Source: a bacterium
Lineage (GTDB): Bacteria; Nitrospirota; Thermodesulfovibrionia; Thermodesulfovibrionales; JdFR-85
Length of the DNA: 47,195 bases
Direction: 5' to 3'
NCBI GenBank assembly: GCA_036244995.1
Contig: BTTF01000003.1
Location: 1 to 47,195 of the forward strand
Part shown: in pieces, positions 1-47,195 of the stretch
How positions within the stretch are numbered: the first letter of the stretch is position 1
Layout: each line of letters opens with the position of its first letter
Made by a program: the position numbers and the translations under genes
The notes under the pieces: generated by a model
Told to the model about the DNA's origin: nothing
The model's input: the letters and a program-made list of their open reading frames with translations, nothing else
Database searches by the model: none

Positions 1-903
1 GATGACAGTGACAGGGAGTATTTTGTAGAAATACTTCAGCGTGCAAAGGAGAAGTATGGGATCGAAGTCTATGCATATTGCATAATGGGGAACCACTATC
101 ATTTACTCATATCAACGCCGGATGGAGAACTCACAAAGGCGATGCACTTTATCGGGTCGAGTTACGGAAGTTATCTGCGGAGATACCGTGGGTTGACAGG
201 CCATGTATTTGCCGGGAGATACAAGTCGTTGTGTGTGGAGAAGGAGAGCTATCTCCTGGAATTAAGCAGATACATTCACCTGAACCCGGTACGGGCAGGT
301 ATAGTGAAATCTCCTGAAAAATATGCGTGGAGCAGTTACAGATACTATATCGGAAAGAAGACGAGTCCTGATTGGCTGAGTATGGAATGGCTGACAGATA
401 AGTGCGGGAAAAGGCTGAAGACAAGACAGAGGAAATATGGAGAATATGTAGAGGCAGGGATAGAGAGTCAAGCGGAATATCCGGTAGAGAAGATAGTGGG
501 GCAGGCAATTCTTGGGAGCAAGGAGTTTGTCAAAAAAGTGCTGAAGGGATTGAAGAAGACCCGAAAGCTGAAAGATGTGACTGCAAAGAAGGCATTTGAT
601 GGGAAGATAGAGTTGGATGAACTGTATCAGGAAGTGTGTGAGTATTATGGAATAAAAGACTTGAGGAAGAGTGAAAAAGCGAGGGGCTCAGATGAGAGAC
701 GGGCTCAGGAAATGTTCGTGTATCTGGCAAAAAAGCATACGTCGGCATTAAATAGAGAAATAGCAGAGCGGGTGGGGGATATCAGTGCATCAGCAGTGAG
801 CCATCAATATAAAAGAACGGGCAGGAAGATGCAGGGGAATAAGAAGACGGCAAGGCAATGGAGAAAAGAGTTTAAAGAGCTTGCTTCACGATTCAAGGGC
901 TGA
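1..903 (+). mobile_element. Y1/HUH transposase (IS200-like TnpA, REP-associated RAYT type) with C-terminal DnaA-C-like HTH; 5'-truncated by window edge
   Basis: Frame 1 is open from base 1 (DDSDREYFVEIL...YAYCIMGNHYHLL). Shows HUH motif HYH, YIHLNPVRAG with the catalytic Tyr, WSSY, and a C-terminal 'REIAERVG..SASAVSH' HTH. Confidence 0.88.
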
Positions 904-958
904 CCCCCTCCCACTAAACAAGGGCTGACCTCCAAAATTCCCTGACCCCCAAAATTCC
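894..958 (+). repeat. Short repeats at transposase 3' end: CAAGGGCTGACC x2 and 17-bp tandem CTGACC(T/C)CCAAAATTCC x2
   Basis: CTGACC occurs at 900, 925 and 942; 925-941 and 942-958 differ at 1 base. The transposase TGA stop lies within the first CTGACCCC. Confidence 0.8.
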
Positions 959-1017
959 AGAAAAATATATGAGAATTTGTTATGCTAAAATAAACAAAAA
1001 AAGGAGGGCTGTATAGT

Positions 1018-1203
1018 ATGCCGAATGTAAAAGAATTACTAACAAAAATCATTCAAGAGCAGCCTGATGATGCATCATATGAAGAGATATTGCGTGAACT
1101 TGTTCTTGAGCGAATGATCGAGCAAGGGTTAGAAGACTCACGCATGGGAAGATTAGTCAGTAATGAAGAGATGGAGCAACGTATTCGTTCATGGCAGAAA
1201 TAA
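1018..1203 (+). CDS. Putative type II antitoxin (ParD-like)
   Basis: 61-aa acidic protein with 'IEQGLEDSRMGRLVSNEEM', GGAGG RBS, overlapping a ParE-like reading frame. Confidence 0.75.
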   Translation: MPNVKELLTKIIQEQPDDASYEEILRELVLERMIEQGLEDSRMGRLVSNEEMEQRIRSWQK

Positions 1204-1496
1204 GATGGACGCCGGAAGCTGAAAAATGGTTGAGAGATATTTATGACTATATTGCCCGAGACAATGTAAGCGCTGCATAAAGAGTTGTAACAGGGATTCA
1301 TAGAAAGGCACAAGTTCTCAAAAGTTTTCCGGAAATTGGGTGTAAGTATAGAACAGAGCCTGAAGGGGATATAAGAATTTTGCTATATGGACATTATCGT
1401 ATTGCATATCTCATCAGGAGTAGAGAGATGATTGATATTTTAGGAGTATTCCATGGTGCAATGAATATAGATAGATATTTAGGAATTCTGGCGTAA
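1191..1496 (+). pseudogene. ParE/RelE family toxin with an in-frame premature stop
   Basis: My translation: MAEIRWTPEAEKWLRDIYDYIARDNVSAA*RVVTGIHRKAQVLKSFPEIG...YRIAY...IDILGVFHGAM...; TAA at 1278-1280. Absent from the ORF track. Confidence 0.85.
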
Positions 1497-1634
1497 CAAC
1501 TTATCTGGGGGTAGAATCTTTACTGTTGATAAAATAAGTGACAAAATAAGGACGGAATCGAAGGATACATCTTTCAAATTGAATAATTCGTCTGAATACA
1601 CAAAGACGATAACTGTCCGGTTTTATCACAGCCT

Positions 1635-3323
1635 CTAATTGTATATGGTTACAATGGTTTTGTACTTCAACATTCCCGGTGTGGATGTTTTGAATATCCT
1701 GTAAACCCGCTTGTCTTTTATCCGCTGCATTACATGCTCCGGGAGTTTTGGGGCCGGGCTGTCCGCTATGACCACTACGGCGGTCTCTTCGGGCGGGGCT
1801 TTTCCTTTGGGTGCATAAAATGCAGGGTTCCTGTATTCCCATGTAAACCTGGTGGGTGAGTTCAATATCTCCTTTTCAGGAGGACGTTTTATGAGCGCTG
1901 AGTTTAGCCTGTAGTCGTAGAAAATCTCCTTGTCTGTATAGAGGTCAAGGATTGGCACTGCGATTGCCGGGTTTACGTCAGAGTCCTTCTGCGGCAGGGT
2001 GAATACCTCGATGGCCTTGATGTCAAGGGTGTTCAGGGCCTGTCCGGCATTTTTCAGGTTCATCGAGCTGTGCCTCTGCAGGAAGGGGAGGTAGAGGCTG
2101 TAAGCCAGAAGGAGTGAGGTCAGGACTGTGCAGAGGACTATGAACCTTCTGAGGCGGATATCCCTGATCTCCTTGAGACCGTAAGATGCCATAAGTGTGA
2201 GCATTGGAAATAGCGGTATGATGTAGCGGAGCAGTTTTATCTGAAATATAATGAGTATGATGGGCAGGTAACATATGATTGCGTATTTGCTGTCCCACTT
2301 CCTGATGGCAATCCATGCCGAGCATATGGCTGAAATGGTGATAAAGGGATGGGTCTGGAAGAGAAAGGCGGATGTGAAGGTCTCGGTCCATTCGTCCAGT
2401 ACCGTTACCTGATAACCCGTAAGAATTCCGAACTGCCCGGAAATGACGCTGTATTTCAGCGCTACTGCCAATGCAGTGAGCAGTGCTGTTATCAGGGCCA
2501 CGGCAGCCGCCCTCAGGACCATCTTCTTCGGGTTCCTCTTCTGGTAGACCACAAGTATGACTGCCAGGACGGAGAGCATCGGCCAGGTGGAATACTTTGA
2601 AAACATGGCAAGAAAGATCACAATGGATGAAAATATGATTCTCCGGGTGCCTCCCTGCTCCATGACCTTTATGAAGCTGAATATGGAGAGGGTAAGAAAA
2701 AACATTGTTGGGACATCTACCATCATGAGCGGCACCTGCGTGAAGAGGTAAGGGATGCCGAGGAGGAACAAGCCGCCGTAAAGACCTGTTTTTTCATCCC
2801 ACAGGGTTTTGCCGGTCAGATAAGTGAGCACCACTGTAAGGGAAAACAGAAGGGTCGTGAATATCTCAATATAAATAATCCTTTCGCCTGCAAACCTGAA
2901 GATCAGGCCGTAGATGAAGGGGAGTACGGGCGAGTCGGTCCAGGCCGTGATTTCCCGGCCCCATTCACTGAAAAAATACCTGATGCCGTACAGCTCCAGG
3001 TGCTTGGCCTGAATGAAATATCTTGAGGTATCAATATTAAACTGGGGCTCAACCCAGAAGACCGCTGCAGAGACAAACGAGACTGTAAAGAGGAATGTGA
3101 CGGGGTATCGTTCAAAATACCGGTTTTTGGAGAGTGCCCAGGCAAGTATGGTTATCAGGATAATGCCGGGGACGAGGATGAGCAGTATCCCGGCACTGCC
3201 GAGCCCCTCAAACAGCCAAGGCCACCTGAGGGTGAAGTTGGTGTCAGCGGAGCGGAGCAGATAGAGTGCAAGTGGTGTAAGGATGGTGAGGAGAGAGACT
3301 GTTATGGACTCTTTTTTGCTCAT
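1635..3323 (-). CDS. GT-C fold membrane glycosyltransferase (PMT_2/ArnT-like)
   Basis: 562 aa with many TM helices; periplasmic 'IDTSRY' loop, 'DSPVLP', 'MMVDVP', 'SKYS' and 'LRYIIPLFP' typical of the family. Confidence 0.7.
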   Translation of the reverse strand: MSKKESITVSLLTILTPLALYLLRSADTNFTLRWPWLFEGLGSAGILLILVPGIILITILAWALSKNRYFERYPVTFLFTVSFVSAAVFWVEPQFNIDTSRYFIQAKHLELYGIRYFFSEWGREITAWTDSPVLPFIYGLIFRFAGERIIYIEIFTTLLFSLTVVLTYLTGKTLWDEKTGLYGGLFLLGIPYLFTQVPLMMVDVPTMFFLTLSIFSFIKVMEQGGTRRIIFSSIVIFLAMFSKYSTWPMLSVLAVILVVYQKRNPKKMVLRAAAVALITALLTALAVALKYSVISGQFGILTGYQVTVLDEWTETFTSAFLFQTHPFITISAICSAWIAIRKWDSKYAIICYLPIILIIFQIKLLRYIIPLFPMLTLMASYGLKEIRDIRLRRFIVLCTVLTSLLLAYSLYLPFLQRHSSMNLKNAGQALNTLDIKAIEVFTLPQKDSDVNPAIAVPILDLYTDKEIFYDYRLNSALIKRPPEKEILNSPTRFTWEYRNPAFYAPKGKAPPEETAVVVIADSPAPKLPEHVMQRIKDKRVYRIFKTSTPGMLKYKTIVTIYN

Positions 3324-3353
3324 ATCGAGGTAGTGTTTATGTCAACTCACAAG

Positions 3354-3414
3354 TGCCATTCCGGCTTGTGCGGAATCAAAAAGGGGTATGATTCCCGACG
3401 TAGCGGGAATGACA
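3354..3414. repeat. REP/REPIN-like paired palindromes
   Basis: TGCCATTCCGGCTTGTGCGGAATC...GATTCCCGACGTAGCGGGAATGACA: two hairpins in inverted orientation with complementary outer ends. Confidence 0.65.
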
Positions 3415-3682
3415 ATTCAACCTCCCGGCATTACCGGCATTGACCTGACAGTGGTCTCTGTGCTCAGGAATAATACCCTGAAAAACAAGGAATAATCAAT
3501 TTTCCCATGGTTTTTCTGCCTCTATTCCGGGAAACCTCTCTGTGGCAGGCAAAAAGGCCTGCAAATAGTTTATACTATACAGTGGAAATTTGAATCTCCG
3601 CAGCAGTTTGCATCCTCTGAGTTTGCACTGCATAGTTCAAGTACTGGATGCTCTTGATCAATCTTTTTCAGGAGGGGTTTTT

Positions 3683-6088
3683 ATGTCTCGTGTACCTGTA
3701 AGTATAGAAGAGGAGATGAAGGTAAGCTATCTTGATTACGCCATGAGCGTAATCATAGGCAGGGCCTTGCCTGATGTGCGCGACGGGCTCAAGCCTGTGC
3801 AGCGCAGGATACTCTATGCAATGTTCCGGGAAGGGCTGCTTCCGGCAAAGAGGTATTCGAAGTGCGCCGGTGTGGTCGGAGAGGTGCTGAAGAAGTATCA
3901 TCCACACGGTGACAGCGCTGTCTACGATGCCCTTGTGAGGCTTGCCCAGGATTTCAACATGCGTAATCCCCTTATAGACGGGCAGGGTAACTTTGGCTCA
4001 ATTGATGGCGATCCCCCGGCTGCCTACCGTTACACTGAGGCAAGGCTTGCCAAGATTGCAGAGGAACTGCTGAGGGATATAGATAAGGAGACCGTTGATT
4101 TCATTCCGAATTTCGATGAAACAACCGTTGAGCCTGTAGTGCTTCCCACAAGGGTGCCGGGCCTGCTGATAAACGGCTCCTCAGGCATTGCCGTGGGTAT
4201 GGCCACCAATGTGCCGCCCCATAACCTCAGAGAGATAGTAGATGGTCTTGTGATGATCCTTGATAAGCCGGAATCCACGGTGCAGGACCTTATGACGCAT
4301 ATAAAAGGGCCTGACTTTCCAACAGGCGGAATGATTCACGGGCTTGACGGAATACTGTCTGCCTATACCCATGGCCGGGGCATTATAAGGGTGAGGGCCT
4401 GCGCAAGGATTGAGAGACCGCAGAAAGGGCCGGAGCAGATAATAGTGACGGAGATGCCATATCAGGTGAACAAGGCAAGGCTGATTGAAAAGATTGCCGA
4501 GCTTGTCAGGCACAAGAAGATAGAGGGTATCTCGGAGTTGAGGGATGAGTCGGACAGGGACGGTATAAGGGTTGTAATCGAGCTGAAGAGGGGCGAGATG
4601 CCCCAGGTTGTACTGAATAACCTTTATAAACAGACCCAGATGCAGAACACCTTCGGCATAATCATGCTCGCCCTTGTCGGCGGACAGCCCCGGATAATGA
4701 GCCTTAAAAGGATTCTTACCTACTTTATCCAGCACCGCAGGGAGGTAATCCTCCGCAGAACGCGCTTTGAACTGAGAAAGGCTGAGGAGAAGGCGCATAT
4801 CCTTGAGGGTCTGAAGATAGCCCTTGATTACCTGGATGAGATTATAAACCTGATAAGGGCCTCAAGGAATCCCCAGGAGGCCAAGACAGGGCTGATGACG
4901 AGGTATCCCCTCTCTGCCGTCCAGTCACAGGCTATCCTTGATATGAAACTCCAGAGACTGACCGGGCTGGAGAGGGACAAGATAATCAACGATTATGAGG
5001 AGACGATGAAGGAGATAGAGAGGCTGAAGTCGATACTCGCGAGTGAGACTCTGGTTAATGACATAATAAGGAACGAGCTCCTTGAGATGAAGGAGAAATA
5101 CGGTGACGACAGGCGGACCGAGATAATGGCCGCTACCAAAGAGATAACCATTGAAGACCTGATTACTGAAGAGGAGATGGTCATCACCATATCCCACAGG
5201 GGATATGTCAAGCGTAACCCCCTCAGTGAATACCGCAGCCAGAGAAGAGGCGGAAAAGGCCTCATCGGGATGGAGACGAGAGAGGAGGATTATGTTGAGC
5301 AGCTCTTTATCGGCTCAACACATGATTATATGCTCTTCTTCTCCAACCTCGGCAGGCTTTACTGGCTGAAGATTTATCAGATACCCGAGGCAGGCAGGGC
5401 CGCAAGGGGCAAGGCGATCGTAAACCTCCTGCAACTGCAGGAAGGCGAGAGGATCACGACGGCCATTCCCGTAAAAGATTTCAGGGAAGGCTATCTGGTG
5501 ATGTTTACAAAGAAGGGTACCGTCAAGAAGACACCCCTTCATGACTTCAGCAATCCAAGGGGGAGGGGAATTATCGCAATAGCCCTTGATGAAAAGGATG
5601 AGCTTATAGCCGTGAAGATGACATCAGGCATCAATGACCTCCTTATAGGCACGAGAGACGGGCTTGCAACAAGGTTCAAGGAGGAGGATGTAAGACCCAT
5701 GGGGAGGACTGCCAGGGGTGTCAGGGGCATAAGGCTTGGCCCTGATGATGAGGTGGTCTCTGCTGTGGTGGTGCAGGAGAGGACGGCGATACTTACGGTT
5801 ACAGAGCGGGGATATGGCAAGAGGACAAAGGTTGAGGAATATCCTGCTCATAAACGTGGTGGAAGGGGTGTTATATCCATAAAGGTTACCGACAGGATAG
5901 GCCGGGCCGTGGGGCTTCTGCAGGTGAGGGATGATGACGAGATAGTCATGATAACCAATGCCGGAAAACTGATAAGGACAAGGGCCGGAAATATCTCTCT
6001 CCTTGGCAGGAATACCCAGGGTGTAAAACTGATGGATGTTGACCCTGATGACAGGATTGTGAGCCTTGGAAGAGTTGCAGAAAAGTGA
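3683..6088 (+). CDS. gyrA: DNA gyrase subunit A
   Basis: [32 protein letters not shown] (catalytic Tyr), GyrA-box QRRGGKG and pinwheel repeats. Start moved to ATG 3683 after GGAGG. Confidence 0.97.
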
Positions 6089-6225
6089 GAGGCTCTGTTC
6101 AGTTTGAAGGTAAATAATGCTTTTGTTGTTTAGATAAAACTTGAAGAGAGCTGATTTTTGTCGGAAGGTTTCTGTGATCTCGATCTTTTCTGCGGTAGAT
6201 TGAAGTGCTCCCATGGGTTTGGTGA

Positions 6226-7260
6226 ATGAGTTTGTTAAATGCCATAACAGGCCACGACAGGCCTAAAAATATACTCCTTGGCTCGATCGGGACGGCAAGG
6301 GTTGCAACTACCTATCTCTTTACCGGTGAGAGCGGGATAGGCAAGAGGCTCGCTGCAATTGAATTTGCCGGGGCGGTTAACTGTCTCAACCCCGTAAAGG
6401 TAATCCGCAACCCGCAACTCGCAACTCGTAACCCGCAATCCGCAACCCGCAATCCGCAACCCGAATATCTGGATGCCTGTGACAGTTGCAGCTCCTGCAG
6501 GAAATTCTCCTCTCTCCTCCATCCGGACCTTAAGGTCGTAGAGGCTGACAGTGGCCTTATAAAGATTGACACAATAAGGGAGGTACAGGAGTTTTTATCT
6601 TTTACACCCTATGAGGGCAGAAAAAAAGTGGTTATAATAGATGGTGCGGAGTGCATGAATCCGTCGGCATCCAATGCATTTCTGAAGACCCTGGAGGAGC
6701 CGCCGCCCGACAGTGTGATAATACTGATAACAATGGCCCCTGACAGGCTGCTGGATACCATCAGGTCAAGGTGTTTTGTGGTGAGGTTTTCGCCCCTGAG
6801 CATTAGTGCCTGCAGGGATGTTATCAGCAGGAAAGTCAGCGGTCTTGATGCAGAGACACTGGAGTCCCTGGCGGCATTTTCAATGGGACGCCCGGGTGTG
6901 GCTATTCAGGGAGAGGGGGCTATGGCGAGGGACACGATCAGCGGCATGGTGCATGATATTGTCGGGGGAGGATTGTCGTTTCAGTGGAAGGACAGGACTG
7001 ATATGGACCAGTGGTGCAATCTCTTCCTGATGGTGCTGAGGGATATGATAGTTATGAAGATAAACCCTGATAACCGGGGATTGCTTATAAACAGATGGCT
7101 TGAAAGCGAGATATCCGCAATCAGCAGGAGTATGGAGCTGGAAGAGATTCTGAAACTTTATTCCGAAGTCAGTCTCCTGATGGCTCACTTCAGGTTTAAC
7201 CTGAATACGTCAATAGTGTCGAATTATATAAAATCGATGTTTGTTAACCGGGTAACATAA
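6226..7260 (+). CDS. holB: DNA polymerase III delta' subunit
   Basis: YLFTGESGIGK, Zn cysteines C...CDSCSSC, HPD, NAFLKTLEEPP, TIRSRC. Confidence 0.93.
   Translation: MSLLNAITGHDRPKNILLGSIGTARVATTYLFTGESGIGKRLAAIEFAGAVNCLNPVKVIRNPQLATRNPQSATRNPQPEYLDACDSCSSCRKFSSLLHPDLKVVEADSGLIKIDTIREVQEFLSFTPYEGRKKVVIIDGAECMNPSASNAFLKTLEEPPPDSVIILITMAPDRLLDTIRSRCFVVRFSPLSISACRDVISRKVSGLDAETLESLAAFSMGRPGVAIQGEGAMARDTISGMVHDIVGGGLSFQWKDRTDMDQWCNLFLMVLRDMIVMKINPDNRGLLINRWLESEISAISRSMELEEILKLYSEVSLLMAHFRFNLNTSIVSNYIKSMFVNRVT
6403..6465 (+). repeat. Nine tandem heptamers (ATCCGCA/ACCCGCA/ACTCGCA variants), in frame inside holB
   Basis: atccgca acccgca actcgca actcgta acccgca atccgca acccgca atccgca acccgaa = 63 bp, 21 codons. 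Confidence 0.9.
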
Positions 7261-7341
7261 ATAATTCACTTGCAGTGCACGCCGGGAGCGCCGGGGTTTT
7301 CTGTGCATTGCGGTAATTTAATTCTGATTTGAGGGAGAGTT

Positions 7342-8538
7342 ATGAGTGTGTCAGTCAATGATAAAGACGAAAATGGAGTGAAGACCCACCCCGCTGTCGG
7401 GGTCAGGTTTAAACCGTGCGGCAAGATATACAGTTTTGACGCTGGTGAGCTTGAGCTGAAGAAGAGCGACAAGGTGGTTGTGGAGTCCATGTTCGGGCTT
7501 ACCATAGGGACGGTTGTGCAGGAAGTCTCTGAAAGTCCACAGGCTCAAAAGGGTGATTCCCGGGATGAGGCGGGGGAGAGGAAAGGCCCTGCGGCAAAGC
7601 CCCCCAAGGAGCTCAAGCCGGTAGTCAGAAAGGCAACTGAAGAGGACATCAGGGCCGCGGAGAGTAACAGTGAACTTGAGGTCGAGGCAAGGCGTCACTG
7701 CCTCGAAAGGATAGCTGCAAGGGGGCTTCCGATGAAGCTTGTAAGTACGGAGGCTACCCTTGACAGGAAGAGGGTGATCTTTTATTTTACCGCTGACGGC
7801 AGGATTGATTTCAGGGAGCTCGTCAAGGATCTTGCGTCCAGATTCAGAACGCGGATAGAGATGCGCCAGATTGGTGTAAGGGATGAGTCAAAGTTGATCG
7901 GCGGCATTGGTGTGTGCGGCAGGGAGTTTTGCTGCCGGGCGTTCCTTACAAGTTTTGCCCCTATCTCGATCCGCATGGCAAAGGAGCAGGAGCTGGTATT
8001 GAATGCCGCCAAGCTTTCCGGTGTATGCGGCAGGCTAATGTGCTGCCTCAGCTATGAGTATGATGAGTGGCAGGCAGAGGGGCTTGATGAGGTTGTTCCC
8101 GAGGACCCGATGAATGGGTGCCTTTGCGGAGATTGCAATTCAGAGAGTTCGGAGAGTCTTGTGTCGTCACTGACGCAGGGGGACGATGCCCCTGTTTCAG
8201 AGAAAAAGAGGGAAGAATCCAGGCCTGCAAGGGATAAATCATCATCTGCCGGCGGTGGTTTTAAGGAGAGAAAGCGGCCTGCCAGGCAAAGAAAGCCTAT
8301 GTCCAGTGAACGCGCGAGTGCAGGTAGTGACAAGTCTTCCGGTGCTGTGGCAAGACCTCCGGAGACCGCGGCAGGGGATAAGATATCCGCTGATACCTCT
8401 GATACCTCCGGCTCTGCAGAAAAGGGTGACCTTGAGGTAAAACAGACTGATGCCTCCCGGCAGGAGAATACGGGGACAGACAAGAAGAAGAGGCCTTACT
8501 TCAGGCACAAGAATAAAAAGAGGAGGAAGCACAGGTAG
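7342..8538 (+). CDS. ricT: PSP1-domain protein (RicT/YaaT family) with long low-complexity charged C-tail
   Basis: FYFTADGRIDFRELVKDLA, GVCGREFCC, LSGVCGRLMCCLSYE; position between holB and metG. Confidence 0.9.
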   Translation: MSVSVNDKDENGVKTHPAVGVRFKPCGKIYSFDAGELELKKSDKVVVESMFGLTIGTVVQEVSESPQAQKGDSRDEAGERKGPAAKPPKELKPVVRKATEEDIRAAESNSELEVEARRHCLERIAARGLPMKLVSTEATLDRKRVIFYFTADGRIDFRELVKDLASRFRTRIEMRQIGVRDESKLIGGIGVCGREFCCRAFLTSFAPISIRMAKEQELVLNAAKLSGVCGRLMCCLSYEYDEWQAEGLDEVVPEDPMNGCLCGDCNSESSESLVSSLTQGDDAPVSEKKREESRPARDKSSSAGGGFKERKRPARQRKPMSSERASAGSDKSSGAVARPPETAAGDKISADTSDTSGSAEKGDLEVKQTDASRQENTGTDKKKRPYFRHKNKKRRKHR

Positions 8539-8540
8539 AG

Positions 8541-10475
8541 ATGGATAAGAAATTTTACGTCACCACTCCCATATATTACGTTAACGATATCCCCCATATC
8601 GGGCATGCCTATACAACGGTTGCTGCTGATATCCTTGCAAGGTTTAACCGTCTGAGGGGAAACAGTGTCTTTTTTCTTACAGGTACGGACGAGCATGGAC
8701 AGAAGGTCCAGAAGGCGGCAGAGGAGAAGGGCCTTACACCGGGCGAACATGCCGATACCATGGTGAAGAATTTTGAAAACCTCTGGAAGAAGCTTGATAT
8801 ATCAAATGATGCATTCATAAGGACAACGGATGAAGGACACCGGAGTGTTGTCCGTGAGATGCTTGAAAAACTCAAACAGAAAGGCAGGATTGTAAAGAGG
8901 GCTTATAAGGGATGGTACTGTACGCCGGACGAGAGGTTCTGGACAGAGAAGGAACTGCTTGACGGTAATTGTCCGGAGTGCGGGAGGCCCGTAGAGGAGA
9001 TAGAGGAGGAGAATTATTTTTTCCTCATGTCTGAATACAGGGAAAGGCTCATCAGGCATATAGAGGACAATCCCGGATACATCCGGCCTGAGACGAGGAG
9101 GAATGAGGTCATGGGGTTTTTACACTCCAGGGACCTCGGAGACCTCTGCATATCGCGGCCCAAAAAGAGGCTTCCGTGGGGAATACCCCTTCCCTTTGAT
9201 GAGGATTACGTGACCTATGTCTGGTTTGACGCCCTTCTTAATTATTATTCTGCAACCCGTTATCTTGCACCGCCCCTGGGGACCGAATCCTGGTGGCCTG
9301 CTGATCATCACATTGTCGGCAAGGATATACTGACAACCCATGCAGTCTACTGGTCAACCATGCTGATGGCACTTGACATGCCTTTGCCCGGAAATATATT
9401 TGCCCACGGATGGTGGACTGTCAAGGGAAGAAAGATGTCCAAATCCGTCGGGAATGTGGTTGACCCAAACGAAATGATCGAAAAATACGGGGCGGATGCC
9501 TTCAGATACTTCCTCTTCAGGGAGGTTCCATTCGGCCTTGACGGTGATTTTTCCGAAGATGCACTTATTGGCCGCATCAACAGTGACCTTGCAAATGATT
9601 TGGGTAATATTTTGAGCCGTACCCTGACCATGATAGAAAAATACAGAGAGGGTATAATTCCCGAGGCAATTGACGGCAAGGACAGGGAAGGTATGGAAAA
9701 AAGGATCAAGGCGTGGTTTGATGCAGAATCAACAATCGGCATGTCAAACATTTTTGGTGGTTTTCTGGAAAAACTCGAGTTCCACCACGCACTTGCCCTG
9801 TTGTGGAAGGTTATGGGTGAGATAAACGAGTATATACAGCATGCAGCTCCCTGGAAAGAAAAGGATGAAGGAACTCTATCCAATACGCTTTATACCATTG
9901 CCGAGGCCCTCGGTATAATCGCCGTCTATCTCTTTCCGTTTATGCCTGCTACGGCAAAGAAGATGTGGGGACAGCTCGGTATTGACGGCAGGATAGGAGA
10001 AAGGAAAGAATTGCCGAAATGGGGAGACCTGCAGGTCAGCGGCAGGAGGGTGAGAAAGGGAGAGCATCTGTTTCCAAGGATTGAAAAGCGTAAGGAAGAC
10101 AGGAAAGAGGCTGTCCCTGACAAGAAAGCAAAAGAGGAAAAAAGAGAAGATACAGGCCTTATATCCATAAACGATTTTGCCAAAGTTGAGCTTAAGGTCG
10201 GAAAGATACTGGAGGCCGAGCGTGTCAAGGGCTCAAATAAACTCATAAAATTGCAGGTGGATACAGGAGAGCAACGGCAGATTGTTGCGGGAATCGGCAA
10301 GGTATACAGCCCGGAGCAGCTTGTGGGCAAAAAGATTGTCGTGGTTGCAAACCTGAAACCCGCAAAACTCATGGGTGTTGAATCCCGGGGTATGCTCCTG
10401 GCTGCCAATGACGGGGAGAAGCTTGTCCTTGTAACTCCTGAGGGAGATGTTGGGGTGGGGGCAGGTGTCAGGTAG
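8541..10475 (+). CDS. metG: Methionine--tRNA ligase with C-terminal tRNA-binding domain
   Basis: HIGH and KMSKS motifs, FYVTTPIYYVN, C-terminal OB domain (VVANLKPAKLMGVESRGM). Confidence 0.97.
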   Translation: MDKKFYVTTPIYYVNDIPHIGHAYTTVAADILARFNRLRGNSVFFLTGTDEHGQKVQKAAEEKGLTPGEHADTMVKNFENLWKKLDISNDAFIRTTDEGHRSVVREMLEKLKQKGRIVKRAYKGWYCTPDERFWTEKELLDGNCPECGRPVEEIEEENYFFLMSEYRERLIRHIEDNPGYIRPETRRNEVMGFLHSRDLGDLCISRPKKRLPWGIPLPFDEDYVTYVWFDALLNYYSATRYLAPPLGTESWWPADHHIVGKDILTTHAVYWSTMLMALDMPLPGNIFAHGWWTVKGRKMSKSVGNVVDPNEMIEKYGADAFRYFLFREVPFGLDGDFSEDALIGRINSDLANDLGNILSRTLTMIEKYREGIIPEAIDGKDREGMEKRIKAWFDAESTIGMSNIFGGFLEKLEFHHALALLWKVMGEINEYIQHAAPWKEKDEGTLSNTLYTIAEALGIIAVYLFPFMPATAKKMWGQLGIDGRIGERKELPKWGDLQVSGRRVRKGEHLFPRIEKRKEDRKEAVPDKKAKEEKREDTGLISINDFAKVELKVGKILEAERVKGSNKLIKLQVDTGEQRQIVAGIGKVYSPEQLVGKKIVVVANLKPAKLMGVESRGMLLAANDGEKLVLVTPEGDVGVGAGVR

Positions 10476-10494
10476 GGTTTTTTAAGGTGATGAA

Positions 10495-10585
10495 TGGCGG
10501 AGGGGGTGAGATTCGAACTCACGGAGGCCGTTCAGACCTCAACGGTTTTCAAGACCGTCGCCTTAAACCACTCGGCCACCCCTCC
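10495..10585 (-). tRNA. tRNA-Ser(TGA)
   Basis: Reverse complement GGAGGGGTGGCCGAGTGGTTTAAGGCGACGGTCTTGAAAACCGT...GTTCGAATC...CCGCCA; long variable arm, encoded CCA. Confidence 0.95.
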
Positions 10586-10672
10586 TTATTAGTCAGAATT
10601 AGTCAGATAACCAGATAATAATAATTGAAATTATAACAAAATTGCCACTTTTTAGTCCGCTTTTCGCTTGCC

Positions 10673-10702
10673 TTGACAGTGATAAACTTTTGCTGGTATA
10701 GT
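10673..10702 (+). promoter_or_regulatory. sigma70-type promoter of the rpsU operon
   Basis: TTGACA-18 nt-TATAGT, with TG extended -10. Confidence 0.6.
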
Positions 10703-10750
10703 ATTTTTATTTTTTTAAAATATATAAATAGAGAGGAGTGTGGTTAGTGG

Positions 10751-10951
10751 ATGCCCTCTGTGAGTGTCAGGAAGAACGAGTCCTTCGAGCTTGCACTGAA
10801 GAGGTTTAAGAAACAGTGTGAGAAAGACGGAATACTCTCGGAGATCAGGAAGCGGGAGCATTATGAAAAGCCGAGCGTCAAGAGGAAGAAAAAGATACTT
10901 GCAGCGCGGAAAAAAGCTCTCAAGAAAATGAGACTGTATCAGGGAAGGTAA
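10751..10951 (+). CDS. rpsU: 30S ribosomal protein S21
   Basis: [33 protein letters not shown]. Confidence 0.96.
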
Positions 10952-11395
10952 ATGTCCATACTTGAAAGGATTGACAGCGACCTGAAGGTTGCGATGAAGT
11001 CTTCTGAGAAGATCAGGGTTTCAACTCTCAGAATGGTGAAGGCCTCTCTGAAGAACCTTGAAATAGAAAAAGGAGAGCTTTCAGATGACGATCTAATCGG
11101 GGTGCTGAGTACCCAGGCAAAACAGAGAAGGGAGTCCATCTCCGAGTTTGAGAAGGGTGGAAGGCAGGACCTTGCAGATCAGGAGAGGGAGGAACTTGCT
11201 GTCATCCTGGGTTATCTGCCCGAGCAGTTATCGGAGGAGGAACTTGCCGGTATAATCCTGGAAACTATAAGGGAGACAGGTGCGTCTTCCCTGAAAGACA
11301 TGGGACGGCTTATGAAGAGCCTTATGCCCCGGGTTAAAGGCAGGGCTGACGGCAAACTGGTAAGTCGGAAGGTGAAGGAATTATTGGGGAATTAA
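10952..11395 (+). CDS. GatB/YqeY domain protein
   Basis: DLKVAMKS...KQRRESI.EFEKGGR.DLA..E..EL...YLPEQLS...DMGRLM; follows rpsU. Confidence 0.92.
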   Translation: MSILERIDSDLKVAMKSSEKIRVSTLRMVKASLKNLEIEKGELSDDDLIGVLSTQAKQRRESISEFEKGGRQDLADQEREELAVILGYLPEQLSEEELAGIILETIRETGASSLKDMGRLMKSLMPRVKGRADGKLVSRKVKELLGN

Positions 11396-11426
11396 TAGTA
11401 CTATAAAGACTTAAAGAATTTGCCTG

Positions 11427-11523
11427 GACAGGATTAACAGGATGAACATGATAAAACAAAATTGAATTATTTTTATCAGTTTAATTTAAAAAAAGAAATC
11501 CTGTAAATCCCGTTAATCCTGTC
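11427..11523. repeat. Nonamer-based inverted repeat element (GACAGGATTAACAGGAT...ATCCTGTC), copy 1
   Basis: 26-nt arms 11427-11452 and 11498-11523, 22/26 complementary, AT-rich spacer. Confidence 0.85.
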
Positions 11524-11589
11524 TGAAAACAGCAGTTGGTCTTTATTATTTTCTGTCATACAACATAAAACATAAAAAAGGAGAACTGG

Positions 11590-12540
11590 ATGACACTTGG
11601 TGAACTATACGAAAAGGCGGTCTCGATCGGTATCGGCAATGACCCCAGGGGCATTGATATTGTTAATAATGAACTGTCATCTGTAAAAAAGAACCTTGAC
11701 GAACTAAAAGACAGGGATAAAGAGTTTTTTGACCAGGAGACGCTTAAAAACCCTTATGCCGATTCCAGAATACTCTATGGCAATGGTGACGAGGAGATAA
11801 AGACAATCCTTGCGGGGATTGACATAGAAGTGGGCGAGGTAGTGCTTGCCGATCAGTTGAGGTCAAAGGGAAGGACAATAAGCATGCTGCTTTCTCATCA
11901 CCCTGAAGGCCGTGCCTATGCCCATCTTTACGATGTCATGAGAATGCAGTCGGATGTGCTCCACAGGTTTGGCGTGCCCATCAATATTGCCGAGGACCTG
12001 ATGGAGGGGAGGATAAAGGAGGTCGAGAGGCGGCTCATGCCGGTTAATCATACCCGTGCCGTAGATGCAGCGAGACTCCTTGACATACCTTTTATGTGCC
12101 TTCATACCCCGGCCGACAATATGGTAGCTTCCTATCTGCAGGGAGTCTTTGATGGGAAAAAGCCTTACAGGATTGAGGATGTAGTTGACCTCCTGCTGGA
12201 GGTGCCTGAATACAGGCAAGCCAAAAAGATTGGCGCCGGACCAAAGATACTCATTGGCTCGGAAAAGAGAAAGGCCGGAAAAGTCTTTGTTGATATGACA
12301 GGCGGCACCGAGGGTTCGAAGAAGATATTCAGCAGTTTAACCGCAGGTGGCGTCAGTACGATAGTGGCCATGCATCTGAGTGAGGATCACCGGAAAGAGG
12401 CCGAGAAAAACCACCTCAACGTTGTTATTGCCGGACACATTGCAAGTGACAATGTCGGTGTTAACCTCCTCCTTGACAAGATACTTGACGATACGATCGA
12501 GGTGATCGAATCTTCCGGTTTCAGCCGCGTCAGGAGATGA
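11590..12540 (+). CDS. NIF3-like dinuclear metal-centre protein
   Basis: SHHPEG, CLHTPADN, IAGHIASD metal-ligand motifs. Confidence 0.8.
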   Translation: MTLGELYEKAVSIGIGNDPRGIDIVNNELSSVKKNLDELKDRDKEFFDQETLKNPYADSRILYGNGDEEIKTILAGIDIEVGEVVLADQLRSKGRTISMLLSHHPEGRAYAHLYDVMRMQSDVLHRFGVPINIAEDLMEGRIKEVERRLMPVNHTRAVDAARLLDIPFMCLHTPADNMVASYLQGVFDGKKPYRIEDVVDLLLEVPEYRQAKKIGAGPKILIGSEKRKAGKVFVDMTGGTEGSKKIFSSLTAGGVSTIVAMHLSEDHRKEAEKNHLNVVIAGHIASDNVGVNLLLDKILDDTIEVIESSGFSRVRR

Positions 12541-12604
12541 TGCCGGAGGTTCTTGGTTTTAATTTTGTTTATTTACCGTTTTTTATATTTTAAAAAAACC
12601 TTCT

Positions 12605-14314
12605 ATGGATTTAAGCAATGTTGTTGATGAGATCAAGACTCGCCTTGATATCGTAGACCTGCTTTCCGGGTATATTGATCTGAAGAGGACAGGGCAGAAT
12701 TTTAAGGCCCTCTGTCCGTTTCATACTGAAAAGACGCCCTCTTTTGTTGTAAGTCCTGATAAACAGATATTTCATTGTTTTGGTTGCAATGCCGGTGGAG
12801 ATGTTGTTACATTTATCATGAAGTATGAAAACCTCTCCTTTCCCGAAGCGGTCAGGGCGCTTGCCGAGAGGGCCGGTATCAGGATTGAGCAGGAATCCGT
12901 AAGGCCATCTGCAACCACGACATTGAGGAAAAGACTTGTAGAGATGCACAAGGATGCCTGTGCCTTTTATGAGACTGAGCTGGGCAGGAATGCACAGGCA
13001 AGGGATTATCTCAAGAAAAGGGGGCTTTCGGATGAGACAATCGGTGTGTTTGCAATAGGGTTTGCCCCCGGCGGGAACCTGCTCCTGAAATTCCTGAAGA
13101 CAAAGGGATTTCAGGAGAGCGATATGCTTGCCTCAGGGCTGTGTAAGGATACAGAGCGGGGGAAAATGGATACCTTCAGAAACAGGGTTGTCTTTCCGAT
13201 ATCCAACGTTCGGGGAGAGGTGATTGCCTTTGGTGGACGTATCCTTGTCGACAATGCCCGTGCCCCCAAGTATCTGAATTCACCGGAGACCATCCTTTTC
13301 AAGAAATCTTCCGAGCTTTTTGGTCTTAACCTTGCGAAGACAGACATAAGAAAGCGGGGTTATGTAATCATGATGGAGGGGTATCTGGATGTTATAACTG
13401 CCCATCAGCACGGAATAAAGAATTCCGTGGCCCCCCTTGGAACTGCACTTACAGAGGCTCAGGCAAAAAAACTGAAGGCACTGACAAAGAAAATACTGCT
13501 TGTCTTTGATTCTGATGATGCAGGGATTAAGGCCTCGGTGAGGGCACTTCCCCTGCTGTATGAGGATGGTTTTGTTGCAAAGGTATTATTGCTGCCGTCA
13601 GGAGACGATCCTGATACATTTTTGAGGAAAAAGGGACGGGATGCCTTTCAGCAGAAATTCAGGGATGTTATGGGTCTTGTTGACTTTTACCTCTCTCTCT
13701 CCGGGGAAAGGGTTGACATTGTCAGGGATCTGATACTTATAATTTCCAGGGTGACGGACGGCATAATAAGGAGCGATTTAATCAGGGAGGTATCTGAGAA
13801 AACAGGTCTTTCAGAGCAGTTTTTGAGGGAGGAGCTGAATCTCCTGAGGAAGAAACCCGGTCTGTCCCGTAGTGATAGAAAGAATGCCGAGCCAATGTCT
13901 GCTGAAAGGTTTCTCCTGGGTGTATACCTTTCTTATCCGGAGCATGTCCACTTGATAAGAGAGAGTATCACACCGGCTGAGATTGAAGATAAGAGTGTGA
14001 GGGCCATATTCGAGAAACTTTATTTTTCATCTGTCTCAAAGCTTGAGGAAATTACGGCAAAACTCAACGAGCATGACCTGGCCATTGTTACAGGGGCAAC
14101 CATGGGACTCAACATCGACGGTGAGGAGGTTGAAAAGAATATCAGGGATTGCATAAGGACCATCAGGTACAAGAAACTTAAGAGAAGACTCAGAGACCTG
14201 GAGATGGAGATCAGGATTGCTGAAAACAGGGGTGAGGGACACCTTATTAATAACCTGCAGGATCAGATGAATCTCCTGATCAAGGAGGGGGGAGCGGATG
14301 AAGGAGTATTTTGA
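12605..14314 (+). CDS. dnaG: DNA primase
   Basis: CPFH..KTPSF...FHCFGC zinc finger, [31 protein letters not shown]. Confidence 0.96.
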
Positions 14315-15857
14315 TTTCTACGAAGATTCCATCTATGATTCAGATGGTTCAGGTCTGAGGCCTGAAGAGAAGGAACTGTATGAAGAGGAGGAGGCAGGGC
14401 AGGGTGTCAAGGAGGAGCATGACCCGTTAAGGTCTTATATGAAAGAGATGGGGGCTGTCCCTCTTCTGACCAGGGAGGGAGAAGTAGAGATTGCAAAAGA
14501 GGTGGAAAGACGCAGGCAACAGTTGACCCTGGCTACATTTTCTGTTCCTCTAATCCTGAAAAAATTAATAATCCTTGGTGAGTTGATAGAACGGGGAGAA
14601 GCGCCCATGAGGGAGATAATACAGACAGAAGGTGATGAGAGTGAAGAAGACCTGTTGGTCAGGAAAAGGGAGTTTTTTAAACATACCGAGAAGATAAGGG
14701 AACTTTTCAACAAAAGGATGCAGCTCCTTGGAGAACTGAGCAGGGAAGGTCTCAGAAAAAAGCAGGGGTCGGAAAAGATTATCCGTGAGTTGAAAAACAA
14801 CAGGAAAGACGTTTATGAGGAGATCAAAAACCTGAATCTGAAGGATTGTGCTGTGAATACCTTTGCAGATGAACTAAAGAGATTAAGTGCCCTGCTAATT
14901 CAGAATCATAGGGAACTCATGCTGATAAAGAGGAGACTCAGAAAGAGGAATATCGGGATTCCGCCGGAAGAAGATATCTCCAAGTATCCTGAAAAGGTGC
15001 AGGATATATTGAGAGAGTATTTCCTGAAACAAGAGGAGATTGCCGCGATGGAGAAAGATGTCGGGATGGAAGGTGCGCAACTCAGGCATGTACTCAGGGC
15101 AATCCAGAAGGCTGACAAGACCATACACGAGGTCAAATCCAGACTTGTAGAGGCTAACCTCAGGCTTGTCATAAGCATTGCAAAGAGATATATAGGCAAG
15201 GGGCTTAGCTTCTCGGATCTCATACAGGAAGGTAATATAGGATTGATGAGGGCGGTTGACAAGTTTGAATACAGGCGGGGGTATAAGTTCAGTACTTATG
15301 CCACGTGGTGGATCAGACAGGCTATAACAAGGGCTATTGCCGACCAATCCCGTACAATAAGAATACCTGTTCATATGATAGAGACCATAAACAAGGTTAC
15401 AAGGAGTTCGAGGGAACTTGTCCAGGAATTCGGCAGAGAGCCTTCTGAGGAAGAGATTGCAAAAAGAATTGACATGCCGGAGGCGAGGATAAAGGAGATA
15501 CTCAAGATTGCCAAGGAGCCGATATCCCTTGAATCCCCGGTTGGTGATGATGAGGAAGGCCAGCTCAGGGATTTCATTGAGGATACCCTGATGTCATCCC
15601 CCCTTGATGAAGCCATTCATGGAGACCTGAGAAGGAACATAGAGAAGGTGCTGATGAGTCTAAACCCGAAAGAGGCCGAGGTTATAAGGAAGCGCTACGG
15701 CCTTGACGGGTCTAACTTTCCTCATACCCTTGAGCAGGTCGGCAAGGCCATGGAGGTAACCCGCGAAAGGGTGAGACAGATTGAGGTTAAGGCCATAAGG
15801 AAGTTAAAACACCCCTCAAGGAGCAGGTGGCTTAAGTCTTTTATGGAAAGAACTTGA
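14298..15857 (+). CDS. rpoD: Primary RNA polymerase sigma factor (sigma70)
   Basis: [11 protein letters not shown] (region 1.2), [45 protein letters not shown]; follows dnaG. Confidence 0.95.
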
Positions 15858-15883
15858 CCTCAGCGATAAAAGAAATCTATAAT
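15854..15883 (+). promoter_or_regulatory. sigma70-type promoter of the tRNA, overlapping the rpoD stop codon
   Basis: TTGACC-18 nt-TATAAT, 14 nt upstream of the tRNA. Confidence 0.6.
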
Positions 15884-15897
15884 AAAGGCCGTCTTCA

Positions 15898-15973
15898 GGG
15901 CCCATAGCTCAGCTGGAAGAGCCACCGGCTCATAACCGGTTGGTCCCAGGTTCGAGTCCTGGTGGGCCCACCA
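15898..15973 (+). tRNA. tRNA with CAT anticodon, probably tRNA-Ile2 (lysidine); elongator Met not excluded
   Basis: GGGCCCATAGCTCAGCTGGAAGAGCCACCGGCTCATAACCGGTTGGTCCCAGGTTCGAGTCCTGGTGGGCCCACCA. G1-C72 is paired, so not an initiator; located after rpoD like ileX. Confidence 0.9.
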
Positions 15974-15989
15974 TTTTACTGATAAACAT

Positions 15990-16065
15990 TGGAGAGATAG
16001 AGGACCGGTAACCCTGAGAAACATTGCTGCAGTCAGCCCGGTGCTCCATCTTTCCAGGTTTTTTT
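15990..16065 (+). terminator. Long imperfect hairpin followed by a U-tract
   Basis: TGGAGAGAT...ACCGG...CCGGT...ATCTTTCCA followed by GGTTTTTTT. Confidence 0.45.
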
Positions 16066-16137
16066 GATTATGTTCAAAATAACAGTCGATGGACTCTTGA
16101 AAAGTCCATAAAATTAACGAATGTCGGATTGGAGAGA

Positions 16138-16887
16138 ATGAAAGAGGAACTCAAGCTTCTTGTTGCCCTTCAGGAGATAGATTCTATTATCCTCCGGAAG
16201 AGACTTGAACTAAAAAAGGCGCCTGAAGAGATCAAACGTTACCAGGGACCTTTAAGCGAGTCTGAAAAGGCGTATAAGGGGGAAAAAGAAAAGTACGAAG
16301 CTGTTGAAAAGAAGAAAAAACAGAAAGAGCTCGATGTAAAGGAGGTTGACGACAGGATTGAGAAGCTGAAATCGAGAATGTCGGATATAAAGACCAACAA
16401 GGAATATAAGGCCCGCCTGAAAGAGATCGAAGTTATCGAGAGGGAAAGATCAAGGCTGGAAGACGATATCCTCTACATGATGGAAGAGCTTGATGAGGTA
16501 TCAGCGGGACTGAAAGAGGCTGAAAGGCGGATAGGGGATGAGAAGAAACGGCTTCAATCCTTACAGAAAGAACTGGATGTCAAGAGTGGTTTGATCGAAA
16601 AGGAACTTGCGGAGCTGAAGGAGCAAAGAGAAACTTTTGTCGGAAAGATTCCATCAGGTCTTTATAACAGATACATGGAAGTTTTACAGAAATCCAGCGG
16701 CCTGTCCGTGGTTGAGGCAAAGGATGATCGATGCCTTGGATGTTATATGAGTATTCCCCCCCAGATATACGTTGAGATAAAGACATCAGATGAGATTATG
16801 CAATGTCCTCAATGCGGCAGGTTCCTGTACCGTAAGGAGACCGCTGCTGGCGAAGCACAGGAACAAGTCAGCAAGAATTCAGATTGA
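16138..16887 (+). CDS. Coiled-coil C4 zinc-ribbon protein (DUF164/CT398-like)
   Basis: LQEID start, long coiled coil, C-terminal CLGC..IPPQ...CPQCGRFLY. Start moved to ATG 16138 after GGAGAG. Confidence 0.9.
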   Translation: MKEELKLLVALQEIDSIILRKRLELKKAPEEIKRYQGPLSESEKAYKGEKEKYEAVEKKKKQKELDVKEVDDRIEKLKSRMSDIKTNKEYKARLKEIEVIERERSRLEDDILYMMEELDEVSAGLKEAERRIGDEKKRLQSLQKELDVKSGLIEKELAELKEQRETFVGKIPSGLYNRYMEVLQKSSGLSVVEAKDDRCLGCYMSIPPQIYVEIKTSDEIMQCPQCGRFLYRKETAAGEAQEQVSKNSD

Positions 16888-16973
16888 AGACAAAGAAACC
16901 GATATGCAGAAAACAGCGAAGCCGATCCCCTGGCAAAGAAGGCTGTTCAAAGAGTCAACCGTTAATTACAATA

Positions 16974-17460
16974 AATGCAGGGCAGGTGAGATGGTTGCTC
17001 CGCAGGCCGGCGTATGCCTGAGATTGCGGAGAGGAAAGTCCGGGCTCCGAAGGGCAAGGACAGTGGCTAAGTGCCACCGTCCCGCATCCGCAAGGATTTA
17101 TCCAGCCGGCTGCGGGATAGGGAAAGTGCCACAGAAAAGATACCGCCTGTGTGAAGGGGTCAGGTCTCAACATTCAACATAAGCAGGTTCTATCCGGGGA
17201 GCTTGAGAGTTATGTTGAATGTTGAGACCTGACCCCTCATCTCACGGTAAGGGTGAAAAGGTGGGGTAAGAGCCCACCGCTGCGGGGGTGACCTTGCAGG
17301 CATGGTAAACCCTGTCCGGAGCAAGGCCATGTAGGTTCCGCCTCGAGGGTGGCCCGCCCGATTGAGCGGAACGGGTAGGCTGCATGAGTCCGGGAGCAAT
17401 CCCGGACCTCAGATGAATGACCATTACATACAGAACCCGGCTTATTGCCTGCTCTGCATT
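16974..17460 (+). ncRNA. rnpB: RNase P RNA, bacterial type A, about 487 nt with enlarged P12
   Basis: GAGGAAAGTCCGGGC (17031), GGAAAGTGCCACAGAAA, GGTAAGGGTGAAA, GGTAAACC, ACAGAACCCGGCTTA; P1 = AATGCAGGGCAGG / CCTGCTCTGCATT. Confidence 0.95.
17155..17237. mobile_element. Putative non-autonomous hairpin element (perfect 28-bp inverted repeat) inside rnpB P12
   Basis: AGGGGTCAGGTCTCAACATTCAACATAA (17155-17182), 27-nt loop, exact reverse complement at 17210-17237. The repeat is seen directly; mobility is inferred. Confidence 0.7.
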
Positions 17461-17523
17461 CAATATAAGAAGGTTTTATCCTGGGAGCTTGAGAGTTATG
17501 TTGAATGTTGAGACTTGACCCCT
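17457..17523 (+). repeat. Second, left-truncated copy of the P12 element at the rnpB 3' end
   Basis: 62/67 identical, ungapped, to 17171-17237. Confidence 0.9.
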
Positions 17524-17536
17524 GACTTTAAAAATT

Positions 17537-18832
17537 ATGAAAACTGTAAAGACAGCCGTCCTTCTTTTGCTGTTCCTTTCTTTGTCACTACCGCTTTTTT
17601 CTGAAGAAACCAGGGCGGGGCAGGTCATGGTAATAACTGTTCAGGGTGTCATAAATCCTGTCTCCTCTGAATATATAGAAAAAAGTATTGAGGAAGCGAA
17701 TGGACAGGGGATGGAGGCCCTTGTGATTGAACTGGATACTCCGGGGGGCCTCGACACTTCCATGCGGTCAATTATAAAGGTTATAAACGGCAGTGAGGTG
17801 CCTGTGGTGGTTTATGTGGCCCCATCAGGGGCGAGGGCTGCCTCGGCAGGTGTCTTTATTACAATGGCTGCGCATATTGCGGCAATGGCCCCGGGCACCA
17901 ATATAGGTGCTGCCCACCCTGTTGGAATCGGTGGCAAGATGGACAAGACCATGGTTGAGAAGGTAACAAATGACGCAGTGGCCTATATAAAATCCATTGC
18001 TGAAAGGCGCGGCAGGAATGTGCAATGGGCAGAAGATGCCGTAAGAAAGAGCGTTTCTATCACTGCCGGTGAGGCACTGAAACTCGGGGTGATAGACCTT
18101 GTGAGCAAGGATATTGGAGACCTCCTTGACAGGATTGACGGTATGAAGGTGAAAACCCCGGCAGGAGAGAGGGTGCTTCATACCAGAGGGGCTTCAGTTG
18201 TAAGGAAAGAGATGGGCCTGAGGCTGAAGATACTTGCCTTGATAAGCAATCCCAATATTGCTTATATATTAATGCTCCTCGGTTTCTATGGCCTCTTCTT
18301 TGAATTCACAAACCCGGGCTCGATATTTCCGGGGGTGGTGGGCGGAATATGCCTTATACTTGCCTTTTATGCCTTTCAGACCTTACCTGTCAATTATGCG
18401 GGGCTTCTTCTTATTGTCCTTGCCGTAATCCTCTTTATCCTGGAGATAAAGATAACATCCGGTGGAGTACTGACCATCGGTGGTATTATATCCATGATTA
18501 TAGGCTCTATAATGCTGTTTGAAAGTCCGGACCCTTTTATTAAACTCTCCATATACCTTATTGTGCCGGCAGTACTAATAACGGCCTTCTTCTTCTCTGT
18601 AACCGTTGGTCTTGCGGTAAAGGCCTGGAAGAGAAAGCCCGTAACAGGGATTGAGGGTCTTGTGGGGCTTGAGGGAGTTGCCCATACGGATGTGTTTGAA
18701 GACGGTATGGTGCTTGTTCACGGAGAATACTGGAGGGCATACAGTGACGAACCGGTTAAAAAGGGAGAGAAAGTGATCGTTGAGTCTGTTTCGGGACTCA
18801 GAATAAAAGTCAGAAAGGAGGAGAGGAGATGA
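17537..18832 (+). CDS. nfeD: NfeD-family membrane-bound serine protease (long form)
   Basis: Signal peptide, LDTPGG, RAASAG, GAAHPV, TM bundle, C-terminal OB domain (VHGEYWRA). Confidence 0.93.
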
Positions 18833-19593
18833 TTTTTCCACCGCAGTTTTTGAGCCTTGTCTTTATTATCGTAGTTGTTCTTTACTTCCTTGCCAGCTCT
18901 ATCAAGGTACTCAAGGAGTATGAGAGGGGGGTTGTCTTCAGGCTTGGACGTATTATTCCGGTGAAAGGGCCGGGACTTGTGATTATATGGCCGATAATCG
19001 ATAAGCTTGTCAAGGTCAGTCTCAGGACAATAACAATGGATGTGCCATCGCAGGACGTTATAACAAAGGACAATGTTACGGTAAAGGTCAATGCCGTTGT
19101 ATATTTCAGGGTGATGGACCCGATAAAGGCAGTGACCGCCATTGAAGACTACTATTTTGGTACGAGCCAGATGGCCCAGACAACACTCCGGAGCGTTCTC
19201 GGACAGAGTCAGCTTGATGAACTGCTCTCCAAGAGGGATGCCATCAATGCGGAACTACAGCGGATTATAGATTTTCAGACAGAACCGTGGGGTGTAAAGG
19301 TAACGGCTGTTGAGGTGAAGAATGTTGACCTTCCTGTTGAGATGCAGAGGGCTATTGCCAAACAGGCAGAGGCTGAAAGGGAGCGCAGGGCAAAGGTAAT
19401 CCATGCAGAAGGTGAATTTCAGGCTGCCCAGAAACTTGCAGATGCTGCCAAGATTATCGCAACCGAACCTGCCACACTGCAGTTGAGATTTCTTCAGACG
19501 CTGACGGAGATATCTTCAGAGAAGAATTCAACAATTATCTTCCCTGTTCCTATTGACCTTATAAAGCCTTTTCTTGAAAAGAGGAACTCCTAA
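18829..19593 (+). CDS. SPFH/stomatin-like (slipin) protein
   Basis: [43 protein letters not shown]; ATGA overlap with nfeD. Confidence 0.94.
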
Positions 19594-19632
19594 CAAGAGA
19601 TCAGGAGATGGCGGTGGGTTGTAGTAGTTGTG

Positions 19633-20613
19633 CTACCATTTTATTAATGCTGAGGCCCATGTCAATCCACCGCCAAAGGCCTCAAGGATGATATAATCAC
19701 CCTCTCTGACCCGGCCTGACCTGACAGCCTCGTCAAGGGCTATGGGGATTGAGGCGGCAGAGGTGTTGCCATAGCGGTCAAGATTGATCATTACCTTCTC
19801 AAGCCCCAGCCCGAGCCTCTTTGCCGTGGCACTGATTATCCTGAGGTTTGCCTGATGGGGGATGAGCAGAGAGATGTCCTCGGGTTTTAATTTATGCTCT
19901 TTCAGGGTGCTCAGCACCAGTTTTTCCAAGGTCCTCACCGCTACCTTGAATGTCTCGTTTCCCCTCATCTTTATATAGTGGAGACCCTCTTTTACCGTCT
20001 TTTCTGTTGCAGGCATTCTTGATCCCCCGGCCGGTATGTGAAGAAGGTCCCACATTGAACCGTCGGCATTGAGCTTGACAGAGAGTATCCCCCTGTCTCC
20101 GTCTGTTGCCTCCAGCACTACAGCGCCTGCCCCGTCGCCAAGCAGCACGCAGGTGCTCCTGTCCGTCCAGTCGGTAATCCGTGAAAGTACCTCGGAACCT
20201 ACTACAAGTACCCTCCTGTATATTCCAGCCCGAATGTAAGCATCTGCTGTTGAGAGGGCATATATAAAGCCGGAACAGGCGGCATTTACGTCAAAAGCCG
20301 CAGCCTTTTTTGCGCCTATCCTGTGCTGAAGTATACAGGCGGTGGAGGGCAGGAGCATATCACTGCTGACTGTGGCAACGACTATAAGGTCCAGCTTTCT
20401 TGCTTTCAGTCCCGCAGATTTGAGGGCCTCATTTGATGCCATCAGTGCGAGGTCTGAGGCAGCCTCTTCCTTTGCGGCAATCCGCCTTTCCCTGATGCCG
20501 GTCCTCTCCCTGATCCATTCGTCGGAGGTGTCCACCATTTTTTCAATGTCGAAGTTTGTTAGAACCTTTTTGGGAACATATAACCCGGTTCCGGTGATCC
20601 TGGCCTTTAACAA
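19633..20613 (-). CDS. fabH: 3-oxoacyl-ACP synthase III
   Basis: AACSGF, PHQAN, GNTSAASIP, FGGGLTW; TTG start with AAGGAG RBS. Confidence 0.96.
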   Translation of the reverse strand: MLKARITGTGLYVPKKVLTNFDIEKMVDTSDEWIRERTGIRERRIAAKEEAASDLALMASNEALKSAGLKARKLDLIVVATVSSDMLLPSTACILQHRIGAKKAAAFDVNAACSGFIYALSTADAYIRAGIYRRVLVVGSEVLSRITDWTDRSTCVLLGDGAGAVVLEATDGDRGILSVKLNADGSMWDLLHIPAGGSRMPATEKTVKEGLHYIKMRGNETFKVAVRTLEKLVLSTLKEHKLKPEDISLLIPHQANLRIISATAKRLGLGLEKVMINLDRYGNTSAASIPIALDEAVRSGRVREGDYIILEAFGGGLTWASALIKW

Positions 20614-20675
20614 TACAGAACTCCTTAATAGATTGTTTTATTTCCCCTGCATCGAGACGATATCCTGACCGGTCC

Positions 20676-21704
20676 CTATGCTGTGGCCCTGGCTACCGGA
20701 CTGGAACTCTTGCCTTTTTTCTTGAGTTCAGAGGATATTATCTCATCCACCCTGAGCCGGGCGGATATGTTGGCTGTCTTCAGTGCATTTCTTATTGCCT
20801 TGGATGAAGACCGCCCATGACTTATTATGCATGTTCCCCTGATTCCGAGCAGAGGGGCGCCTCCATACTCGGCATAATCGGTCTTCTTTTTGAAGTTCTT
20901 GAGGGCCGGTTTCATAAACAGATAGGCAAGCCGGCCCGTGGCGATATCTGCAATCTCCTGTTTTAGCATCTTCATGATTGTCTCAGCCAGGCCTTCACTG
21001 ACCTTAAGCACCACATTTCCGATAAAACCGTCGCATACAACAACATCGACATTGCCGCTGAAGATATCCTTGCCTTCTATATTGCCGACAAAGTGCAAAC
21101 CTGTATTCTTTAAAAGCCTGAATGCCTCTTTGGTAAGTTCATTCCCCTTTGTGTCTTCCTCCCCAATGCTCAGCAGTGCAACTCTGGGTTTCTGTACTCC
21201 AAGGACATTTCTGCAGTACGCATTTCCCATTAAAGCAAACTGCAGCAGGTTTGATGCCTCGGAGTCCACGTTCGCTCCTGCGTCGATGAGAACAAAAGGC
21301 CCTTTAAGGGTTGGCATGGTGGTAGCTATGGCAGGCCTGTTAACTCCTTCAGCCGTACCCAGAAGTAACAGTGCAAAGGCCATTACTGCACCTGAGTGGC
21401 CTGCGCTTACAAAGGCATGTGCCTCCCCTTTCTTGACCATCTCTATGCCCCGCTTTATCGATGAATCCTTCTTTCGTCTGACAGCCACCGATATTGGTTC
21501 ATCCATGGCTATCAACTGGGAGGCGTGTTTGACGGAAATTCTGTCCGGGGGATAACGTTTATGCCTCAGTTCTTCTGTAATCAGCTCTTCCCGGCCGATA
21601 AGAATAACCTCGATATCCTTGGTATCATTGACAGTTTCAACCGCTCCCTCCACTGTCACACGGGGCGCATAATCCCCTCCCATGGCATCAAGAACGATCT
21701 TCAT
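20676..21704 (-). CDS. plsX: Phosphate acyltransferase
   Basis: DAMGGDYAP, DAGANVD, VCDGFIGN, YGGAPLLG, SHGRS. Confidence 0.96.
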   Translation of the reverse strand: MKIVLDAMGGDYAPRVTVEGAVETVNDTKDIEVILIGREELITEELRHKRYPPDRISVKHASQLIAMDEPISVAVRRKKDSSIKRGIEMVKKGEAHAFVSAGHSGAVMAFALLLLGTAEGVNRPAIATTMPTLKGPFVLIDAGANVDSEASNLLQFALMGNAYCRNVLGVQKPRVALLSIGEEDTKGNELTKEAFRLLKNTGLHFVGNIEGKDIFSGNVDVVVCDGFIGNVVLKVSEGLAETIMKMLKQEIADIATGRLAYLFMKPALKNFKKKTDYAEYGGAPLLGIRGTCIISHGRSSSKAIRNALKTANISARLRVDEIISSELKKKGKSSSPVARATA

Positions 21705-21892
21705 ATTTCAGTTTTTTCGATAACCTTTATGACTTTTCTGTCATTATACATGCCGCAACCTGTGCATACCCTGTGAGGCAGCTTGAGTTCACCGCATTCA
21801 GGGCATTTCATAAGGGAGAGAATCGTTCCCTTCCAGTTTGCCCTTCTCCTGTCTCTGCGACACCTTGAGTGTCTGGATTTAGGATTTGCCAT
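21701..21892 (-). CDS. rpmF: 50S ribosomal protein L32 (Zn-binding form)
   Basis: MANPK..HS, CPECG..KLPHRVC..CG.Y. Confidence 0.94.
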   Translation of the reverse strand: MANPKSRHSRCRRDRRRANWKGTILSLMKCPECGELKLPHRVCTGCGMYNDRKVIKVIEKTEI

Positions 21893-21908
21893 GTTTTGTT
21901 GCTCCTTT

Positions 21909-22415
21909 CTATTTGGATAAAAGTTTTTTTAAACTCTTCAGTCTCGGGTCAACAGACTCATACCTGCATTCGCATCTCTGAAGATTCATGTCGGCTCCAC
22001 ATACAGGACAGAGTCCCTTGCATGTTTCATCACACAATGCCTTCATGGGTAAGTTAAGAATCAGTTGTTCTCTTATCACCTGAGTGATATCAAGCTCATC
22101 ATTGCTGTAAAAACCTATGTTTATCTCATCCCTGGAGACTTCGTAAGTCTCTTCATTTGCCACCTCTGCTGCGGGGTGATATAACAGGTTGATATTGAGA
22201 GACAGCTCCTTCCGGAAGTTTACCAGGCATCTGCTGCACTGAAGTGCTACCCTGCCCTGAATGTTTCCCTCAATCCGGATTTCTTCTCCCCGCCTGTCTA
22301 TCCGGAGATGAGCATTTACAGGACCTATGGATTCAAGTAGAGAGTTCCTGGAGAGCCTTTCTGAGAAATTCAGGTCTATCCCGTGTTCTTCTATCCCGGA
22401 AACAATTATTTTCAT
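21909..22415 (-). CDS. YceD/DUF177 protein
   Basis: CSRCL, LNLPMKALC...CKGLCPVCG, DPR; upstream of rpmF. Confidence 0.92.
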   Translation of the reverse strand: MKIIVSGIEEHGIDLNFSERLSRNSLLESIGPVNAHLRIDRRGEEIRIEGNIQGRVALQCSRCLVNFRKELSLNINLLYHPAAEVANEETYEVSRDEINIGFYSNDELDITQVIREQLILNLPMKALCDETCKGLCPVCGADMNLQRCECRYESVDPRLKSLKKLLSK

Positions 22416-22517
22416 AGTTCTGTAGCCTCATTATCTCATGCTTTCATATCCCCGGTTCTTATTCGAATGTTATATACTACCATGTATAGGGGGAATAAAG
22501 AAATTTAAAAGATCAAA

Positions 22518-22547
22518 AGTATACTTTTTACTTGAAAATATTGTCAA
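22518..22547 (-). promoter_or_regulatory. sigma70-type promoter for yceD-rpmF-plsX-fabH
   Basis: Minus strand TTGACA-18 nt-TATACT. Confidence 0.6.
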
Positions 22548-22565
22548 GTAGTTGTAAATTATTAC

Positions 22566-23153
22566 ATGGGAATAGAGGGAATAGAAAAAAAATACTGTCT
22601 CTGCTGCGGAGAGAAGGTTCCCTGCAATATTGTGGTAAGAAACGAGAGAAGGGAACTTACCTGTACCTTTTGTGGCTTTATACTGGGTACGGATAGTCTC
22701 TGGGAAGATAGAAGGAGGGCAGCAGGTACATATGCACTTGTTGCAGAGGACTCAAAATTCACAAGGACCCTGCTGAAAGAATTAATATTGAAGAAGGTGT
22801 TAGCCAGTGAGGTTACGGCCGTCTCCAACGGCCTTGAACTCGTTTCAGAATATTCGAGGCTTCTGTCCGGTGATATCCGGGTCAGATTTATAATAATTGA
22901 TCTTAATATGCCGGTGATGGATGGACTTACTGCTGCAAGGACCCTGAGGACACTTGAGGAAAAAAAGAAGAAAAAGAAGGTCCCGATACTCTTTTTCTCC
23001 GGAATCAAGGCGGATGAAGGTCTTAAGAGACAGATGGAACTTCTTGCCCCTGCCAATTATGTCAACAAGGGGGCAGACCCTGATACGAAGGTGCTTGTTC
23101 GCAGGGTGGAGGGACTCCTGAATTTTATATCCCGGCACTATCAGAGTGCCTGA
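22566..23153 (+). CDS. Response regulator: N-terminal Cys-rich Zn ribbon plus receiver domain
   Basis: CLCC...CTFC, then VAEDS, IIDLNMPVMDG (phospho-Asp), FFSG and YVNK. Confidence 0.8.
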   Translation: MGIEGIEKKYCLCCGEKVPCNIVVRNERRELTCTFCGFILGTDSLWEDRRRAAGTYALVAEDSKFTRTLLKELILKKVLASEVTAVSNGLELVSEYSRLLSGDIRVRFIIIDLNMPVMDGLTAARTLRTLEEKKKKKKVPILFFSGIKADEGLKRQMELLAPANYVNKGADPDTKVLVRRVEGLLNFISRHYQSA

Positions 23154-23166
23154 TAGAGGAAAATGC

Positions 23167-23244
23167 TGGAGTATCGGAGCGATGGGGAACTGGAGAAATG
23201 CAAATTCCAACACTTCCAAAACACTGTCATACTCCAAAACTCCA
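23167..23244. repeat. Degenerate octamer-based inverted repeat element
   Basis: tggagtat cggagcga tggggaac tggagaaa ... ttccaacac ttccaaaac ... atactcca aaactcca. Confidence 0.65.
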
Positions 23245-23251
23245 TGTAGTT

Positions 23252-23530
23252 ATGAATAATCCAAGGTTGCATCTCTATATTGAAGGGGTTGTTCAAGGTG
23301 TCTTTTACAGGGCGTTTGTACTGGAGCTTGCCCTGAAGTCAGGCCTCAGGGGATGGGTAAAGAACCTGCCTGACGGAAGAGTGGAGGCGGTTTTTGAGGG
23401 GAAGGAGGAGGATGTTGAGAAGGCCATGGCCGAGTGTTATAAGGGGCCTCCCGGCGCTTACGTCACCAATATAGACGTTGCAAGGGAGTCTTGCAAGGGT
23501 GAGTTAAGGGATTTTGAGATAAGGTACTGA
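23252..23530 (+). CDS. acyP: Acylphosphatase
   Basis: GVVQGVFYR, GWVKNLPDGRVEAVFEG, GPPGA.V. Start set at ATG 23252. Confidence 0.92.
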   Translation: MNNPRLHLYIEGVVQGVFYRAFVLELALKSGLRGWVKNLPDGRVEAVFEGKEEDVEKAMAECYKGPPGAYVTNIDVARESCKGELRDFEIRY

Positions 23531-23537
23531 AGATTAA

Positions 23538-24509
23538 ATGAGCGGATTGTTGACGGAGCTAAAAGAGAGGGTACTTAACGGGGGAGATATCTCGGGGGAA
23601 GAGGCATCTTTTCTTGCAGATGATACCGCTGTGCCCCTGCATTCTTTATTTGAGGCCGCCACCTCTGTCAGGGAGCGTTTCAGGGGCAACAGAGTTGACC
23701 TCTGCTCAATTGTGAATGCAAAGTCCGGCAACTGTACAGAGGACTGTGCTTATTGTGCTCAATCCACCAGACACAGGACAAATATAAGCGTCTATCCCTG
23801 GATGGGGCAGGGCGAAATCTTTCGCAGGGCGAAAGAGGCAAGGCTTTCCGGTGCAAAGAGGTTCTGTATCGTTACGAGCGGAAAGAGGGTTTCAGGAGAA
23901 GAAATAGAGGTTATAGCCTCTGCAGTTGGCGAGATCCGGCAGATTGGTCTCCTGCCCTGTGCCACACTCGGTCTTCTTGATGAAGATGAACTCAGGATAC
24001 TGAAAGACGCAGGTCTTGAACGCTTTCATCACAACCTTGAGACCTCTGAAGAGTTTTTTCAGAAGGTCTGTACCACCCATACCTACAGTGACAAGATAAA
24101 GACGATCATGGCTGTGAAGAATGCCGGCCTTTCCCTCTGTTCAGGAGGGATTTTTGGTCTTGGTGAATCCTGGGACGACAGGATCAGTATGGCCTTTACA
24201 TTGAAGAATCTGAATGTGGATTCCGTCCCCATAAATTTTCTGATGCCGGTGAAGGGGACACCGATGGGGCATCTTCCCCCACTTCATCCATTAGAGGCAC
24301 TGAGGATTATAAGTGTCTACAGGTTTATACTTCCCGGAAAAGAGATAAGGCTTTGTGGCGGGCGGGTGCAGACACTGGGAGAATTGAATTCAATGGTTTT
24401 CCTTGCAGGTGCCGACGCTCTCCTGACAGGTAATTACCTTACACTGAAAGGCCGCTGTACAGAAGATGATATAAGACTGATCGAGATGCTGGGCCTGAGA
24501 TACGATTAG
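23538..24509 (+). CDS. bioB: Biotin synthase (radical SAM)
   Basis: NAKSGNCTEDCAYCAQS, HHNLETS, CSGGIFGLGE, SVPINFL, IRLCGGR. Confidence 0.95.
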   Translation: MSGLLTELKERVLNGGDISGEEASFLADDTAVPLHSLFEAATSVRERFRGNRVDLCSIVNAKSGNCTEDCAYCAQSTRHRTNISVYPWMGQGEIFRRAKEARLSGAKRFCIVTSGKRVSGEEIEVIASAVGEIRQIGLLPCATLGLLDEDELRILKDAGLERFHHNLETSEEFFQKVCTTHTYSDKIKTIMAVKNAGLSLCSGGIFGLGESWDDRISMAFTLKNLNVDSVPINFLMPVKGTPMGHLPPLHPLEALRIISVYRFILPGKEIRLCGGRVQTLGELNSMVFLAGADALLTGNYLTLKGRCTEDDIRLIEMLGLRYD

Positions 24510-24512
24510 TTT

Positions 24513-25307
24513 ATGTACTGGAATATAAGGATGAGGGCATCTGAGGGTGAGGTGCTGCATATCTCAGGGGCCGAGGGCCTGTACCCGGTGGACGAGCTGC
24601 AGGACACGGTAGCGGCTTATCTGCAAAGGGCACTGCATCATGACAGGGGTAAGCCTGACAGGATTGTGGTTACTGTTGAGAGGCTTGAAGAGGAACCGCA
24701 GTTCATAAAGATGCAGCCGGTTTATACAGTCAATACCGGAGATTACAGTGAGGCATGGAGATTTGTTAAAGAGGGGCTGATCTGTCTTGATGTCTCCGGG
24801 GAGGCTTTTAATACTGCCAGGGCTATAATAGAGTCCACGGATGTCATGAGGGGGGCGGCAATTGTAAGGGCAGTCAGTGGTGTCAGGGCAGAGCCTGACA
24901 GGGTAAGGGGAGTGAGGGCCACAAGGCTCGGCATTATGCCGGAATTATTGCCGGAATTATATGAATCTCTGGGTAAATTAGATGCAGACGGGACTGTTGT
25001 GAGTGAGGCCGTTGTGCTTGCTTCAAAGGTGGCGTCCTGTCCTCATATTGTTGCAGAGCTGTGTGTGTCTGATGACCCCTTTTACACAACCGGTTATCTC
25101 TCCTCAAAAAATACCGGTTACGTGAGGGTGCCTCACATAAAAGAGAAGGGTAGGATGAATGGCGGCAGGGTTTTTTTCGTTACTGAAGAGTGCACTGTGG
25201 GGGATGTTGTCAGGTATCTCGAGGAGACACCCGTTATGGTTACCAGGTTATCGGATATTCATGATATAATTAACCCTGATGAGTTCATCTGCAGTATTAA
25301 TCGTTAA
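24513..25307 (+). CDS. bioW: 6-carboxyhexanoate--CoA ligase
   Basis: IRMRAS, HISGAE, RALHHDRGKPD, EAVVLASKV, ELCVSDDP.YTTGY, GGRVFF. Confidence 0.9.
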   Translation: MYWNIRMRASEGEVLHISGAEGLYPVDELQDTVAAYLQRALHHDRGKPDRIVVTVERLEEEPQFIKMQPVYTVNTGDYSEAWRFVKEGLICLDVSGEAFNTARAIIESTDVMRGAAIVRAVSGVRAEPDRVRGVRATRLGIMPELLPELYESLGKLDADGTVVSEAVVLASKVASCPHIVAELCVSDDPFYTTGYLSSKNTGYVRVPHIKEKGRMNGGRVFFVTEECTVGDVVRYLEETPVMVTRLSDIHDIINPDEFICSINR

Positions 25308-26139
25308 TCCGGCCTCGGGTTCTTTCTCTGAAAAGAGACTCCTGCTATCAATAGAGGTGCTGAAGAAGAGCTTCAGTGACGTCTCCATCTTTTATACAGG
25401 CAAGAGGGGTGATGCCGAGCAGATTGCCGAAGATGCTGTAAAGAAATCCCCCGGGATGATACTGGCCATAGGGGGGGATGGTACGTTTAACGAGGTGGTC
25501 AACGGGACGGCCTATACAGATGTGCCTGTTGCCTTTATCCCTGCGGGTACCACAAACGTCCTTGCCCGGGAGCTGGATTTTCCGGCTGACATTTATAGGG
25601 CCACACTGAAGGCCCTTAACGGGAAGACGGAGTATGTTCATCTCGGCAGGATAAATGATAAATACTTTGTTCTTATGGCAGGCATCGGTTTTGACGGCGA
25701 GGCCGTTTACAGGGTGAACCAGAGGTTGAAGCGCCTGTCAGGTAAAGGGGCATACCTGATAAGCGGTCTCAAGTGTTTTATGAGATATCACCCTGACTTG
25801 CTCAGGATAGTCGTTGATGACAGGGAATACGAGGGATATGGGGTTATTGTCTGTAATGCCGGATATTATGCCGGAAGTTTCAGGGTCTGCCCTGATGCGG
25901 GCCTGAGAGCACCGCACCTGTATGTTTCTATTATGCATGGGGGTAAAAGGAGTGACCTGCTCAGGGATGTCTTTGAAGTTATAAGTGGTGGGCGTATGAG
26001 TTCAGAGGAGACAAGCTGCATAAAGGGGAACAGTATAGTTGTATCAGGGGATGCACACATTCAGATAGACGGCGATTATTTCGGCACGACACCTGCTGTA
26101 ATAACATTTCATGAGCGGGCCCTCCGGCTGATAGTTTAG
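25279..26139 (+). CDS. Diacylglycerol kinase-family lipid kinase (DagK/YegS-like)
   Basis: IVNPASG, GGDGTFNEVVNG, PAGTTNVLA, GIGFDG, QIDGD. Confidence 0.92.
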   Translation: MSSSAVLIVNPASGSFSEKRLLLSIEVLKKSFSDVSIFYTGKRGDAEQIAEDAVKKSPGMILAIGGDGTFNEVVNGTAYTDVPVAFIPAGTTNVLARELDFPADIYRATLKALNGKTEYVHLGRINDKYFVLMAGIGFDGEAVYRVNQRLKRLSGKGAYLISGLKCFMRYHPDLLRIVVDDREYEGYGVIVCNAGYYAGSFRVCPDAGLRAPHLYVSIMHGGKRSDLLRDVFEVISGGRMSSEETSCIKGNSIVVSGDAHIQIDGDYFGTTPAVITFHERALRLIV

Positions 26140-26723
26140 TAGTGTTTTTTCAGTTCCATGAGGACCTGCTTCCCGATATTCTTCAGTGTTTCAAAGACTC
26201 CCCTGCCGTGTGTGGCCACACACTCAAAGGCTGGAACCTTGTCAGTATTCAGGAGACTGTCCAGTTCCGCAACAGGAACAACATTGGGCAGGTCCCGTTT
26301 ATTGTACTGTATTGTGAAGGGTAGCCTTTCGAGTTCATATCCCTGGTCAGCGAGGTTAATCCTGAGGTCCTCAAGGCTTTCTATATTGGCATCCGTTCTC
26401 TCAATCTGTGAATCTGCAACAAAGACAAGGCCGTCCACTCCCTTTAATATCAGTTTCCTGCTTGCCGCATAAAAGACCTGTCCGGGGACGGTATAAAGGT
26501 GGAACCTCACTTTGAAACCCCTCATATCACCGAGTGCAATGGGAAGGAAGTCAAAGAAGAGGGTCCGCTCGGTCTCTGTTGCAAGAGATATCAGTTTGCC
26601 CTTCTGCTGAGGGGAGGTTTTTTTATAAATGAATTGCAGATTTGTGGTTTTACCACACAAGCCCGGTCCATAATAGACTATCTTGCAGTTTATCTCTCTG
26701 GAGGAATAGTTTATAAAGGACAC
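26136..26723 (-). CDS. mglA: MglA small GTPase
   Basis: MSFINYSSREINCKIVYYGPGLCGKTTNL, ERTLFFDF, TVPGQ, NKRD. Confidence 0.95.
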   Translation of the reverse strand: MSFINYSSREINCKIVYYGPGLCGKTTNLQFIYKKTSPQQKGKLISLATETERTLFFDFLPIALGDMRGFKVRFHLYTVPGQVFYAASRKLILKGVDGLVFVADSQIERTDANIESLEDLRINLADQGYELERLPFTIQYNKRDLPNVVPVAELDSLLNTDKVPAFECVATHGRGVFETLKNIGKQVLMELKKHY

Positions 26724-26733
26724 CTAATAACAC

Positions 26734-27219
26734 CTACTTGAAAAGCTGGTCAATATCTTCATCCGTGATTTCGGCGAAGGGGGATAATTCCGCTCTTCCC
26801 CTGTTTTCTCCCAAGGCCTTTTTGTCCATCTCGTGCAATATCCTGGTTAATGCCCCTGTAGCTTTTTTGACCCTGAGCCTGACAATTCCCAGGGAAGACC
26901 GTTGATCAAAGAGAACTGCCAGGATTACCTTGTTTGCTACAATGGATATATGTATGTTATCCCTGTCACCTTCGTGAAAGAGGATAGAGAACTCCTTCTG
27001 GCCGAGGAGTTTTGCTATACCACCTGTGGCAGCTATATTGCCGGCAGTGAGAGAGGCAAGGGCAGTTGTATCAATGTTGTGGGTATCACCTGCTGAAGCG
27101 ATTAGTTGACCGTTTTTGTCAACGAGAAAGACAAGCTTGGCATTGGCCAGTTGGTAGAGTCTCCTTAATTCCTCATCGACCCTCCGGAACTCTTCCTCAT
27201 ACATTACAAAGTCTGACAT
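26734..27219 (-). CDS. mglB: MglB roadblock/LC7 GAP
   Basis: FLVDKNGQLIA, LASLTAGNIAATGG, SSLGIVRLRVK, FAEITDEDID.LF. Confidence 0.94.
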   Translation of the reverse strand: MSDFVMYEEEFRRVDEELRRLYQLANAKLVFLVDKNGQLIASAGDTHNIDTTALASLTAGNIAATGGIAKLLGQKEFSILFHEGDRDNIHISIVANKVILAVLFDQRSSLGIVRLRVKKATGALTRILHEMDKKALGENRGRAELSPFAEITDEDIDQLFK

Positions 27220-27317
27220 TGCTCTCCCGGACAGATCTTTTTAAGGCCATTTCAGTAATGGCTTTCATGAATCCTGTTGTTTTACATTAACAGAAAGGCC
27301 GATTATTTTCAACCCGT

Positions 27318-28283
27318 CTATTTCCCTTCTTCTGCAGTTCCTTCTTCTTCAGCCCGGCAGGCTGCCTCTCTCAGGAGTTTATCCCACTCATGATCGGTAT
27401 TTTCCTGAGCCTGTTTCAGGAGGTCTTTACTGTCAGGTGCAAAGAGATGTTTGAACCTGCCCTGGGTCTTGAGGAAGTCAGTGACCGGTTTCTTTTCCTT
27501 TGGCTTGTAGTTTACAGTCAACCTGCCGTTTTCATATTCATAGAGCGGCCAGAAACAGGTGTCAGCGGCGATTCTGCAGAGTTCTATTGCATTGTTTGTA
27601 GGTGTCCTCCATCCGCGGTTGCACGGGGCGAGTATGTTTATGAAGGCCGGACCATCAACCTCAAGTGCCTTTCTGACCTTTGTCATAAGGTCGCGCCAGT
27701 GTGCGGGTGTGGTCTGTGCTACATAAGGAATGTCATGTGCAGCCATTATCTTGGCGAGATTCTTTCTTTTCTGGGGCTTGCCGTGGATTACCCTGCCTGC
27801 GGGGCATGTGGTTGTATTGGCACCAAAAGGGGTGGCGCTTGAGCGCTGTATTCCTGTATTCATATATGCACCATTGTCATAGCAGATATATACCATGTCA
27901 TGTCCCCGTTCCATGGCGCCCGACAGGCTCTGAAGCCCGATATCGTATGTACCCCCGTCTCCGCCGAATGCAATAAATTTTATCTTGCGGTCGATCTTGC
28001 CCTTTTTCTTTAACGCCTTGTACATGGCCTCAACCCCTGAGATTGTGGCGGCCGCATTTTCGAAGGCGCTGTGTATCCATGGAATCTTCCACGCAGTGTA
28101 AGGATAGATGGTTGTTGAGACCTCAAGGCACCCTGTTGCATTTGCAGCTACGAGGGGGACATCGGCAGCAAGCAACACCTGCCTGATTGCTATGGGTGCA
28201 CCACAGCCGGCACACATCCTGTGTCCTCCTGTCAGTAAATCCTCTTTTTTTGAAAGTTCCTTTAACCTCAATGGTGTTGACAT
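27318..28283 (-). CDS. porB: Pyruvate (2-oxoacid):ferredoxin oxidoreductase beta subunit
   Basis: GHRMCAGCG, ATGCLEV, TPP motif GGDGGTYDIG...DNGAYMNTGIQRS. Confidence 0.92.
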   Translation of the reverse strand: MSTPLRLKELSKKEDLLTGGHRMCAGCGAPIAIRQVLLAADVPLVAANATGCLEVSTTIYPYTAWKIPWIHSAFENAAATISGVEAMYKALKKKGKIDRKIKFIAFGGDGGTYDIGLQSLSGAMERGHDMVYICYDNGAYMNTGIQRSSATPFGANTTTCPAGRVIHGKPQKRKNLAKIMAAHDIPYVAQTTPAHWRDLMTKVRKALEVDGPAFINILAPCNRGWRTPTNNAIELCRIAADTCFWPLYEYENGRLTVNYKPKEKKPVTDFLKTQGRFKHLFAPDSKDLLKQAQENTDHEWDKLLREAACRAEEEGTAEEGK

Positions 28284-28320
28284 CTTTAGCTCCTTTTTTA
28301 AATTGTCGATTTTTTAATAC

Positions 28321-28348
28321 TCAATCGTCAACAGTCGATAGTCAATCG
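28321..28348 (+). repeat. Four tandem heptamers (TCAATCG-like) between porA and porB
   Basis: tcaatcg tcaacag tcgatag tcaatcg. Confidence 0.6.
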
Positions 28349-28351
28349 TTA

Positions 28352-29530
28352 TTACTCCCTGACTCCGATATATTCTTTCAGGGCCCCTGTTTTACCGGTA
28401 TTCAGGATTTCGGTCATCTCACTGATAACCGCTTCTGCATCTTCAGGCATGAAGTCCCTTCCGCCAAGGCCGTAAATCTTGTTGACCATCAGGGGGCTGG
28501 AGCCGGATGCCATCATGGCCGAGGCAATCTCCATGTACATCGGGCCAAAACCACCAAAGGAATCAGCCCTGTCAAATACACATATAACCTTTGCGTTACC
28601 CAATGCCTCTGCAATCTCTTCGTAAGGGAATGGCCTGAAAAGACGGGGTTTCAGCAGTCCCACTCTTATCCCCTTGTCCCTGCAGGCATCTACAACGTCC
28701 TTGGCAGTGCCGGCTGCGGAGTTGAGCAGAACAACGGCTATATCGGCATCCTCGAGCCTGTAGGGCTCAAAGAGGCCGTAACTCCTGCCCGATATCTTTT
28801 CAAACTCCCTGGCCACCTCAAGTGTGACCTTCTTTGCCTTGTTTATGGCCTCATGTTGAGCCCTTTTGAACTCTATATAAAAGTCTGGAAGCACAAGGGG
28901 GCCGTAGGTTACAGGCTTTTCAACATTGAGGAGCGGGTGTCTGGGTTCAAACTCCCCTATAAAATCCCTGATAACCTCGTCCGGCAGGAATTCCATGCTC
29001 TCAATAGAATGACTTATTATGAACCCGTCCATGCATACCATTGCAGGAAGCCTTATATCCTCATGCTCTGCAATCCTTACAGCCTGAAATATGTTGTCAT
29101 ATGCCTCCTGGGCATTTTCTGAATAAAGCTGAATCCATCCGCAGTCCCTTGAACCCATTCCGTCGGAGTGATCGCCGTGGATATTGATGGGGGCGGAGAG
29201 TGCCCTGTTTACGAGTGTCATTGCTATTGGAAGCCTCATGCCTGAGGCAATATGGAGCATTTCCCACATCAGGGCAAGTCCCTGTGAAGACGTGGCTGTC
29301 ATTACCCTTCCACCTGCTGCTGAAGCGCCTATGCAGGCACTCATGGCACTGTGTTCACTCTCTACAGTGACAAGCTCCGTATCTACCACACCGTCTGACA
29401 CAAAGGATGCAAACCTCTGCATAATCTCTGTTGAGGGCGTGATAGGATAGGCGGCACAGACGTCAGGGTTTATCTGTCTCATGGCCTCTGCCAGGGCCTG
29501 GTTTCCTGTAATTGCAAGTTTTTTACCCAT
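28352..29530 (-). CDS. porA: Pyruvate:ferredoxin oxidoreductase alpha subunit
   Basis: AAYPITPST, VESEHSAMS, TATSSQGL, NRALSAP, YGLGGRD. Confidence 0.93.
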   Translation of the reverse strand: MGKKLAITGNQALAEAMRQINPDVCAAYPITPSTEIMQRFASFVSDGVVDTELVTVESEHSAMSACIGASAAGGRVMTATSSQGLALMWEMLHIASGMRLPIAMTLVNRALSAPINIHGDHSDGMGSRDCGWIQLYSENAQEAYDNIFQAVRIAEHEDIRLPAMVCMDGFIISHSIESMEFLPDEVIRDFIGEFEPRHPLLNVEKPVTYGPLVLPDFYIEFKRAQHEAINKAKKVTLEVAREFEKISGRSYGLFEPYRLEDADIAVVLLNSAAGTAKDVVDACRDKGIRVGLLKPRLFRPFPYEEIAEALGNAKVICVFDRADSFGGFGPMYMEIASAMMASGSSPLMVNKIYGLGGRDFMPEDAEAVISEMTEILNTGKTGALKEYIGVRE

Positions 29531-29531
29531 A

Positions 29532-29825
29532 TTAGTTGCCCTCCGCTACCATCACGATGGCCTTCTTTCCCTTTTTCCCGGGACATTCATGAGCACATAC
29601 CCCACAGCCCTTGCAGTGCCCGTAATCAAACTCACCTCTCTTGCTGTCCTTTACCGTGACTGAAGAGTCAGGGCAGTATATCCAGCAAGAGAGACATTGA
29701 ATACAGTTTTCCTCTATCCATTGAGGTCTGGAGGCACGCCATGAACCAGTGTTGTACTGTTCTGCATTACCTGCCTCAGGGATAATCGCCCCTATCTCCA
29801 GTTCTTTCCATCCCTTTAGTTTCAT
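29532..29825 (-). CDS. porD: Pyruvate:ferredoxin oxidoreductase delta subunit (2x 4Fe-4S)
   Basis: TGSWR..RP, CIQCLSCWIYCP, CKGCGVCAHECP. Confidence 0.92.
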   Translation of the reverse strand: MKLKGWKELEIGAIIPEAGNAEQYNTGSWRASRPQWIEENCIQCLSCWIYCPDSSVTVKDSKRGEFDYGHCKGCGVCAHECPGKKGKKAIVMVAEGN

Positions 29826-30397
29826 CCTTCTTTAACCTCCTCATAGCCTCTTCTGGTTGCCTCAAGATTGCCCGTGATAATCTTTTCAGAAAACTTACTG
29901 CCGAAACTTCCCTTTACATCATCAAGAAGTGTCTGAATATCCGTTATCCCCGATGCCTTTGTAAGGGCTCCGAGCACGCATGAATTCGGGAGGGGTCTTC
30001 CGATGGTCTCCATGGCGATTGTGCTTGCATCAATCGTAAAGAGCTTCTGGGTCTCTTTCAGCTTCAGTTTGTTCCTGATTTCTTCCGGTGACCTGTGTGT
30101 GTTGATCACGAATATGGCATCATCCGGTGTCCCTTCCGTGATATCAATGCTCTCAATGAGGGTTGCATCCATAACAACTACAATCTTCGGATGGCTAACC
30201 GGACAGTGAAGCCTCAGGGTTTTTGAACTTATACGGTTGTATGCCCTGAGGGGAGCACCTGCCCTTTCAGGTCCATACTCGGGAAATGCCTGTACATTCT
30301 TGCCGCCGCTCAGGCATGCGTCAGCCAATACCTTGGCAGCAGTTACAGTGCCCTGTCCACCCCTGCCGTGCCATCTGATCTCAATCGTTTCACTCAT
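29822..30397 (-). CDS. porC: Pyruvate:ferredoxin oxidoreductase gamma subunit
   Basis: EIRWHGRGGQG, QAFPEYGPERAGAP. Start set at MSETIE after GGAGG. Confidence 0.92.
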   Translation of the reverse strand: MSETIEIRWHGRGGQGTVTAAKVLADACLSGGKNVQAFPEYGPERAGAPLRAYNRISSKTLRLHCPVSHPKIVVVMDATLIESIDITEGTPDDAIFVINTHRSPEEIRNKLKLKETQKLFTIDASTIAMETIGRPLPNSCVLGALTKASGITDIQTLLDDVKGSFGSKFSEKIITGNLEATRRGYEEVKEG

Positions 30398-30565
30398 AAA
30401 GGATCCCTCCATTGATTCTATACTTGGTTTGGATTGGAAAATCGCTTGATAACAGTTAAGTGCCCTCTATTCTATTAGATTAACAGGTGTTATTTCAAGA
30501 AGATTAGCAGATTAACCGTTTCCTTGGCCTTTTTTTCTCTGATATTGTTATGATAATTTTTTATA

Positions 30566-32221
30566 ATGTTGAGAGAGTTAAGAATAAAAAACTTTGCAAT
30601 TGTGGATAAGCTCGGTCTCTCCTTTGAAGAAGGCCTGAATGTAATAACAGGAGAGACAGGGGCCGGTAAGTCCCTTGTTGTGGATGCCGTTGAGCTGGTA
30701 CTTGGGGGCAGGGCGAGTTCAGAGTCCGTCAGGACCGGCGCAGATGAGGCCTGGATAGAGGCCTTTTTCGAGATAAAGAATAGCCTTCTGCTTGATTCTA
30801 TCGGTATTGCCTGTGATGAGGGGGTAATCGTAAAACGGGTAGTTTCGAGGACCGGACGAAGCAGGGCCTATATTAATGATTCTCTTGTAACCATACAGAC
30901 CCTTTCAGCCTTTGGCAAAGACCTTGTCGACCTGCATGGCCAGCATGAACACCAGAGTCTGCTCTCCCCGGCAGTCCAGAGGGGGCTTGTTGATTCCTTT
31001 GGCAGACTTGACGGCCCTGTAAAAGAGGTGGGCAAACTCCATGACAGTTACCGGACCATGCTCAGCACCATTACGGATATAAAGGAGAAGGCAAGGGAGC
31101 GGGCTCAGAGAATAGACCTCCTGAGGTATCAGATTGCCGAGATTGATGCCGCAGGACTTCAGGGGGGAGAAGATGTGGGGCTGCGTGAAGAGAAGGCAAT
31201 TCTTTCCAACCTTACCCATCTGAGATATCTTGGGGAGTCAGCCTTTTCGGTTCTGAAAGATGAGGACGGCTCGGTTCTGGAAAAACTCGGCATGCTTCTT
31301 GGCAATATTGAAGAGCTCAGTCAGATAGATGCCTCTGCGGCAGAGGTGCTGAAGGTCTTAAGGGATGCAGATTCCCTGCTGCAGGATGCTGCCTCTTCCC
31401 TGCGCGAGATCAAGGAGAGGTATGATTGTGAGCCACAGAGGCTTGAAGATGTGGAATCAAGGCTGGCACTTATTGAAGACCTTCAGAGAAAGTATGGCGA
31501 GACAGTGGATAGTATCCTTGATTATAGAGAAAAGGCAGCAGCGGAACTTGAGGATTTAGAGGGACTTGAGGAGCGTGGTGCAGAGATTGAGGATGAGTTG
31601 GAAAAGATTCACTCGGCATTGATGGAAGAGGCCGGGTCCCTGAGCAGGGAGAGGAAAAAGACTGCCCGGAGGATAGAGGGCATGTTAAAGAAAGTACTCT
31701 CCGAGCTTGCTTTCAGCCACCCTGATTTCAGGATAGAGGTTGCAGAGATACCCATCACGGCAACAGGCATTGACAGGGTCGATTTTCTCTTCTCTGCCAA
31801 TCCCGGTCAGCCGCCGCGCCCCCTCAGCAAGGTTGCCTCAGGCGGGGAACTATCAAGGCTGATGCTTGCACTGAAGAGCGTATTTGCAGATGTGGACAGG
31901 GTGCCGGTACTGGTCTTTGATGAGGTAGATGCAGGGGTGGGTGGGCAGACTGCCGAATCAGTCGGGGAGAGATTGAGGAGACTTTCAGAGAGACACCAGG
32001 TTATATGTATCACACACCTGCCGCAGATTGCATCAAGGGCAGACTTTCATCTGCTCGTAATCAAGGAGGAAGAAGGAGAGGGGGTTGCAGTGACGGTCAG
32101 GGGGCTTGACCGTGATGAGCGGGTAAGGGAGATTGCGAGGATGCTCAGTGGCTCTGTGAGCGGGCCGTCTCTAAGACATGCCGAGGAGTTACTGCGCAAA
32201 AAGCGGGATGAAGGGCGATGA
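30566..32221 (+). CDS. recN: DNA repair protein RecN
   Basis: TGETGAGKS, LHGQHEHQ, ASGGELSRLMLAL, FDEVDAGVGG, ITHLPQIA. Confidence 0.96.
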   Translation: MLRELRIKNFAIVDKLGLSFEEGLNVITGETGAGKSLVVDAVELVLGGRASSESVRTGADEAWIEAFFEIKNSLLLDSIGIACDEGVIVKRVVSRTGRSRAYINDSLVTIQTLSAFGKDLVDLHGQHEHQSLLSPAVQRGLVDSFGRLDGPVKEVGKLHDSYRTMLSTITDIKEKARERAQRIDLLRYQIAEIDAAGLQGGEDVGLREEKAILSNLTHLRYLGESAFSVLKDEDGSVLEKLGMLLGNIEELSQIDASAAEVLKVLRDADSLLQDAASSLREIKERYDCEPQRLEDVESRLALIEDLQRKYGETVDSILDYREKAAAELEDLEGLEERGAEIEDELEKIHSALMEEAGSLSRERKKTARRIEGMLKKVLSELAFSHPDFRIEVAEIPITATGIDRVDFLFSANPGQPPRPLSKVASGGELSRLMLALKSVFADVDRVPVLVFDEVDAGVGGQTAESVGERLRRLSERHQVICITHLPQIASRADFHLLVIKEEEGEGVAVTVRGLDRDERVREIARMLSGSVSGPSLRHAEELLRKKRDEGR

Positions 32222-32448
32222 AGGGCAGGGTGGAGATAGACAGGGAGCTCTGTAAGGGCTGTAATTACTGTGTTGTTACATGCCCGAAGGGGATAATAGA
32301 GATGGATTCCGGGTTCAACAAGGCCGGCTATTATCCTGTAAGGCTGACGGACCCTGACAGGTGTACCGGATGCGTGCTCTGTGCCGAGGTCTGTCCTGAA
32401 TTGGCAATTATGGTCTGGCGGGAAAGTGTTGTGCAGGAGAAATTATAA
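32218..32448 (+). CDS. 2x[4Fe-4S] ferredoxin resembling a 2-oxoacid oxidoreductase delta subunit (KorD/VorC-like)
   Basis: CKGCNYCVVTCP, FNKAGYYP, CTGCVLCAEVCP; ATGA overlap with recN. Confidence 0.88.
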   Translation: MKGRVEIDRELCKGCNYCVVTCPKGIIEMDSGFNKAGYYPVRLTDPDRCTGCVLCAEVCPELAIMVWRESVVQEKL

Positions 32449-32474
32449 AATCAGGAGAAAATATAAAATGTTTT

Positions 32475-32552
32475 GACAGGATTAACAGGATGAACAGGAT
32501 AACGTAAAGCAACTAAAATAAAAAACATCCTGTTAATCCTGTATATCCTGTC
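32475..32552. repeat. Nonamer-based inverted repeat element, copy 2, overlapping the trmH 3' end
   Basis: GACAGGATTAACAGGATGAACAGGAT (32475-32500) ... ATCCTGTTAATCCTGTATATCCTGTC (32527-32552); left arm 25/26 identical to copy 1. Confidence 0.88.
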
Positions 32553-33387
32553 TGATTTCTGTTTCTCTTCTTTTTCTGATAAACTCGTAAATGGTGATTG
32601 CAGCAGTTGAGGCTACATTGAGGCTCTCGGCACTCCCATATATGGGTATCCTGAGACTGCAGGCTGCCTCTTGTCTTATCTCGTTGCTTACCCCCTGCGT
32701 TTCATTTCCAAAGACCAGTGCGCCACTGCCCTCAAGGTCAAACTCAAATATTGTCCTGTCTGCCTCAGGTGCTGTAATCAGGATGGGAATCTTATGTCCC
32801 CTGCACCACTCAAGGAAATCCTCTCTTTCTGCCAGGACAATGTCCATGTTGAAGACACTCCCTGCGGAAGCCCTTATTACCTTGGGATTAAAGGGGTTGG
32901 CAGAGCCCTTGAGGGAGATGAAGGCCCTTATTCCTGCCCCGTCACAGACCCTGATGATTGTTCCTGTATTGCCGGGGTCCTGTATTGCGTCGGATACGAC
33001 GAAGAGTTCGTCCTTTTCCGGGGAAAGGTCATGGATATCCCTTGCCTTTACCTTGCAGATTGCAATTATACCCTGGGGTGTTACGGTGTCGGATATTTGA
33101 GCCATCCGGTCTTTGTCTATAACGAATACCGGGATGGTGAGACCGGTAAGTTTTTCGAGTATGGAGTCGTATCCCGTCTCCTTCAGAACGTCCTCTGTGA
33201 TGAGTGCCGACTTGATTGCGGCCCCGGCTTCAATGGCTATTGCAAGGGGTCTTGGCCCTTCAATCAGTACCTCACCGGAGAGGCTTTTGAGAGCGGGTGC
33301 ATATTTTTCAGGCCTGCTCCTCAGTTTGAGAACCTTCTTTATTGCCGGGTTATGCAGGGACTGAAGGGTCTTTGTCTTTGTCTTCAT
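32533..33387 (-). CDS. TrmH/SpoU-family RNA 2'-O-methyltransferase
   Basis: IQDPGNTGTIIR, KVIRASAGS, FGNETQG, ESLNVA. Confidence 0.92.
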   Translation of the reverse strand: MKTKTKTLQSLHNPAIKKVLKLRSRPEKYAPALKSLSGEVLIEGPRPLAIAIEAGAAIKSALITEDVLKETGYDSILEKLTGLTIPVFVIDKDRMAQISDTVTPQGIIAICKVKARDIHDLSPEKDELFVVSDAIQDPGNTGTIIRVCDGAGIRAFISLKGSANPFNPKVIRASAGSVFNMDIVLAEREDFLEWCRGHKIPILITAPEADRTIFEFDLEGSGALVFGNETQGVSNEIRQEAACSLRIPIYGSAESLNVASTAAITIYEFIRKRRETEIRQDIQD

Positions 33388-34306
33388 CTTTAACCCTCCA
33401 TTTGATGTATACGATTATTCCGGGCAGGGAACCCACTGTGTAGGCAAGAAACCATGCAAGGGATATCGACGTGGCTACCCCGGGTGAAATTCCTGTAAGC
33501 CCCAGGAGCATTACAAATGCCCCCTCCCTGATGCCGAGTCCTGATATGGATATAGGGAGGGTCGTGAGCGTGTTTATTATGGGTATGAAGAGGAAGTATT
33601 CTATCAGGGATGCATCAGCACCAATGCCGACAGACAAGATGTAGACAGAGACGATTCCAATAATCTGTATGATGATCGAGAGGGCAAAGGTCTTTAAGAG
33701 CACTACGGGGGAGTCCTTCAGTTTTCTGAAGTATTTATGGAAGCCTCTTATGGTGGAAAACCTTTTTCCGATCTTGAGGACAAAAATAAAGAAACTGATT
33801 GCTATAAAAATCAATGCTATTACAGGTACTGCCCATTCCACACCGGTACCCCGGATTTTATTTATTCCAAAGGGAATGGCTGTAAGTCCGAGAGTGATCA
33901 TTGCCAGAAAGCCCATATACCTGTCGGCAAAGACCGTTGCGAGAGACAGAGACCCCCTGTCTGTGTCCTTGTAAAGATAGTAGGTTCTGACTGCATCTCC
34001 ACCGACTATGCCGGGCAGGAAGCGGTTGAAAAAGGCCCCCATAAGGTAGAGCGAGAAGAGTCTGAAGGTGCTCAGGTTACCGAACTTCTTTCCAAGTGGT
34101 GTAAGCAGGACCTTCCACCTGATGGTTGATGTAAACAGGGACAGTAAATAAAGCAGCAGTGCGGCAATGAAGCTGAGGGGATTCATCTCCCTGAGAGTGA
34201 GATATACTTCCCGAATCCCGGCTTTCCTCAATACAAAATAGAGGATAACAGAGCTTATGGTCATCTTCACCAGGAGTGTTAATATCTTATTTCTTTTTTT
34301 GGCCAA
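33350..34306 (-). CDS. LPG-synthase TM / flippase-like membrane protein (UPF0104)
   Basis: RW, FFNRFLP..VGGDAVR, FADR, LPISISGLGIREG. Confidence 0.85.
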   Translation of the reverse strand: MAKKRNKILTLLVKMTISSVILYFVLRKAGIREVYLTLREMNPLSFIAALLLYLLSLFTSTIRWKVLLTPLGKKFGNLSTFRLFSLYLMGAFFNRFLPGIVGGDAVRTYYLYKDTDRGSLSLATVFADRYMGFLAMITLGLTAIPFGINKIRGTGVEWAVPVIALIFIAISFFIFVLKIGKRFSTIRGFHKYFRKLKDSPVVLLKTFALSIIIQIIGIVSVYILSVGIGADASLIEYFLFIPIINTLTTLPISISGLGIREGAFVMLLGLTGISPGVATSISLAWFLAYTVGSLPGIIVYIKWRVKDEDKDKDPSVPA

Positions 34307-35372
34307 GGATATCCTTGATTACGTAGATTGGTTTTCTCTGACTCTCGTGATAAACCCTTACGAGCATCTCACTTATAAGCCCCATGCCTATAAGCTGAAT
34401 ACCGACAATTATCAGGAGGATACTCAAAAGTAGAAGAGGTCTGCCTCCTATGGATTCTCCGAACAGGATTTTTCTGAATGTGAGATAAAGAGAAAGGGAA
34501 AAGCCGATAAAGCCGCAACCCAGTCCCAGGGGGCCAAAGAACTGTATGGGTTTTGTGGAGAAGCTCTGCAGGAATTTTACCGTTATAAGGTCGAGCATAA
34601 CCTTGACTGTACGGGAGATACCGTATTTTGATTTGCCCCTGAGTCTCGGATGGTGAGTGGTCTCCACCTCTGCCACGCTCACTCCATACCAGCTTGCCAC
34701 TGCAGGGATGAACCTGTGCATTTCTCCATATAGTCTCAGACTTTTAATAACCTCACGCCTGTAAGCCTTTAAAGAGCACCCGTAATCATGAAGCCTGACC
34801 CCTGTTACCCTGCTTATAATCCAGTTGGCAGCCATTGAGGGGAGTCTTCTGCTGAAATAGGGGTCTTTCCTATCCTTTCTCCATCCGCTCACAAGATCGA
34901 ATTCATTGATAAGAGAAAGGAGTTTTGGTATATCTGCAGGATCATTCTGCAGGTCACCATCCATGGTTATGATAACGTCACCTTGTGCAAGGTCAAAGCC
35001 GGCAGCAAAGGCAGCGGTCTGGCCAAAGTTTCGCCTCAGGATCAATACCGTTACACGCCGGTCCGAGAGTGACAAGGCGTTCAGGAGCAACGGGGTTTTA
35101 TCTGTGCTTCCATCATCCACATATATGAGTTCATAATCAACACCAAGGGATGGAAGCACGTCGGTAAGTCTCCTGTGGAGTTCTTCAATGTTCTCTTCTT
35201 CGTTATAGAGCGGGATTACTATAGATAGCTTTTTTAACCATGCCGGTTTGTTTGTAATATTTTTCTCCTCTTTCAGTTCACTAACAGAGTGTTGCAAGTT
35301 GATTTCCTTTTTTCCTCCAGGGATTGTGCGGGAATTCCTGGAAATAATCTTTTTCCGAGGTCTGTAGTTCAA
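34287..35372 (-). CDS. Family 2 glycosyltransferase (polyprenol-phosphate GT, ArnC/GtrB-like); true start probably downstream of 35372
   Basis: SIVIPLYNEEEN, VDDGSTD, RRNFGQTAA, MDGDLQNDP, LHDYGCSLKAYR, two C-terminal TM helices. Confidence 0.9.
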   Translation of the reverse strand: MNYRPRKKIISRNSRTIPGGKKEINLQHSVSELKEEKNITNKPAWLKKLSIVIPLYNEEENIEELHRRLTDVLPSLGVDYELIYVDDGSTDKTPLLLNALSLSDRRVTVLILRRNFGQTAAFAAGFDLAQGDVIITMDGDLQNDPADIPKLLSLINEFDLVSGWRKDRKDPYFSRRLPSMAANWIISRVTGVRLHDYGCSLKAYRREVIKSLRLYGEMHRFIPAVASWYGVSVAEVETTHHPRLRGKSKYGISRTVKVMLDLITVKFLQSFSTKPIQFFGPLGLGCGFIGFSLSLYLTFRKILFGESIGGRPLLLLSILLIIVGIQLIGMGLISEMLVRVYHESQRKPIYVIKDILGQKKK

Positions 35373-35373
35373 A

Positions 35374-35401
35374 TAAATTGCACTTAGTAAATTGCACTTA
35401 G
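35374..35401 (+). repeat. Perfect 14-bp tandem duplication TAAATTGCACTTAG
   Basis: Copies at 35374-35387 and 35388-35401. Confidence 0.85.
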
Positions 35402-35742
35402 TGCCCGAACGGGTCTAATATTTTACACATTTTACAGCAACTAAAACAAACTGTGAATATCTGCACTTTACTTAATCCGTGCTCTCTCCCGGGAAGGCAA
35501 TAGTGAACAGAGGTTATAAATTGTGGAGTTGGCTTCTCAATTGGAGTGTCATTTCTTGTCACTCCAGGCCGTTCACCCGGATGTCCGGGGGTTGAAGAAC
35601 TTAATGGATGCAATGTGTTAGCAGATATTCTTGTTGTATTGACTTTTAAGCCTTTTGTAGCAGGATTACATTATTTTTAGTTAATGTTTTCGGGGTTTGC
35701 AACAGGTTCCGGGAAGCTCTCTTATAACAATGCCTGAAGAGC

Positions 35743-35758
35743 GGGCACGATACTTGCT
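35743..35758 (+). promoter_or_regulatory. Putative sigma54 (-24/-12) promoter of the diguanylate cyclase
   Basis: GGGCACG-ATAC-TTGCT versus consensus TGGCACG-N4-TTGCW. Confidence 0.6.
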
Positions 35759-35887
35759 TGATTTTTATGTTATATTAAGATATAAGATAAGTGTAAAGTA
35801 TGCAGGAAGAGGAAACCTGTTTAATCAAAATCATGTAAAATAAAAAACGAACTGCACGACGGATGCAGGCTTGGTGGGTATCTATTT

Positions 35888-37120
35888 ATGGAAAACATGC
35901 AATCAATTGTAAAAATTTTAATATTTATGGCAGCAGCCGTGGGTGTTGTTAGTGTGATCATGTATATAGTCGGACTGTTCAGGGAACCTGAACCTGAACC
36001 GGAAGAGAAGAAGGATATAAGCACACTCAGGGAGATATCCCTGAGGGACCAGAATATCCGGACGCTTCAGTCCGAGGTACAACGTTTGAATGAGCTTAAC
36101 AGCAGCTATCTGGTTTTTATGCTGAACATCCCCACGGCGGTCATGCACCTGAACACCACCCTCGATTTCGACAAAATCACTGCCACGATTATTCGACTGG
36201 TAAGGGATATCATTGCCACAGATACGGTCGAGCTCTATATCTTTGACAAAGAGGATGAGCTCTTAAAGAGGGTATCCCCGGATGGCGAGGTAGAGGACCA
36301 TGTTGCGTATGCCCTGGGGGAGGGATTGATTGGCCGGGCCGGACAACATCGAATGCTCAGGATTAAAGGCCGGGGGGATGAAGGATATAACAGGAAAAAG
36401 GGTTCCGAGCATGTGGAGACACCGCTCTATATGGCTGCGCCGATTCATTTCAGCAATCGCCTGCTTGGTGTCATAGGTGCCGGGGAGGTCAAACCCCCCA
36501 GTGGTAACGAGGGGAGCCTGCTGAAGATGATTGCAGACATTGCAAGTGTGGCGTTGTTCAATCAGAAGTTTCTGAGCGGTGCAAAGAAAGAGGCGGAAGT
36601 CGATCCGCTAACCGGACTCTATAACCGCCGTTACTTCTTCCATATGGTCCAGAAGTTTGTGGAGAAAGCTATTCTGGAGGATATTGCAATCTCGATTTTC
36701 CTTTTTGATATTGATAATTTCAAACACTATAATGATACCAATGGCCATGCCGAGGGAGATCAGCTTTTGAAAGAGCTTAGTGATCTGGTGAGTAAATTTA
36801 CACGGAAGACATCAGTTGTTGCACGCTATGGGGGAGAGGAATTTATTGTCATGCTGCCCGAGATTTCAAAGGAGGAGGCATTTGTTTATGCCGAAAGGGT
36901 TCGGGAATTAATCGCCGCTCATCCTTTTGCCAACAGGGAAAAACAACCCCTGGGTCTTGTTTCGATCAGCGGTGGTGTAGCAAGTTTTCCCGCTGACGGC
37001 AGATCAATCCATGAGGTGATTCAGTTGGCGGATGCGGCCCTTTATCAGGCGAAAAGGGAAGGGAGAAACCGTGTACTTATGCACAAACCATTTCTGTTTT
37101 CAGATGAAATATCGGATTAG
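35888..37120 (+). CDS. Membrane-anchored GAF-GGDEF diguanylate cyclase
   Basis: N-terminal TM, coiled coil, GAF (GEGLIG, MAAPI...LLGVI), DPLTGLYNRR, DIDNFKHYND..GH, RYGGEEF. Confidence 0.93.
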   Translation: MENMQSIVKILIFMAAAVGVVSVIMYIVGLFREPEPEPEEKKDISTLREISLRDQNIRTLQSEVQRLNELNSSYLVFMLNIPTAVMHLNTTLDFDKITATIIRLVRDIIATDTVELYIFDKEDELLKRVSPDGEVEDHVAYALGEGLIGRAGQHRMLRIKGRGDEGYNRKKGSEHVETPLYMAAPIHFSNRLLGVIGAGEVKPPSGNEGSLLKMIADIASVALFNQKFLSGAKKEAEVDPLTGLYNRRYFFHMVQKFVEKAILEDIAISIFLFDIDNFKHYNDTNGHAEGDQLLKELSDLVSKFTRKTSVVARYGGEEFIVMLPEISKEEAFVYAERVRELIAAHPFANREKQPLGLVSISGGVASFPADGRSIHEVIQLADAALYQAKREGRNRVLMHKPFLFSDEISD

Positions 37121-37166
37121 TGCCTGTCGGATTGGACCTCGTTTGTTGCCACATTTTTGACGTACA

Positions 37167-38702
37167 TTAATGAATACGGCTGGAAGGCTGAAGGCTGTAT
37201 CTGATAATCTCTTCAACCATTGCGTCCACCGTAGCGGTTTTCGGCATAATATCCACTTTCAGTCCCGCCTTCTCAATAGCCCTTGCAGTAACAGGACCTA
37301 TTGCAGCAATCATGACATTTTTCAGCAGACTTCCTGCCTCATCACCCAGCATTTCGCGGAAATTGGTAAAAGTGGCTTTGGAAGTGAAGGTTGCCATGGT
37401 AATCTTTCCTTCCCTGAGGAACCGTTTCATCCTCTTGCCTTGACTTCCGGGTTTAATTGCCCTGTAAGTGACCGGAACGTCTATCTCTCCACCGGACTCT
37501 CTTACTTTTTCGGGAAAGACTTTCCTTGCCGCCGCTGCACGCGGCAGCAGTATTTTTAAACCCCTGAAAGCATCGGGGCCGCCAAATGCCTTGATAAGTC
37601 CCTCTGCCCTGAATTTGTCCGGGATAAGGTCAACCCTGAGTCCGTACTTTCCGACCTCATCTGCTGTTTTTGTACCAATAGCGCATATTTTGATCCCAAA
37701 GAGGTCTCTCACATCCCTGTTGAGGTCAAAAAACCTCCGGAAAAAGAATCTCACACCAATTGCACTTGTGAAGACAAGCCATTTATAGGCTCTGACTTTA
37801 CTGATTGCAGCATCAAGCTCTTCCCATGACTCCGGTGGTACCACCTTGATGGTGGGGAATACCGTTACCTCAGCCCCAAGCCTTTCAAGTGGTTCAAACC
37901 CCTCTGAATGCTCCCGTGTAACCAGTATTCTCTGACCAAAAAGCGGTTTCTTTTCAAACCAGTTAAGTTTATCCCGCAGTTTCACAACATCTCCCACGAC
38001 AACCACTGCCGGGGGCCTTATTTCGCTGCTCTTTATCGCAGCGGGTATGTCTCTGATGGTTGAGACAATGGTTCTCTGCTCAGACCTTGTCCCCCAGCGT
38101 ATTACCGCCACAGGTGTGTTCGGGTCCTTGCCATTCTCAATAAGTCTCCCTGAGACGTCCTCTATATTCTTTACGGCCATAAGAAAGACGATCGTTCCGT
38201 TGCCCCCTGCAAGGGCAGCCCAGTCAATACTGCTTTCCTTTTTTGTTGATGCCTCATTGCCGGGGACTACAACAAAAGAGGAGGCATAATCCCTGTGTGT
38301 CAGGGGAATGCCGGCATAGGCAGGTGCGGCAATAGCTGAACTGATACCAGGGACAACCTCAAACTCTATCCCTTCCCCTGTAAGGACCTCGGCCTCTTCG
38401 CCTCCCCGGCCAAAGACAAAGGGGTCACCACCCTTCAGCCTGCATACATCCTTTCCTTCCAGCGCCTTGCGGACCAGGACGGAATTTATCTCATCCTGCG
38501 TCATATCATGGCGCCCACCCCGTTTTCCAGCATAGATAAGCTCAGCCCCACCCTTTATATAATCCAGTATCTGGACATTGAGATGGAAGTCGTAAACCAC
38601 AACATCGGCCCTCTGCAGGCACTTCAGCCCCTTTATCGTCAATAATCCGATATCTCCCGGCCCGGCTCCAACGAGAGATACCTTACCTTTTGTTTCTTTC
38701 AT
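37167..38702 (-). CDS. cobA: Fused uroporphyrinogen-III C-methyltransferase / uroporphyrinogen-III synthase (CobA-HemD)
   Basis: LVGAGPGD, RLKGGDPFVFGRGGEE, followed by HemD half (ILVTR, VFTS, AIG..TA). Confidence 0.93.
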   Translation of the reverse strand: MKETKGKVSLVGAGPGDIGLLTIKGLKCLQRADVVVYDFHLNVQILDYIKGGAELIYAGKRGGRHDMTQDEINSVLVRKALEGKDVCRLKGGDPFVFGRGGEEAEVLTGEGIEFEVVPGISSAIAAPAYAGIPLTHRDYASSFVVVPGNEASTKKESSIDWAALAGGNGTIVFLMAVKNIEDVSGRLIENGKDPNTPVAVIRWGTRSEQRTIVSTIRDIPAAIKSSEIRPPAVVVVGDVVKLRDKLNWFEKKPLFGQRILVTREHSEGFEPLERLGAEVTVFPTIKVVPPESWEELDAAISKVRAYKWLVFTSAIGVRFFFRRFFDLNRDVRDLFGIKICAIGTKTADEVGKYGLRVDLIPDKFRAEGLIKAFGGPDAFRGLKILLPRAAAARKVFPEKVRESGGEIDVPVTYRAIKPGSQGKRMKRFLREGKITMATFTSKATFTNFREMLGDEAGSLLKNVMIAAIGPVTARAIEKAGLKVDIMPKTATVDAMVEEIIRYSLQPSSRIH

Positions 38703-38741
38703 TATTCACCTCAGTCAGATATAAACTCACACTCTTTTCGA

Positions 38742-39704
38742 TTAACGTGCCAAGTCTCTCCCGTAAATACTATCAAGTATCTCCTTTGCACCCCTTGAGA
38801 GCAGGTCTTCAGCAAGCCTGATACCGATGGACTCTGCAATCTCCTGGTCACCTTCCATTTGTTCCCTTATAATCCTTTCACCGGAGACACTTCCCACAAG
38901 ACCGTCCATTACAATTCTTCCGTTAATCAGCCTTGCATAGGCACCAACCGGTACCTGACAGCCCCCTTCAAGCCTTTTAAGAAAGGCCCTTTCAGCCCTG
39001 ACGCAGACAGAGGTCTCCTCGTGATTTAATGGCATAATCAGGGTATTTATAAAATCATCCCCGGTCCTGCACTCAATTCCTACAGCCCCCTGTCCTATTG
39101 CCGGGAGGCTTATCCCGGGTGGAAGCACCTCCGTTATCCTTTCTTTCAAGCCGAGCCTCATAACGCCGGCAGCAGCAAGGATTACGGCATCAAACTGTCC
39201 CTCGTCAAGCTTTTTCAGCCGTGTATCAAGGTTGCCCCGCAGTTGCCCTATCCTTAAATCAGGCCTGATGTTAAGCAACTGGCATGACCGTCTGAGGCTG
39301 CTCGTTCCGATTACAGCTCCTCCGGGCAGGTCTTTAAATTTCTGAATTTTGAATCCCGAATCCTGAATTTGTGATATAAACGCATCCCTCGGGTCCTCTC
39401 TTTTACATATAACGGCAAGATGCAGACCGGCGGGAAACTCTGTCGGCACGTCCTTCATGCTATGAACAGCAATGTCTGCCTCATGCCTCAGGAGTGCCTC
39501 TTCTATCTCTTTCACAAAGAGCCCCTTGCCGCCTACCTTTGCAAGAGGGACATCCAGAATCTTGTCTCCCGTGGTCTTTATCCTGTTGAGTTCAACCCTC
39601 AGGTCAGGATAAAGTTTCTGCAGCTCCGACTTTACCCACTCAGCCTGCCAGAGTGCCAACCTGCTGCCCCTGGTGCCTATTATCACCTTTTTATTGCGAG
39701 CCAT
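38742..39704 (-). CDS. hemC: Hydroxymethylbilane synthase
   Basis: [45 protein letters not shown]. Confidence 0.96.
39341..39368 (-). repeat. Four tandem heptamers (ATTCAGG-like) in frame in hemC
   Basis: Minus strand attcagg attcggg attcaaa attcaga, encoding IQDSGFKIQ. Confidence 0.7.
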
Positions 39705-40965
39705 TATTTTCCCCTATGCCGTAAAGCCTTTTTATCATTGCAATCAGTACATCTCTGTCCTCGGAATCTTCCTTAAGTGCCACTGTGGGGGGATGAATGA
39801 GTTTATTGACCACTGCCGAGACAGTGTATTCAATTGCCTTTCTCTGTTTTTCGTCCACACCTTCAAGCCTGTTCATAAGCTTTTCAAGTTCTGCCTGCTT
39901 GATCTCCTCCGCCCTGTTACGGAGGGCCACTATAGTGGGAACTGAATCAAGGGATGTCTGCCATTTTAAGAATTTCTCAAGCTCCTCCTCAATGATCTCT
40001 TCAGCCCTCTCAGCCTCTTTTTCCCTTCCCATAATGTTTGAGTCAACAACTCCCTGAAGGTCATCCACATCATAGAGGTAGACGTTGTCAATATCATTTA
40101 TCTCCGGATCAATATTGCGGGGAACGGATATGTCGATTATAAAGACGGCCCTGTTCTTCCTGCCCTTCATTATCATCTGCATATCCGATTTTTGGAGTAT
40201 ATACGAGGGCGCACCGGTCGAACAGATAATAATATCCGTATTGACGAGTTCCTTTATAAAGTCTTCGAACCTTACGGCCCTGCCGCAAAACTCCCTTGCA
40301 AGCTCTACTCCCCGTTCATGGGTCCTGTTTACAACAGATACATCCGTTACCCCGCTTTTGATAAGGTGTCTGACTGCCAGTTCCGCCATCTCCCCGGCCC
40401 CGAGGAGCATGAATCTCTTTTCACTGAGATCAGTAAATATCTTTTTTGTTAGCTCAACAGCGGCATAACTTATGGATACGGCATTTTCAGCAATCCTTGT
40501 TTCCGTCCTCACCCTCTTTGCAACAGATATGGCCTTCTTCAGAAGCCTGTTCAGCAGGATGCCTGTAGCCCCCTTTTTAAGGCCGAATTCAAAGGCGTCC
40601 TTCAATTGTCCCAATATCTGGGGCTCTCCGACAACCATTGAGTCAAGGCTTGAGGCGACCCTGAAGACGTGCCTTATTGCATCCCTGTCAGTGTAGAAGT
40701 ACAGGGAGTTTTCAAGGGCTCCTGGCTCAATGGAATGAAATTCCGAGAGGAACGACTTTACGGAATCAATGGCCCTCTCAGGATTGCCGACATGGGCATA
40801 TATCTCAACCCTGTTGCAGGTGGAGAGTATCATCGCCCCCTTCACCTCCGGTATCTGAAGAAACCTGCTCAGTCCCTCCTCCAGTCCGGGGCCGTTAAAG
40901 GCCAGTTTTTCCCGTACCTCTACCGGGGCTGTTTTATGATTAAGTCCGGTTACCAATACCCTCAT
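39691..40965 (-). CDS. hemA: Glutamyl-tRNA reductase
   Basis: [52 protein letters not shown]. Start set at ATG 40965. Confidence 0.96.
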
Positions 40966-41774
40966 CTTACAAAGCTGTGAACCCCCTTCAGTAACAGATT
41001 TACTCCAAAGAATGTAAACAGCACAATGGAGAACCCAAGAATTGAAAGTATTGCCGCCTTTTTGCCCCTCCAGCCCGCGGTCAGCCTTACATGCAGTACA
41101 AGGGCATAGATGAGCCAGGTAATCAGTGACCAGACCTCTTTGGGGTCCCATCTCCAGTAACTCCCCCAGGCGCTCTCTGCCCAGATGGCTCCGGTGATGA
41201 TTGCAAGTGTCAGCAGGGGAAAACCGAGTGTTATGAGTTTGTAGCTCACCTCATCAAGTATCTGGAGGCTCGGTAACCTCTGAAAGAGGCTTCCCAGACG
41301 TTTTGTCTTGACAAAATGTTCCTGAACGAGATACATAACACCTATGCCTGCGGCCAGGGCAAATGCAGCATCTCCTAAAAATGCCAGTGCTGTGTGAATG
41401 CCGAGCCAGTAACTCTTGAGCATCGGGCTTACAGGTGTTATCTCACGTGGCAGTATGGACGATGACAGCATAAGTATAAATACAACCGGCATTATAAAAG
41501 AGCCAAGCAACCCTATTTTGTACCTGTATTCAACATAAAAAAAGAGGAGGACGATACACCATGAAAAGAAAGAAGATGCCTCGTGCATATTTGTAACCGG
41601 TATGTGGCCGGAGAGGAGACTCAGGACAATATTGATGGTGTGGAGGATAAAGCCGATGGCAGCAAGGACAAGCATTATTCTGGTCGTTGCCCTGCTTCCC
41701 CTGAAAAGCTCTACAACTCCAACAATTGTTGCTGCAAAGTAAAAAGTCAAGGCGAGTTCAAAGAGAATAACCAT
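40962..41774 (-). CDS. ccsB: Cytochrome c biogenesis protein CcsA/CcsB (ResC/HemX-like)
   Basis: WWD motif WAESAWGSYWRWDPKEVWS, conserved His residues, multiple TM helices. ATG 41774 overlaps the upstream TAA. Confidence 0.88.
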   Translation of the reverse strand: MVILFELALTFYFAATIVGVVELFRGSRATTRIMLVLAAIGFILHTINIVLSLLSGHIPVTNMHEASSFFSWCIVLLFFYVEYRYKIGLLGSFIMPVVFILMLSSSILPREITPVSPMLKSYWLGIHTALAFLGDAAFALAAGIGVMYLVQEHFVKTKRLGSLFQRLPSLQILDEVSYKLITLGFPLLTLAIITGAIWAESAWGSYWRWDPKEVWSLITWLIYALVLHVRLTAGWRGKKAAILSILGFSIVLFTFFGVNLLLKGVHSFVR

Positions 41775-42577
41775 TAGAAACAACCAAGCTCACAGTCTGT
41801 AATCTTTATTCCAAGTTTATCTGCCAACTTACCTATTTCATGATAGGGAAGACCTGCTTGTTCTGCTATCTTTCTTGCCAGCTTGCAGGGAATTCTTTTA
41901 TCTTTTGTATGTTTGAGGAGCTCTTCTCCCGGATTGCTTCCAGTCTTCACAGGAGGGTTTGTCTCAATGTTAGACCTCTCTTCATTAGTCACATTTACTG
42001 AAGTCTCTGCCGTATCCCTTTTTTCTGTCTTATTCATGATGATAGCTTTGAGTTTGTGAAAGCAAGCCCTTTCCTTGATGCCAAGATGGATAATCTCATT
42101 CCTGTATGGTTCAAACTGCTCACGGTTTGAGGGGTCTGATCCGGGAATTTCATCCTGATAGATTACTATATCGGTTTTTTTGAGAATCCTCAAAGCAGAG
42201 GGCTTTAACCTTCCGGTATCCTTTCCAAAGACAAATATTACTATATCAGGGGATAAAAACTCAATTGGAGCGTTGCCTTCAACCACTATCCCCTCGCAAT
42301 GTGCGAGCATGTTAACGGCCATATCAATCGTCTCTTCAAGGCCGGCTTCAGGTGACTGAACCCAAAGCACATCCCCGGCCCCTGCACGACGGAAGCGGGA
42401 AGTATCCTTATCCTCCGGGGCCTCCGGATTTCGGGATACAGAGGTGTAAAAAGCGGTCTTTGTATACTTGATTGCACCCCATGAACCGCTGAGTAACTTC
42501 AGGAGGTTTTCGGCCACAGTGGTTTTCCCGCATCCACTATGTGCGCCACCAACAGATATAATGGTCTGACTATTCAC
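41774..42577 (-). CDS. MobB-like P-loop NTPase fused to a small Cys-containing C-terminal domain
   Basis: GGAHSGCGKTT, KDTSRFRRAGA, IVVEGN; C-terminus IPC..A..IA...G..AD.LGIKI..CELGCF. Confidence 0.7.
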   Translation of the reverse strand: MNSQTIISVGGAHSGCGKTTVAENLLKLLSGSWGAIKYTKTAFYTSVSRNPEAPEDKDTSRFRRAGAGDVLWVQSPEAGLEETIDMAVNMLAHCEGIVVEGNAPIEFLSPDIVIFVFGKDTGRLKPSALRILKKTDIVIYQDEIPGSDPSNREQFEPYRNEIIHLGIKERACFHKLKAIIMNKTEKRDTAETSVNVTNEERSNIETNPPVKTGSNPGEELLKHTKDKRIPCKLARKIAEQAGLPYHEIGKLADKLGIKITDCELGCF

Positions 42578-42617
42578 TTGGAATATTTTAACCCATTCAT
42601 CATATTTAAATCAGACC

Positions 42618-42644
42618 TAAAGTTTTACTCAATTAAGCCGATAA
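42618..42644 (+). promoter_or_regulatory. sigma28 (FliA) promoter of motAB
   Basis: TAAAGTTT-N11-GCCGATAA, an exact consensus match 13 nt before the motA ATG. Confidence 0.85.
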
Positions 42645-42657
42645 ATAAGAATAGATT

Positions 42658-43509
42658 ATGTTTGTAATAATTGGAATATTGGTCGTCCTGGGAGCTGTCG
42701 TTGGTGGCTACCTGATGGAACACGGCAACCTCAGTGTCCTGATTCAGCCGGCAGAGGTAGTCATCATATTCGGTGCTGCTATCGGCTCTCTTATCATAGC
42801 TGCCCCCCCCAAGGTCCTCTCAATGATACTGAAGAGCTTGGGAAAACTCTTCTCCTCGGGGGGAATGGGCAAGACCGGGTATATTGAACTCCTCGGCCTG
42901 CTCTATAATATATTTTCCAAAATCAGGAAGGAGGGGCTTATATCAATAGAGGCGGATATTGAGAATCCCGGGAAGAGCCCCCTGTTTTTAAAATACAAGG
43001 CTGTAATGTCCAACCATCATGCAGTAAGTTTCCTCTGCGATAACCTCAAGGTGATAATCTCCACAAATGTACCGCCTTATGAGCTGGACAACCTGATGGA
43101 GCTCGAGACAGACACACACCATGATGAGGCAATGATCCCGGCTCATAACATAGCAAGGGTTGCAGATGCCCTGCCCGGGCTCGGCATAGTGGCCGCTGTC
43201 CTCGGAGTGGTTCTTACAATGGGCAAGATTAGCGAACCTCCTGAGGTTCTTGGCGAGAGCATAGGCGCAGCGCTGGTGGGGACGTTTCTCGGGGTCCTGA
43301 TGTGTTACGGCTTTGTCGGCCCTGTAGCTACCAATCTCGAGGCAAAGGTAAAGGAGGATGGTGTCAGCTTTCAGATTATAAGGATAGCCCTGGTATCTTT
43401 TGTTGGGGGCTCAGCCCCGCAGATGGCAGTAGAATTTGGCAGAAGGGCAATTCCTACGTCTGACAGACCCTCATTCAATGAACTTGAAGAGACGGTAAGG
43501 AAGAAATGA
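42658..43509 (+). CDS. motA: Flagellar stator protein MotA
   Basis: QPAEVVII.GAA, RKEGLISIE, DALPGLGIVAAVLG, ALVGTFLG, AVEFGRR. Confidence 0.94.
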   Translation: MFVIIGILVVLGAVVGGYLMEHGNLSVLIQPAEVVIIFGAAIGSLIIAAPPKVLSMILKSLGKLFSSGGMGKTGYIELLGLLYNIFSKIRKEGLISIEADIENPGKSPLFLKYKAVMSNHHAVSFLCDNLKVIISTNVPPYELDNLMELETDTHHDEAMIPAHNIARVADALPGLGIVAAVLGVVLTMGKISEPPEVLGESIGAALVGTFLGVLMCYGFVGPVATNLEAKVKEDGVSFQIIRIALVSFVGGSAPQMAVEFGRRAIPTSDRPSFNELEETVRKK

Positions 43510-43535
43510 CCTATGGGTAAAAGAGAGAAAAGCAG

Positions 43536-44327
43536 ATGAAAGACTCAAAAATAATAATCAAAAAGGTAAAAAAGACCGGCGAAGGCGAACGTCATGGAGG
43601 AAGCTGGAAGGTGGCATATGCAGACTTTGTAACTGCGATGATGGCCTTTTTTCTCCTCCTTTGGTTAGTAACGATGGTCTCTCCGGAGAAACGTGCAAGG
43701 ATTGCTACATATTTTAAGGAGTTCAGTATATTCGAGAAGTCAGGCACATCCTTTATGGATAAGTCCAGCGAGATGTTTAATGAGCCGGGCGAGACCTCTG
43801 ATAAGGCATTCTCGGACAATTACGGGACCTTCGGAGACAATGGCATAACACCGGAGGCCCTACAGCAAGCCATAAAAGAGGCAGTTGAAACCCTGCTGGG
43901 CGATATAAAGGATCAGATACTTGTGAGGATTGTGAAAGAAGGAGTAAAAATAGAGATTATTGATAAAAACGGCAGTTCCATGTTCCCGTCCGGCAGCGCT
44001 GAACTTACCCCCAAGGCCGGAGAGATACTAAAGGTGCTTGCAGATAATATTAATAATATAAACAACAAGCTCTTCATAGAGGGACATACTGATTCATATT
44101 CTTATTCATCGAATAGTAATTATAGCAACTGGGAACTTTCTGCCGACAGGGCAAATGCTGCAAGACGGGACCTGGAAAGACTCGGGATAGCTCCGGCAAG
44201 GATAGTCCGTGTCGTTGGTTATGCAGATACAGCTCCGCTTTTTACGGATAGTCCGCGCGACCCGAGAAACAGGAGAATAAGCATCGTTATACTCTTTCCC
44301 GACAAAAAGAAAGCCGAAAAGAAATAG
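43536..44327 (+). CDS. motB: Flagellar stator protein MotB
   Basis: HGGSWKVAYADFVTAMMAFF, IEGHTD, NWELSADRANAARR, NRRISI. Confidence 0.95.
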   Translation: MKDSKIIIKKVKKTGEGERHGGSWKVAYADFVTAMMAFFLLLWLVTMVSPEKRARIATYFKEFSIFEKSGTSFMDKSSEMFNEPGETSDKAFSDNYGTFGDNGITPEALQQAIKEAVETLLGDIKDQILVRIVKEGVKIEIIDKNGSSMFPSGSAELTPKAGEILKVLADNINNINNKLFIEGHTDSYSYSSNSNYSNWELSADRANAARRDLERLGIAPARIVRVVGYADTAPLFTDSPRDPRNRRISIVILFPDKKKAEKK

Positions 44328-44496
44328 TTGGCTTCAATTCAGTATCCATGATTGAGAAGAGTATTCCCCTGGGCATATGGGGCCGGAGCGATGATCCATA
44401 CACTGCTTCTGAAATTTGCAATGCCTGTTTATGCTGCAGAACTGAGGGTTTAATCCGTATCCGGCAAGTAACACAGTCTTTTAGGTTGAAGGTTTA

Positions 44497-44526
44497 TTGA
44501 CAACCGTGATTAGTTTTGCTTATACT
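44497..44526 (+). promoter_or_regulatory. sigma70-type promoter of the Rieske/cytochrome b operon
   Basis: TTGACA-18 nt-TATACT. Confidence 0.6.
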
Positions 44527-44574
44527 GAACAACACGATTTAAAATATACCCGGTCTTTTTGGGGGGGGAGAAGT

Positions 44575-44985
44575 ATGAAGAGACGTAAATTTTTGAAATC
44601 ATTACTGGCTTTGCTTGGCTCAACAACTTTGATATCGTTTGCTTATCCCCTGGTCAGATTCATTTCCCCACCAGGTAAAAAGGTAGAAGTGAAACGATTG
44701 AGCCTTCAGAAAAATGAGATACCGGCCGGAGCAGCAAGGGAGATAGTCTTTAACGATACCCCTGCAATTATCATTAACAGACCGGGTAAAGGGTATATAG
44801 CCCTCTCAAGGGTATGTACTCACCTTGGGTGTCTTGTAGGGTATAATAAAGCGAAAGGCGAGCTCATTTGCCCCTGTCACGCAGGAATATTTAATTTAGA
44901 TGGAAAAGTCCTTTCAGGCCCACCCCCGAAACCACTTGCAGAATTCCCACTGCGTGTTGAGGGAGAGACTATCTTGATAGGTTAA
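44575..44985 (+). CDS. Rieske [2Fe-2S] subunit of a Rieske/cytochrome b complex
   Basis: Tat motif KRRKFLK, CTHLGC, CPCHAG, SGPPPKPL. Start set at ATG 44575. Confidence 0.92.
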   Translation: MKRRKFLKSLLALLGSTTLISFAYPLVRFISPPGKKVEVKRLSLQKNEIPAGAAREIVFNDTPAIIINRPGKGYIALSRVCTHLGCLVGYNKAKGELICPCHAGIFNLDGKVLSGPPPKPLAEFPLRVEGETILIG

Positions 44986-45044
44986 GGGAATAGATGCCGT
45001 ACAGGGTACGGTAATGATTAAAAAAATGCTAAAGCGGAGTCTTT

Positions 45045-46136
45045 ATGTGGCAAAGGATAAAGAAAGGTCTCGAAATAAGAATAGGTCTTGAGGACCTCAA
45101 TACTAAATTAAGAAGTTATCGTATTCCGAGAAATACGAACATCTTTTACACCCTTGGGGGTGTTGCTCTTGTTGCATTTATAATTCAGGCTGTTTCAGGG
45201 TTTTTTCTCCTTGTTTACTATGTTCCGCACCCTGAGCATGCATTCAGAAGCGTTCAGTATATAATGACGGCGGCACCTTTTGGATGGCTATTCAGATTAA
45301 TGCATGTGGTGGGAAGTAATCTGATGGTAGCAGTAATCTTTCTCCATATGTTTTCCGTGTTTTTTATGGGAAGCTATAAAAAACCAAGAGAGCTGACCTG
45401 GATTGTCGGCTGGTTAATGTTGTTTGTAACTCTCACATTTGCTTTCAGCGGATATCTTCTGCCCTGGAGTCAGTTGAGTTACTGGACCACAACCGTAATC
45501 ACCGCCATACCTGCTGCTTTTCCGTATGTCGGTGATTATGTTGCCAATATACTAAGGGGTGGTGAATTTGTTTCCGGCATAACATTGAACAGATTCTTTG
45601 CCCTTCATGTAGCGTTTCTGCCCCCTATTCTTGTAGCACTTATGGTTATTCATGTTTTTTTAATAAGGCGCATAGGTCTCTCTTCCCCCCCATTTGATGT
45701 ATCAGCTGAAGAAACAAAGCCCTGGACCGAATACAGGCACATAAGTTATCCTGACGGTAATTCATTTTACCCATACTTTGTACTGAAAGAACTGTATATG
45801 GTGGCGCTGTATCTTGTTGTAATGTTTTTCATAATTACTTTCATCCCAACGCTGTTTCTGCCCGAGACTTCCAATATTCCTGCTAATGCTCTGATGACGC
45901 CGGCTTATATAAAGCTTCAGTGGTACTTTCTGGCACCATATCAGATGCTGAAGCTTATTCCGAATAAATTCTTTGGGATAAGTATACAGATAGCCCTTAT
46001 AGGCACATTCCTCTTATGGCCGTTTTTTGATACAGAAACAGAGAGAGACATACTAAAGAGACCCCTTCTGCTTGCCACTTTTATTGTATCGCTGGTTCTA
46101 TGGGTCGTATTAACCATGTGGGGGAGGTCTTCATGA
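45045..46136 (+). CDS. Cytochrome b (b6-like N-terminal part fused to subunit-IV-like part)
   Basis: Four heme-ligand His (LMH...FLH; ALH...VIH), YKKPRELTW, GYLLPW.Q, RFFALH. Confidence 0.92.
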   Translation: MWQRIKKGLEIRIGLEDLNTKLRSYRIPRNTNIFYTLGGVALVAFIIQAVSGFFLLVYYVPHPEHAFRSVQYIMTAAPFGWLFRLMHVVGSNLMVAVIFLHMFSVFFMGSYKKPRELTWIVGWLMLFVTLTFAFSGYLLPWSQLSYWTTTVITAIPAAFPYVGDYVANILRGGEFVSGITLNRFFALHVAFLPPILVALMVIHVFLIRRIGLSSPPFDVSAEETKPWTEYRHISYPDGNSFYPYFVLKELYMVALYLVVMFFIITFIPTLFLPETSNIPANALMTPAYIKLQWYFLAPYQMLKLIPNKFFGISIQIALIGTFLLWPFFDTETERDILKRPLLLATFIVSLVLWVVLTMWGRSS

Positions 46137-46990
46137 GATATATTCTTGCAATACTGCTGCTTTTAACTCTTATAACTGTTACTACAAGTGCTGATGCAGG
46201 ATACAGGGATATTTTCGGAAAAGAGTTTCTTACCAAACCATGGGCGGGTGGACTTGTTGAGGAGAATGTATGCATTAAATGTCACACCTCGGATATTATA
46301 AAACCCGAGTTTCGTGATATCCCGCAGGAGTGGAAAAAGAGCTGGCATTACCAGAACAATGTTTCATGCCAAAACTGTCATGGTGGTGATCCTGAAGATG
46401 CCGAGATGGCAATGTCGCCTGAGAGGGGCTTTGTCGGCACGCCAAAATACAGTGATGTTCCTGACTTCTGTGGTAAATGTCATATCGGCATACTGAAAAA
46501 CTATCTTGAAAGCGGACACGGAAAGGCCCTTAAGGCCTCAAAAACAGGCCCGAACTGTGTAACCTGTCACGGCTCTCACAATATTCAGAAGGCGAGTATA
46601 AAAATTATAAATGAGTCGCGGTGTTCAAAATGCCATTCCTACGAAAGGGCCAAGATTATGAAGCAGGCGCTTTTTCTCACAGAAAAAAAGATAAGAGATA
46701 TAGATAATGACCTGAAGAGATTAAAGAGTGAGGGAGTTTTTACCGATGAGGAAGACAGGAGTCTCTTCCGTACCCATGTAGAATACCGTACCCTCTTTCA
46801 TATCGTTAATGTTAACCTCGTTAAGAAGAGTACAGACAAGTTTGCAAGGAAATTGGGTCTCATTGAGGAAAAGATAGATAAAACCTTTAAAGAACTTGAA
46901 TTCAGAAAGAACTTCTCTGCCTTTCTCCTGATGGTATTTGCCGGGTTGGCAATCGTCATATTTCTACTTTCAAGGACATATAAAGATTGA
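46133..46990 (+). CDS. Pentaheme cytochrome c with signal peptide and C-terminal membrane anchor
   Basis: CIKCH, CQNCH, CGKCH, CVTCH, CSKCH; ATGA overlap with cytochrome b. Confidence 0.9.
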   Translation: MRYILAILLLLTLITVTTSADAGYRDIFGKEFLTKPWAGGLVEENVCIKCHTSDIIKPEFRDIPQEWKKSWHYQNNVSCQNCHGGDPEDAEMAMSPERGFVGTPKYSDVPDFCGKCHIGILKNYLESGHGKALKASKTGPNCVTCHGSHNIQKASIKIINESRCSKCHSYERAKIMKQALFLTEKKIRDIDNDLKRLKSEGVFTDEEDRSLFRTHVEYRTLFHIVNVNLVKKSTDKFARKLGLIEEKIDKTFKELEFRKNFSAFLLMVFAGLAIVIFLLSRTYKD

Positions 46991-47195
46991 TGAAGTCGTG
47001 AAAAGTCTGAAAATGCCCTTTTTACAAAACCGTCAGGATTTATAAAACTAAAATGTCTTCTTTCTGTTTCTTATCCTGAAGCTATCTCGAAGGCATCGTG
47101 AAGCTCAAAGACTTTTTTTCAGCCTCAAGATTACCTCTTAAAGTTGAAAAGCTCATAGAGCAGAGTAAAGACAAGACTTAAGGAGTCCCGTGCCT

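Follow-up and report, generated by a model that had tools for sequence, protein, structure and literature searches.

How does a long, perfect hairpin come to lie within the gene for RNase P RNA, and has the ribozyme merely put up with it? The window analysed here (the whole stretch of DNA, 47,195 nucleotides) carries rnpB on the forward strand (16979-17459; 481 nt including the insert), and this gene encodes a full-length bacterial type-A RNase P RNA. It matched RF00010 (RNaseP_bact_a) untruncated over model positions 1-367, with 266.5 bits against a gathering score of 100 (E = 6e-86). In this alignment the large insert falls between the two strands of helix P12, and the core motifs, comprising the P4 strand GAGGAAAGUCC, J11/12-J12/13 GGUAAGGGUGAAA and ACAGAACCCGGCUUA, are intact with high posterior probability; all three are also kept in the rnpB genes of relatives. 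Upstream lies a gene for a CT398-like coiled-coil/C4 zinc-ribbon protein (16024-16887, forward strand; Pfam PF24481, 9.5e-15; PF02591, 1.1e-14), while an NfeD-family membrane protease is encoded downstream (17537-18832, forward strand; Pfam PF24961, PF25145 and PF01957) and follows rnpB in all six species aligned. A scan around rnpB for promoters and terminators returned no convincing candidate of either kind.

The whole of P12, delimited by the Rfam structure line and by RNA folds computed for this species and for five relatives, spans 17143-17252 (forward strand). Its base (CCGCC / GGU-AA-GG) is conserved and leads through an irregular linker (17148-17154 and 17238-17245) into the inserted hairpin. 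This hairpin, an 83-nt element (17155-17237, forward strand), makes up the distal part of the helix. Using a repeat search, we found that its two 28-nt arms (sequence AGGGGTCAGGTCTCAACATTCAACATAA) are 100% complementary and stand 27 nt apart. The left arm (17155-17182) starts with GGGGTCAG, fitting the motif GGGGWSAS (the arm reads A-GGGGTCAG), and is followed by the spacer, or loop (17183-17209), and the right, inverted arm (17210-17237); a two-copy TCAACAT direct repeat lies inside each arm. The first-pass annotation had placed a perfect 28-bp inverted repeat with a 27-nt loop in P12, between ACCGCC (ending at 17147) and GGTAAGGGTGAAA (starting at 17246), and the repeat search and the RF00010 alignment agree on this. 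A spurious 130-aa reading frame crosses the left arm.

The hairpin is far beyond chance expectation. Folded as RNA, P12 with its insert reached -67.4 kcal/mol, compared with -30.7 +/- 3.6 kcal/mol for 200 shuffles (z = -10.3; none of the 200 as good), and the 83-mer folded as DNA gave z = -11.5. Predicted RNA folds show the hairpin stacked on the P12 base (CCGCC/GGU-AA-GG) in each of the six species. A single 28-mer has a dG of 0 kcal/mol, matched by 200 of 200 shuffles, and thus no palindrome of its own, so the element is not a classical REP.

We examined the distribution of the 28-mer in the organism's own genome (a fragmented assembly of 191 contigs) and found it at 18 places with ≤6 mismatches, about 16 of them recurrences. 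These sites resolve into seven dimers of 64-149 nt, a truncated copy close to rnpB and solo copies, giving about ten elements, mostly dimers, which are small, variable in their interior and mostly intergenic. One pair brackets a 1000-bp unit (C29:17628-18627, with 28-bp terminal inverted repeats (TIRs) at 17628-17655 and 18600-18627) encoding a 305-aa protein with a Y1_Tnp domain (PF01797, 4.1e-13), a Bac_DnaA_C domain (PF08299, 1.1e-15, residues 230-293) and the motifs HYH and YIHANP. Its best NCBIfam match is the REP-associated tyrosine transposase model NF047646 (REP_Tyr_transpos), at 73 bits, below the curated cut-off of 80. Searching PDB sequences with phmmer returned no solved RAYT, only weak matches to DnaA domain IV. 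This Y1 HUH enzyme is the only gene bracketed by these TIRs, and about seven distant paralogues are present in the same genome.

These features are those of a named class. According to the accessible text of Di Nocera, De Gregorio & Rocco 2013 (PMC3733652), TIRYT TIRs carry the motif GGGGWSAS and also occur as dimers; that of Quentin et al. 2018 (PMC6006769) assigns a C-terminal helix-turn-helix (HTH) of type Bac_DnaA_C, HTH_23 or HTH_28 to subclass 2.1, with the DnaA_C domain marking subclass 2.1.2. On sequence grounds, the P12 arm is a TIR of the TIRtron/TIRYT class. This class is experimentally untouched, the literature searched having yielded no experiments on it. The earlier inference of a mobile, transposase-end-like and REPIN-like hairpin carried in P12 holds, except that the element is not a classical REP. 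None of the copies read in this genome and in relatives showed a target-site duplication or a conserved target motif; no hairpin target was seen in the flanks of TIR copies, and seven loci (19.8 kb) around the remaining copies contained no Rfam match.

The TIR extends well beyond this organism. The same TIR brackets a TIRYT gene in another genus (G012, 72% amino acid identity), and at least 120 genome_contigs stretches, spread over many phyla, contain an exact match to the 19-mer. Among 80 such loci examined, 11 adjoin TIRYT genes 31-57% identical to that of this organism and none lies inside an rnpB-like gene. Within the sub-family, TIRs agree completely across phyla over their first 19-24 nt, with proteins only 31-57% identical, and the flanks of the 19-mer have in common only that they are A/T-rich. 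On this distribution, the TIR did not originate in rnpB.

We compared eight species of the genus, six with a filled P12 (G000, the organism's own genome, and G002-G006) and two with a short, 'empty' P12 (G001 and G007). With ≤3 mismatches, a 25-mer TIR core was found 5-13 times per strand in each filled genome and not at all in the two empty ones; a reversed-pattern control gave 0 in every genome. The empty alleles, of the kind that the first-pass annotation had proposed to look for in relatives, carry P12 hairpins of 13-15 bp in the two species without the TIR family; hairpins of 23-25 nt are seen in two congeners and in other genera of the family. None of the six filled species retains the native distal P12 stem. 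The hairpin sits at the same site, with species-specific substitutions, in six separately assembled genomes and in four metagenome contigs, a distribution that shows the insertion to be old; of the two alternatives offered in the first-pass annotation, a more recent insertion is therefore wrong.

TIRYT orthologues (95-97% amino acid identity) occupy a syntenic site in G002, G004 and G005, within flanks 90-92% identical over 1.9-3.9 kb, and the gene is inherited vertically. The orthologue was not found in G003 (84% complete) or G006 (78% complete), both of which have the TIR family. TIR dimers are also found in the five relatives, and many apparently lie at orthologous sites in several species; therefore, the family looks nearly static.

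Directly 3' of rnpB lies a left-truncated sister copy (17457-17523, forward strand), as the first-pass annotation had reported, with 93% identity over 67 nt to element positions 17-83. In an ungapped 72-nt register (17452-17523) the identity is 90%. Its right arm (17496-17523) has one mismatch, and its left arm lacks the first ~16 nt and retains ~13 nt. The copy starts in the last nucleotides of rnpB. The Rfam alignment leaves these unpaired as a 3' tail; in the ungapped register the start falls within the final 4 nt of P1, as originally proposed. Both copies have the same loop type, found nowhere but at the rnpB locus. Alignment with the complete copies of G002 and G003 showed that the truncation is a 31-nt deletion between two CATT repeats; the left arm is damaged in G004, and the copy is absent from G005 and G006. 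In four of the six species the sister copy, some 300 bp away, has thus suffered damage, truncation or loss, while the P12 copy is intact in all six and in the four metagenome alleles. The contrast originally drawn between a perfect internal and a decayed external copy applies to this genome, but the external copy is complete in two relatives and perfect arms also occur in 5 of 27 other dimers examined. As DNA, the truncated downstream hairpin folds weakly (-7.6 kcal/mol, z = -1.8), and a role as a terminator is unsupported for that reason.

Conservation was measured as the mean pairwise difference among the six filled species. The left and right arms differ by 4.3% and 1.2%, respectively, the loop by 31% and the P12 linker by 34%; values elsewhere are 23% for P3, 28% for the P9-10 region and 15.6% for the upstream flank. 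Arm conservation alone does not demonstrate selection by RNase P, because intergenic copies likewise show no variation in the outer 20 nt of the TIR and five of the 27 other dimers are also perfect. Other dimers usually have their mismatches in the inner 8 bp (arm positions 21-28), which are conserved and paired in the P12 copies of five of the six species.

Several alleles bear on how the palindrome changes. The 27-nt loop is replaced by a 5-nt loop in three relatives, and the loop of metagenome allele L204 (TTGCT) is the reverse complement of that in G005 (AGCAA), which shows that recombination between the palindrome arms happens. G002 shares the short-loop allele with G005 and G006 and falls into a different subgroup from them by rnpB identity; this distribution is not tree-like and requires recombination or parallel change. 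A compensated double change, which leaves pairing intact, separates G005 from G006 (AAGC/GCTT vs AACC/GGTT).

RNA data were sought in sequencing runs. In 12 RNA-labelled runs only 0.04 of the sampled words were present. Contigs from three of these (X12, X10 and X7) cover only universally conserved stretches on either side of P12 and are joined across different, short P12 sequences, so they derive from the rnpB of other organisms. Run X13, whose library type is unrecorded, contains contigs of relatives, including one of 47 nt (word depth ~4035) that reaches from inside the right arm (17218) to 17265; word depths in this run were 3041-15411 in the arm bins, ~5030 in the 3' half of rnpB and ~13 in the flanking genes. 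On the arm side this contig extends over just 20 nt, short of the 31-nt bridging rule applied; we therefore read it as, at best, a faint indication that the abundant rnpB molecule of a relative contains the arms.

We propose that the hairpin is very probably a non-autonomous TIR dimer that the ribozyme tolerates and that now forms most of P12. It consists of two 28-bp TIRs of a TIRtron, arranged head to head with a short spacer between them. The TIRtron, at C29:17628-18627, encodes a TIRYT, that is, a RAYT-like HUH/Y1 single-strand-DNA transposase with a C-terminal HTH of the DnaA-domain-IV type. The dimer would have entered distal P12 in the common ancestor of the six species, presumably through TIRYT acting in trans on single-stranded DNA, and a sister copy with the same spacer type would have been set down just 3' of rnpB. 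In the transcript, the arms are predicted to pair into a ~30-bp helix on the P12 base, directed away from the catalytic core, and such a geometry would explain why the insert is tolerated. Degeneration of the native distal P12 probably followed the insertion, so that the element would now supply most of the helix. Three forces may keep the arms identical: a family-wide constraint on the TIR, shared by all copies and reflected in the 19-mer across phyla; recombination between the palindrome arms, as the flipped loop allele shows; and, probably, the need for a closed P12 helix.

Could the hairpin have arisen in other ways? An assembly artefact, either a chimeric join or a palindrome made by the assembler, had been named as a possible source of error, and the fragmented assembly of 191 contigs and the ability of palindromes to disturb de Bruijn assemblers would favour it; with the same insertion, at an identical site and with species-specific substitutions, in six separate assemblies and four metagenome contigs, we give this reading practically no weight. 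It is also scarcely credible that the hairpin is a native, lineage-specific expansion of P12 from which the other genomic copies spread. Its spacer type is common only to the copy directly 3' of rnpB, and P12 arms of 63-132 nt do occur in other genera of the family, the three tested out of six being unique sequence without repeats. However, TIRYT genes of this genome and of G012 lie between copies of this TIR, the exact 19-mer flanks divergent TIRYT genes in many phyla with none of the loci examined in rnpB, and GGGGWSAS was already described for TIRYT TIRs in 2013 in the accessible text of PMC3733652. A purely local duplication had been expected to leave no other copies and the same P12 in all relatives; we found recurrences throughout the genome and two empty alleles. 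The unique long arms (132 nt in G013, searched against G013 alone, and 100 nt each in G008 and G022, each searched against four g2 genomes) matched only themselves, leaving the idea of P12 as a general landing pad for repeats in the family unsupported in these three of six. Terminal inverted repeats, small size, a variable interior and a mostly intergenic position would equally suit a classical MITE, that is, a deletion derivative of an insertion sequence with a DDE transposase that moves by cut-and-paste with target-site duplication, but no copy read has such a duplication and the sole gene within the TIRs is a Y1 HUH enzyme rather than a DDE transposase, making this origin highly improbable.

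Whether the hairpin has since become a selected, functional part of RNase P RNA is a separate matter, and we think it unlikely. It might serve as a P12 rod for folding or stability of the specificity domain, as a protein-binding site or as an RNase III site yielding a two-piece ribozyme; an RNase III gene is present in the genome (237.6 bits, cut-off 166). The loss of the native stem in the filled species, the retention of the P12 copy next to a decaying sister copy and the conserved pairing of the inner 8 bp are all consistent with such a role. Against it, hairpins of 23-25 nt suffice in two congeners and in other genera, P12 is sometimes dispensable according to the accessible text of PMC2858038, the repeat family as a whole shows the same conservation of its arms, and recombination between the arms can keep the palindrome perfect without selection on the RNA. 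A mobile-element remnant within a ribozyme is well supported and has precedent; the insert is tolerated, and possibly co-opted. The stronger claim, that the transposon-end dimer replaced a decayed native distal P12 and that its hairpin is now kept by purifying selection, strikes us as doubtful. On a bolder extension, the abundant RNase P RNA would present the TIRYT recognition sequence in a stable hairpin and could in that way keep a protected master copy of the TIR family or be an RNA decoy for it.

With six filled and two empty species in one genus, the P12 case provides a dated comparative example of how a peripheral helix grows in a universal ribozyme, and here the growth would have come from a mobile-element hairpin that inserted into a loop and afterwards took the place of the native stem. 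If the takeover and its maintenance by purifying selection are real, it would be a ribozyme expansion segment of mobile-element birth caught in the act. The case also gives the TIRtron/TIRYT class a host-gene phenotype and a natural substrate set, namely dimers, 64-168 nt long, whose terminal 20 nt do not vary. For annotation, such inserts add ~80 nt to rnpB and can mislead gene finders or ORF callers. By itself, the P12 case opens no long-standing question, repeat inserts in P12 having been known since 1997.

Those inserts are the STRR repeats within rnpB helix P12 of heterocyst-forming cyanobacteria, reportedly described by Vioque in 1997 (Nucleic Acids Res 25:3471). STRRs are reported to be tandem heptamer arrays, spread genome-wide, that lengthen P12 in a type-A RNase P RNA normal in other respects; the lengthening is tolerated, and no transposase is known for them. 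In both cases a genome-wide repeat lengthens this peripheral helix, but the insert described here is an inverted transposon-end dimer with a unique spacer rather than a heptamer array, and has an autonomous partner in the same genome. A second parallel is offered by the intervening sequences of 23S and 16S rRNA, which are excised by RNase III without religation. These too are long, near-perfect hairpins at the tip of a peripheral helix in an essential structural RNA, and RNase III is encoded in this genome, although the host here is RNase P RNA rather than rRNA and excision is a feature of intervening sequences. The literature searched (rnpB with MITE, REPIN or REP; main texts) contained no report of a transposon-end hairpin in rnpB.

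Among mobile elements, the closest comparisons are with REPIN/RAYT and TIRtron/TIRYT systems. As far as the accessible text of Bertels & Rainey 2011 (PMC3116915) and PMC3337134 goes, REPINs resemble this element in joining two inverted units and a spacer into a long hairpin, in their tyrosine transposase flanked by the same units, in a repeat population that persists across species and in a transposase inherited vertically at a syntenic site and single-copy as an orthologue. The present system differs from that description in that the unit is no REP, with neither a palindrome of its own (dG 0) nor a GTAG head at its ends, in that the family numbers about ten elements per genome rather than hundreds, and in that ~7 distant TIRYT paralogues accompany the orthologue. 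The agreement with the TIRtron/TIRYT class, as presented in the accessible text of PMC3733652 and PMC6006769, is closer: a RAYT-like Y1/HUH gene bracketed by long TIRs without REP palindromes, TIRs that start with GGGGWSAS, a Bac_DnaA_C-type HTH at the C terminus of the protein, and a moderately small family of single and dimeric TIRs. What sets this case apart is a TIR end identical across phyla over its first 19-24 nt between proteins of only 31-57% identity, together with the location of a TIR dimer inside a structural RNA gene, a setting not described in the accessible text of those two papers.

At 16979-17459 on the plus strand, the window contains rnpB, the gene for a bacterial type-A RNase P RNA, in full (RF00010 score 266.5 bits, gathering score 100, model positions 1-367). 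Alignment to RF00010 revealed a large insert between the P12 strands. Using an inverted-repeat search, we resolved this insert as an 83-nt hairpin (17155-17237, +) with two 28-nt arms (17155-17182 and 17210-17237) that are 100% complementary and lie 27 nt apart. Folded as RNA, P12 and the insert have a predicted energy of -67.4 kcal/mol (z = -10.3 against 200 shuffles). The first-pass annotation had described this hairpin and a second copy at the rnpB 3' end, and RF00010, inverted-repeat and self-match searches showed that description to be right throughout.

As expected for the mobile element that the first-pass annotation had envisaged, the 28-mer occurs at 18 places in the same genome (≤6 mismatches; 2.26 Mb, 191 contigs). 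Reading the flanks identified seven dimers of 64-149 nt, one being the P12 hairpin. Contig C28 has two of them, and C18, C53, C77 and C5 have one each; the left arm of the C5 dimer is degenerate. The remaining places are the truncated element behind rnpB, one or two copies that stand alone, and a pair bracketing a 1000-bp unit (C29:17628-18627), which codes on the minus strand of C29 for a 305-aa protein. This protein combines Y1_Tnp (PF01797, 4.1e-13) with a C-terminal Bac_DnaA_C domain (PF08299, 1.1e-15) and contains HYH and YIHANP motifs; its top NCBIfam match is the REP-associated tyrosine transposase, at 73 bits, under the cut-off of 80.

Passages of Di Nocera et al. 2013 (PMC3733652) name RAYT-like genes bracketed by terminal inverted repeats (TIRs) TIRtrons and their enzymes TIRYTs, and describe TIRs that share the motif GGGGWSAS and are also dispersed as singles, dimers and clusters. 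In the relevant part of Quentin et al. 2018 (PMC6006769), most TIRYTs fall in subclass 2.1, with a Bac_DnaA_C-like domain in subgroup 2.1.2. Because the P12 arm starts A-GGGGTCAG, in agreement with GGGGWSAS, and the anatomy fits both papers, the hairpin is a dimer of TIRs from a TIRYT family. A lone 28-mer is predicted to fold at 0 kcal/mol, without secondary structure of its own, and is thus not a classical REP palindrome. The REP/REPIN-like label of the earlier annotation therefore holds for the REPIN-like dimer and its Y1 transposase partner, and falls for the REP palindrome. No target-site duplications were found at the TIR copies read in this genome and its relatives. The TIRtron/TIRYT class is scarcely mentioned in the literature searched.

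The TIR occurs in more than one variant. Within the TGACAT variant at C29:18573-18627 (L048, 2422-2450, minus strand) is a perfect TTGACA, and TG-n-TAAGAT follows after 17 nt; the two make up a promoter-like site (10 of 12) directed into the TIRYT gene. In P12, both arms are of the CAACAT variant, without the TTGACA hexamer. A paralogous Y1_Tnp and Bac_DnaA_C gene, 34% identical to the C29 TIRYT, lies at window positions 1-903 (+), cut by the contig start, and behind it (895-960) are three CTGACCCC(C)-type motifs fitting the GGGGWSAS complement. In all, the genome has about seven distant paralogues of this kind (C89, C13, C36, C79, C162 and C25).

RF00010 was present in 26 of 41 genomes of relatives. 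Within the genus, six of eight species (our genome, G000, and G002-G006) carry the hairpin at the identical P12 position, and the other two, G001 and G007, have ordinary P12 hairpins of 13-15 bp, the empty alleles that the first-pass annotation had suggested seeking. The TIR 25-mer core (≤3 mismatches) was found 5-13 times per strand in precisely the six filled genomes and in neither G001 (96% complete) nor G007 (91% complete); a reversed-pattern control gave 0 in every genome. Outside P12, the rnpB genes of the filled species are 90.5-98% alike, and those of the two empty species are 86-90% identical to them. The simplest reading is that the hairpin was inserted once, in an ancestor common to the filled species. 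In all six, the predicted hairpin is stacked on the conserved P12 base (CCGCC / GGU-AA-GG) via a short irregular linker, and the distal native stem of the empty alleles is missing.

In G002, G004 and G005, a TIRYT orthologue (95-97% amino acid identity) lies in synteny, flanked by sequence that is 90-92% identical; searches of G003 (84% complete) and G006 (78% complete) found none. G012, from another genus, has a copy 72% identical, with the same TIR core. Scanning metagenomes for the P12/TIR junction yielded seven matches, four of which are filled-P12 rnpB genes (L204, L206, L207 and L210); the remaining three are chance occurrences of ACCGCC beside a TIR.

The copy behind rnpB (17457-17523, +) begins within the final nucleotides of the gene and aligns with positions 17-83 of the element over 67 nt (93% identity). 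Its spacer type is common only to the P12 copy, here and in relatives, which makes the two copies sisters. It is complete in G002 and G003, damaged in the left arm in G004, absent from G005 and G006 and truncated in the window, where alignment indicates that 31 nt were lost between two CATT repeats, joining the rnpB end to the left-arm interior. The predicted fold of this remnant is weak, and a scan around rnpB found no terminator-like site.

Upstream, ~60 nt preceding rnpB (16908-16966) are conserved in all filled species. In G003, G005 and G006 an open frame (…AENSEADSLAKKA…) runs on through them; sequence further upstream differs in G000, G002 and G004. This stretch looks like the 3' remnant of a displaced gene, and from it a spurious 130-aa frame (16790-17182) reaches the left arm. 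Two tRNA genes lie at 15898-15970 (+) and 10498-10585 (-) (67.9 and 62.1 bits), one of them ~1 kb upstream of rnpB.

Could the TIR have arisen from rnpB itself? At least 120 stretches in the genome collection contain the 19-mer GGGGTCAGGTCTCAACATT without a mismatch, and the listed matches, assigned by record title, span Atribacterota, Clostridia, Aminicenantes, Thermodesulfobacteriota, Methylomirabilota, Aerophobetes, Elusimicrobia, Omnitrophota and others. Among the 80 listed loci, 11 contain a TIRYT gene 31-57% identical to that of C29, and nine of ten TIRYT loci examined are bounded by this TIR on one side or on both. A motif search placed the TIR inside an rnpB-like gene in 0 of the 80, and on these matches we rejected an origin from rnpB. 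Across the listed loci conservation extends to ~24 nt (GGGGTCAGGTCTCAACATT + YRACA), identical in TIRtrons of many phyla (for example, L123 66-1103, L099 2504-3586 and L093 90-1130, among L081-L160); this is unusually deep for a transposon end, although an exact-match search selects for such conservation.

Among the six filled species, mean pairwise difference was 4.3% in the left arm, 1.2% in the right arm and 2.1% in the rnpB 3' part, against 15.6% in the upstream flank, 23% in P3, 28% in the P9-10 region, 31% in the hairpin loop and 34% in the P12 linker. The outer 20 nt of the TIR do not vary among intergenic copies either, in any of the species, and strong arm conservation is thus not peculiar to rnpB. 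We examined 35 dimers, comprising those of G000 and 20 regions picked from the relatives' 25-mer matches, a subset of copies. The six P12 copies had 0, 0, 0, 1, 1 and 3 arm mismatches, and the 27 other dimers had 0-4, five of them being perfect. The inner 8 bp, the usual mismatch positions in other dimers, are conserved and paired in P12 in five of six species. These paired positions, the lost native stem and the worse-faring sister copy argue for additional constraint on the hairpin in P12.

G002, G005 and G006 share a short-loop P12 allele with ~31-bp arms and a 5-nt loop, AGCAA. The loop of metagenome allele L204, TTGCT, is its reverse complement, a signature of recombination between arms, and G005 and G006 differ in P12 by a double change that preserves pairing. 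Since DNA-level events can account for each, neither is proof of selection on RNA. The short-loop allele (also in L210) is common to species of both rnpB subgroups, which needs recombination or parallel change; this spread and the two loop orientations suggest recombination between lineages or repeated rearrangement of the palindrome.

Overall, the first-pass interpretation was supported, with refinements: our data show what the element is, which unit is its autonomous partner, that the family and the filled allele are co-distributed, and how old the insertion is within the genus. Mechanistically, TIRYT, an HUH/Y1 enzyme, would have acted on single-stranded DNA, with paired TIRs as the substrate hairpin, and set a dimer into the P12 tip. 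The hairpin would then be kept in the transcript, where it is predicted to extend P12 coaxially, and be tolerated by the ribozyme because P12 is peripheral; P12 is called 'sometimes dispensable' in a passage of PMC2858038. Since RNase III is encoded in the genome, the ~30-bp duplex could be cleaved. Coverage in the RNA-labelled runs examined comprised only conserved rnpB parts from other organisms; one run of unrecorded library type hints, weakly at most, that abundant rnpB of a relative includes the arms.

Type-A RNase P RNA gave no match in 15 of 41 relatives at a lenient threshold, and none above the cut-off in five re-searched. These include G012, G014 and G018 (same family, 100% complete) and several genomes of the same order, which may have a very divergent RNA or protein-only RNase P. 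Other genera of the family have long P12 arms of unrelated sequence (98-104 nt in G008, G015, G019 and G022, 132 nt in G013 and 63 nt in G009; loci L022, L023, L026, L027, L031 and L032). These were unique in the genomes searched in three of three tested, and species of one genus are alike only in the basal ~12 bp. The G022 rnpB, at 531 nt, seems to have a second insert elsewhere.

Among known systems, TIRtron/TIRYT is the closest family, as the element displays every sequence-level feature of it that we tested. The nearest functional analogue is REPIN/RAYT, whose REP palindrome the TIR lacks; the P12 hairpin is thus REPIN-like in its working and outside the REP/RAYT family in the strict sense. 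For a repeat within this host gene, the closest precedent is the STRR repeats of cyanobacterial rnpB, which Vioque reportedly located in P12 in 1997. What the present case adds is an rnpB P12 insert that is linked to a defined family of transposases and whose age is set within one genus.

Follow-up and report, generated by a model that had tools for sequence, protein, structure and literature searches.

Helix P12 of the type A RNase P RNA gene (rnpB) in a 47,195-nt stretch of bacterial DNA (the window) carries an 83-nt hairpin that, judged by its sequence, is a non-autonomous dimer of the TIRYT/TIRtron family, made of two 28-nt terminal inverted repeats (TIRs) around a short spacer. We consider it very probable that such a dimer inserted into P12 once, in an ancestor of the present carriers, was passed on vertically, and was later duplicated locally.

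Results

An inverted-repeat element extends helix P12

We identified a full-length rnpB in the window with cmscan (RF00010, 266.5 bits, E 6e-86, model positions 1-367), above the gathering score of 100 and thus a member of the type A RNase P RNAs. The alignment leaves 83 extra nt, all of them in the loop closing the helix between ACAGAAAA..ACCGCC and GGUAAGGGUGAAA, which we take to be P12 from the type A structure. A previous reading of the window, made from the sequence only, had described a perfect 28-bp inverted repeat with a 27-nt loop in P12 and had proposed an Rfam alignment as a check; the repeat search returned exactly this structure (arms of 28 nt, 100% complementary, 27 nt between them), and RF00010 puts the entire insert in the P12 loop. 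For a 28-nt inverted repeat without a mismatch, its arms no more than 100 nt apart, the chance expectation in 47 kb is ~47,000 x 100 x 4^-28, or <1e-10. As RNA, the P12 region (17141-17252) is predicted to fold at -67.4 kcal/mol (z -10.3), a value reached by 0/200 shuffles.

P12 is a peripheral helix whose length varies among bacteria. The P12 region measures 109 nt in the genome holding the window (G000), versus 34 nt and 33 nt in two relatives of the same genus (G001 and G007). The native base of the helix next to the insert is fast-evolving among the species that carry the element, with 23/120 pairwise differences at 17147-17154 and 46/105, plus indels, at 17238-17247.

Table 1. Coordinates of rnpB, its two repeat copies, and the transposase-encoding element (window positions unless a contig is given)
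Feature	Position	Strand	Remarks
Full-length rnpB (bacterial type A RNase P RNA)	16979..17459	+	RF00010 match
Native P12 base, 5' strand (CCGCC u GUGUGA)	17143..17154	+	cmscan alignment
Left arm of putative TIR dimer, 28-nt terminal inverted repeat	17155..17182	+	starts A + GGGGTCAG
Spacer of P12 copy, 27 nt	17183..17209	+	
Right arm of putative TIR dimer	17210..17237	+	100% complementary to 17155-17182
Native P12 base, 3' strand, then J12/13	17238..17252	+	cmscan alignment
Left-arm remnant of downstream copy, 12/28 nt	17457..17468	+	fused to rnpB 3' end
Spacer of downstream copy, P12 type	17469..17495	+	23/25 identical to P12 spacer
Right arm of downstream copy	17496..17523	+	one mismatch to P12 arm (27/28)
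TIRtron, 1,000 bp	G000:C29:17628-18627		bounded by same 28-mer as P12 arm
TIRtron ORF, 305 aa	C29:17656-18573	minus	Y1_Tnp + Bac_DnaA_C

The arm belongs to a dispersed family with its own transposase gene

We searched G000 (2.26 Mb in 191 contigs, given here as C-numbers) by BLAST and found the same 28-nt arm in inverted pairs on C28 (96 and 93 nt), C18 (149), C53 (127), C77 (64), and C29 (1,000), with solo or partial arms on C5, C134, and C55. In all, this genome has a single TIRtron of 1,000 bp and some ten mini copies of the family, and one of the dimers lies in frame within folC. The spacers of the dispersed copies are mutually unrelated, and one spacer type is common to the two rnpB copies only: the P12 spacer used as a query matched C3 only, twice.

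The left repeat of the TIRtron is identical to the arm at 28/28 positions, and the right repeat shares a 20-nt exact core. The encoded 305-aa protein scored 50 bits against Y1_Tnp, the IS200-like HUH transposase family (cut-off 23), and 57.8 bits against Bac_DnaA_C over residues 230-293 (cut-off 31.5). In a sequence search of the PDB it matched DnaA domain IV only and none of the solved Y1 transposase structures. Its translation contains HYH and, further on, a YIH..NP stretch, which presumably represent the HUH motif and the catalytic Tyr. Seven more paralogs of this transposase (30-46% identity) bring the genome's total to eight, and one paralog is found at the very start of the window.

The sequence-only reading had proposed a mobile-type origin, to be checked by a genome-wide BLAST search with the element. 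That proposal holds: other copies are present, including the 1,000-bp Y1-encoding element, and the hairpin belongs to a dispersed, transposase-associated family, a copy of which landed in P12.

The element resembles TIRYT repeats more closely than REPINs or MITEs

TIRYT transposases and TIRtrons are described, in the available text of Di Nocera, De Gregorio, and Rocco (2013, PMC3733652), as having long terminal inverted repeats, not REPs, as flanks; many of these repeats begin GGGGWSAS, and some make up moderately abundant families of single and dimeric copies. Most TIRYTs fall in Y1 subclass 2.1, of which the 2.1.2 members have a Bac_DnaA_C-like tail (Quentin et al., 2018, PMC6006769, available text). 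The C-terminal HTH expected of a TIRYT transposase is Bac_DnaA_C, HTH_23, or HTH_28. On C29 the repeat flanks a Y1 (HUH) gene in inverted orientation, the outer repeat end carries GGGGWSAS (the arm reads A-GGGGTCAG), and the transposase has a C-terminal HTH in the form of Bac_DnaA_C.

The earlier assignment of the hairpin as REP/REPIN-like was right in part. The element is a dispersed, transposase-linked hairpin, and its inverted doublet is predicted to fold as DNA at -31.2 kcal/mol, as expected of a REPIN. We rejected a strict REP/REPIN assignment because a REP unit is itself an imperfect palindrome and the single 28-nt arm is not self-complementary (a fold of 0.0 kcal/mol as DNA, with shuffles averaging -1.3), because the 305-aa protein scores 73 bits against the curated model of REP-associated transposases (NF047646, REP_Tyr_transpos, NCBI), below its cut-off of 80, and because the features of the element fit TIRYT/TIRtron. 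DDE-type MITEs have a target-site duplication around their inverted repeats; here, duplications of each length from 2 to 8 nt were seen at 0-2/26 elements, which is the chance level, and the outermost base pair is complementary in 20/26, a further difference from REPINs and DDE-type MITEs alike.

Six species of the genus carry the insert

In six of the eight species of the genus (G000 and G002-G006), P12 holds the element at one and the same position, and each of these six genomes contains the repeat family. G001 and G007, with their short P12, are relatives of the kind that the sequence-only reading had suggested looking for. Searches for the repeat family at E<=0.001 gave no match in G001 (96% complete), in G007 (91%), or in the sister genera G008, G009, and G013. 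Four metagenome contigs have the same arrangement, of which L214 and L213 match G002 and G004, respectively, over the aligned stretch, while L211 and L212 are further variants; these 4 contigs, all from this genus, were the only ones returned by a metagenome scan for the right arm plus J12/13.

To G000, GyrA identity is 98-99% for G003, G004, and G005 versus 91-92% for G001 and G007. The GyrA tree, drawn without the incomplete genomes of G002 and G006, in which GyrA had no match, places G001 and G007 together (support 92/92) as sister to the carriers G000, G003, G004, and G005 (100/100). A tree built from rnpB only instead nests G001 and G007 among the carriers (group support 97/99), and on that tree the alternative history would be a loss of the element. 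We gave the rnpB tree less weight, rejecting it as a species tree in favor of GyrA, because it is built on few columns (385) and on a small number of variable helices, which conflict. Since the GyrA tree puts G001 and G007 outside the four placed carriers, the simplest reading is that the element inserted once, in the ancestor of the carriers, roughly when the family entered the lineage. The evidence for the insertion is a phylogenetic pattern between species, as opposed to an empty allele within one. GyrA of G001 and G007 has diverged by ~8%, and their P12 differs in sequence, so that the exact insertion point and any native loop that was lost can no longer be read.

Mobility was not observed among the species compared, in which the TIRtron and most mini copies are at orthologous loci. 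The TIRtron occupies one orthologous locus in G000, G002, and G005, with repeats identical at 28/28 positions and an interior that is 93-94% identical.

The copy behind rnpB is a local duplicate

A left-truncated second copy at the rnpB 3' end had been noted from the sequence and is present: by BLAST it spans 17457-17523 and is 62/67 identical to the P12 copy (92.5%), and the repeat search delimits it at 17452-17523 (72 nt, 90%), overlapping the final 3-8 nt matched by Rfam. Its predicted local fold is -26.4 kcal/mol (z -2.9). We do not claim it as the rnpB terminator because no terminator-like T run follows it. Among the relatives, G002, G003, G004, and L212 have a full-length downstream copy, and G005 and G006 have none. 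Because it carries the 5' flank of the rnpB P12 ahead of it (12 nt in L212, 7 nt in G002, a 9/11 match in G004), we conclude from the shared sequence that it arose by local duplication of the P12 copy and its flank, and is neither an independent arrival nor an older, "decayed" copy. The loss of 16 nt of the left arm in G000 would fit a deletion between two CATT words. The sequence-only reading had set against its own proposal a local duplication out of rnpB with no other copies in the genome; the duplication accounts for the downstream copy, but dispersed copies exist.

The hairpin could be cut out of the RNA

As a working guess, the hairpin would be transcribed as part of the rnpB RNA. RNase III cuts the Correia/nemis hairpins of Neisseria and removes intervening sequences from 23S rRNA. 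RNase III is encoded in this genome (237.6 bits, cut-off 166), and the duplex in P12 is long and perfect. It is therefore possible, though we think it less likely than not, that the insert has the origin given above but that RNase III or some other endonuclease cleaves its duplex, removing distal P12 and leaving a two-piece RNase P RNA held together by other helices. The fast evolution and indels of the native P12 base beside the insert are consistent with such cutting. So is the case of Thermodesulfatator indicus, in which, according to the available text of PMC9945441, an expansion segment of about 70 nt in P12 is removed in vivo, giving a fragmented RNase P RNA, in an organism that also has both RNase P types. 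Against a direct transfer of that case, the T. indicus cleavage region is described in the same text as A/U-rich, with RNase E as the first suspect, whereas the base of the duplex here is not A/U-rich.

Arm conservation is shared by copies outside rnpB

The sequence-only reading had taken the perfect internal duplex beside a decayed external copy as a sign of either selection on structure or a younger insertion. To place this contrast, we counted pairwise differences among the six carrier species by coordinates on alignments. The P12 arms differ at 18/420 and 5/420 (right arm 5/420), and the P12 spacer at 58/189 (18/81 among the long-form carriers). The arms of the two orthologous C28 copies differ at 10/420, 28/460, 15/405, and 10/420, their spacers at 197/576 and 168/570, and the C28 intergenic flank at 155/548. 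Thus, over three orthologous loci, two of which lie within essential genes (rnpB and folC), arms are 1-6% divergent versus 28-34% for spacers and flanks. Because the arms are equally conserved at orthologous loci other than rnpB, we conclude from these alignments that the perfect duplex is not evidence of selection at the RNA level and that arm conservation characterises the family wherever a copy is fixed. With the external copy full-length in other species and a local duplicate, neither half of the earlier interpretation is supported.

We consider it improbable, then, that the insert is kept as an aid to RNase P, for example to folding or stability, with its perfect stem reflecting selection on RNA structure. 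The retention of the insert in 6/6 carriers speaks for this idea, as does one compensatory G-C to C-G change adjoining the short spacer in G006; moreover, replacing the long P12 of T. indicus with a short one impaired complementation (PMC9945441, available text). In addition to the conservation of the C28 arms, the pairs themselves argue against it: 24/26 scored arm pairs of rnpB never vary among carriers and are hence silent on structure, and the variable pairs number two, a G-U and a broken pair in G003. The spacer has also changed in length between carriers and is inverted, in its short form, in L211, where the sequence hints at exchange between the arms. Possible reasons for the constancy of the arms are transposase binding, arm-to-arm conversion, or a role for the host.

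rnpB appears functional beside a second type of RNase P

The rnpB core is conserved, its 3' part being 2% divergent (66/3180 pairwise differences); compensatory changes occur in 18/157 predicted pairs, in other helices, among the 8 sequences of the genus, and rnpA is present (91 bits). These features of the sequences indicate that rnpB is still a working gene. The genome also holds a gene of the PIN_5 family (195 bits), the family that includes HARP, a protein-only RNase P (PMC9945441, available text). The earlier description of the host RNA as an essential ribozyme therefore has to be qualified, since a HARP-family protein-only RNase P homolog is encoded as well.

We extended the comparison to 41 genomes of the order, of which 15 gave no RF00010 match, all 15 with PIN_5; 7 gave no PIN_5 match, all 7 with rnpB; and 19 had both. 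By a landmark measure, P12 was at least 67 nt in 14/19 genomes with both genes versus 0/7 without a PIN_5 match. These counts come from related, non-independent genomes, one of the seven is 71% complete, and the RF00010 search filters are strict and lose weak matches; we regard the co-occurrence of long P12 and PIN_5 as a lead, not a test. There are 8 long non-TIR inserts among these genomes. We searched four of them (G019, G013, G022, and G008, the remainder being G009, G010, G015, and G034), and each matched only itself in its own genome, so no present-day repeat family stands behind these four sister-genus inserts.

The same counts, together with the HARP homolog, could be read to mean that rnpB is a decaying relic beside a HARP-type enzyme and that the insertion is damage of no consequence. 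We find this very unlikely, given an rnpB that is full-length to the model, its low 3' divergence and compensatory pairs, the intact rnpA, and the limits on the genome counts just stated.

The family is widespread and probably moved into rnpB

Searches at E<=1e-20 returned 4,078 proteins that combine Y1 and DnaA_C domains. An exact 19-mer of the arm occurs in at least 133 stretches from many phyla; the labels among the matches listed include Atribacterota, Clostridia, Nitrospirota, Thermodesulfobacteriota, and Methylomirabilota, as well as Aminicenantes, Aerophobetes, Elusimicrobia, Omnitrophota, and others. Viral contigs gave 0 exact matches to this 19-mer. At 80 loci examined from the matches listed, we found 20 dimers of 61-218 nt and rnpB at none. 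Because the family is old and widespread, we read the direction of transfer as from the element into rnpB.

An assembly artefact, which the sequence-only reading had raised against itself, is excluded because the same junctions are found in five other genomes of the genus and in the four metagenome contigs, and because Logan contigs of two studies bridge both junctions (X1 records 1 and 4; X4 records 27, 28, and 31), X1 perhaps being the sample of origin. We give practically no credence, then, to a native P12 hairpin that seeded the dispersed copies or to an assembly chimera at a repeat: the downstream copy is truly a local duplicate out of rnpB, as the former would have it, but the other copies have unrelated spacers, the arm 19-mer and transposase family reach across many phyla away from rnpB, and both rnpB halves flank the insert in all six genomes and the four contigs.

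Discussion

In the history that we favor, one TIR dimer would have entered the apical part of P12 in the common ancestor of the six species and then been inherited vertically. By analogy with IS200/IS605 and REP systems, the Y1 enzyme may have inserted it by single-strand, hairpin-dependent cut and paste, which leaves no target duplication. Because P12 is peripheral and variable in length, the ribozyme core would have remained untouched, with P12 lengthened by a roughly 28-bp coaxial duplex; tolerance of the insert would come from this peripheral position, perhaps together with redundancy with the HARP-type protein-only RNase P. Later, the P12 copy and about 12 nt of its 5' rnpB flank would have been duplicated directly behind the gene, and in G000 the second copy would then have lost part of its left arm.

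The source of an RNA expansion segment is legible in this case as a transposase-associated inverted-repeat element that sits at the P12 tip and has become fixed in a clade; it illustrates one concrete route by which structured RNAs gain extra helices. Extra helices of RNase P RNA and rRNA are usually treated as "expansion segments" at helix tips, including P12 (PMC12974513, available text), with no source assigned to them. This one lineage joins P12 expansion, coexisting RNA-based and protein-only RNase P, and a duplex of a size for RNase III; redundancy-enabled ribozyme remodelling, an idea raised for T. indicus in the available text of PMC9945441, therefore becomes directly testable. For the question, still open, of what keeps TIRYT/REPIN-like arms conserved at fixed loci, the element is a clear example. 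More speculatively, DNA transposon hairpins might be a working source of RNA expansion segments, with the TIR dimer cut out by RNase III to give a natural two-piece ribozyme, and with the unrelated 70-140-nt P12 extensions of the sister genera, all alongside HARP-type RNase P, as older insertions of this kind tolerated once RNase P became redundant; we regard this extended proposal as doubtful.

Both ingredients of our account were already known, as TIRYT repeat families (2013) and as repeat-derived or excised P12 extensions (STRRs, and T. indicus in 2023). A transposon-derived insert in rnpB was not reported in the literature that we searched, whose scope lay outside subscription journals.

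MITEs of DDE transposons, such as Correia/nemis and ERIC, are short elements with inverted repeats whose transcription together with host genes yields long RNA hairpins. The element described here is likewise a short inverted-repeat hairpin, but it lacks a target-site duplication and its partner enzyme is of the Y1 rather than the DDE type.

Short tandemly repeated repetitive (STRR) sequences reportedly occur in P12 of heterocyst-forming cyanobacteria, as Vioque is said to have described in 1997; to our knowledge, they are tandem heptamers with no known transposase. In both cases a genome-wide repeat family supplies P12 sequence without killing the enzyme, although here its members have inverted repeats and the genome encodes their transposase. 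P12 has been called "sometimes dispensable (e.g. in cyanobacteria)" (PMC2858038).

T. indicus shares with the present lineage a type A P12 that is longer by about 70-90 nt, a hot-vent setting, and the set of rnpA, rnpB, and a HARP homolog. The paper on it does not discuss the origin of its segment ("mobile" and "transpos" occur 0 times; PMC9945441), whereas the segment here is a recognisable transposon derivative; excision, in turn, is shown for T. indicus only.

Like the REPIN-RAYT system (Bertels and Rainey, 2011, PMC3116915, available text), the family forms hairpin doublets, has a cognate Y1 gene flanked by the repeat, and shows persistent vertical inheritance without target-site duplication. 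It departs from that system in having about ten copies rather than hundreds, eight paralogous transposase genes rather than one, a single arm that is not palindromic, a protein below the REP_Tyr_transpos cut-off, and a repeat sequence common to many phyla rather than specific to a lineage.

The closest match is to TIRYT/TIRtrons, with which the family shares a Y1 HUH gene with a Bac_DnaA_C-like tail between long inverted repeats that start with GGGGWSAS, and further repeats elsewhere in the genome as singles and dimers in moderate numbers. The available portions of PMC3733652 and PMC6006769 make no mention of RNA genes as hosts of TIRYT repeats. In contrast to TIRYT/TIRtrons as described there, one dimer here lies within a structured RNA gene and another in frame in folC, and copies and TIRtron alike occupy loci that are orthologous across six species, where the arms have changed far less than the spacers.

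RNase P types and the elements that carry the repeat

Bacterial RNase P in this order is a patchwork. Among 41 genomes surveyed (the host genome, G000, and 40 relatives), 19 carry both rnpB and PIN_5, the family that includes HARP, a form of RNase P made of protein only, while PIN_5 is present without a match to RF00010, the bacterial type A RNA model, in 15, and rnpB without a PIN_5 match in 7. A long P12 was found in 14 of the 19 genomes with both genes versus none of the 7 with rnpB only.

Features located in the window and in the host genome
Feature	Location	Strand	Remark
PIN_5/HARP	G000, contig C142, 703-1248		
Promoter-like match	window 17508-17535	+	consensus match only
Y1+DnaA_C transposase paralog, 5'-cut	window 1-903, contig start	+	Bac_DnaA_C 30.5 bits, slightly below cut-off
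TIR dimer, 93 nt	G000, contig C28, 12018-12110 (outside window)		in frame inside folC-like gene
folC-like gene with TIR dimer inside	G000, contig C28, open frame 13448-11856	-	

An exact 19-mer of the TIR arm is common to genomes labelled as at least 10 phyla (loci L048-L127), whereas the cognate transposase proteins are just ~60-70% identical; the enzyme is less conserved than its repeat. The host genome has seven Y1+DnaA_C transposase paralogs (on contigs C89, C13, C3, C36, C79, C162, and C25), and the paralog at the start of the window shares 34% protein identity with the transposase encoded on contig C29. Behind rnpB, the promoter-like match takes a TTGAGA hexamer from the downstream copy's right arm, and an nfeD-like gene (start 17537) lies immediately 3' of the match.

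The dimer inside the folC-like gene is read through without a stop, contributing ~31 residues, and was found in all six carrier species (orthologous copies in L182-L186). A named Nitrospirota record, L116, looks to have the same arrangement. A further TIR dimer adjoins the stop codon of folC.

Variation of the P12 insert

In the metagenome contig L211, the short P12 spacer (9 nt) is the reverse complement of the spacer shared by carriers G002 and G005; the loop is inverted between the arms. In rnpB of sister genera (L022, L026, L027, L031, L032, L023, and L046), P12 regions of 67-142 nt bear no sequence relation to one another; every one is closed by inverted termini, different in each, and the inserts were single-copy in their own genome in all four cases searched. 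In G034, from another family of the order, P12 (L038, 1633-1746) has tandem repeats of heptamer-like units in one of its strands and the complementary units in the other, an arrangement that recalls the cyanobacterial STRR case.
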